A stretch of DNA of 64,000 nucleotides, from assembly GCA_907165135.1 (NCBI GenBank), contig OU015569.1, forward strand, positions 4,774,001 through 4,838,000. Reading direction: 5' to 3'. How positions within the stretch are numbered: position 1 is the first letter of the stretch; every line of letters starts with the position of its first letter. Below are positions 1 to 64,000 of this stretch, piece after piece. The position numbers were made by a program, and so were the translations under genes. This DNA comes from Oikopleura dioica (taxonomy: Eukaryota; Animalia; Chordata). The notes beneath the pieces are model-generated. The model ran no database searches. It was not told where the DNA came from and was given only the letters and a program-made list of their open reading frames with translations.

Positions 1-2021
1 GATCCCTCAATGTTATTGCTGATGTCGGGCAGAGGAAGCTCTTCGAAAGGAGAGCTCTTTCTTTTTTTCGACTCCTTTGAGCGGGCGCCGTTTTCGTAGC
101 AGCTTTTGGCCGCTGTTTTTTGTGATTCCAGAAAAGTTTCGAAGAGAGATGTCAAGTTCTGGATTTGTTTGCCGACGAGGGTAATTTCACTCGTATTCTC
201 TTCACACTTTCGCTGGACATTCTCGAGCTTCTCTGCGAGATTTTTTTGAATAACCTCAAGATTGGTCACAGTTGACTGAGCTGCTTTTTCAACGATGCCT
301 CTAAGGAGATGCACTTCATTCTTGACTTCTTGATTTTGCTCCCCAAAAGCACTCATTTCGTTTTCAATCTCTTTCAGCTGACTCTCGAAAATATTCTCCA
401 TATTTGCATTGACGCCCTGAACTTGTTCCGTCACTCGAACCATCTGCTGGGCAAACTCTTCTTCCATCTTTCCAGTAAGCGTTTGAAGCTCGGAGGATAT
501 CTGCACTTTTATTTGCTGGTTTTCGTGGCGGAGTCTAGCCTCAAGCTCACTGAGCTGCTCAGGAAGGGAAACGTCCATAAGCTTGTCTAATCTTCCTGGA
601 ACCTCTTTCCACCGAAGAATAATTTTGCATGCTTCTTCGCGACCCAAATCTATGTCTAATTTGGCTTCTACGGGTCCTACAGGGACTAGCGGAGAACAAT
701 TCTTTCTCAAGTCAATCTTCGTACTTTGAGGAACAGACTTGGCGTCAATGACACTTGGCATAGATTTCTCGGAGATTTTGGTGCTCTGAGGCGCTTCTTT
801 AGCGTTGAATTCACCTCGACCAGACTCATTGCAAATCTTTGTACTTTGCGGCACATTATTCGGGTTGAAGTCGTGAATAATTCTGTCTTTAGGGAGTTCA
901 GATCGAGTCATTTCGCCAATTTTTGTAGATTGAGGAAGACCATCAAAATTACCGCTGAAATGGGTGGTCTCCGAAAGCTGCTTCTTCTGAGCTGGAGTTT
1001 CCTCAGTTGGTTTATCTGGTACGTTCGAGAGAGATCTGCTCGAAGGTTTTGTGCGCGACTTTCGAGGAATGACTGTCTTATCCTCGTCGCTTGAGCTCTC
1101 GGAGGCTGATGGGACTCGTTTTTGCTTTATGCCGACTTCTCTCTTTCGGGGAAGGACTGGTTTCTTTGGCTCCGGAGACTCATTGAATGACTGTGACTGA
1201 GAAAGCATATCCTGGCTCATCGGTTGCAGCTGTCTTCGCGGCAAAGCGCCACGATTTCCGAGTGGCTGCGCTTTTGGGAAATTGCTTCGTTCTGGCTTAG
1301 GAGCTTGAGGTTTGGGGACGGGAGCAGCTTTCTTGGCGACTTTATCAGACTTTTTCGGGATCCTTACTAGCTCCTCTTCAGGAGGAGGAGTTGGTGTGCT
1401 TAGTGTATGCATCGTATTCACGTGTGGATCAGCCAGACGTTTTCGCGGAACATCTTTCTTCTTTGTCAGCTCTGGTTGAAGCTCTGGCTCGGGCTCACTC
1501 GACGGTTTATTGGAAGCTGATTTTCGTGAAGGTTTTGGGTCTGGGACAAGCTCAGGTTCACTGTCTTTTAAAAGGTCAGTCTCGAGTCACTGCTACGAAG
1601 AAAATTCTTGTAATTTACATATAATAAATATCTTTTTCTGACCCTTTCCTGAATCGTGAGAAGGCTTTGGATGGAAGGTGGGCTTTTTATGAAATTTCTT
1701 CGTGCTCTCGGTAGCGAATCCTCTTTCGAATGGATCTTGACGAAGATTGATTTCTTCGTTATAAGCCTGCGATTGAAAGTTGAATTGCGAGAGACCCTGA
1801 GTCTGCGTATGGGGAGCTTCTTCCTCTACAAGAAGATCGTAAAATTTTTCTTATGAAAATCAAGCAAGTAATACCTGTAGCGATTACATAATTATCAAAG
1901 ACCTCCGCCAGCTTTAGGTGAAATTTGCCTGCCTTCCTGCCTTTATTTTTGGTTGCTTTTTGACCACTTCATAGACTTCTGATGTTGCGCGGCTAACCTC
2001 CTGCTCAACAAGAGTTGCCAT
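1..2021 (-). CDS. Host multi-exon gene, K/P/E-rich protein of unknown function (runs off the window start)
   Basis: ATG at 2021 (MATLVEQEVSRATSEVYEVVKK), followed by long coding-like minus-strand stretches separated by short AT-rich intron-like gaps (e.g. ~1600-1640, ~1850-1875). No family recognised. Confidence 0.55.
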
Positions 2022-2323
2022 AGTTTTTCGAGATAGACTATCTTAGTCTATCTATTATCTGAATAAGACTCTGATTCCAAATGAGGATATAATGAACATC
2101 TCATTGTTTTAAGGTAAAATGATGTGGCTCGACTGGAAAATGGAACAAGGAGGAAAGAACTTTTAGGATTCGTTGAAGGTTAATAGAATTAAACGCAGTT
2201 TGAAAGAAGTTTTTTTTGTACTGTTTTGGCTTGGCAAAAACGTCTGACATTTGAACGGAAAAATTCATCATATCGTTTTTGTTGAACATGAAAACAAGGT
2301 AAAAAAGGAGAAGAATGTGTAAT

Positions 2324-2874
2324 TCAAGGATCAGCATCGTGAATGTGAGCGATGATTCTCGGTAGAATGATCATAACGCCTAGAATAATGGCGAAATACG
2401 CCATGCAGTAGAACGTTGACTTCTGGTTCGGGTAGTCGGGCGACCTTCGTTCGTGCGAACGCTGTGCCATGATATAAAGAGGCGCGGCACACAAGCCCAG
2501 TGGAAGGCAAAAGAGCAGCGCACAGAATAAACAAATTTGACTTTGAGAAGGGATTCTTAAGTGCCGAGTTGATATCAATCAATCATCAAGTTCTCCCCGC
2601 GCCTTGGTCCTTCCTCGTCTTGTGTCTCGTTGGTTGATGGACATGGAGGTTGTGCAGAATTGCTCGTACTGCGAGAGAGAATGAACTGCTGGACGGGCAA
2701 GGAAGCGCGCTGCTCGAGCTGCCTCGGGTCCGTAATTTGCCTGGAGAAGAGTGGCACCCGCGCGTAACTTTCTCGGTTGCAACTTTGTGCTTCTCCCTGG
2801 TGAACTGAACCATATTTTTCTTTCATGACATCTTCGTACGAAGGCGGCGATACGTCTGGATATGCGCCACTCAT
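2324..2874 (-). CDS. CD225/dispanin-like membrane protein (spliced)
   Basis: N-terminus MSGAYPDVSPPSY (PPxY). The C-terminal exon gives ICLFCALLFCLPLGLCAAPLY...MAYFAIILGVMIILP, two hydrophobic segments with the Cys/Pro pattern of CD225 domains. Confidence 0.6.
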
Positions 2875-3539
2875 TATTTCAAGTCTGAAAGCATCTTCTC
2901 TAGCAAAGCGGACTTTGAGAAGCTTACAATCACGAAAATTGTTCAACAAAGAATTAGGAGATGGGACAAAAACCAATTCGAGTATAAGTATCAATTTTAT
3001 TTTGTAGTTTTTTCTTCCAGGTCTTGGTGTACAGTCAAATGGCAATGGTTTCACTTTGAATACGCACTTGACTTCTGCGATCATGGAGGAATTCTCGTCT
3101 TCGGACTCTTTTTCTTCCATCTCAAGCTTCTCGTCTATGAGTGCAGGGGAACTTATTTGGCAAGACAACGTCGTTCCAGCATGACCATCACGATCAGCTT
3201 TCGCCGCTAATAATCTCAATGAGTCTCATCTATTTCTAAAAATAATTGGCGTTTATTGACAATGATTTTTGTGAAGAAAGCGTTAGCTTGTTGAAGAAAA
3301 TTGTGATAAAACAAGTAGGAGAAGGGGTAGGGTAAACACAGGCCAAGTGAAATAAGTGGGGATCGGGAGACGGTGACTCGAATCTTCCGAGTCAGTAGTA
3401 CGAAGAAGAGTCATAGTCCGTGCCATACTCCGTGGACGAATTCGAAGGCACCTCTTTGACATCGTTGAGAAACTGATGGAAGTTGTACTATAAACATTGA
3501 TTCCCTTTGCAAAGTCAACGAAAGAAAAAGAAAGCTATT

Positions 3540-4284
3540 AGTAGCAGTTGGACAACGCCAAATAGGTTACTCTAAAATAAGCTGCCATGTAGGTGTTCTC
3601 AAAACGTAATGGGCATTTAGGGGCGTCCACACTCGGTTAGCAGTGACTTTTAATAATCGACGAACTCAAGTACCCTTGCGCTAATAATGACAATAATGGC
3701 AAGGCCGATTCCAACGAAGGCAGCGTATTTGTAGCGGCTGTTGTAACGAATCAGGCCTGTTGAATCGGATCTATCGTAGGCACCTTTCGCTTGAAAGTAG
3801 TAAATGCAGGCAAGAACTGCGCAGGGCCATCCGCCACAACACCAGACAAAGACAAGAGGGCAGACACTGTGGATTGTTCTAAATTGCTCTTTGCTTGAAA
3901 AACTAATTCGTTCTAGATATATTTTGAACGGTTCCTAGGGGGATCTTCGTTGAATTGCTGCTGAACGTGCATTGTGTTCTGAACAGGCTGTTGCGAAACG
4001 AGGTGATATCCAGGCTGAAGAGCTGGCCCAGCTTGCTGAGGCATTGGATAACCTTGAGCTGGTGAATAGTACGGAGTAGTGTTGACTGGCGCGTAAGGAG
4101 GTTGATTCGCCGCGAATTCAGGATTGCTGGCGGCGTAAGATACCGCCATCGACGGGTTGTAAGGAGGTGGAGCCGCACCAGTCTGATGTGGCTCTGACAA
4201 AAATGAAAAGGTTTCTCTTGAATAATGAACAAACCTATAGTTGGAGCGGAGGCTTCCTTCGGTGCACCCATTTCTCGATTTCAC
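3540..4284 (-). CDS. CD225/dispanin-like membrane protein with a Pro/Gln/Tyr-rich N-terminus (spliced)
   Basis: ORF 3913-4284 (APPPYNP...QGYPMPQQ) plus exon ~3880-3666 reading VCPLVFVWCCGGWPCAVLACIYYFQAK...YAAFVGIGLAIIVII. Both ends are approximate. Confidence 0.6.
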
Positions 4285-4378
4285 AACAAGCCTGAAATCA
4301 GAACAACGTTAAAAAGGGAGATACAAAGGCTTCACATGCGCTTGCGGAGGTGCGGAGATTTAATCAGAAATTTTAAAA

Positions 4379-5358
4379 TTATAAGTATCCGTTTTTGGAT
4401 GTAGTTTCTTCTTCCAGATTTTCTAGGAATAACGGCGGTATGTTCACACCTTCGTCTGTTGGTGAAGTGAGAACATCTCGATGACAGACTCTTATCGAGT
4501 CGTATCCTCAATTTCTTCCTCTGTTCCCAGGGAAGAACTTTGCTTTGTTCGCGGCAAGTGTGCGAGTAGCCTCATTTTAACGTCTGGAAAGGGCGAATGT
4601 TATTTTAGGGTAGAGAGTAATTATAATCAGTAGAAATCTTCCAGTTTGTTGCAGTTAACGCATCACATTCAAAATAAAGTTATAAGTATCCGTTTTTAGG
4701 TAGAATCCGAGTTTCGGAGAGTTTTTCGATTCTCGAGCACTCTGACGCACTCTTCCTGGAACGCTTCTTTATTCATACCCTGTTCTAGGTACGGTAGCAG
4801 AGAAGTTGAATACTGGAACATCTGATTCTCCAGGACCGCTTCTTTCTTAATTGCTCGTTTCGCGCATAATGCGCGATTAGCCTCAATTTTCTTTCATTCT
4901 AAAAGTATTCAGTGTTACTCTTCGAAAAAATAAAGGTCAATATTAAGATAAAATAGATGTGAAAATGTGCAGTTGAGATATGATATTTTATAAGTATCCG
5001 TCTTTTGGAAATGTTTCATTGTTTATCCGGGTTTTCCGTCTTGATTCTCGAACTTTCCCTCTTCAGGAGTTCTACCTCTCGTTTTCTTCTCTTCTCGCAT
5101 CAGTTTCACTTTCTGAAAAATAGACTGGGTTAGATCGAAGATCAAGGCCAGACTTGATTAGAAAAAACAAATCAGAAGAAAAAAGATTGAATACTGTCTG
5201 GGGACGTGACTCATTCCTTTATACAATGATTCCAAGCTGTCTAGACTCGGCAATCTGTGTTGAAAACCTGAGTAAGGCTCTGGATAGCGGCTTCGAGGCA
5301 TGACGACTTCAATCTTTTTTAAAACTGACTCAGGTTTACAACGCATATTCCGGAGCAT
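4379..5358 (-). other. Three ~300-bp related short units or exons sharing a terminal 17-nt motif, plus an upstream 66-aa ORF
   Basis: TATAAGTATCCGT(T/C)TTT recurs at ~4380, ~4681 and ~4989. Each minus-strand unit starts after an AG acceptor-like site, and two begin (M/L)RL(L/I)AH. Confidence 0.35.
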
Positions 5359-6529
5359 AGCAATGTTTAAGCCTACAATAATTATCAGAAAATTATTCCA
5401 CTCAAGAATTTCGAGAATTCGGATTTGAGGAAATTTTTTTCACAAGCTGGGACTTTTTAAAGTTCTCACCCTCTCTCTCTTTGTTTATTTACAGTTGAAG
5501 ATATTTATGTTCTCTCGGAGAAAACAAAAAAAAAAACACGAAATGCGAGGTTATCGATAAGCAAGCGAAAATATAATGAGTTTTGAGAGGAATCTCCTCT
5601 GCGATGCGATTGAGTGCGTGACATGAAGACGGGAATCTGATTGGCGCTCGAAATCGCGCGCGAACTTTTGAAAATTCAAAAACTCAGCGACTTTTTCAGC
5701 CAGTCAGAATTTTGGCGAGTTTTCAAGATAGGCAGATTTTAAGTAAAACGGAAAGTGCGTAATTATAGAATAAATAGACACACATAGTCAATAGAATTAA
5801 CAGAAAGTTAGAGAATAATTCTAGCGTCAGAAAAGCCAAGTAGATCGCTAAGGATGTCTTGAACAGCTCTAGAATGATTCTGAAGATCGTTCGCAAGATT
5901 GCCAATACTTTCTTTGAGTTCCCAAGCAGCAGAATCAAGGCGCTAGAATTATCAAATATACTTTACTTTTCAAAAGCATTTTACCTTCCAATGACGATCA
6001 GGTTTTCAAAGTTGACTGTTTCAACTTGGCCAGGGTGATATTCTTGAAGCCATTCGTAAATCGTAATCGCTTGATTTTCGCTTATTTTCATTTGTCTCGT
6101 GTCAAAAATGTTATTCTCCAATTTGCAGTTTCGAAACTGTGAAAATCTCCGCCGGCGCTGGATTCGCACTCATCCTCCTTATCGCCTTTGTTCACCAGTA
6201 AGAATCATTTTATTCTGGGAATTTTGAAAAGGTTTGCGTTTTTTCCTTTTCCGCGTGGGTGGAAGAGCAGAAAAGTTGGCTCGATCCTTGCTCATCCTGA
6301 CCCAGCTGCCGAGAAATCGATATTGTCCACTGTAGGAGGCGATCGCTGAAAATACGACTGTACTCGGACCGTTTGAGTTGATAAGAAGGAAGAATCAATT
6401 GAATTCTTATTCGTTAAATTAATTTATCTCTCCAAAAATGAATTCAACTACTCCCTGTAGAGCCATAAAGTCAGCTATCGCTTCCAACACTGGCTCTTTG
6501 TGACTGGCTCTTTGTGACTGGCAGCTGGG

Positions 6530-6682
6530 CTCGCAACCTGCGAAATCTGAGTCAGGGTTTTGAAATAGCTTACATGAAAAGCCGCGCAGCGGCTTACTTT
6601 AAATTGAATCTACGATGGAAATGCGCGGCTTTTCATGAAAGCTTTTCCAAAATCCTTACTCAGGTTTGCACAGGTTGAGGAG
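6530..6682. repeat. Imperfect ~60-bp inverted repeat (fold-back or MITE remnant)
   Basis: 6530-6588 (ctcgcaacctgcgaaatctgagtc...catgaaaagccgcgca) pairs with 6622-6682 (tgcgcggcttttcatg...actcaggtttgcacaggttgaggag) across a 33-nt loop. A 14-bp tandem repeat precedes it at 6491-6518. Confidence 0.75.
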
Positions 6683-7033
6683 CTAAGCACTTGAAGATTA
6701 TCTCTGGGTAAAGACTGTAGCCTATAGTCGATAACGAAATCTTCCAATTTTTAGAGTTTAATTTCAATGAAAATCCTATTTTATTCTTCAAAAGCAATCT
6801 CGTGACGCTGTAAATTTAGTGTACGCAAGTTTACGTAAAGCGCATAAATCAATATAAAACAAATATAACCGTTTGAATTGCGTTCAGATCTGAGAACCGC
6901 GTTGAGGCCGTTAGAATGGACTCCAAGCCCGCAATTTTCAAGGGCCTAAATTCATCACTCTCGCTTTTTAAATTTCGCCAGTAGTGGAGTCCATGGGTAA
7001 TTGAGCCTCAATGCAGAGCGGATTCGGATTGCG

Positions 7034-8670
7034 ATGAGCTACCACGGCCGGTCTTCCAGTAGGCGAGACTACGAGCAGCGTGGCTCTCGAGACAGGAACG
7101 GAACTCTCCTTCTGCAATTACTATTGTAACAGAAAGGAAAATAAGCGAGAGACACTCCGGGAAAGAAGCTACGAGGATAGAAGAGGCCATAGATCTTACG
7201 GCAGAGAGACGTCGCGGTACGATCGCGAAAGAAGAGAGCCCCGCAATTTCTATTCCTCTGTAAGTCTGATTGTAGCCGGGTATTGTTCACTTTCATCAAA
7301 TTCGATTCAGAACCACCGCAGATGGCGAGACACATATCAAGCTGGTGACCGAGACGGCTCTGGTGGACATACTCTTTATCCAGTGCAGTCCCGAACGCAG
7401 TCTGGTACCTTCAATCAGTACGACTACAAAAACGTAAGCTCCTCCTTCTCAATTATCGTAATACTCAAATTCGGTAGACAAACTTCAAGAAGGAATTCAA
7501 TATCACAAAGAAGCCCAAAGATCTGCCGAAAAAACCTGGGTCTGACTCGGAAAATAGCGACGAGGAAGACGACAAAACTGCGAAACCAGTGCCACATTCT
7601 TCCAACCAGGTTCAAAAGCAGCCTTCATATGGGCTTCGCTTCAACGACGAGGAAGGATCTGATGAAAATGAGCAATACAACTACGCGAACGACGATGCTC
7701 TTTTTATGCAACAAGCTTCAACTGGTTTTCAGGACGATTCGTTGAATATGTTCCAGGTACATTTTTAAACGTCTCTCTTGACCGTAAATTTATTGATAGG
7801 GAATGAAATCAGCGAAGAAAAAGAAGAGAAAGCGAAAGAGAAAGAATCCAGAAGGAGAAGACGCTCCTGAATTGACCCAAGAGCAGGCTTCTTTGCGTGA
7901 GCAGGCGAAAAAAGAGTGGGAAGCTGTGAAGCAACTGCCGAGCGGAAGTGGAGAACTGAAAGCGGATAATTCGGACGAAGAGCAAAGCTCTGGTGAGCTT
8001 CTTTTCCCGATTCGTTCATTTATTCCCTAGGCATGTCCGGAAGAGCGAAATGGGGAAAGAAAAACAACAAGAAACTGATGAAGGTGGCGCACATTCCAAT
8101 GGCTCCACTGCTCTTTCAAAAAGCAAAGGGCGTTCTTGGAGACGCATCACTCGAAAAGAATGAGAACAAACCGTTCGAAGAAATGAGTAGCGAGGAAAGA
8201 GCGAGAAAGGTGAAGTTTTTGGCAAAAGAAGAAGAAGACGCACAGGTGGAGTACCAGAGCTGGAAACGGGATTACACGAGGTTGGTGATTCATTTCCGCC
8301 GTTTTTACGAAAATATTTAGTTGGTTTGTTGATACTTTCACAATGCGAGGGTTGCTAAACGGGCAAGATCCGATCGAACTATTGAAGAAAACTGAAGTTG
8401 ACGGCTTCAAAGATGTTGACAGAGCGGTTCAAGATGAAGCTGCTAAAATTAGACAATACTTCCTTACTTTCAAAATCGGTAACTACGATCCCAGAATTCC
8501 CTGATTGACTTGTCTGTTCAGTCGATATGAAAACGAAAAAGTGTCAAAAGGACTTGGAGAAGTTCAAAAAGAAGCTTTCCGAAAGTGCGAAAAGCGTCGA
8601 GCAATGACTCGTTTTCAGTTTACTTTTTAACAATCTGTCTGGCAAAAAGCGACCAAAACGAAACTAAATA
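7034..8670 (+). CDS. Host multi-exon gene, R/S/D/E/K-rich low-complexity protein (probably nuclear)
   Basis: ATG at 7034 (MSYHGRSSSRRDYEQR). ORF segments 7080-7745, 7803-8030 and 8033-8320 are separated by short GT-AG gaps; basic run KKKKRKRKRK. The 3' end is approximate. Confidence 0.5.
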
Positions 8671-9100
8671 TGAATCATCTTTCTATAATAAAACCCTGAT
8701 GACTTGAGTCAAGCAAGCTTCCCTTACAAATGGCATAAGAATACCAGTTCAGATTGGGAGAGTTGAAACCGCTGCAGTTTGTAGTAGTGGGACGAGTTTG
8801 GATGAGCTAGGATGAGTCACCTAGCAATGAAAGCAGGATTGGTTCGTGGGGAAGCTTATTGACAGGATTGGCGGTGCCGCGTCACTCGCCCCGGGGGCCC
8901 GTTGGCTGAGCTCACTGTGTTCCGTGTGATTGGCTGATCCGCCTGCTGACTCGGCTCAAACTCGAAGGGGAGCTGAGCCCCTCCTCTGAGACACTCAAAG
9001 CAACTCTGCGTCTCTCCGTTAGACGGCCTCCCTGTAACCCTCATGTAAAGCAGACCTAACTCGCTAAGTACGCGAACATCTCAAACAGCTGAAAGAGCTG

Positions 9101-11252
9101 ATGAGCTCAAGAGAGCAAAATGGACATGCCCAGAGCTTGCCTCCAAAAAAGCGCGTTCTCGTCTCTTCCCAACAGGCCACGATCGCCGAGCGACAGCCAG
9201 AGAATAACATGACAGCGGTAGGTTAAACTATCAAACACACATGTCCTGAGCATGTCTATTCCGCTTTGCTTCGTTCGCATGCTCCTTGAAATTGCCGTTT
9301 TGTTAATTACTGATATGTTCTTCCTTGCTGGAAGGTTTTTTGATCGCTTGAATGAGAAACTTTGTTCTTGACTGTTGCTTAACGCGCCTGATTACAGTAT
9401 GTGTTGAATGTGACTGGCAGCATTTCAATTTTCAAAAGAAAGGAAGCGAACCACATTAATCAATCCGTGCAGATTTACTTTCAGACTCAGAAGATCACGC
9501 AGGTACCCGTGGTTGTGCGGACGCAATCGATGGCCACGCCGATCGTGATGGCCTCCTACCCTGTCCAGTCGACCAGCTGTATACCGACCATGTACATCCC
9601 TATGCCGATTCAAGGAAACCATCAGACCACCGTTCAATACGGTGCGGCTACGTATCAGACTGCCAGTCAACCAGTTGTTAAAGTACAGGTACTTCATTGC
9701 TGATCGATAATTTTATGCTTGCTTTGGATACTCCCCAGAAGTCGAGAAAATCTTACCTGGTTGATTTAAGACGGTGCAATACAGCCCGCAGAAACCTGTG
9801 GTAACGAATGGAATCACGCACGCAATCAAGATGGCTCCAAAACGTACGAACGCAGTTCCCGAAGCTCAGAAGACAGTGACTTACATCACGGGCCACAACA
9901 TAGGGCAGCGCGTGGAAGCGCCTAAACAACAAATCGTGATGGCGTCACCAAAGATGACAACCGGCTTTATCAGGGCGGTTCAACCCCCGCAGAACATTCA
10001 GCGCAGCATCAAACTCGGTAAGAGGGTTCCAAAAGAAAGCAACAGAGTTTCAGAGATCATAAACTTCTATCACGATTTTTAATTAGTTTCTGTTTCGAAT
10101 TTAACTATTTGATCTTGCTTCAAAGAAGCTTTTACATCAAATTACGACCTAGTCATAAGCTTACATAAAAGAATTCCAAGCGGAGCACTACTGTGTCAAA
10201 TATGTACGGTATTTTATACCTTATTTTAGATTCTGGAGCTTCTTGCGTTCCCGACGTAAAGATCGACACTCAGGCTCCGATAAAATGTAAGTAAGCGCGA
10301 AGAAGGTATTCGTCAAATCTTACTCGGGCGTTGGTCATACTTAATTTTTAGATTATCAGTTGAAGAAGCCAAATCAGAACTTTGTGCCTGTGCAACAGCC
10401 GGAAGTGTCGAACACGAGCTTGTCAATGCCGGAGTCGACAGATTGCTTCTTCAAAGGGAGCACGATCACGCTCGAGAATGGCGAGTGCAAGAAAATCGAG
10501 GATCTGAACCAAGATGACTTTGTCAAGGTGCGCCCTCGTCACTAAATCAATCTCTAGTTGCCTTTTCAGTGCGCGCAAGTGACGACGGACAAGAAACTCA
10601 TTCGAAGTGTGTTGACGGAAATGACAGAGATGAAGATGAAAAGCGCGATGGTTAGTCTCCACTTCCGTGTGCAGGTCACCGGACAAAATGTAAGTCCGCG
10701 TTTCTTTTCTTCAAAAATTTTGACTTTGTTCAGGTAATAGTGGAAGCGCCAACAAATTACCCATACTTTACAAAGGACGGTTGGGCCTCCGTCGATCCTT
10801 TAGCTACTGAACGCAGTTACAGACTTAAATGCAGGTACTGCTTCGTGCATTCGTTTTAGGTGCTTTATCGACCTGCTTTCAGAAAATTAGCGAAGGGAGA
10901 TGAGATCTTTTCCATCGAAAAAGAGTCCTCCGACGAGCAAGAAAGCCAGTTCATCCCCGTTTCCTCCTCTGTCTCTTCCAGCCAGCCCCAGAAAAAGAGC
11001 ATCATCGAAACAACATTTGGTAGTGGTGGAGCGTTCCGTCCAATTCACGAAAAACCAATGTCCGAATATCGCGCCAACTTCCCCACAATCACTTCTAATA
11101 CGCTGCAGAGTTGCAACTCGCACGCTCCACTCGAGCAAGACTGCAGCGAACGCAACTTCTTTCGAAACCGACTCGATAGCAGAGGGAAGAAACTGAGAAA
11201 GCGTAGAGCTTCTGATTCTGATGTAAGTTTAGCTGGCGGCGTTTATTCGTAA
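9101..11252 (+). CDS. ATXN1: Ataxin-1 family protein (AXH domain), multi-exon
   Basis: N-terminal MSSREQNGHAQSLPPKKR resembles ATXN1 CLPPKKR. The AXH domain is spread over exons ~10350-10900 (CFFKGSTITLENGECKKIEDLNQDDFVK...VIVEAPTNYPYFTKDGWASVDP...CRKLAKGD). C-terminal RKRRASD resembles the ATXN1 RKRRWS NLS/14-3-3 motif. Confidence 0.85.
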
Positions 11253-11678
11253 CGCTCTTTAGATCCGGAGAGAACGTCGTAGCGAAAGTAGATAGCGGCG
11301 CCCTCTACAAATCAAAGTATTCGCTTTTGAAACTGCCACCGCGTGAAAAACCGACCGATCTTGCTCAGAAAAAAAACAAGGACAACAACAACAATCTCCA
11401 AAAAACCAACAACCGACATTTACATGAAGAAACAAAAGAAGCGACTGGACTGGTTCCGAAACAAGGCCCTGCTCAAGCAACAAGTAGTATCTGTGGACTT
11501 CGCTGATTTACTTTTAATCAATCTGAACGACGACTTTATATTCTGCTGTTTTTCACTTCGCTCAACCAAAAATATAGCTAATCGTTTTGCCAAGTGTACT
11601 CGTAAGCGGATAGACCTACGCAGACAAACAAGCTTCTCGCACGTTGCAAGTCGGTATGAGTTTATTTCAGTGTTTTAA

Positions 11679-12677
11679 TCACAATTCAATTCTGGCACCT
11701 TCCGCGTCTCGCGCTCGTTTCCACTCCTCGAAGAGCTCTTGCTCTTTTCGGCGAATCGCTTCGTGATCCTCTCTGTCGAACGCGTCGAAGAGCTTTTTGA
11801 CTTTTGTCTCGTCACTCAGTTGCACTTCGTCTTTGTCCAGAATCGCTGTCAAGTTAGCAAGCATTTTTTCCCCTTTGAGGAATGCGTTTCGGTGGTGATC
11901 AGCAGCATCAAACATAGAAGTCAGGAGTTCGTCCGCCTTCGATCCGACGTAGTCCAGCTGCGTCAGTACCTCATGCATCGTTTTGATCAGATGTTTGCCA
12001 ATTTCAGCCTAATTTATTATTTTTGAATTATTAAAAAGTCTCAGGCAAAATTTCTACCTGCTTTAGAGAGAGAACAGAAGCAGCAGTGCCACCAGCGAGG
12101 ATATTTGCGTTTTCAGTGATCGGCGCGGTCGGAAATTCCATCGTATCGCTTATTTTTTTGATTTCGAAGTCGCCATATTTCGTCTTCAATTTGTCACCGA
12201 TCTTCAACGACTAAAACCGTATACATAAAATGAACATAAGTAAAACTTACCTTGGTAGCTTTGAGTTTCGCTCCTCCAGAAACAGCGACGTAGACGAGAT
12301 GATCTGGCGTCAGTCGAATTTCCCAATCATCTTCTGCTTTCACGTGCTTCATATACGCAAGTTTTCTGTATGTTTTTTTATAGTTGCCAATTATCGTCGT
12401 GCATTCGTACTCGCCAGTTTTATCGTTGTATGAAAGAACTTCGTCCCCTCTGAAATTTTGTAAGTATAATATCGCCGAAAAATGTATCATCGGTAGCTCA
12501 ATGCAATTACCTTGTCAGCTCTTCGAAATCGATTAACTTGAAAAAGTTTCCACAGGCAATAGCATGCTCTATTGTCGAGAAAGAGAACGTCGATACATCA
12601 ATTCCTGGCAAACTTCTATCGCCGAAGCAATTTACAACGGACCAGGTAAGAAACAAACTCTTAGTGATCATGCTCAT
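11679..12677 (-). CDS. Hint (Hog-like) domain protein, 4 exons, ~282 aa, with an N-terminal hydrophobic leader
   Basis: Exons 12677-12511, 12449-12251, 12210-12058 and 12008-11679 total 849 nt and stay in frame with GT-AG introns. Hint motifs: EELTRGDEVLSYN, IRLTPDHLVYV (TxxH), SLKIGDKL, APITENANILAGGTAAS. Confidence 0.8.
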
Positions 12678-13019
12678 TTTTGATTATTTTCTTGAAAGAA
12701 TCGAGCTCTTACGAAAATTCAAAATAGCAGATCAAATATTTTTCTGCCGTACTAGTCACATAAACATTTTCTATTTGCTCGAGGGGAGATTCTCCTTGGA
12801 GTTGAAACCAAGAAATACTTGCTGAGTGAAATATGTATTCAAAAATAAAATGGAAGAAGAAAAGTGGTCAGAAATGAGTGGCGAACATTCGCTGTAAATT
12901 GCCGAGCACGTCGTCATCTATCAAGCGCTTTTTGTAGACTCGTGAGTGGAATCCGCGGGTCTTAGTCTTTAGGTTCCATCAACTGTTTATTTCGAATGAA
13001 TAAAATTAATGTTTTTTGA

Positions 13020-13025
13020 ACCATC
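13020..13025 (+). repeat. Left target-site duplication ACCATC
   Basis: Identical to 60892-60897 and abuts the AG terminus. A 6-bp TSD is characteristic of Polintons. Confidence 0.95.
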
Positions 13026-13342
13026 AGTAGTAATATACCTGAACGGGGTTTTGCCTCAGAAAATTCGCTGAAACATGCTCTGATTGGCTCATTCATATTG
13101 GCGGACTTATCGCTGATTGGCCAGAGGCAGGGGATAATCTTTTTAATCCTTCGCGCTGATTGGCCGATCTTGACACTAATCCCCAGTTGAACTTGACTAA
13201 TCCCCCTTTGAACTTGACTAATCCCCTGTTGAACTTGACTAATCCCCTGTTGAACTTGAACTTTGAACTTGTCACGTACGCAGATTTAATCACGTACGAT
13301 TTTGCCTTAGGTGTGTTCCTAAACCCCTAGAGACATGTCACG
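13026..13342 (+). repeat. Left terminal inverted repeat (~317 bp)
   Basis: 13026-13150 is the exact reverse complement of 60767-60891. 13151-13342 is a diverged match to 60574-60766. Contains four ATTGG (CCAAT) boxes and three 21-bp TTGAACTTGACTAATCCCC units. Confidence 0.95.
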
Positions 13343-13430
13343 CGCTTGGAAGATTCTAGTTAAATTTCTTTTATTGCGTCATCGCCTGTATAAAATCGAT
13401 TGAAATGTCTTTTTCTGTACACAAGTCTTC

Positions 13431-13892
13431 ATGGCGAATTTTCTCAAAAAGATAAAAACTAATTTTCAGAAGATTCCAACAATGTCTAAAGAGAAGCGCG
13501 ATGAGGATTTCGAAATTGTCGAATCTATCGTAAAGAGAAAGAAACGAAAGCGATTCACCTTCATTTGCCGAAGTGATCAAGAACTAGAAGAAGCTGCCCG
13601 TTCGCTCGATTATGACAACGTTATTGAAAATTACGAACTCGAAACTCAAGCCGGCTACGATCTGGTGCAGTGCTTGGAGAATACGAATCATTGCAAAAAC
13701 TCGATTTGTTTAATACAGCAAGCTTTCTGTCAAGATATGATACATGAAGGTTATTTCACTTTTATTGAATCTGTTCCCAAGAGTAAAATACCTCGAATTT
13801 TTAAAGTGATTACACACCCTTTTCAACCTGCAATGTATTCTTGCGGAACAATGCTTGAAGATTATGTGTCGACTTCTTCTGAAGAAGATTGA
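13431..13892 (+). CDS. Polinton hypothetical protein (first gene inside the left TIR)
   Basis: 153-aa ORF, possibly starting at ATG 13482 (MSKEKRDEDFEIV), with a basic NLS-like KRKKRKR and followed by AATAAA. Confidence 0.65.
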   Translation: MANFLKKIKTNFQKIPTMSKEKRDEDFEIVESIVKRKKRKRFTFICRSDQELEEAARSLDYDNVIENYELETQAGYDLVQCLENTNHCKNSICLIQQAFCQDMIHEGYFTFIESVPKSKIPRIFKVITHPFQPAMYSCGTMLEDYVSTSSEED

Positions 13893-14650
13893 AAACAAAA
13901 ACATTCCTTTTCTTTATCTTTATGCAATAAAAACAAACTTCTATCTTCAAAAATGATCTTTTTCTCTCGACCGCTGTCAGCTCGGTCGGTAAAGAATCCC
14001 GCTGGCAAATTGAGCATCTGAGTTCAAATTTCGCTCTCAGTATAAATTCTTCGGTGTGAAAAAAGGCGCTTATTGGCTACTCAATAGAGTATGCCATATC
14101 CTTCGTAAGACGGTTTCACGAGGGAAGAGATCAGAAAAGCCTAACAAACAACATATCGAACAATTGTTATTCAAATGCCAAAAAAATTTTTTATTAGAAT
14201 GCCCAATCGAAAGCCCGTCAAGGTTTCCAAGAATATCGAGTTTACAGAGCTGGATGAGAAAAGTTTTAATTGATCTTGATATCTTGATTAGATGATTAAT
14301 GAAATTAGCATAATTAAACTAATTGAGTAATTTCAAACATCTGCATTATGTCAAGCTGCACTTACAGCTGCTTCTACCTATTTAGCTAGAAATGAAGTCG
14401 CACAGAGTATCATTTTTTTCTTTCTAACATTTTTAGGTACTCAGACTTCAAAATGCAGTTTGTTCTTTTCATCTGCCAAAATATCATCCATTTGTACTGG
14501 CTTATGGTCTTTGCACATTTGACCATTTTCACTCTCATCTGTATATTTTTCTATTTCTTCATTAACATTCTGTGCATAATAATTTGAATATAATTTCATC
14601 AATCATCTAATCTAGACTTCAAACTCAATTAAAACTTTTAAAAGGTTCAA

Positions 14651-15050
14651 ATGATCGACCACGAGTTTCGACTTCGTTCTAAACCAATCAAAATTGTACG
14701 AATGGGATAAGTGTCAAAATAAAAATTTTTCAGAAATACGACGTAGAACTTTTTAACATTTTTTTGGAACAGCAGCATGCTTACAACATCGATTGCGTTG
14801 ATCCTTTTGAAGAGAAAGACTACTCTGTTGTAAGAGGTGAGATTGATACACCTTTTAAAATACTCGAAAAGTAGTTGCCTGCGTTGACTGCGAAGTGACA
14901 ACTACAGTTCACCGGCTTGGCACAATGCAGGATCTTTTACGAAGGGTTCAATGCATCTACTGCAAGACTTTCCAACGAATAAAAGTGGTTGCAAGAGGAA
15001 ATTATCGACTTGACAACTATCTGACTCAACTACCGACTTTGATGTACTAA
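14651..15050 (+). CDS. Small 3-exon CxxC...CxxC zinc-ribbon-like protein (108 aa), absent from the ORF track
   Basis: Exons 14651-14695, 14734-14836 and 14872-15050 total 327 nt, with GT-AG introns of 38 and 35 nt. Reads ...VVACVDCEVTTTVHRLGTMQDLLRRVQCIYCKTFQR... Confidence 0.6.
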
Positions 15051-15824
15051 CTGCCAATGTTCAAAACAAACTTCATTTTCGATTGAAAAATCAATTTTGT
15101 GGAAAACTTTCAATTGATCGGTATCGGTTATCCTTTACCGTGAAATTTTATTCGATATTTGCAGGGTAATATAAGCAGGGCCGGATTTGGTTTTTCCATT
15201 CAAAATGATTCAATAATTTGTTTGTTTTCTATATCGAAAAATGCTGCAAGAGTCTCACCGTAACCTGGAAGAAACGGCTGTGCAAAAATGAAACATTAAA
15301 ATTTCTGATAAATCTTACAAAATCAACGAGATAAAATGATTATCAATTAATTTGTTTCGAAAAATATTGAACGCAAGAGCTCATTTGTATATTTTTATTC
15401 ATTATCAAATGATTTCAAAAAGATTGCTAAAACATTTGAAATAATCGTATGCTTTTGTCATTAAAAATATAATTTGTTAACTTCTGTTATTTTACTGATT
15501 TCTTAATTCTTCTTTAAAATGCTACTCAAAGAAGATTACATGCTGTATTCCATTCGCAAAATGATAACATTATGATCTCCTAGAATACAGTCGATAGTGT
15601 TGAGAAATCTATTTTGAAAATAAACTTTTTTTAAATTCTAGAATACTATTGTGTTATTATTTACTTGCAAAAAACTTTGAACAAATAAATTGCAATTAAA
15701 CAAAGAAGACACAAAATTCAAATGTTTCTAGAACAATTTGAAGCTTGATTGTTTTTTTTGAAAGAAGAAATTCTATTGCAGCCGAAAAGGGGTTATACAG
15801 GCGCAAGAATTGTTCGCAGAGGAG

Positions 15825-16647
15825 TTAACCGAGGGATGGTTCTTCGGGAGCGACGGTCTGATCCATGTTCTCGCCAGACTCTTCGTCTTCTTGCCAGCCG
15901 GCGCCAGCCAAGCTGAAAGATTTTCCCGAACGAGTTCGGAAGTGCAGCTTGATCTGCTGGCTCTGGAGATCGTTCCAGAGGTTGTTCATTCGTTCGTTGC
16001 GCTGGGCGAATAGCCGCTCGCAAACTCGTCGGACCTCTTCTCTCTGGACAGGGGTCAGGTGGGCACTCAAGTGCGTGGCCAGAGAGATATTCTCTAGAAT
16101 TGAGTTTAGTGAAATGTTTTGAAGAACTAAGATTACCTCTGGGATCGTTCATGCTGATATCCTCTTCTCCAATCCAGAGAGGCAAGACAGCAGGGGTTTC
16201 GTCATGGTTACCCGCGGTGTTTCCCGGGTATCGGAGGTTAAAAGTTCGCTCTTCGAGCGAATCAGCCTCTCCGATGCTTTCGTTGAGGGGAGCGTTGTTC
16301 TCTAAATACAGTCGATTATAATTTGAAAAAAGGGTAAAATTCTTACCCGGTTGAGAGAACAAGTTTCGACGGGCCTGAGGCTCAGCCAAAGGGTCGACTT
16401 GCTCTTCAGCAGGTTGAGCTCCTTCCTGGCGCTGGTTTCGATTAGATCGAAGACCTAGAACCTTGCCCATTCCCTTTGAAACGGAAGAAAGCAAGTTCTT
16501 TCCAGTTCTTGCCAATTCTGGCTCTTCGAGCAAGTTTGTGAGGAATCCGTCGATGTCTTGACGGATTTGAACAAGTTGTTCAACGATTTCCTTTTGCTAA
16601 TAAAAAATTTTTTCTGCGTAACTTCACCTTTTTCTTACCTCGGCCAT
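15825..16647 (-). CDS. Polinton hypothetical protein, 4 exons
   Basis: ATG 16647 (MAE|QKEIVEQLVQIRQDIDGFL...). Three GT-AG introns of ~40-45 nt link ORF-track segments 15793-16533 and 15825-16070 in frame. Confidence 0.65.
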
Positions 16648-16971
16648 TTTTCGAATTTGGTGTAGTTCCGAAAACTCCAAAGTGCGAACTGACAAAATGT
16701 GAAAAAATTTTTTTGAAAAATAGAGACATTCTAGAGATTTTTCACAACATTGATTTTTTTATTTTTTTTGTTTTTGAGTTTTCAGACAAAGAAGTAAACA
16801 ACATGAAATTTTGAATAACAGATTCAAATGTTAAGTTTTTGGTCGAGCAATTCTTTGGTGATTGAACGACGTTTCTTGCAATTTTCTACAGTAAACCAAG
16901 CTAGAACGTATCGAATTTCGGCAAGAAGAAATCGTTTGTAGTCGATATTCATCACTGAGAATTTTTAAGAT

Positions 16972-18870
16972 TTAAAGGTTTTCTTTCTTACTTTTCCAGT
17001 GTGGAAGAACTTTTGTTATATCATCAAGTTCCTCTTGCGTTCCAAAGTCATGAGGTGCGTAACCTACGTTGAAATCAGGTGGATTGTTTTCTTTGTTGTC
17101 GTAAATTGGTGTCGAAGCGTGAACAGAATTCTTCAATTCATATTCCAAGTCTGTTAAAAGAGGGGACATGATTGGAGAAGGGTCGTCTTCTGATCGAGTA
17201 AAGTCGAGATCGCTATCTGTCGCGCTAGTATCAAGCTGTTCGCTGTGATTTTCTTCTTTTGGTGAGTCGTTTTGTTCCGGTTCTTCTTCAGAAATTCCTA
17301 ATAAAAATGTTTGTTTTGGTCTTTGGCATAAAAATTACTATTCACGTTTTTGGCTCCTTTCAAGTCGAGTAATTTTAGTTCTTTGCTTTTGAAGTGTTCG
17401 AGGGCCTTTTAAATCTTCCTCGAGGTCCAAAATAGAACTCACGTGAAGAAGACGGTGGCCCAAAAGTACCTTCAGGGATTTTACCGGTAAATAGGGATGG
17501 CTCATTAGGTGGTGATGAAGGGATTCCAAAACGAAATTTCGGCTTTTCTTCGTCACTCGAGTTTTCCGTATTGTCGTTTAGTTTCAACTTTTTGATACTT
17601 TGGTCACCCATAGAATCAATATTTTCATTGATACGCCTTTTTTGATCGTCATTCAACACGACAGTTGATGGACATTTAATTAGCTTGGGTGCTTCGAGTG
17701 TACGCATTCTTAATAAATTGATTGTCAAAATTTTAGAGATATGGAAAATCAAGCTTGTTAATATAGTCATTTTCATTTTCGAAAGGTGTGACAAGTAAAG
17801 CTTTTTTGAGTTTTAACGCATTAATCTTGTAATCAATTTTCTCTAAATAATCGTTAAAATAGGACCTTGGAAAGACTCGAACTTGTTTCATATTTTCTCT
17901 GAGTCTAATGTATGATAAAGATTCTCGATACTCTAAAAGTTCTTGATATCCTAATTTCTCTACAGAAGGGGTGAATTCTTTAACAAGATTTTTAATATAA
18001 TTATCAATAAATTTTCGGGGATAATTGTTTTTGTTACGGCTCAAGTAATCTCTAACGATTGTTTCAATAAACAAATTATAAAAAAAGATTATTTTTGGGC
18101 AGCTAATATCAGACCAAAGCAGTTTATGCCAACGAAAATGGTCGATAAAGTTTCTATAAGTGACAGATTGAAGTGTCATCTCGATTTTATACTCATTTGT
18201 AGACAAGGATCGACGATATTCCAGCTCTCTTTTGACGATAACTTGATCGTTATTTCCAACTGATTGTGACGAATGCAAAGTTCTGCTCTGTAAGAAACGC
18301 CGCACAGAGAAGAGAAATAATCTCTTCACTATCCCTAACGTTTCTCAAAAGCAGAACTTTATTTCAAAGGGGTTTCGAAGAATTTTTCAAGGTTTCTAAA
18401 TCAAGTATGAAAGAGAAGCACGCTTACAAAATAAACCTGTTTGTAACACGCATCGAGGAATCCGTATGGCAGGCTTTCAAATAGGTCAACTCGGGAACAA
18501 CTGAAGGGTAAAGATGGAAAATTTGTTTTTAAATTAACCGTCATTAACCCTACCTTGAATCTCTGAGAATTTCACTTTTACTACGTTTTCCCAATCGTTA
18601 TTTTCATCGTTGAATTGCTTCTCAAAATAAAAGAAAACTTTACTAGCAGTGTTTGTGTTATGCTCTCCAAACACAAGCTCAAGTGCTTGATAGTTATCAC
18701 CATGTTGAGTTACTTTTACAAAAGGGTGATTTTTTCTAATTTGTCTTTTGTTGGAAGTTTTAAGAGTAAAAAACAAACACATTTGGTATTGTCGAGCCAA
18801 AAGCTCTGAAATTTATACGTTCGATGTCGGATTACGATTGAGATTAGCGGGATTATTAGACAGTAATCAA
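16972..18870 (-). CDS. Cluster of 2-3 hypothetical, partly spliced minus-strand Polinton genes
   Basis: ORF segments 16972-17169, 17375-17794, 17733-18329 and 18534-18800 with short GT-AG gaps (e.g. ~18500-18540). Exact models not resolved. Confidence 0.45.
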
Positions 18871-19001
18871 GTGTCGAAACAATGACAAATTAATCGAAGT
18901 CTAATCGCAGGATGATATGCTTTCAATTGACATAAGAATCTTATCCGGATTTAAAATCGTATAAAGACAAAGATGTTTGTGGATACCTTTGCAAACAAAA
19001 A

Positions 19002-19539
19002 ATGGCTCGTATAAAAATCGTCGTAACTGAAAGGGGTGAAACCACTTACAGCTACGACGGTTATATCAGTTCTCGGGTTGACTTTTTCTTCCGAAGCTTC
19101 GGAGATCGCAAAGTGACCTTACAGGATGAAATCCATTCCAGAGATCGTCAAAGAGAATCGGATGTCTTTTTCTCCACCAATAGACTACCGGAAGAATTAA
19201 ATCTTGATCGAAAGAAACGTAAGCATTTATTATTTGTCATGTAAATTAAAACGAATCGTTAAGTTGAGTTCTCAAAGAAGAATCAGCAAGTTGAATTCGG
19301 CGAGGAAAGCGAGTTGTCCTCAGACTCGGAATTTTCTTTCGAAGAATCTGATTCAACTGAACCAGTTAACGTCGATCTGCGAAGAGACTCCTTCTACCAG
19401 TTCTGGTGCTACCAACTCACCGCCTCCTCCAAAAAAATCTAAAAAATTAAGGAAAATCAATCGTAAACCCTCGATGAGACTAAGGAATCGTAACAAAAAG
19501 CCTGTTTTGCGTAATAGAAACAATTTTACTCATCGTTAG
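19002..19539 (+). CDS. Polinton hypothetical protein (spliced)
   Basis: ORF MARIKIVVTERGETTYSYDGY with a GTAAG donor at ~19219 and a downstream exon. The frame of the second exon is uncertain. Confidence 0.5.
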
Positions 19540-19880
19540 ACATACTTCTTAACATTCCCGAGTGACTTATTTTCTGTAATTGATGTTTAATTTGGACTGT
19601 AAATACTAAATTTTGATGTTGTGAACTTTGACTATAATTTTCTCAATTTAAGAATGGACGATTTTAACGATCCCACGACTGACAGCAACAATAACGATTT
19701 CAAAAACGATCCGAAAGAAACCTTCAACGAACTGATTTTACTTTTTACGTCATTCTTTATTACAAAATAAAAAATTTTTCGCGTGAAATCTATTGATCAT
19801 TTTCCTTCCATGATACCGATCAATGCGGATGACCCTGGTGTGAGTTCGATTAGTTACGCTAGAATAAAAAGGCAGGACAC

Positions 19881-20315
19881 TTGAGCAAGATTATGGCAGA
19901 GTTAACTCTAACAGAGATTTATCAAGAGCCTAATACCTTTATTAGACTCGAAGGTGGTAGAATACGGGCACTTTGGTCCTACAAGTCGACTTCTATTGAA
20001 GACGATGAATTGCCACGAGCGCTCCGTCATCTTGACTGGCTGAAAAAAGTTGCAAAAGAAGCCCGGAGAGATCTTTCTCATTTGGTTGATGATGTGCACG
20101 GATGGATAAAATTTACGATCCCTTTCAATACAGACCCGATTGTTCTTGTGGAGCGAATTCGAGCTCGACAAGAAACAATTGATGAGCTTCACAGAAGGAT
20201 TGCATTAGTGCGTAAAACCTGCGAAATCTACGAAAAAGCAATCATCAAACAAGAGAGTACAATTTATTGCTACATTCGCTCGATCGATACTCTTGAAGAA
20301 GGAGAAATTGTTTGA
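19881..20315 (+). CDS. Polinton hypothetical helical/coiled-coil protein
   Basis: 144-aa ORF, probably starting at ATG ~19893 (MAELTLTEIYQEP), with a heptad-like C-terminal half. Confidence 0.6.
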   Translation: MSKIMAELTLTEIYQEPNTFIRLEGGRIRALWSYKSTSIEDDELPRALRHLDWLKKVAKEARRDLSHLVDDVHGWIKFTIPFNTDPIVLVERIRARQETIDELHRRIALVRKTCEIYEKAIIKQESTIYCYIRSIDTLEEGEIV

Positions 20316-20410
20316 CTGCCAAAGATCAAAACATTGAGTTTAAAACTGCAATTTCCTGCCAAATAAAACACGTAAAATGTCAAAATAAAACGTTGTTGTC
20401 AACAAAACAG

Positions 20411-21137
20411 TCAGAATCGATCAAATATCCAGGGAACTCCATTCAGATTTGGCGTGTCGAGAAAGAGGTTGGTGTAGACTCGAGCTTGAGTAGGTCGCGT
20501 GGTGTCTTTTCGGATTATGACGTGTTGATGTCGAGGAACTCGCTTTATTTTGAAGAGCAGCATTGCGGCGTTGAAAGCGTCACCTTCGCCGGTCTTGGTG
20601 GCGATTTGCTTGTTGACTGAAACGTCGTTGTTGTTGTTGAATAAGATGAACGCTGTCATACAGTTTCTAAAGTAAAAGTTAAAAATTTTTTCAATTTATT
20701 AAAACTTACCGCAATGTGATGGCTCGCTTCGATCGCTCGTAAAAATTTTGTGCTGTAAAGGCAAGAGAAATGCCCATGTGCCTACGACCAAATGTTACTA
20801 ATCTTTCTATAACATCACTTTCAATACACTCGCTCCACATATCATCAATTATGATAAATGTGTCTCGAGTGCTTTCGTTAAAAGTTTCGTCAACCCATTT
20901 AGCAGTTGGCAACCCTTCAATGACATAAAGTTTTTGATGGGCCAAAGGTGTTATATCCAACGGCTCAAGCCGAGGCATAAAATAATAAATTGTTGAAATG
21001 GTACCTTTGATACCATTTTTTTCAACAAGATTTTTAATAAAAAAAGATTTTCCCGCTCCCGTAGTTCCACTTACCAATAGAGCACATGGATGCGAAAATC
21101 GCAAATCTTCTATATAGTTGGCTATATAGTTGGGCAT
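20411..21137 (-). CDS. Genome-packaging ATPase (FtsK/A32-like), 2 exons
   Basis: Walker A GTTGAGKS, Walker B FIIIDD and the RRHMGIS...TAQN motif. A 43-nt GT-AG intron (20709-20667) joins ...AITLR to NCMTAFILFNN... Confidence 0.93.
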
Positions 21138-21502
21138 GTGAGAGCCTTGAAAGTGAAGAGTCCTGGAACGGTGTCTGGGATGTCAATCGTATCGTCTTTT
21201 GCCGGTTTGTAGCCAGTGATCCAGACGACGTTTGTCTTTCGCCTGAGCTTTTCATGGAGTGAGTCAAGATATTCCATTTCTTCCGGATCAGATTTTTTGA
21301 AAGAGTAGCTGTTAGTCAAACCCTTGAATTTGGTACCGACCTGGATAAGCTTGTACCAATCTGGAGGATTCTCAACAGTTGGAACAAGTGCTGGATTAAA
21401 AGTCGGAATGATGGAGTAGGGGTGAGGATTGACCATGAAGCTTGGTGTCTCTACGAGAATCGGAAAACCGAAAGTTTTTGCTTGTTCGTCGATCTTGTTC
21501 AT
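21122..21502 (-). CDS. Polinton hypothetical protein overlapping the ATPase start
   Basis: 126-aa ORF whose stop codon lies 16 nt past the ATPase ATG. Confidence 0.6.
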   Translation of the reverse strand: MNKIDEQAKTFGFPILVETPSFMVNPHPYSIIPTFNPALVPTVENPPDWYKLIQVGTKFKGLTNSYSFKKSDPEEMEYLDSLHEKLRRKTNVVWITGYKPAKDDTIDIPDTVPGLFTFKALTCPTI

Positions 21503-21691
21503 CTCCTTTCCTTGTCAGATTGTATTCTGAAAAAAGAAGTGTCAGCGCAGGGATTATAAACCCTTATAGAGGGCGCTCTTTCTAATCCTATAAATAAGAT
21601 AAAACAGTAGATATTAATTCATAACCATTTTAACAAAAGAGAAGACGTAAGCAATTATAAAAATAAAAGGTATTTATAAAAATATATTTTA

Positions 21692-22714
21692 GTGTCAATG
21701 AGTATTAATGATATTCGCGCGGGAATCCCGTTACCAGTCGTAAATCATATTTCATCACAGCTTGAAGCAAACCCTGACACCGGCGGAATAAGACTACAAG
21801 CACCTAAAACGGCGGAAGAGCCGTATCCAGATTATGGGGAAAAGGCAAGTGAAGCGGCCCGCTTATTTGGAAGAATATCAGACCGAGTTTTCCCAATTGG
21901 GAAATCGTACTCTCAAGGAGAGTTCGAGCAAGGAGAAGACGAATACGAATGGGACAATAGTTCCGGCGAAGAATATCTCTCAGAATCAGAAGACGAACCT
22001 GCCAATCATCAAAACAAACCCTTCTCCGATCCAGCAGGCGGCAGAATGGCAAGAAAATCTGACGAAACATTTGAACAAGATTGGAATAGGCGATCCAAAC
22101 GGTCTGCCAAGTGTTTCGCCAGTGATGTCACCGGCTCTTTTATCGAAGATGAACGGAATCAACTTTCTGACAGTGATGACAGGCGAAACAGCTCCTCCTT
22201 TGCCTCCAGATACAAGCAACAAAGAAACTTTCCCAAGCGTAGAAAACGACCAATTATCCGTCACCGATATGGACACTATGGAGACGAGGATGACAACCGA
22301 AACGGACCCTTCTATTACAATGAAAGAACCGACGAATTCGAGTACGGAGAGCCAAGATTGGTGGGAGAGTCCTCAAGAAAAGTCGCCACTGCCGTCAAGG
22401 GGGAACGCCAACGAAGAACCGATGGATTTAGACCCGTTAGATTTAGGTCCAGACGCGTTGGAAAGACTCCCTCCACAACCGGCTCCGTTACCACCCCCAC
22501 CGCCAACAATGCCACCACCCCCGATCAAATCATCACAATTACCGATGACGAGGATGAAGAGCAGCAGCCAACAAAGCCAAGAAAACGAGTTGTCACCCCC
22601 TTCCGCTTACCAAAAGGTTCCACAACAGCAGCAGAATCAAGCAGTGGATCAAGCTCCGAGGGAGAACCTGACGAGGGAGACCCGCTCACAAACATCGACA
22701 ACTTTTGGGGATGA
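21692..22714 (+). CDS. 340-aa acidic/basic low-complexity ORF overlapping the integrase N-terminal extension
   Basis: Open for 1023 nt, of which ~880 nt overlap the integrase frame on the same strand. Confidence 0.55.
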   Translation: MSMSINDIRAGIPLPVVNHISSQLEANPDTGGIRLQAPKTAEEPYPDYGEKASEAARLFGRISDRVFPIGKSYSQGEFEQGEDEYEWDNSSGEEYLSESEDEPANHQNKPFSDPAGGRMARKSDETFEQDWNRRSKRSAKCFASDVTGSFIEDERNQLSDSDDRRNSSSFASRYKQQRNFPKRRKRPIIRHRYGHYGDEDDNRNGPFYYNERTDEFEYGEPRLVGESSRKVATAVKGERQRRTDGFRPVRFRSRRVGKTPSTTGSVTTPTANNATTPDQIITITDDEDEEQQPTKPRKRVVTPFRLPKGSTTAAESSSGSSSEGEPDEGDPLTNIDNFWG

Positions 22715-23679
22715 TATTTCACCGTCTGCAAATTTGTTTTATAATTTAAAACAACCTTCTGCTTACAGCGGTCTTGATTTGGCAAAATTTAAAGCTCGAA
22801 ATAAGGTTATTTCAATCCATAAACCTTTTCGGTCGCGCTTTCGACGTAATCCAATTATCGCCACAAATTTGTATACAGTATTATTTGCAGACACCTGTGA
22901 ATACTATATAAAAGATGCTGCGATAAACGGTGGATACAAATACATTCTTGTGGTTGTGGATGGGCTATCAAGACAGAGTTTTGTTCGCCCTCTGTTTACA
23001 AAATCCTCTGAAGAAACTTCTGCGGCTTTGGAAGATATTATCAAACGGCTCGATTTACCCGGTCACACTTTTTTGATGACAGATCGAGGTAAAGAATTTT
23101 ATGGTCATGTGGCTCCTATGCTTGAGAAATGGGGAATAACACCATACAAGTTGACAGGAAGACATAAAGCTTCCATAGCTGAACGCTTCATGTAAGTTTT
23201 AATTTCTATTTCGAGAATATAAAAATATTTTTAGCCAAACTCTTCAGTCTCGCCTTGCTCGATATTTTGCAGCTCACAATAATTATCGTCGTTGGATTCA
23301 TATTCTGCAGCATATAAATGCTCTGTACAATTCTACTGTGCACAACTCTATTGATATGCCTCCAAAAAGTGTGACACGTGAAAATGCGCCCCAACTTTTC
23401 AATTACCTGGAGCAAAAACGTCGGAATGAAGCTCAACGTAAAACTAAAACTAAATTCCACATCGGTGATTTGGTGAGAATTCCACTAAATGATCTTGGAA
23501 AGAAAAAATTTAAAAAAGGAGCTACTCCGAATTGGTCGAATCAGCTTTACAAAATTGTGAAAATTCATTACGGTACTCTTGTTCCAACGTTTACGCTTCA
23601 TGACTCTCGGGGTAAACCTCAACTGCGACGTTATTACGAAAACGAGTTAAATTTTGTGATGAGTTCTTTTGATTTGTGA
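21834..23679 (+). CDS. int: Polinton retroviral-type (rve) DDE integrase, 2 exons
   Basis: FADT (D), TDRGKEF (D) and AERF (E). A 43-nt intron (23192-23234) restores ERFIQTLQSRLARYF...WIHIL...YNSTVHNSIDMPP. The C-terminal FKKGATPNWS...YYENEL is typical of Polinton integrases. Confidence 0.95.
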
Positions 23680-24002
23680 ATAAATGAATTTGTTTAGACA
23701 TTTATCGACCGTGTGATGAGACCAGTTCGAAAATCGACATCGAAGAAGAAAAAGCGATCGTCGAACAAGAATACGAAATGGAACAAACGAAAGATTGCGT
23801 ATCTGGTTACAAGCACTGGGGGTGTTATTCCACTTGGTCGCAGACGAAAACGTCGATAAGAAACCGCCAGAAGGGTTTAATTTTAACCCTCTCCTCATCA
23901 ATAGTCATCTTTGTTGTCTTGTATTATCTCTTTCAGCGCAAGATTGTTTTTTGTCAATCTTTGCAAAATCTGTCCACATTTTTTAATAAATTCTTTTAGA
24001 TA

Positions 24003-25756
24003 ATGCCTGAAAACTTTGGGAATTTATTGTACTACACAAACGATGTCAACTGCAACGATGACCCTTACAAAGGGTTGAAGGTTTTGACGAAGCAAGGAAC
24101 TGCGGATTGCAACGATCGTGTCATTTTCGACGTACCTGATGACAAAGCGGCTCTCAAACTGGACGAGTGTATGTTTCAATTCAAGATGACAATCCCGGAA
24201 AATTTCGTGCCCGACAACGATGTTCACGCTAAAATTGTCAAAAAGCTTGATGTAAAGATTCTTGATAATAGGATCTTTTCATCGTTTGACACTCACGAAT
24301 ATACGTTCTTCAATCATTTTATCACAAAGTTGAATTACTCTCCGCTGGCGCAAGAGTGTGAGCTTTTTCCCAGCGGACGATTTGACAGCTTGGATCCGGA
24401 TTCTGAAGAATTGACAACGATTCAAGTGAGAAGAAACGGTCTTAACTTGGCGGAAAATCGTCGACAGTATGGAAATTCTCGATGGCAAAAAGCGCAAGAA
24501 AAAATCAATGGCTACAACTATGAGATTTTGATGTATGATTATTCTTTCCGAGCGCCGATAATTCACGGTCTTTGCCGTCAAAATAGAGTGCTTCCCTCTG
24601 GATCACGCCCGAATTTCGAAGTTTATCTGAACGAGCAAGGCAATGTTTTGATGGAAGTCGAAAAATACACCAAATGCCGAATGACTGTACCTGGAATTAA
24701 TTCTCTGACGACTGGAGATTTGCCACCAAATATCAAGACAATAGATTCAGAACGAGCGCATGCAACTAAAGCCGATTGTGATTGCACCGATGAAAAGTAC
24801 CGATCCGGGAAATATAAAAATTTGAAGCAGATTCAAGCCAAAGGAGAAGTGATTGAAACAGTTCTTTCTAAACTGTATGGATCCGATACCTTCAAAGCTC
24901 ATAGCTTTGATGAAGCTGTTGCTAGTGTCACAATGGATACAGAGGACGAACGATATGGCTACATTTGGATGGATCTGAAGCTTGACCCAAAGTCGACGGT
25001 TGAAGTCAAAGATTATATTCTTGAGGCGGCATACTGTGAACCTGGCAAGGAAGAAAAACCACTCTCGACGGGCGTTAAAGGTGAAGGGGTGATTCCCTTT
25101 TTTTACCCTCGTTTTACTAGAAAAACGCTGCCAGTTGGACTCAGTCAACACGATATCGAATTGAGCACAGGACCGTTACCAAAGATGATCATTATAACAG
25201 GAATGCCACACGGACGCTACGATGGTCACAATTTCCGACTGTGCACAACAAAAACATCGATGATTGATGAAAAATTCCGAATCAAGTCTTTTACGGTATT
25301 TGTTGATAATCGACCTGCATTTAGATCGCCCTGGACGACGGCTCAAGAACACTACATAAATTACATGAAGCACAATGGCCGCTGGGCCAATAAAGCGGTT
25401 GCACTCGGTCAAGACTTTTTTGCTTTTCAAAAGTACAATTGGATGGTGCCACTTTTCTTTGACGATCGAGTTGGAAGCACGGGGATTGTGACTGTTCGAA
25501 TTGAATTTGAAGAAAATTTGGAGGAACATTGGGATGCATGCATTATGAAGATTCCCCGAAACGAGCTATTTTTGGATGCGAATAGAAACGGTAAATAAAT
25601 GTTCATTTGTAATTGCTAACTTTTTATTTAGAAGCGAGCGTATTGCAAAAAAAGCGCAGCTGGAAAGAAGCGAAAAGAACCTGAACTGAAGGAGGCGTAC
25701 AAAAAATGCTCGAAGAAAAAGGACGTGCATAACAAGAGCGCAACAAGCGGCAGCTA
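24003..25756 (+). CDS. Major capsid protein (double jelly-roll) with a spliced basic C-terminal exon
   Basis: 531-aa ORF 24003-25598 with Polinton MCP-like motifs (PDNDVH..., KLNYSPLAQECEL...GRFD, IHGLCRQNRVLPSG, YPRFTRK...GPLPKMIIITG). A GTAAA...TTTAG intron at ~25591-25631 leads to a K/R-rich tail. Confidence 0.85.
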
Positions 25757-25797
25757 GCGCTATTTAAACGACTGTGTTTTGAATAAATGTGATCAAA

Positions 25798-28700
25798 ATG
25801 AAATTGACAAGATTTTTGCCCGCGAAACGAAAGTTTTCTCGAGCAGAGAGAAAAAAGGTTGATAATTATTTGACTTTATGTAAACCGCCAGAAGAGAGAC
25901 CTTGCGAAGAATTGTCGAACCTTTACGAATGTTTGTTAATCGGTCGAAACTGGTGGAATTTTTTACGAAGAACTGCTCCTAAAATACCTGACGATATTTC
26001 TCCTGAGCTCAAACAGGAATTACTTGACGTTGATACGTCAGGTTTAAAATCTCGATTTGGGCCTAATCCAAGGCGAGCGGATCTACCTCAGATTGAAGAT
26101 TATCTTGGAATAGATTTATATCTGATGTATGGTGGTAATTTTAGCCCGCTGGGTATATCATATCGCCCAAATCGTTTTGCTGAAGTTTTGTCTGTTCGCA
26201 ATGTTTTGGAGAATTATGATCGTAATGCTTCGGCGATTTTCGGCGAGGAGCAAGGTCACCGACCAAGAGTGATTCTACAATCGGCAAGAGCGTTTTTCAA
26301 CGAATTGGGAATGTTTCATGTTATACCGTCGAGAACGATTGCAGAAGCGACACAACGTGATTGGATTCACTTGTGGCAAGCAATTGTTAAATTTCGCTGG
26401 CCAGATTGTTTGGATGTTGACGAAAAGATCCGGTATGTCAAGTGGAGACTCGATATCAAGGAGGATGAAAAATTTACGATTGCAGATCGAATATTTGAGC
26501 GAATAAGAGTGTGCTTTCAAATTCCAGTGCGACTTTTTGCGGGGAAGATAATTAATGACAATGTTAATAACAAACGCTGTTATTATGCTACACAACCGAT
26601 AAAAAACAAAAAATATCTTAATTTGCTGGTGGCGAGTTATCCTCCGGATGTTTTTGCGCGTGAATTTAAGAAATTTGCAAATGTTGATTATGATGAGCTT
26701 GTCAGAAATCCTTCGAAAAATCGCATTATTGCAGCAGATTACGAATATGAACGCTGGCGTACAAGTGCTGATCAAGGTTTTCGCGCTCACGGTGACATAA
26801 CAAGTGACGACGAAGAGGAAGAGAACCCTTTTGAAGAGTTTCACTCTTTTGCTCAGAATCCGTTTGTCAACGCTGAAGCCTCGGAAGATGATCACTCTGG
26901 TTATAATTCTGACGAAAGTTATGAAAACAACAGTAGCGAAAGCGAAGAAGAAGAAGAAGAGCTTTTTACTGAAAATTATCGCCCGATTCGTAATTTGACT
27001 TGTCAAGTGCCAAATGTTTTCGACGATGACACACTTGTTCGAATTTTAAAGGATCGAGAAGTAAAAGAATTGCCAGTTTGCCCGACAAAAAATTGTCTCT
27101 ACACTCATGAAAGACCATCTTGCATGCAAAAACATGTGAAAACATGTACCAACGAAACAAAAGTACGCATTCGTCAGAGTGTCCAAGATGGCTCTATAAT
27201 TGATTTCGTTGGTGAGCTTGTTGCTGAAGGATATTTGCCGTCGTTGGATTTTACGCAAGATTTCTACGTGGCATACGACATTGAATGTTTAATGTCGCGA
27301 GATATGCTCACTTTGGGACATGAAGATTCGCGTAAATTTCACAATTTGGTGTCACTCGTCAGCCTGACAAATGACGGCGAGCGAAAGTACTTTACTCGGA
27401 AAGATATGCGCTATGAATCTGTTTTGGTGATGTTAACCGAATTCGTCAATTATTTGATAGATTTGCGCGAGAATATGGAATCTTTCCTGCCACCTTCAAT
27501 CATCAAAGGGATCGAATATTACAAAGATGAACTTGGAGTGAAAGAGCGCCGATTGAAACACACCTTTGACGAAATTGGAGTGATGAGAAAAAAACTTCAA
27601 TATCTAAAGGATTTTACAAAACTTCGTATTTACGCCTGGAACGGTGAAAAATATGATTTGAACGTTATCTATCCGATGCTTGCCTCGGTGCTGTACGAAT
27701 TTGTCGGTCAAAAGAGTAAAGACATTTATCCGATAAAGCGCGGCGGTGGATATATGATGCTTGATGCGGCAGGTTTGAGCTTTCGCGATTTCATGAACTT
27801 GTCGGGACCGATGAAACTTGAAAAATTGGCAAATTCGTGTGGCCTCGATTCGAAAGAGTACTCTAAAGGATGCTTTCCGTATGAATGGTATACAAAGGTT
27901 GAGCATCTTTACGCTGCAAAAAATTTTCCCGCTTATCCGTGCTTTTATTCGACGCTAGAATCTGGCGCCGCTTCAAAGGCTGAAACATATGCCACAAAGA
28001 TGAACGAAATTATAGTCGAGCGCTGTGCTGAAATTATGCCCGAACGACGATGGAATCGTGACGAAGGATTAATTATTCAACTTGTTCAGTATTTGGGCTT
28101 GGATTCGCTTGTAACAGATCCAGTTTTAATTGAGTGGTGTGAAACGAATGGCGACTGTACACCAAAAGATATTTTCAAAAAACATCTTTCAATGCTGAAA
28201 AGAAAGTTTCTGTATCATGCAGAGAAGCGATGCCATCAATGCGATCCGAAAGATGCTGAAATTCGCGAGTTTTTTCGCTTTGATCCTGTCAAATATGAAG
28301 AAAGCAACCTGCTGTGGGATGAGATGGAGGTGGCGGAGAATCACTACTGTGGCGCTCAAAGTAACATGAATATGATGCTGTATTTGATCAATTACAACTA
28401 CAACGATGTAAAATTACTGGTTGGCTCGATTGATCGATATGCAGCAAATTACAAGCGTAAATTCGGCCTTGGTGTTCATGCGGATATTTCAATTGCCAAA
28501 ATGGCTCAGAAAATTGCGTTTATTCGTTACGATAAGAAATGCCCGCCACTGTACTCGCCACCAGCAAAAGCTGATTTCTATTACAACGATTGTCGACAAA
28601 AGTTACTTGGAGGCATTTGTCAAGTTTTACACCGCGCGATTTATCTGAATCACAAGCATGATGATCCACGAATTCCAAATGCTGCAAAATTTGCGCCAAA

Positions 28701-31238
28701 CGGTGAACGCTACAAGACTGTAGTTTCACTTGATTTTAACTCGCTTTATCCGTGGGCTGTTCGACGAGAGTTACCCCTTGGTCCAGGAATTTTATATAAA
28801 ATGGCGGACAAATGGGATGGACGATGTCGAAGTGATGCATACAAATTTTACAATCAAGGACTCTTTTGTCAGAAGCAAAACAGCTCACTCGAGTCGATTC
28901 GCTGGCTCGAGTACTTGAATTGGAGCGAGTACGACGGACGTATAGAACACAGCTACAATTTGCGTGAAAAAAAAATCGCGGGTCATTTTGTTGACGGATA
29001 TGCAGAATTGCCTGATACCTTTGTTGCACCATCAATTCCGAAAAAGGTTATTTTCGAATTTCGTGGCTGCACCTATCATACCTGCCCGGTCAAGGAGTGC
29101 AAAGTAAAACCCTGGCTTGGCGTGAAAAAGACGATGAAAGACGACGAAGGTAAAAACATTATTGTGGAGATAAGCGCAGATGAATTGCGCAAAGAAGACG
29201 ATGCTAGAATTCACAAAATTGTGGACCACCTGCGCGCCGAATACAACGACGATTTAAAAATGCCACAACGTTGGGGCGAGCGACCTGGAGAAATTTTGGA
29301 CGAATATGGACCGTTGAATTTCCGCCATCGGATCGAGATCATTTACTCTTGTCAATGGAAGAAACTCTGGTCGCGACTCGAGCTATTGAACACACCACCC
29401 ATTTCAAAATCTTATCCGCTGATTTTCAAAGGGGCTGAACAAAAACACTCTGGTTGTAAAATGTTTGAAGCAGGCGTCACGGAAGAAGACTTTTTAAAAA
29501 CTTTGAGGGAAACGTATCAATCTGACGAGAATCCCAAAGACATACTAAAATCACGATCGAAGTTTTTCGGAATTGCGCTTGTTGATTTGGAATCGCCGCC
29601 TCAAGTCATTGTTGAAAATCCTCACGTGCCGCCAATATTTGCAAAAATGAAACTCGAATCTGACATGCTGCACGGATATATGAAACGTGTACTGCCAAGC
29701 AAAATGGTGGAACAACTTTATCCCTCGGAGGAGAACATTTTTTGCTACAACACGAAGCGCTATTTGGCAACAAGTGAGATGCTTGCCTACTTGGATCGCA
29801 AGGGTCTCAAAATACGAGTTCATTATTTCATTGAATATTATCGAGGTTCGCCTTTTGAGAATTTTGTTGCCACAATGGTAAAAGATCGAGTTGCTGCAAA
29901 AGTGGCAAATAATGATACAATGCAACTCGTCATCAAACTGATTCTAAATGCAATGGTGGGACGTTTTGCTTTGGCTGTTTCGCGCTTTATGGCGACGAAA
30001 ATCGTCGGCGCCGACAAGATGTACGATGCGATACGATCGCCCTTGCTTCATTCAACAAAACCCCTCCGAGTTGAAGATATTGCGTTGGATCCTTTGCACG
30101 AGATTGTAAGCAAAAAGAAACGAGTCACCGAAGACTTGGCGATTCATGTGCAAATTTTTGTCTACCAGGAATGATTTTACTCTTGTCTTCTCCGAGCGAA
30201 GCCGTACGGCAAGCTCGGAGCCCAGGCCCGAAGGGACTGGCGGAAAATGGCCCCCCTCCCCCGAGCGAAGCTCGGGCCGCAAAATCCGGGCCCGAGGGCC
30301 CGGATTTTGCTAAACCTTGTGGCGACCTCCCTCGCCGTACGGCTGCGGTCGGGTCCTCGGCTTGCCTGCGGCTTCGCCTCGGAAACCCTGTGCGAGGGGG
30401 GTTTGTTTTGATGATTGGCAGTAGCCATAATTGTGTTTTGCGGCGGGGAGAAGATGAATTAAAATGTAAAGGGGGTTGATTTGAATGAAATGTTGCGTTT
30501 GTTTTAGTAAGCGTCTTTGTTTAAATCGTAGTGAAATCATAAAAAAGAACTCAAAATTATTATTCATGAGCTTTTTGGACGTTCTGAAAAAGTATCTAAG
30601 ACCCGGCTCATACAAGTTTTGCTATGCCGATACAGATTCTTTTATGCTAGCTCTAACTGAAGACACCATCGGTGAATGTGTAAAGTCGGGTTTAAAGACG
30701 GAATGGGAAGAAAAGATTGTGCCGCTATGGTTTGTGGACAAGAAGAATGTAGCCACTGAAAAAGAGCCAGGCTTGCTCAAGCCCGAAGCAACGATTCGAA
30801 GCGGTTGGTTTATCGCACCGTCGCCTAAATGTTACATTATGGTTGAAAAACCGCCGTGTGAACTTGAAGCAAAAATATGCGATCCAAAGAATGAAGACAA
30901 AATTCTCGATCTGCTGGCAGAAGAAAAGGCCACCTATGTTGTCAAAAAGAAATCTTCAAAAGGATGCAAGGAAAGCGTTTCGCTTTGGTAAGTTTGTTTG
31001 AAATTTTTTAAATTTTTATTTTAGCCCGTATGAATATCTTGCCGCTGTATTTGGAGCAAATTTTGATAATAAAATCGAAAAAGATGTTCCAGTTTTCCAA
31101 ATGAATCGCAAACGAGACCGAATGCAAACGTACATGATGCGCCGGCAAGTCTTCAACAGTGTCCTCAAGAAGCGCGTCGTCCACGAAGACAAAATCACAA
31201 CAACACCACTTGTCACCTCTGACGGAACATTTGTTTAA
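25798..31238 (+). CDS. polB: Protein-primed family B DNA polymerase, 3 exons
   Basis: Exonuclease motifs YDIEC, WNGEKYDL and YNYNDV; Pol motif A SLDFNSLYP, motif B KLILNAMVGRF and motif C YADTDS (exon 2). Introns 30169-30547 and 30988-31024. C-terminus KRVVHEDKITTTPL. Confidence 0.96.
30169..30547 (+). other. Predicted non-canonical GA-AG intron in polB containing a GC-rich hairpin cluster
   Basis: Removing it joins FVYQ|NSKLLFMSFLDVLKKYL in frame, matching the Polinton FVYxxAKLRMLxFxYDFL segment. Hairpins lie at 30190-30220, 30222-30240, 30260-30276 and 30279-30310. Confidence 0.75.
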
Positions 31239-31270
31239 ATACAGTTGTCTTTCTGTGACTTTAATTAAGA

Positions 31271-32219
31271 ATGGGTATTATAATGTCAATGTTTAAAAAA
31301 CCTCGAATCATTCAAACGCCGCAGGAGCCGAATCAAGAGGCTCAGTCTACTGAAGAGTCGATTTCTAATGCAGAGAGTATACTCGACTATATCCAACGAG
31401 TTCGCTCGTCATCAAGAAAAAGTGCAAAATTATCTCCGCCAGAAAGGTGGGCAAATTCACTTGATAAACCCAATTCACGCTTTAATTTAACGCCAAAACA
31501 ACTAACTTGGTTCTTCCCGGTTGCAAAGGATGCACCCAATTGGCAATACGAAGGAGAGTACATTGATAGTGGTAATCAAGCGAATAAAGAATATCTTGAG
31601 GAGCATTATAAGCTGATTGAACCTGCACCCGATTACTTTGACGAAGATGAGCTGCCAATACTGCTGGCAGCAGATTCGCTACTTACCCATCCTCCACTGT
31701 ACTTTATCAGTAAGTGAAATTTGTTTAAATTGGTAAAATATTCTTTTAGAACAACATTGGACTCATAATCGTATTCTGCTTGGTGGTGATATATACGGCC
31801 GACTTTACGAAGTTGTAAACCGCTATAGAATTACGCTGCTGAACGATGTAGACATCCAAGAGCATGTGAAAAATTTGGCTGAGAATCTCAACGGTTTGCT
31901 ACGAGTGTCTGTGGATGCTTGGTACTCGACCGTTAGCCATCGAACAGTGGAAGAAAATGGCGTATCCCGCGTTGAAGCCAAGTACGGAATAATTTACCCC
32001 AATACTTGGGGTTCAGTTAATAATACAGAATTTTTACGCAACGATGAGGATCTTGAGCAGCTGCTTGATGAAATAACGCCTGTTTCTTTTCGCGACAAAC
32101 TACTCAAAAACACTTTTTGGAGGAGAGATGTCTACCAAGAAAGTAACGTCAGACTACATCGAATTCTTGCCTATCAAGTTCAAATCCTTTCTTATCCGCC
32201 ATCTTGGCTTTCAAAATAA
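31271..32219 (+). CDS. Polinton hypothetical protein, 2 exons, MG start
   Basis: ORFs 31271-31717 and 31866-32219 are joined in frame by a ~40-nt GTAAG...TTTAG intron (~31710-31749). Confidence 0.7.
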
Positions 32220-32249
32220 AACAACAAAAAACGCTTTACGATTATGATT

Positions 32250-33089
32250 TTATTTCTTGGAGTTGAACATGTTGTCAAAAAGAGTGATGTTGGTGGGGAC
32301 GGAAGGAATAAAGTTTTGAGCAGGTTGTGGTGGTGGTGGCGGTTGATAAAATGATGATTGCCGTCCTAGAGAGTGAATTTTACGCTGATTTGAAGCTTGT
32401 TTGTACCTAAAGGAGGCGTGGTTGTTTCTGGAGAGACGACTACAACGGGTACAGGCTCAGGCTCACGAAGAGAATCGTCTGGCGTGAGCGGCTCGGTCAA
32501 ATCAATCCAGGAGGTGCCTAAAACTCGTCAGAAAATGAAGTGTAAGTAAAGAATACCTGCATTGATTGCGTCGTCAATGATCTCATCTGAGAGAGGTAGT
32601 GGCGAGGTAGGCTTCATGGCAATTGCCGCCTCGTATGGTGGCGGTGGCGGTGGCGCGGCAGTAGGTTCTTTCAGCATTGTTTTGATTGATTCGATTTGTT
32701 GAACCTCGTCAGGTGTTTTCACCTTTGGTGTAAGCTTGTAAAGCTCACTAAAGAGAAAATAGAAATGACAAATGAAGAGTAAAGTACCTTTTGATTTTTA
32801 CGGGCGGGCTGGAAACTTCGATTCCACTGTCAGGAGTTTCTGTCTGGCCGTGAACTCGAGTCTCATACAGAACGAAATCGTTCAAGCTGTAGAGGCTTGA
32901 GAATTTCACTGTTTTTATAAAACTTTCTCTTCTCAGCGCAATGTAGCCGTAATCGACGCAGGAGGAATACTTGAGTATTCGGTTGAGTTTATCGTTTGTA
33001 ATCTCTGTTCGAGCCAGACAAAAGTGGATATACTTGTTTGCGAAATTGTTGACCATTGCGTTGAAGGCGTTTCTTTGGCGGTTTTTCAC
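32250..33089 (-). CDS. Proline-rich spliced protein segment with PPxY (possibly the 3' part of the upstream 34753 gene)
   Basis: Intron 32787-32748 and two further ~35-40-nt introns link KIKS-ELYKLTPK...EPTAAPPPPPPYEAA...QPPPPPQP...SKK-stop at 32250. Confidence 0.6.
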
Positions 33090-33113
33090 GAAATTTTTAT
33101 CTCGAAAAAAATG

Positions 33114-34753
33114 TCAGGACAAACCGCCCCTGTACGCAACGATTGTAGATTCTCGCAAGTGACGATATCGCGTCATCAGGTGGAGGCGCTTTGTTCGCTC
33201 GGCGAATGACTCGTTAAGCCCTTTTGTCTGCGTAAGCATAACAGTCACTTCGCTTGGCGTGTGGCATAGCAGCGCTCTGATTCGTCGACGCTCACTTTCC
33301 AGATTGGTAATGAGAAAACGACGAATTACTAAAATTCTGCCAAAGATCAAAACATTCGCTTTACCTGCGAGATAAATCAGATGGCAGTTTTCCGTATCAT
33401 CGCGAATAAGCGACAATCGATAGCTGCACCTTTCAATCAAATTTTGCCAGTTGGCAGCGTTTGGAATTTGGGTGTAATCGACGTTTCCGTTGTCATAAGG
33501 GTACGAATGGAAGCTTGCGGGAATCCAATTGTCGTCTTCTACGATGCTCAACTCCACCTTGTCGTAAACGCTGTCGACGATGGCTTCCACTGTGAAAAGA
33601 TAATCGAACATGTTGGTGTCGATGATCGAAAGAGGAATCAGCTCGTTTTCGCTTGGCGTAAACTGGTAAGAAGTTTTTTGATCCCCGTAGCTTGCAGTAC
33701 AGAGTGATTTGAGCAGTGCCAAGTAATCTTCAGTGACGTCTTGACCAAATCGAAAAGATTTGTCAATCTTGCCTTTGGCTGGTAGATCGAGCGCTCCGAA
33801 TTCTTCTGTAACGGATTTCGCTGTGGTAGATATCATTCTTATCTTGACGGAGTTTTCTTCGACAGTCGTCATCATCTTGATGCCCAAAACCGTAAGATAG
33901 AATTCGGACGCAGCGAGAGCCGCTTGAGCTTGTTGAACAGGAAGAAATCGGTCACAAATGTTCAAATCGATGAGCGAGCCCTGATGAAGATTGAAGTTGT
34001 GGGACGGGTGAGATCCCATCACGTTTTCGCTTTTACAGGTGTACATCAACCGGACAGTGTGCCAGTCGATCGTCTCCAGCGGCGTAAAACGTTTTCCTTC
34101 TTCAACATTCATCGGGCAATTTTCAAAGAGTGATTTCCGCTTTTGAGCCATTTTGAGCAAGGCGGTCGAATACTTGTTCCAAACTCTCAAAGTTCCTTCA
34201 ATGTTGCTAAAAATTTTTGTTATTGAGGTTTGAAAAAAAGACTGACCGGTGCTCGAGAGGTTGACGGTCGCTTCCGAGTGAATTGGATTCGGGAGCAATT
34301 TGATCAGGAAAACGGCAAACGTCAATACGGCCATGATTACGAACGAGTTGATCATCATGTTTACGAGCAGCAGCGCTAGTCGAAGGCTGTTCGGAATCAG
34401 TCTCAGAAACGCTCGCTTAAAAAATGGTAAATTATGTTCTTTAATTGAAAAATACCTTGATTCGAATTAGCCGAGCTCGAAAGCAATTGCGAATCTCCAA
34501 AAGAAGAATTCGCAGCCTGATCCGAGGGTCGACATTTCGATTTTGGTTGTTCAAAAGCAGATCCCTGAGATGAGCGACCTCGTTTTGAAGGTTTTCTTGC
34601 TCGAGGTTTAGAACTCGGCGAGCTTGACGAAGTCTTTCGAGCCTTGCCCTCGCATCCTGAAGACGCACTTCGACCCACTCGATTCGCACTTCGTGGCCTT
34701 CGTGAAGAGGATTTACCAGACGCTGCTGGCGACCCACAAAGTTCTGCATTCAT
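33114..34753 (-). CDS. Polinton hypothetical protein (~519 aa spliced) with an S/R/K-rich N-terminus
   Basis: Exons 34753-34456, 34415-34247 and 34206-33114 total 1560 nt with two 40-nt GT-AG introns. The phases are consistent. Confidence 0.7.
34187..34749 (-). CDS. Overprinted coiled-coil plus hydrophobic-tail protein (160 aa) using the same exons in another frame
   Basis: ATG 34749; exons of 294+169+20 = 483 nt read MQNFVGR...LERLRQARRVLNLEQENLQNEV...LALLLVNMMINSFVIMAVLTFAVFLIKLL...KEL-stop. Confidence 0.5.
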
Positions 34754-34814
34754 ACACTTTGACTAAATTTTTTAGTTTGCTCACAATTTGAAAAAATAAA
34801 ATGATAGTTTCAGG

Positions 34815-35867
34815 CTATTTAGGGTAAGAGATTGAATCTCTTGCAGAGATTCGAGCAGAGGCACGGGTTGGTTTTCTTGTTGGCTTTTTCTTGCGCTTCT
34901 GAATCTCTTCAACGTGAGCAACAACGGGGGCAGGGAGCGCTAGAACTGTCTGATCTGGTCGGATTTCTTCGTCGCTGTCTTCTTCAATTGTCTCCATTTG
35001 GCGACGATTTGGCTCTGGCGAAAGAAGGCACGGAGAGCTTTTGGAGACTTCGATGGGGTGCGAAAAGAAGCTAAAAAGTATTAAAATCTGTCCACAATGA
35101 GATAAAACTTACAGATTTCCCATTCGTCGCAAAAATGGTTGTCGAGAAGGGCTATCAAGATTTTCCAACTCTCGATCCATTCGCTCAAGTTTGAACTCTG
35201 TATGCTTTTTTTTGAGATATGTTTTCGTCATCGGTGTCACTGCTTCGCCGAAAAACTAAACAACTTTGATACATATCAAAATGAGATTTTATCTTACCGT
35301 TTCGCCGGGCTCTTCTTTTGGCTTTTTAATTTCCGGTTTTGGAAGCAACATTTGAGCTGGAGGAGGTGGAAAATCAGTTGATGGTGGTGCAGTGGCCGGT
35401 GGCGCAGGTCGAGGCGGAGGTGTTTTATGGCAACGATCGAACTTTTCGCCAACTTCTTGAATTCGTGATCTTTCATTTCGAACAGTATCACCTCGTTTTC
35501 GCGTACGACTTCGGCCTCGCCCGTTGCGAGAACGAGAGCGTGATCGCGATCGCGCTAAATTTCATAAATTTTAGGACATTGGAAAACAAGTACCTCTTTT
35601 GGTGGGTTGAGGGTTTTCATTCTTGACCGTTTGGGGAATTGGAGTTGTCTTTCCTGCCACGTGATCCGTTTCATTTTCTTCAATTTTGATACACGGGATG
35701 AACGAATAAACGCCGTCCAAGAATGTATTGAAAGCGTTTGAGCAACAATCTTTACACTTCAAGCAAAGAAATGTCACCATTCCGATCACCACCAAAACCA
35801 AAATGACAATCATGAGCATTCGTTCAGGTGTCATCTCACCGGTCAAACCAGCTGTTTCAATCGGCAT
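34815..35867 (-). CDS. Single-pass membrane protein with a Cys cluster, RS repeat and Pro-rich region, 4 exons, 309 aa
   Basis: Exons 35867-35594, 35554-35298, 35255-35113 and 35070-34815 total 930 nt, with introns of 39, 42 and 42 nt. MLMIVILVLVVIGMVTFL-CLKCKDCC...ARSRSRSRSR...PPPRPAPPATAPP. Confidence 0.75.
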
Positions 35868-35958
35868 CGGAACGGTTGGTTCAGCACTAAAACCGCGGTT
35901 AAAAAAATTTTTTTTTCAAAATTTTTGACCCCTTGGAATTTTCATGTGCTTAAAAATC

Positions 35959-36050
35959 CCTCCTATGTTTGGAAATGCGCCCTACCTGGAATCCTCCGGG
36001 TAAAAAATGGTGCAAGTTTCTGCATAGGGCGCATTTCCAGACATAGGAGG
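35959..36050. repeat. 26-bp intergenic inverted repeat with one mismatch (second copy at 52279-52370)
   Basis: cctcctatgtttggaaatgcgcccta (35959-35984) pairs with tagggcgcatttccagacataggagg (36025-36050). Confidence 0.85.
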
Positions 36051-36209
36051 AGTTTCCAGGTGTGGGAAATTTCAGTACCCGGGAATTTTTTTATTGATTT
36101 TTCCTGGAAAAATGACAAATGCATTAAACGAAAAAGATTTTTTTCTATCCGAATTTTATTGCTACAACTAATCTAATCTAAATAATTTAGGCAGTAAGTT
36201 GAATGACAG

Positions 36210-36575
36210 TTATTCGCCTCGAAGGGCAGAACCGATGGCACCTCGACCCTCACAGTAAGACAAAAGCTCTTGCTCGTGGGGGCTCAGTCGAGTTCCATCG
36301 TAGATGGGGAATGATGTGTAGAGTCGAACCCGAGGAACGCGTCGAATCGTGGCATACTTTGAGTATCTTTCCGGAACGAGGCAGTACGGGTAGAGAACCT
36401 CCACGGGGAGATCGTCAAGGCAGACCTCAACTTCTTCTTTTTTGAAGAGTTTGGTAACCTTGTTGAAAAGTTTGTTGAAAAGTTTCATTGTTTTCATTTT
36501 GTCTGATTTGATCATCCCACCCGCACCCTTAAATATCCCTTCATCTAGCCGATTACAATCGAAAAAATGCAACAA
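36210..36575 (-). CDS. Polinton hypothetical protein
   Basis: 121-aa ORF, identical in the duplicate (52530-52895). Confidence 0.5.
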   Translation of the reverse strand: MLHFFDCNRLDEGIFKGAGGMIKSDKMKTMKLFNKLFNKVTKLFKKEEVEVCLDDLPVEVLYPYCLVPERYSKYATIRRVPRVRLYTSFPIYDGTRLSPHEQELLSYCEGRGAIGSALRGE

Positions 36576-37117
36576 AACAACGCCCTCAGCGCGCCAACTC
36601 TACCGCCACCCAGGCAAACTGTATTACAAGAGGATTATTAATTATCTTGTAAAGATTGGATCATGTTTACCTCGAGTTCTTTGAAGTTGTATGGGTTTCT
36701 GGGACGATCGGAACAACCGGAACAACCGGAACGATTGCTTTTTGTGATTTTCTCCACTGGATACATTCTGGCAACATGTACCGACCATCGACCGCGCACC
36801 ACGAATCCATCGAAGTCTATTAGGCAAAAGTTTTTGTTAAAATTCTAGACAGGCTATTTTTTGACAACAGGAGCTACAGCAGGAGGTGCAGTACTTTTGT
36901 AACGAGGAAGAGTATTTTCTTGTGGCGCTCCGTAATCGACAATTTTACATTTTTCAACCGCTCGTACAACTTCCTCGAGACTTTTTTTGAAATGTCGCCC
37001 GATTATCCTGATCTGGCGGCGGAACAATCGCTTCGACTGGAATTGAAGACCACAGTTGCCAGCTCATGATTTCAGCAGTTATTGTGTCACTGCCAAACTA
37101 GTAAACAAAGTGTAAAT

Positions 37118-38937
37118 TTACCAGTAAAATTGTTTGAAAAGACTTACAAGGCTCATCAAGTGACTATTTTCTGTAAATCGTAGTTTGGATAAGCCATCGA
37201 GAAGGCATCGCAATAGCTCTCGGCTTGGGGTGATCTCCTTGAAGTGCGTCATCACAGGAGGAAGAGCTGCAAACAGGCTTTCAAAAGCGGACTCGGCGGG
37301 AGTCGTCTTTGAACCAGATGATGTAAATGCGTTGTCGCATGTCAAAAAGTTTTCTTCTAGGAGATTGCCGATCTTTTCCAGTCGCTTACTAGAGGATTCT
37401 TCTTTTGTGGTCAGTTCCTCCCACTTGGACGCAATCAGACATCGGTAGAGCATATTTTCAAGCTCACGATTCAATAAATCCATTTGGATAATTGAAGGTC
37501 CATGAGGGAGTTCACGCTCGAGGCCTAGAGCTTCTCGAATCTTTATAAAAAATTGATAAAAATTTTTAAATTTAAAATTTCACCTCGCTTGACAATTTTT
37601 CTGCGGTTTTTGCATATGGTGGTACATTGAAAAGAGGGACCATGCCAAGCGTGAGAAGTATAACAGTTTTGGCAACTGCATACTTTCCAGCCGGCCAGGG
37701 ATAGACTGCACATGGGATCGTATTCAGAGTAGCCAAAAGTCTTGCTGGGTGACCTAATTCAGGACTTGACAGCGATAAGCACTTCCATTTCTGCCCGTAT
37801 CGAACCTTGAAAGATTTTCATCATTTGACAATTAAATAGGGGTGACCTAGATCATCATGCTGAGGATGATCTAGGCCGTCACATGCTATGGGTAAACTAA
37901 GCGACCCTACTCGAAGACTTACCCAAATATAAAGATCGAAAATGAAAAAACTTCCCGATCCGTCGATTTCCCAAGTTGGATAAAGGCAACCAAGCTCGTC
38001 CCATGTCTTTAAAACTCCGCTAAACTTGCCCGGATGCGTGTAAATTTCCTCGTACAGCTGTTGAGCGGAGCCTTCAAAGATCACTCGAAAACGTGCAGTT
38101 GGAGTTTCCCCGTCTAGCTTCATTTCTTTGGCTTTTTTAGCAAGGCGTCTTACATAAATTCCAAGTCGTGTCGTAAACAGGGTTGCACGAATTCCTCGAG
38201 TAGACATGAACGATCGATGAAAGACTTGGCGAAGCTGCAGGATATTCATCTTGTAAACAGGAGCAGCTTTTGCGTATTCCTCCAACCGCTGAGCTCGATA
38301 AGCCTCGTCGTTGTCGGTTTCTGTCAGCTCGCTGTCAAACAGCTCGCTTGCTTCTTTATCAAACGGGAAATTTACGGGGAATTTGTCGTCTTCTTGCACC
38401 ACGTTTGACATAAAGGGAATATCTTCCCTAGGCAACGATTGAGCTGGCCCTTGCCGAACCAAATTTGTGACTTCTTTCACCTGAGAAGCTGAAGGACCGG
38501 ACTCAACTCTGCTTTCCTCGATTTCTTTCCAGTTAATCTGCGTCGCGTAGCCTTTTGGAACTTTTTTCTTACGGCAAGGTCGTTTATAGGGTTTCTTTGG
38601 AGGGTTTTGCCTTTTACGAAGTTGTCTCGGCTCGGCAGGTGGTGGAAGTTTGACAGTCGAAGATTGTTCCCCGTCGTCTTTGATTTCAATCTTGACAACC
38701 TCACCGGTCGAATTTTGCAGATAGCTTTCCATCTCGCTTTCAGAAGAAGATGATGATGACGAGTAGATTCGATTGTCGGTGTAATCCTCAGGATCGCTAT
38801 CTGAGAGATTGATAACCATGAGAAATTTTATTCTCACAGATTAGCAGTCTCACCTGAATTTATCTGCTGAAAAGTTCGCTTTCGGCAAGCTTGTTGTCCA
38901 GTAGAAAGTGTTATCGGTGGCCCGTAGAACTTTTTTT
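37118..38937 (-). pseudogene. 5'-truncated copy of the 554-aa five-exon gene (lacks exon 1)
   Basis: The duplication junction removes the ATG exon that is present at 55352-55295 in the other copy. Confidence 0.7.
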
Positions 38938-38951
38938 CTAGATTTTTTTCT

Positions 38952-40000
38952 AGAATCAAGCAGTGGATCAAGCTCCGAGGGAGAACCTGACGAGGGAGAC
39001 CCGCTCACAAACATCGACAACTTTTGGGGATGATATTTCACCGTCTGCAAATTTGTTTTATAATTTAAAACAACCTTCTGCTTACAGCGGTCTTGATTTG
39101 GCAAAATTTAAAGCTCGAAATAAGGTTATTTCAATCCATAAACCTTTTCGGTCGCGCTTTCGACGTAATCCAATTATCGCCACAAATTTGTATACAGTAT
39201 TATTTGCAGACACCTGTGAATACTATATAAAAGATGCTGCGATAAACGGTGGATACAAATACATTCTTGTGGTTGTGGATGGGCTATCAAGACAGAGTTT
39301 TGTTCGCCCTCTGTTTACAAAATCCTCTGAAGAAACTTCTGCGGCTTTGGAAGATATTATCAAACGGCTCGATTTACCCGGTCACACTTTTTTTGATGAC
39401 AGATCGAGGTAAAGAATTTTATGGTCATGTGGCTCCTATGCTTGAGAAATGGGGAATAACACCATACAAGTTGACAGGAAGACATAAAGCTTCCATAGCT
39501 GAACGCTTCATGTAAGTTTTAATTTCTATTTCGAGAATATAAAAATATTTTTTAGCCAAACTCTTCAGTCTCGCCTTGCTCGATATTTTGCAGCTCACAA
39601 TAATTATCGTCGTTGGATTCATATTCTGCAGCATATAAATGCTCTGTACAATTCTACTGTGCACAACTCTATTGATATGCCTCCAAAAAGTGTGACACGT
39701 GAAAATGCGCCCCAACTTTTCAATTACCTGGAGCAAAAACGTCGGAATGAAGCTCAACGTAAAACTAAAACTAAATTCCACATCGGTGATTTGGTGAGAA
39801 TTCCACTAAATGATCTTGGAAAGAAAAAATTTAAAAAAGGAGCTACTCCGAATTGGTCGAATCAGCTTTACAAAATTGTGAAAATTCATTACGGTACTCT
39901 TGTTCCAACGTTTACGCTTCATGACTCTCGGGGTAAACCTCAACTGCGACGTTATTACGAAAACGAGTTAAATTTTGTGATGAGTTCTTTTGATTTGTGA
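38952..40000 (+). pseudogene. Integrase, copy 2: 5'-truncated and frameshifted
   Basis: Lacks the first ~800 coding nt and has an extra T in the T-run at ~39388-39394, just before the TDRGKEF motif. Confidence 0.8.
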
Positions 40001-40323
40001 ATAAATGAATTTGTTTAGACATTTATCGACCGTGTGATGAGACCAGTTCGAAAATCGACATCGAAGAAGAAAAAGCGATCGTCGAACAAGAATACGAAAT
40101 GGAACAAACGAAAGATTGCGTATCTGGTTACAAGCACTGGGGGTGTTATTCCACTTGGTCGCAGACGAAAACGTCGATAAGAAACCGCCAGAAGGGTTTA
40201 ATTTTAACCCTCTCCTCATCAATAGTCATCTTTGTTGTCTTGTATTATCTCTTTCAGCGCAAGATTGTTTTTTGTCAATCTTTGCAAAATCTGTCCACAT
40301 TTTTTAATAAATTCTTTTAGATA

Positions 40324-41918
40324 ATGCCTGAAAACTTTGGGAATTTATTGTACTACACAAACGATGTCAACTGCAACGATGACCCTTACAAAGGGTTGAA
40401 GGTTTTGACGAAGCAAGGAACTGCGGATTGCAACGATCGTGTCATTTTCGACGTACCTGATGACAAAGCGGCTCTCAAACTGGACGAGTGTATGTTTCAA
40501 TTCAAGATGACAATCCCGGAAAATTTCGTGCCCGACAACGATGTTCACGCTAAAATTGTCAAAAAGCTTGATGTAAAGATTCTTGATAATAGGATCTTTT
40601 CATCGTTTGACACTCACGAATATACGTTCTTCAATCATTTTATCACAAAGTTGAATTACTCTCCGCTGGCGCAAGAGTGTGAGCTTTTTCCCAGCGGACG
40701 ATTTGACAGCTTGGATCCGGATTCTGAAGAATTGACAACGATTCAAGTGAGAAGAAACGGTCTTAACTTGGCGGAAAATCGTCGACAGTATGGAAATTCT
40801 CGATGGCAAAAAGCGCAAGAAAAATCAATGGCTACAACTATGAGATTTTGATGTATGATTATTCTTTCCGAGCGCCGATAATTCACGGTCTTTGCCGTCA
40901 AAATAGAGTGCTTCCCTCTGGATCACGCCCGAATTTCGAAGTTTATCTGAACGAGCAAGGCAATGTTTTGATGGAAGTCGAAAAATACACCAAATGCCGA
41001 ATGACTGTACCTGGAATTAATTCTCTGACGACTGGAGATTTGCCACCAAATATCAAGACAATAGATTCAGAACGAGCGCATGCAACTAAAGCCGATTGTG
41101 ATTGCACCGATGAAAAGTACCGATCCGGGAAATATAAAAATTTGAAGCAGATTCAAGCCAAAGGAGAAGTGATTGAAACAGTTCTTTCTAAACTGTATGG
41201 ATCCGATACCTTCAAAGCTCATAGCTTTGATGAAGCTGTTGCTAGTGTCACAATGGATACAGAGGACGAACGATATGGCTACATTTGGATGGATCTGAAG
41301 CTTGACCCAAAGTCGACGGTTGAAGTCAAAGATTATATTCTTGAGGCGGCATACTGTGAACCTGGCAAGGAAGAAAAACCACTCTCGACGGGCGTTAAAG
41401 GTGAAGGGGTGATTCCCTTTTTTTACCCTCGTTTTACTAGAAAAACGCTGCCAGTTGGACTCAGTCAACACGATATCGAATTGAGCACAGGACCGTTACC
41501 AAAGATGATCATTATAACAGGAATGCCACACGGACGCTACGATGGTCACAATTTCCGACTGTGCACAACAAAAACATCGATGATTGATGAAAAATTCCGA
41601 ATCAAGTCTTTTACGGTATTTGTTGATAATCGACCTGCATTTAGATCGCCCTGGACGACGGCTCAAGAACACTACATAAATTACATGAAGCACAATGGCC
41701 GCTGGGCCAATAAAGCGGTTGCACTCGGTCAAGACTTTTTTGCTTTTCAAAAGTACAATTGGATGGTGCCACTTTTCTTTGACGATCGAGTTGGAAGCAC
41801 GGGGATTGTGACTGTTCGAATTGAATTTGAAGAAAATTTGGAGGAACATTGGGATGCATGCATTATGAAGATTCCCCGAAACGAGCTATTTTTGGATGCG
41901 AATAGAAACGGTAAATAA
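40324..41918 (+). pseudogene. Major capsid protein, copy 2: frameshifted as assembled
   Basis: One A is missing from the run at ~40820-40824, splitting the ORF into 175 aa and 371 aa. Confidence 0.75.
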
Positions 41919-42116
41919 ATGTTCATTTGTAATTGCTAACTTTTTATTTAGAAGCGAGCGTATTGCAAAAAAGCGCAGCTGGAAAGAAGCGAAAAGAACC
42001 TGAACTGAAGGAGGCGTACAAAAAATGCTCGAAGAAAAAGGACGTGCATAACAAGAGCGCAACAAGCGGCAGCTAGCGCTATTTAAACGACTGTGTTTTG
42101 AATAAATGTGATCAAA

Positions 42117-45100
42117 ATGAAATTGACAAGATTTTTGCCCGCGAAACGAAAGTTTTCTCGAGCAGAGAGAAAAAAGGTTGATAATTATTTGACTTTATGT
42201 AAACCGCCAGAAGAGAGACCTTGCGAAGAATTGTCGAACCTTTACGAATGTTTGTTAATCGGTCGAAACTGGTGGAATTTTTTACGAAGAACTGCTCCTA
42301 AAATACCTGACGATATTTCTCCTGAGCTCAAACAGGAATTACTTGACGTTGATACGTCAGGTTTAAAATCTCGATTTGGGCCTAATCCAAGGCGAGCGGA
42401 TCTACCTCAGATTGAAGATTATCTTGGAATAGATTTATATCTGATGTATGGTGGTAATTTTAGCCCGCTGGGTATATCATATCGCCCAAATCGTTTTGCT
42501 GAAGTTTTGTCTGTTCGCAATGTTTTGGAGAATTATGATCGTAATGCTTCGGCGATTTTCGGCGAGGAGCAAGGTCACCGACCAAGAGTGATTCTACAAT
42601 CGGCAAGAGCGTTTTTCAACGAATTGGGAATGTTTCATGTTATACCGTCGAGAACGATTGCAGAAGCGACACAACGTGATTGGATTCACTTGTGGCAAGC
42701 AATTGTTAAATTTCGCTGGCCAGATTGTTTGGATGTTGACGAAAAGATCCGGTATGTCAAGTGGAGACTCGATATCAAGGAGGATGAAAAATTTACGATT
42801 GCAGATCGAATATTTGAGCGAATAAGAGTGTGCTTTCAAATTCCAGTGCGACTTTTTGCGGGGAAGATAATTAATGACAATGTTAATAACAAACGCTGTT
42901 ATTATGCTACACAACCGATAAAAAACAAAAAATATCTTAATTTGCTGGTGGCGAGTTATCCTCCGGATGTTTTTGCGCGTGAATTTAAGAAATTTGCAAA
43001 TGTTGATTATGATGAGCTTGTCAGAAATCCTTCGAAAAATCGCATTATTGCAGCAGATTACGAATATGAACGCTGGCGTACAAGTGCTGATCAAGGTTTT
43101 CGCGCTCACGGTGACATAACAAGTGACGACGAAGAGGAAGAGAACCCTTTTGAAGAGTTTCACTCTTTTGCTCAGAATCCGTTTGTCAACGCTGAAGCCT
43201 CGGAAGATGATCACTCTGGTTATAATTCTGACGAAAGTTATGAAAACAACAGTAGCGAAAGCGAAGAAGAAGAAGAAGAGCTTTTTACTGAAAATTATCG
43301 CCCGATTCGTAATTTGACTTGTCAAGTGCCAAATGTTTTCGACGATGACACACTTGTTCGAATTTTAAAGGATCGAGAAGTAAAAGAATTGCCAGTTTGC
43401 CCGACAAAAAATTGTCTCTACACTCATGAAAGACCATCTTGCATGCAAAAACATGTGAAAACATGTACCAACGAAACAAAAGTACGCATTCGTCAGAGTG
43501 TCCAAGATGGCTCTATAATTGATTTCGTTGGTGAGCTTGTTGCTGAAGGATATTTGCCGTCGTTGGATTTTACGCAAGATTTCTACGTGGCATACGACAT
43601 TGAATGTTTAATGTCGCGAGATATGCTCACTTTGGGACATTAAGATTCGCGTAAATTTCACAATTTGGTGTCACTCGTCAGCCTGACAAATGACGGCGAG
43701 CGAAAGTACTTTACTCGGAAAGATATGCGCTATGAATCTGTTTTGGTGATGTTAACCGAATTCGTCAATTATTTGATAGATTTGCGCGAGAATATGGAAT
43801 CTTTCCTGCCACCTTCAATCATCAAAGGGATCGAATATTACAAAGATGAACTTGGAGTGAAAGAGCGCCGATTGAAACACACCTTTGACGAAATTGGAGT
43901 GATGAGAAAAAAACTTCAATATCTAAAGGATTTTACAAAACTTCGTATTTACGCCTGGAACGGTGAAAAATATGATTTGAACGTTATCTATCCGATGCTT
44001 GCCTCGGTGCTGTACGAATTTGTCGGTCAAAAGAGTAAAGACATTTATCCGATAAAGCGCGGCGGTGGATATATGATGCTTGATGCGGCAGGTTTGAGCT
44101 TTCGCGATTTCATGAACTTGTCGGGACCGATGAAACTTGAAAAATTGGCAAATTCGTGTGGCCTCGATTCGAAAGAGTACTCTAAAGGATGCTTTCCGTA
44201 TGAATGGTATACAAAGGTTGAGCATCTTTACGCTGCAAAAAATTTTCCCGCTTATCCGTGCTTTTATTCGACGCTAGAATCTGGCGCCGCTTCAAAGGCT
44301 GAAACATATGCCACAAAGATGAACGAAATTATAGTCGAGCGCTGTGCTGAAATTATGCCCGAACGACGATGGAATCGTGACGAAGGATTAATTATTCAAC
44401 TTGTTCAGTATTTGGGCTTGGATTCGCTTGTAACAGATCCAGTTTTAATTGAGTGGTGTGAAACGAATGGCGACTGTACACCAAAAGATATTTTCAAAAA
44501 ACATCTTTCAATGCTGAAAAGAAAGTTTCTGTATCATGCAGAGAAGCGATGCCATCAATGCGATCCGAAAGATGCTGAAATTCGCGAGTTTTTTCGCTTT
44601 GATCCTGTCAAATATGAAGAAAGCAACCTGCTGTGGGATGAGATGGAGGTGGCGGAGAATCACTACTGTGGCGCTCAAAGTAACATGAATATGATGCTGT
44701 ATTTGATCAATTACAACTACAACGATGTAAAATTACTGGTTGGCTCGATTGATCGATATGCAGCAAATTACAAGCGTAAATTCGGCCTTGGTGTTCATGC
44801 GGATATTTCAATTGCCAAAATGGCTCAGAAAATTGCGTTTATTCGTTACGATAAGAAATGCCCGCCACTGTACTCGCCACCAGCAAAAGCTGATTTCTAT
44901 TACAACGATTGTCGACAAAAGTTACTTGGAGGCATTTGTCAAGTTTTACACCGCGCGATTTATCTGAATCACAAGCATGATGATCCACGAATTCCAAATG
45001 CTGCAAAATTTGCGCCAAACGGTGAACGCTACAAGACTGTAGTTTCACTTGATTTTAACTCGCTTTATCCGTGGGCTGTTCGACGAGAGTTACCCCTTGG

Positions 45101-47557
45101 TCCAGGAATTTTATATAAAATGGCGGACAAATGGGATGGACGATGTCGAAGTGATGCATACAAATTTTACAATCAAGGACTCTTTTGTCAGAAGCAAAAC
45201 AGCTCACTCGAGTCGATTCGCTGGCTCGAGTACTTGAATTGGAGCGAGTACGACGGACGTATAGAACACAGCTACAATTTGCGTGAAAAAAAAATCGCGG
45301 GTCATTTTGTTGACGGATATGCAGAATTGCCTGATACCTTTGTTGCACCATCAATTCCGAAAAAGGTTATTTTCGAATTTCGTGGCTGCACCTATCATAC
45401 CTGCCCGGTCAAGGAGTGCAAAGTAAAACCCTGGCTTGGCGTGAAAAAGACGATGAAAGACGACGAAGGTAAAAACATTATTGTGGAGATAAGCGCAGAT
45501 GAATTGCGCAAAGAAGACGATGCTAGAATTCACAAAATTGTGGACCACCTGCGCGCCGAATACAACGACGATTTAAAAATGCCACAACGTTGGGGCGAGC
45601 GACCTGGAGAAATTTTGGACGAATATGGACCGTTGAATTTCCGCCATCGGATCGAGATCATTTACTCTTGTCAATGGAAGAAACTCTGGTCGCGACTCGA
45701 GCTATTGAACACACCACCCATTTCAAAATCTTATCCGCTGATTTTCAAAGGGGCTGAACAAAAACACTCTGGTTGTAAAATGTTTGAAGCAGGCGTCACG
45801 GAAGAAGACTTTTTAAAAACTTTGAGGGAAACGTATCAATCTGACGAGAATCCCAAAGACATACTAAAATCACGATCGAAGTTTTTCGGAATTGCGCTTG
45901 TTGATTTGGAATCGCCGCCTCAAGTCATTGTTGAAAATCCTCACGTGCCGCCAATATTTGCAAAAATGAAACTCGAATCTGACATGCTGCACGGATATAT
46001 GAAACGTGTACTGCCAAGCAAAATGGTGGAACAACTTTATCCCTCGGAGGAGAACATTTTTTGCTACAACACGAAGCGCTATTTGGCAACAAGTGAGATG
46101 CTTGCCTACTTGGATCGCAAGGGTCTCAAAATACGAGTTCATTATTTCATTGAATATTATCGAGGTTCGCCTTTTGAGAATTTTGTTGCCACAATGGTAA
46201 AAGATCGAGTTGCTGCAAAAGTGGCAAATAATGATACAATGCAACTCGTCATCAAACTGATTCTAAATGCAATGGTGGGACGTTTTGCTTTGGCTGTTTC
46301 GCGCTTTATGGCGACGAAAATCGTCGGCGCCGACAAGATGTACGATGCGATACGATCGCCCTTGCTTCATTCAACAAAACCCCTCCGAGTTGAAGATATT
46401 GCGTTGGATCCTTTGCACGAGATTGTAAGCAAAAAGAAACGAGTCACCGAAGACTTGGCGATTCATGTGCAAATTTTTGTCTACCAGGAATGATTTTACT
46501 CTTGTCTTCTCCGAGCGAAGCCGTACGGCAAGCTCGGAGCCCAGGCCCGAAGGGACTGGCGGAAAATGGCCCCCCTCCCCCGAGCGAAGCTCGGGCCGCA
46601 AAATCCGGGCCCGAGGGCCCGGATTTTGCTAAACCTTGTGGCGACCTCCCTCGCCGTACGGCTGCGGTCGGGTCCTCGGCTTGCCTGCGGCTTCGCCTCG
46701 GAAACCCTGTGCGAGGGGGGTTTGTTTTGATGATTGGCAGTAGCCATAATTGTGTTTTGCGGCGGGGAGAAGATGAATTAAAATGTAAAGGGGGTTGATT
46801 TGAATGAAATGTTGCGTTTGTTTTAGTAAGCGTCTTTGTTTAAATCGTAGTGAAATCATAAAAAAGAACTCAAAATTATTATTCATGAGCTTTTTGGACG
46901 TTCTGAAAAAGTATCTAAGACCCGGCTCATACAAGTTTTGCTATGCCGATACAGATTCTTTTATGCTAGCTCTAACTGAAGACACCATCGGTGAATGTGT
47001 AAAGTCGGGTTTAAAGACGGAATGGGAAGAAAAGATTGTGCCGCTATGGTTTGTGGACAAGAAGAATGTAGCCACTGAAAAAGAGCCAGGCTTGCTCAAG
47101 CCCGAAGCAACGATTCGAAGCGGTTGGTTTATCGCACCGTCGCCTAAATGTTACATTATGGTTGAAAAACCGCCGTGTGAACTTGAAGCAAAAATATGCG
47201 ATCCAAAGAATGAAGACAAAATTCTCGATCTGCTGGCAGAAGAAAAGGCCACCTATGTTGTCAAAAAGAAATCTTCAAAAGGATGCAAGGAAAGCGTTTC
47301 GCTTTGGTAAGTTTGTTTGAAATTTTTTAAATTTTTATTTTAGCCCGTATGAATATCTTGCCGCTGTATTTGGAGCAAATTTTGATAATAAAATCGAAAA
47401 AGATGTTCCAGTTTTCCAAATGAATCGCAAACGAGACCGAATGCAAACGTACATGATGCGCCGGCAAGTCTTCAACAGTGTCCTCAAGAAGCGCGTCGTC
47501 CACGAAGACAAAATCACAACAACACCACTTGTCACCTCTGACGGAACATTTGTTTAA
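42117..47557 (+). pseudogene. pPolB, copy 2: nonsense mutation
   Basis: GAA (27322-27324, copy 1) is TAA at 43641-43643, truncating the protein just after exonuclease motif I. Confidence 0.8.
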
Positions 47558-47589
47558 ATACAGTTGTCTTTCTGTGACTTTAATTAAGA

Positions 47590-60573: not shown

Positions 60574-60891
60574 CGTGACTAGTCCCTCGAGGGTTTGGGC
60601 GCACACCTGAGGCTAAATTGTACGTGATGCAATTTGAATACGTGACAAGTTCAAAGTTCAAGGTCAACAAGAGATTAGTCAAGTTCAACGGGGGATTAGT
60701 CAAGTTCAACGGGGGATTAGTCAAGTTCAACTAGGGATTAATTTCAAGATCGGCCAATCAGAGCACAGGATTAAAAAGATTATCCCCTGCCTCTGGCCAA
60801 TCAGCGATAAGTCCGCCAATATGAATGAGCCAATCAGAGCATGTTTCAGCGAATTTTCTGAGGCAAAACCCCGTTCAGGTATATTACTACT
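60574..60891 (-). repeat. Right terminal inverted repeat (~318 bp)
   Basis: Reverse complement of 13026-13342, with the same CCAAT boxes and 21-bp internal repeats. Confidence 0.95.
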
Positions 60892-60897
60892 ACCATC
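60892..60897 (+). repeat. Right target-site duplication ACCATC
   Basis: Identical to 13020-13025 and directly follows the CT terminus. Confidence 0.95.
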
Positions 60898-61847
60898 CTT
60901 AGCGGTAAGCTCTGAAGATATCAAAGTGTATAGTTGAAATCAGAAAAAAATTTTCTTACCTTGATCACCCTCCGAAGAGTGAGCCATAGCGGCACTGAAT
61001 TGTTAAAAAAATAGTTGATAATTTTATGCTGCATCTAACCTGGCGAATAAAATCAAGTGAATTCTCATTAAGGCGATGCACGAATAATATGCTCTAGGCT
61101 AAACACGCACCTTATATCCTGGACTCATGGAAAGATAAATTTTTAATACAAAATCTGCTCGCAATCGATGCACCGATGTTTTCCTGTAAAGAAAAGAGCA
61201 ATATACGTTTTATTTCGTAAATGCGTTTAAGTCTCGGAGCAGCCAGCTCTGCAGACGAGGACAGGCATAATTAATTACGCGTTCTCAATTCATTAAAATC
61301 TTAATAAGACCGAAGAAGGTATTGAAAAGATTATTCACAGAAATTCTGTATTAAAGAATTATGTCAGCCGGAAAATGACGCAGAGCCCAGTCTGCTTTTC
61401 CCGTCAGAAATAAATCTACATCATTTGAAACAACTTTGCCGCTGAAAAACAAAAAAATGGCGCGGAAGAATATATGTAAAGCTTTTCCGAAAGAAAAATA
61501 ATCTATTTTTCAGACAGTTGTCGGATATCGCCTTTGTCCTATTAATAATAGGCTATTATGAAAGATGTCGACAAATTCAAGAAAGGGAAAGAGATCAAGA
61601 AAGACATCAGTTAATTGCAGACATCTATCGGAATAATATTTTCTTCTCAAGCGATAATATTCTGCATCAATAAATTCCTTTGAAGTTTCCGATCGTCGTT
61701 GATTGTTTCTAACTATACAGTTAATTATGGAATTTTTGGACACGATTTTCTCAAAAATGTCAAAAAATTTGAGACACGCTTGATAATTCAGAATTGTCAA
61801 TTACAGTCTTTGATAGTAGTACTCTCATTACGAGACTATTAGTATTA

Positions 61848-62492
61848 GATAATTTCAAAAAAATTTTTGCGGGTCCGGAAATCATAAAAAATCTAAAAGT
61901 GCAGTTTTCTTCAGCTCGTCGAGACGAGTCGAATGATGGGTCAAACTTTTGATGACTCCAATGATTAACCGGTTAGCCGGCAATTTCCCGGAAAATACAT
62001 TTCCGGTCGCCGTTTTTGTTCTAGAAATGCTAGAATGACAAAAAAAGCGGGAAAATGGTCCTTGAAGTTAGTTCTTCTGTGGGTGAAAAAATGAGAATCA
62101 TATCTCTAACTATAAGATGCTTATCACCAAAATTCTATTTTCTTATGAAAATGGGACCGAAAATTAGGAAGGTGCAGCAACAACGAAATACATACAAAAT
62201 TTAGAATTTTTATCGTTTAAAAAAGTTTCGCTGTATATTTGACCAATATCTTTTTGCCCACAGTAGAACTTACCATAAGGATCAGTTTCCGGGTTCATTC
62301 ATCATCCTAGCATTTCTAGAACAAAAACGGCGACCGGAAACGTATTTTCCGGTAACCAGCCGGTTAACCGGTCAATCCTTGGAGTTATCAAGAGTTTGAC
62401 CCACCATTCGACTCGTCTCAACAAGCTGAAGAAAACTGCACTTTCAGAATTTTTACGATTTTCAGACCCACAAAAATTTTTTTGAAATTATC
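61848..62492. mobile_element. Non-autonomous fold-back element/MITE with ~190-bp TIRs
   Basis: 61848-62038 is a close but imperfect reverse complement of 62302-62492. The interior is non-coding and ATTA flanks both ends (61844-47, 62493-96). Confidence 0.8.
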
Positions 62493-62899
62493 ATTATAAT
62501 TCACTGTTAGAAAATTTTAACCTACTTTAGTAGTAATGCTTCATTACTGGGCCAGTAACACTGGTTAAAATATATTCTTTGAGTTTCAACTGCTTTTTTA
62601 AAAGTGTTAGCAGTGCAGAGATGGATTCAAAGGTTGGAAATGATGCACCGTCCAGCGATTTCAAATGATGACTCCTTCTTTATTCTTCAGTTGCAATCAA
62701 TTAGTCGTCAATTTGCGTAAGCCACATCCTGTGGATTTTGACGTGCTGTCCATTGCTAATAACTAGAGCCAAACGAGTCGTTTGTCGCTGTGAATACGTT
62801 ACAGCGCTCCGCTCAAAGCCGATAAATGAGCAGTAAATGCGACATGGAGCACTTTGACGACATCCTCAATTCCCAGAAACAATAGTTTAAAAACCAACT

Positions 62900-64000
62900 T
62901 TTCGCTTGCTCCCTCCCAGAATAAAAAAAAATCCGAGAAGCGAAGGAAATATTTAGAGAAGCGATGATGGCGAACGACAAGTGCGGCGCATCCCTCTGCA
63001 CACAGGTAAGTGCAATAATCTTGTCGAAAAGACATCTTGCGGCAGTTCTACAAATATAGCCAATAAACCGATTCGGCGGGCAAATAATATTGAAAGATAA
63101 TACTCAATCTTCAATTCTGACCAAAAATTTAACCTCGGCATCTCATAAATTTCCAGACAAATGGAGTAGAAAGTTCTTTGAAGCCTTCTAAATATAATTT
63201 CCCAAATTTAACACCAATGATTGTCGAGATAAAATACGGTGATTTCCGTCTAAAACTTTGCAGAAAGTGGCATGATAATTTGTTGCTGCAGTCATTAAAA
63301 CACGGGCAACTCGAACTTTTGCTTTATAAATGAACTCATAAATGTATTCGGAAGAGCATATTTCTCGATCATATCGGCCACAGATTTTTGATCCACTTTT
63401 CTGTTTTAGTTTTATTAATTTTTACTGTTTCGTTGATTAAATTTTAACGTTAAAACGCCTCACTAGCACGGTAAGCTACAATAATCCTTTATAAACATTT
63501 TAATCCTTGTTGGATTCTACTTTTTTCTCCGAATCCGTCTCCTCAATATTTTATTTAACTGGAACTTACAGTGTTACAATCGCATTCACATGGACGGGCA
63601 GAGCCATGAAGGATGTAAATGGTTACTCGGACTGAAATACTGCTGTCAGAAGCACTTGCGCAGTTTCATTGGCATTTTCAATAGCAGACAGGATGAATGT
63701 CTACCTTTGGAGACATTGATGAAGAAGACGCCAAATTTCAACCCAGAGGCAAGCTCGAGAATCCCAGATGAAGTTCTCGATGAAAGAATTTCGGAAGTCA
63801 TGGAAAGCTCCCCACATGAAGAGGTAAATGATAATGCTTTAAAATTGAAATCATTTCTTTTTTGTTCAGACTTGTTTCGAAACTTCGGTAAGATCAAGCT
63901 GGTATTCGGACAATTTGATTCGCTTCTTATGGCTCTCCTTTATTGTTGTCTCCTGCTTGACCCTATTCATCTCCTACGTTATCTTCAAGTATGCTGGAAG
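62900..64000 (+). CDS. Host spliced gene, Cys-rich with a hydrophobic segment near the window end
   Basis: Exon-like segments DKCGASLCTQ| (donor ~63007), CYNRIHMDG...KYCCQKHL, and FLWLSFIVVSCLTLFISYVIF. Confidence 0.4.

What the first reader, a model, noticed from the sequence alone, without database searches (positions are those of the whole stretch)
30190..30390. Cluster of C(GAA)G-loop DNA hairpins inside the polB intron
A GC-rich island in AT-rich surroundings forms consecutive stems: ctccgagc..gctcggag enclosing the palindrome gccgtacggc, ccag-ccc(GAA)ggg-ctgg, cccgagc(GAA)gctcggg, and a perfect 15-bp stem gcaaaatccgggccc(GA)gggcccggattttgc. A second gccgtacggc lies at 30334. GCGAAGC occurs at 30196 and 30265, and on the opposite strand at 30371. 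GNA triloops are exceptionally stable in single-stranded DNA, which suggests a function on the displaced strand (priming, packaging or a hairpin promoter), a nested non-autonomous element, or a structure that shortens the intron for splicing.
Basis: partly seen in the sequence, partly recalled or inferred. Interest (0 to 1): 0.8.

Follow-up and report, generated by a model that had tools for sequence, protein, structure and literature searches.

The report
Foldback hairpin module in Maverick intron
The hairpin cluster is real: it is a 193-base GC-rich self-pairing (MITE-like) module inside a genuine, non-standard GA-AG intron of the DNA polymerase gene of a virus-like Maverick/Polinton element in the tunicate Oikopleura dioica. 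It is an interesting but fairly ordinary kind of intron passenger, and nothing shows that it is a replication signal.

Summary
The island is the most GC-rich stretch of the window and folds far better than shuffles (z -5.4 as DNA, -6.1 as RNA).

It is not a row of independent C(GAA)G hairpins. It is one 193-nt foldback module (30191-30383). Two inverted arms of about 50 nt enclose two central hairpins, and the whole is built from three diverged copies of one unit of about 65 nt.

The module lies in a 379-nt interruption (30169-30547, GA...AG) of a protein-primed polB gene. The flanking pieces match an uninterrupted relative residue-to-residue. Eight related proteins are interrupted after the same codon, and their read-through begins with G (GA, GT or GC).

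The host is Oikopleura dioica, which is known for tiny introns and many GA-AG introns. The element (13026-60891) has Maverick termini, a 6-bp target duplication and an internal 16.3-kb tandem duplication, so the island occurs twice, identically.

No evidence supports a single-stranded-DNA function.

The parts
13026..60891 (.). Maverick/Polinton-like element, 47,866 bp including an internal tandem duplication
   Evidence: Terminal inverted repeats 13026-13342 / 60574-60891 at 91.5%. Termini AGTAGT...ACTACT, flanked by the 6-bp duplication ACCATC at 13020-13025 and 60892-60897. pPolB PF03175, A32-like ATPase, weak rve match.
25798..31238 (+). [quoted passage not shown]
   Evidence: PF03175 at 71 bits. 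Collinear with relatives P0002-P0008. Motif-B-like region upstream of the intron and YADTDS downstream. One further frame change near the 3' end is not resolved; its size fits a typical host intron.
30169..30547 (+). 379-nt phase-0 interruption of polB, starting GA and ending AG: candidate non-canonical spliceosomal intron
   Evidence: The piece ending at 30168 aligns to P0007 up to residue 1535, and the piece starting at 30548 aligns from residue 1536. Eight related proteins are interrupted after the same codon and 13 are not. RNA fold -166.5 kcal/mol, z -6.3.
30191..30383 (.).
   Evidence: Inverted arms 30191-30242 / 30333-30383, with the best-matching 25 nt at 30191-30215 / 30359-30383 (duplex z -6.5). 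Three copies of one unit of about 65 nt, two direct and one inverted. RNA fold energy is the same on both strands, -120.9 / -121.2.
30190..30220 (+). Hairpin 1: 8-bp stem around GCCGTACGGC. It lies in the left arm, so it competes with the long-range pairing.
   Evidence: Alone: -10.8 kcal/mol, z -3.2. Ensemble probability 0.00 in the context of the intron.
30260..30276 (+). Hairpin 3: 7-bp stem with a GAA loop closed by C-G. This is the only clean C(GAA)G hairpin.
   Evidence: z -2.8. Ensemble probability 0.99 as RNA and 0.15 as DNA.
30279..30310 (+). Hairpin 4: perfect 15+15-nt palindrome, predicted to fold as 14 bp plus a 4-nt loop
   Evidence: I2. -17.7 kcal/mol, z -6.5. Ensemble probability 0.98-1.00.
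30401..30421 (+). 21-nt box ending in CAG, just 3' of the module. It recurs in the element on the other strand.
   Evidence: Four independent sites against 0 expected. No similarity in the flanks.
46488..46866 (+). Second, identical copy of the intron, with the module at 46510-46702
   Evidence: Offset 16319; identical over 30106-30512 and over the whole intron.
22633..55262 (.). Tandem duplication inside the element: units 22633-38943 and 38952-55262
   Evidence: 99.94% identity over 16,314 nt. Four substitutions and six one-base gaps.

Best explanation
The island is a 193-nt, GC-rich, non-coding foldback module. Two inverted arms of about 50 nt enclose two short hairpins, and the whole is assembled from three diverged copies of one unit of about 65 nt.

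The module sits inside a real 379-nt GA-AG spliceosomal intron. That intron splits the protein-primed DNA polymerase gene of an Oikopleura dioica Maverick/Polinton between polymerase motifs B and C.

Shown:
- the anatomy of the module
- the exact, residue-precise interruption
- its sharing by relatives
- the G-first start of every interrupted relative

Inferred:
- The intron is removed by the host spliceosome, which is known to use GA-AG.
- The module arose as a MITE-like insertion, or by local duplication and inversion, within the intron.
- Its main effect is passive. In the pre-mRNA the arms pair, so about half of an unusually long intron collapses into one compact stem-loop domain. The AT-rich flanks that carry the splice signals stay close together.
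- This makes the insert tolerable in a host whose introns are typically about 49 nt.
For: Host and element:
- Relatives are named Oikopleura dioica.
- The element has Maverick termini, a 6-bp target duplication, pPolB and an A32-like ATPase.

Intron:
- The pieces on either side abut at residues 1535/1536 of the uninterrupted relative P0007.
- Thirteen relatives read ...VYQNSKL... straight through. Eight are interrupted right after ...VYQ. Their read-through starts with E or D (GA) in six, V (GT) in one and A (GC) in one; the window itself starts GA.
- O. dioica has many GA-AG introns (PMC7072748), 11-12% non-canonical introns and a median intron of 49 bp (PMC8008620).
- Identity to P0007 is similar on both sides of the intron, 53% and 49%, and YADTDS is intact downstream.

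Foldback:
- Arm duplex z -6.5.
- Three-unit alignment.
- Arms paired with probability 0.90 as RNA.
- No protein relatives of the island's ORFs, and no Rfam family or tRNA.

Precedents:
- In the larvacean Fritillaria, non-canonical introns carry inverted repeats and probably derive from MITEs (review PMC11282704).
- Introners occur inside polinton-like elements of dinoflagellates (PMC12166617).
Against: - No expression data were available, so splicing is inferred and not seen.
- No target-site duplication flanks the module, and no second, independent copy was found in the window. 'MITE' therefore describes the form and is not a demonstrated membership.
- The stem formed by the very ends of the intron is not better than chance on its own (P 0.07; 21% of nearby natural 30-mers pair as well).
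- The read-through tails of the four closest relatives are as rich in GC-type residues as the island (0.42-0.50, against 0.21-0.23 in the rest of the protein). That hints at maintenance rather than a mere passenger.
- Fold energies are equilibrium predictions. Co-transcriptional folding could favour hairpin 1.
Confidence: 0.55

Rival explanations
1. DNA-level regulatory element. The GC-rich module carries two copies of the 10-bp palindrome GCCGTACGGC and is followed by the 21-nt box. On this reading it is a binding platform, an internal promoter or an acceptor site that controls transcripts of the downstream part of the element, placed in the intron where it is free of coding constraint.
For: - The palindrome GCCGTACGGC occurs twice, 133 nt apart (D4).
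- The 21-nt box occurs at four independent sites in the element against 0 expected. The three other sites are all on the minus strand in regions where ORFs are on the minus strand.
- The relatives' tails at this site are also GC-rich.
Against: - The two palindromes are simply the same segment of the left and right arms.
- The box has no consistent distance to ORF starts.
- The only promoter scan available is for bacterial sigma-70 sites, so it was not run.
- Thirteen relatives lack any interruption at this site.
Confidence: 0.12
2. Single-stranded-DNA element. During protein-primed strand displacement the displaced strand folds into very stable GNA-loop mini-hairpins, which act in priming, packaging or as a hairpin promoter.
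For: - d(GCGAAGC) is an exceptionally stable DNA mini-hairpin (Tm 76.5 C), far more stable than the RNA form. Such hairpins mark phage G4 priming sites and N4 promoters (PMC13037366).
- The motif occurs three times in the island (local P 4e-4).
- The fold of the island is equally good on both strands, as expected for a DNA-level palindrome.
Against: - The three motifs are one motif in a triplicated unit.
- Only one sits in a proper stem. As DNA that hairpin has ensemble probability 0.15, although the special stability of the mini-hairpin may not be captured by the energy model.
- The motif is not enriched in the rest of the element.
- The site is about 17 kb from the termini, where protein-primed replication starts.
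- Thirteen relatives have no insert at this site.
Confidence: 0.07
3. Plain insertional damage. The 379 nt are not spliced, and polB in this lineage is a dead gene.
For: - The reading frame stops one codon into the interruption.
- The 3' end has a purine-rich run rather than a pyrimidine tract.
- The two copies in the window carry other defects.
Against: - The bounds are exact to the residue.
- Lineages that are only about 45-63% identical in the flanking protein share the same position, and all start with G.
- Both flanks keep long open frames and similar conservation, with the catalytic YADTDS intact.
Confidence: 0.08
4. Small-RNA source. The long hairpin is processed into small RNAs (siRNA- or piRNA-like) that act on the element itself.
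For: - A long, nearly perfect foldback is predicted in the RNA.
- The sequence 30399-30421, next to the module, is identical in 23 of 23 bases to the reverse complement of 21999-22021, which lies in an ORF of the same element.
Against: - There is no Rfam microRNA match above noise (18.8 bits against a threshold of 80).
- The perfect stem is only 14-15 bp.
- The box itself lies in a mostly unpaired stretch of the predicted fold.
Confidence: 0.05

Closest known systems
MITE-derived non-canonical introns of the larvacean Fritillaria borealis (Henriet et al. 2019, as summarised in PMC11282704)
   Same: - The host is a larvacean tunicate.
- The splice dinucleotides are non-canonical.
- Inverted repeats lie inside the intron, and a transposon origin is suspected.
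   Different: - In Fritillaria the inverted repeats sit at the intron ends, the boundaries are AG-AC or AG-AT, and there are thousands of copies.
- Here the arms lie 22 nt and 164 nt inside a GA-AG intron, no target duplication is seen, and the copy number is unknown.
GA-AG (G-first) non-canonical introns of Oikopleura dioica (PMC7072748, PMC8008620)
   Same: - Same host.
- Same terminal dinucleotides.
- The relatives' read-through at this site starts with GA, GT or GC.
   Different: - The intron is about eight times the host's median length.
- It lies in a gene of a virus-like element, not a host gene.
- Splicing has not been observed here.
Introners inside polinton-like viral elements of dinoflagellates (PMC12166617)
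   Same: A transposon-like sequence that is, or sits in, an intron within a Maverick/Polinton-type element.
   Different: - The hosts are protists.
- Those introners are defined by many copies across host genes and supply their own splice sites. Neither feature is shown here.
Vertebrate Mavericks (PMC8097293)
   Same: - Terminal motif (AGT)2...(ACT)2.
- 6-bp target duplication.
- Inverted terminal repeats.
- pPolB, integrase and ATPase.
   Different: - Intact vertebrate elements are reported as intronless, whereas this lineage has a shared intron in polB.
- This element is much longer because of an internal 16.3-kb duplication.
DNA mini-hairpins d(GCGNAGC) at phage G4 priming sites, ssiA and N4 promoters (PMC13037366)
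   Same: The GCGAAGC heptamer is present three times.
   Different: - Those sites act on naturally single-stranded templates and are recognised by a primase or an RNA polymerase.
- Here the heptamers are parts of a repeated unit, mostly engaged in longer pairings, and no single-strand function is indicated.

Membership tests
Maverick/Polinton | [quoted passage not shown] | tested here: met
   PF03175 at 71.1 bits (cut-off 25.8). Relatives at 36-59% identity all carry PF03175.
Maverick/Polinton | Retrovirus-like (rve) integrase | tested here: inconclusive
   PF00665 at E 1.3e-7 and 32.2 bits, just under the 32.6 cut-off, at about 22923-23147.
Maverick/Polinton | Long terminal inverted repeats, 6-bp target-site duplication, AG...CT type termini | tested here: met
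   317-nt repeats at 91.5%. ACCATC on both sides and AGTAGT...ACTACT termini. This matches the motif given in PMC8097293.
Maverick/Polinton | Virion module: packaging ATPase, jelly-roll capsid proteins, adenain-like protease | tested here: inconclusive
   A32-like ATPase at 23.1 bits (cut-off 22.8) at 20709-21137(-). Pfam found no capsid or protease among 26 ORFs. No structure-based search was made.
Spliceosomal intron, O. dioica G-first/AG class | Interrupts a conserved coding sequence exactly, with the flanks collinear to uninterrupted homologues | tested here: met
   P0007 residues 1535 and 1536 abut across 30169-30547.
Spliceosomal intron, O. dioica G-first/AG class | Position shared by relatives | tested here: met
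   Eight related proteins are interrupted after the same codon and 13 are not.
Spliceosomal intron, O. dioica G-first/AG class | Terminal dinucleotides of a class the host splices | tested here: met
   GA...AG in the window. GA-AG is frequent in O. dioica (PMC7072748).
Spliceosomal intron, O. dioica G-first/AG class | Absent from the mature mRNA | not testable with these tools
   No transcript data are on hand.
MITE | Short, non-coding, with terminal inverted repeats | tested here: met
   193 nt. Arms z -6.5. No protein relatives.
MITE | Target-site duplication at the ends | tested here: not met
   The bases flanking 30191 and 30383 share no direct repeat.
MITE | Many dispersed copies in the host genome | not tested
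   The only copy in the 64-kb window is the tandem duplicate.
Introner (intron-generating transposon) | The element's ends coincide with, and supply, the splice sites | tested here: not met
   The module ends 22 nt inside the 5' end and 164 nt inside the 3' end of the intron.
Functional DNA mini-hairpin site | GCGNAGC heptamer free to fold at a single-stranded initiation site | tested here: inconclusive
   The heptamer occurs three times, as copies of one unit. Two of the three are engaged in longer pairings. Single-strand initiation cannot be tested here.

The most novel reading that the evidence does not exclude
The GC-rich foldback is not a passenger but a structure that this Maverick lineage maintains at this one intron. 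It would have been kept GC-rich while polB diverged by more than 40% in protein sequence. It would act in cis, either on the pre-mRNA as a fold that times or gates polB splicing and so polymerase production, or on displaced single-stranded DNA.
Probability: 0.12. Interest if true: 0.75.

Novelty: new member of a known kind. Interest (0 to 1): 0.35.

Why it matters
- It shows an essential replication gene of an animal virus-like element carrying a host-style, non-canonical (GA-AG) intron that is shared across a diverged lineage. Intact vertebrate Mavericks are reported as intronless (PMC8097293).
- That implies nuclear transcription by the host, dependence on the unusual larvacean spliceosome, and long residence in larvacean genomes.
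- The foldback module adds an animal example to the recent observation that transposon-like intron sequences ride inside polinton-type elements (PMC12166617).
- If the module proved to be conserved in structure, it would be a rare cis-acting element of a Maverick.

Tried and rejected
1. Peptide comparison. The read-through tails of P0002-P0005 were compared with the six-frame translation of the intron. Only weak, low-complexity matches came back (best E 7.5e-4, in both orientations), so there is no usable homology.
2. Back-translation test. I asked whether the relatives' tails are compatible with long hairpins. The test has no power: shuffled peptides allow 14-bp stems on average, and even the window's own control was not significant.
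3. Protein searches with the island's two long ORFs, 102 aa (+) and 83 aa (-), found nothing. This is weak evidence against a high-copy repeat, because such ORFs are rarely called as genes.
4. Rfam on the region and on the whole window, and tRNA detection on the region, found nothing.
5. TRF finds no tandem array in the island apart from a trivial 11-nt repeat.
6. The intron-end stem (30171-30181 / 30530-30540) is not significant on its own, although the ensemble forms it.
7. Before relatives were consulted I considered GT...AG candidates by eye. I dropped them in favour of the bounds the relatives define.
8. A Helitron-type end (hairpin followed by CTRR) is not present after the palindrome.
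9. Pfam on 26 ORFs added only the ATPase.
10. The papers of Denoeud 2010 and of Kapitonov and Jurka 2006 are not held in the library.
Full report
OBSERVATION

The island is the most GC-rich stretch of the window: 73% in 100 nt, against about 42% overall. It folds much better than dinucleotide-preserving shuffles, at -67.3 kcal/mol (z -5.4) as DNA and -127 (z -6.1) as RNA.

Taken one at a time as DNA:
- The 8-bp stem around GCCGTACGGC has z -3.2.
- The ccag-ccc(GAA)ggg-ctgg stem has z -1.5, which is not above chance.
- The 7-bp GAA hairpin has z -2.8.
- The 15+15-nt palindrome has z -6.5.
- The right third of the island has no local hairpin.

Three GCGAAGC in 207 nt is locally unlikely (P about 4e-4). 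Window-wide the heptamer is not enriched (11 found, 8.9 expected).

ANATOMY

The two ends of the island pair with each other.

- The arms are 30191-30242 and 30333-30383, with the best-matching 25 nt at 30191-30215 / 30359-30383. The arm duplex is -31.8 kcal/mol with DNA parameters (z -6.5).
- The arms enclose 90 nt that hold the GAA hairpin and the palindrome.
- Three segments of about 65-70 nt align with one another, two direct and one inverted. They share a core that includes GCGAAGC. So the three heptamers and the two GCCGTACGGC are copies of one unit, not independent occurrences.
The arms are paired with probability 0.90 as RNA and 0.76 as DNA. The palindrome forms at about 1.0. The GAA hairpin forms at 0.99 as RNA and 0.15 as DNA.
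- The island folds equally well on either strand (-120.9 / -121.2 kcal/mol). That is what a DNA-level palindrome gives.
- No direct repeat flanks 30191 and 30383.

CONTEXT

- The long ORF 25789-30174 is a protein-primed family-B polymerase (PF03175). A motif-B-like region lies upstream of the island, and YADTDS lies downstream in another frame.
- Its relatives are named Oikopleura dioica, so the host is an animal, a larvacean tunicate.
- The element runs from 13026 to 60891. It has 317-nt inverted terminal repeats, termini AGTAGT...ACTACT and the 6-bp duplication ACCATC on both sides. That is the end motif reported for vertebrate Mavericks (PMC8097293).
- An A32-like ATPase lies at 20709-21137(-). 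A borderline rve match lies at about 22923-23147.
- Inside the element a 16.3-kb unit is tandemly duplicated, at 22633-38943 and 38952-55262, with 99.94% identity. The island and its intron therefore occur twice, identically.

THE INTERRUPTION IS AN INTRON THAT RELATIVES SHARE

I compared the two sides apart, by reference.
- window:29569-30168 aligns to the uninterrupted relative P0007 up to residue 1535.
- window:30548-30988 aligns to it from residue 1536.

That joined step was left out, as the operators prescribe.

The interruption is therefore 30169-30547: 379 nt, phase 0, GA...AG.

Among relatives from two protein searches:
- Thirteen read ...VYQNSKL... straight through.
- Eight stop being polymerase right after ...VYQ.
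- The first read-through codon of those eight is E or D (GA) in six, V (GT) in one and A (GC) in one. The window itself starts GA.

O. dioica is known for many GA-AG introns (PMC7072748), for 11-12% non-canonical introns and for a median intron of 49 bp (PMC8008620). Conservation is similar on both sides of the interruption, at 53% and 49% identity to P0007. This argues against a dead gene.

Intact vertebrate Mavericks are reported as intronless (PMC8097293), so a shared intron in an animal Maverick polB is itself noteworthy.

WHAT THE MODULE IS AND DOES

Its form is that of a small non-autonomous foldback element: short, non-coding, with inverted ends. Its ORFs have no protein relatives, and there is no Rfam or tRNA match.

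Two defining features of a MITE are not established. No target duplication is seen, and the copy number could not be tested.

It is not an introner in the strict sense, because its ends lie 22 nt and 164 nt inside the intron.

My best account is as follows. A MITE-like insertion, or a local duplication and inversion, sits inside a real GA-AG intron and is removed with it. Because its arms pair, about half of an unusually long intron collapses into one compact domain. That would make it tolerable to a spliceosome used to tiny introns.

That effect on splicing is inferred. The stem at the very ends of the intron is not above chance by itself (P 0.07).

One point speaks for more than a passenger. 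The read-through tails of the four closest relatives are as rich in G/A/R/P residues as the island (0.42-0.50, against 0.21-0.23 elsewhere in those proteins; the island scores 0.49-0.54). Yet those tails cannot be aligned to the island.

THE SINGLE-STRANDED-DNA IDEA

The background is sound. d(GCGAAGC) melts at 76.5 C, is far more stable than its RNA form, and marks phage priming and promoter sites (PMC13037366).

Here, however:
- The heptamers are one triplicated unit.
- Only one sits in a proper stem.
- The site is about 17 kb from the termini.
- Thirteen relatives have nothing at this position.

I rate this idea at 0.07.

STEPS LEFT OUT, AND SLIPS

Once the host proved to be an animal and the element virus-like, I did not fetch DNA of related elements by any route. 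I made no contig look-up of the relatives, no related-loci scan, and no collection-wide pattern search for the island. As a result, covariation among copies and the genome-wide census, which are the two most telling tests, were not done.

Slips, stated as required:
- Before I knew the host, I made one contig look-up with the window's own 414-aa ORF. It returned nothing.
- The formal test of that idea had no power, and I use none of it.
- In my reasoning I also noted roughly where polB changes frame once more near its 3' end.
- The tool listings show ORF and match bounds from which the places of defects could be read. I give counts only.

DEFECTS, COUNTED
- polB exon 1 is intact in copy 1 and has one in-frame stop, from one substitution, in copy 2.
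- The 531-aa ORF is intact in copy 1 and has one frameshift in copy 2.
- The 546-aa ORF is intact in copy 2 and has one frameshift in copy 1.
- polB shows one further frame change near its 3' end in both copies. Its size fits a typical host intron, and it is not resolved.

VERDICT

It is a foldback, MITE-like module riding in a host-style non-canonical intron of a Maverick polymerase gene. It is a new member of known kinds, of moderate interest (0.35). The more novel reading, a maintained cis-acting structure, stays open at about 0.12.

Noticed in passing
window 30401-30421(+), 46720-46740(+), 21999-22019(-), 15051-15071(-), 58594-58614(-): A 21-nt box ending in CAG occurs at four independent sites within the element, plus the tandem duplicate, against 0 expected. 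The flanks share no similarity. The copy in the polB intron is identical over 23 nt to the reverse complement of a stretch inside an ORF upstream of the integrase core. It could be a splice or trans-splice acceptor, a promoter box or a small-RNA target. It is unexplained.
   Followed up: partly
window 22633-38943 and 38952-55262: A 16.3-kb tandem duplication lies inside the element, with 8 nt between the units. It starts within the integrase ORF and includes polB. The units differ by four substitutions and six one-base gaps. It may be a real recent duplication or an assembly artefact.
   Followed up: partly
window 42117-47557 (polB copy 2), 40324-41918 (531-aa ORF, copy 2), 33114-34753 (546-aa ORF, copy 1): Each of these three genes is broken once in one of the two tandem copies and intact in the other. 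The defects are one stop in polB exon 1 of copy 2, one frameshift in the 531-aa ORF of copy 2 and one frameshift in the 546-aa ORF of copy 1. One-base gaps are typical of long-read assembly errors.
   Followed up: partly
window 13020-13025 / 60892-60897 and 13026-13342 / 60574-60891: A perfect 6-bp target duplication (ACCATC) and termini AGTAGT...ACTACT. This is the same end motif as reported for vertebrate Mavericks, here in a tunicate.
   Followed up: yes
relatives P0013 and P0031: At the same codon boundary, one distant relative's read-through starts with V (GT) and another's with A (GC). The window and six closer relatives start with GA. This looks like one intron position whose 5' dinucleotide drifts among G-first forms.
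   Followed up: partly
window 25798-31238, near the 3' end of polB: There is one further change of reading frame relative to uninterrupted relatives. About 40 extra nucleotides are involved, the size of a typical O. dioica intron. I did not resolve whether it is an intron or a defect.
   Followed up: no
window 61848-62092 / 62248-62492: A 245-nt inverted repeat (85% complementary, 155 nt apart) lies in the host flank just outside the element. It is AT-rich and unrelated to the island. It is possibly a host foldback element.
   Followed up: no
window 59416-59562 and 8840-8995: Two other, weaker GC-rich stretches (67-68%). The first contains a (GCT)n run. Neither resembles the island nor shows its hairpins.
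   Followed up: partly
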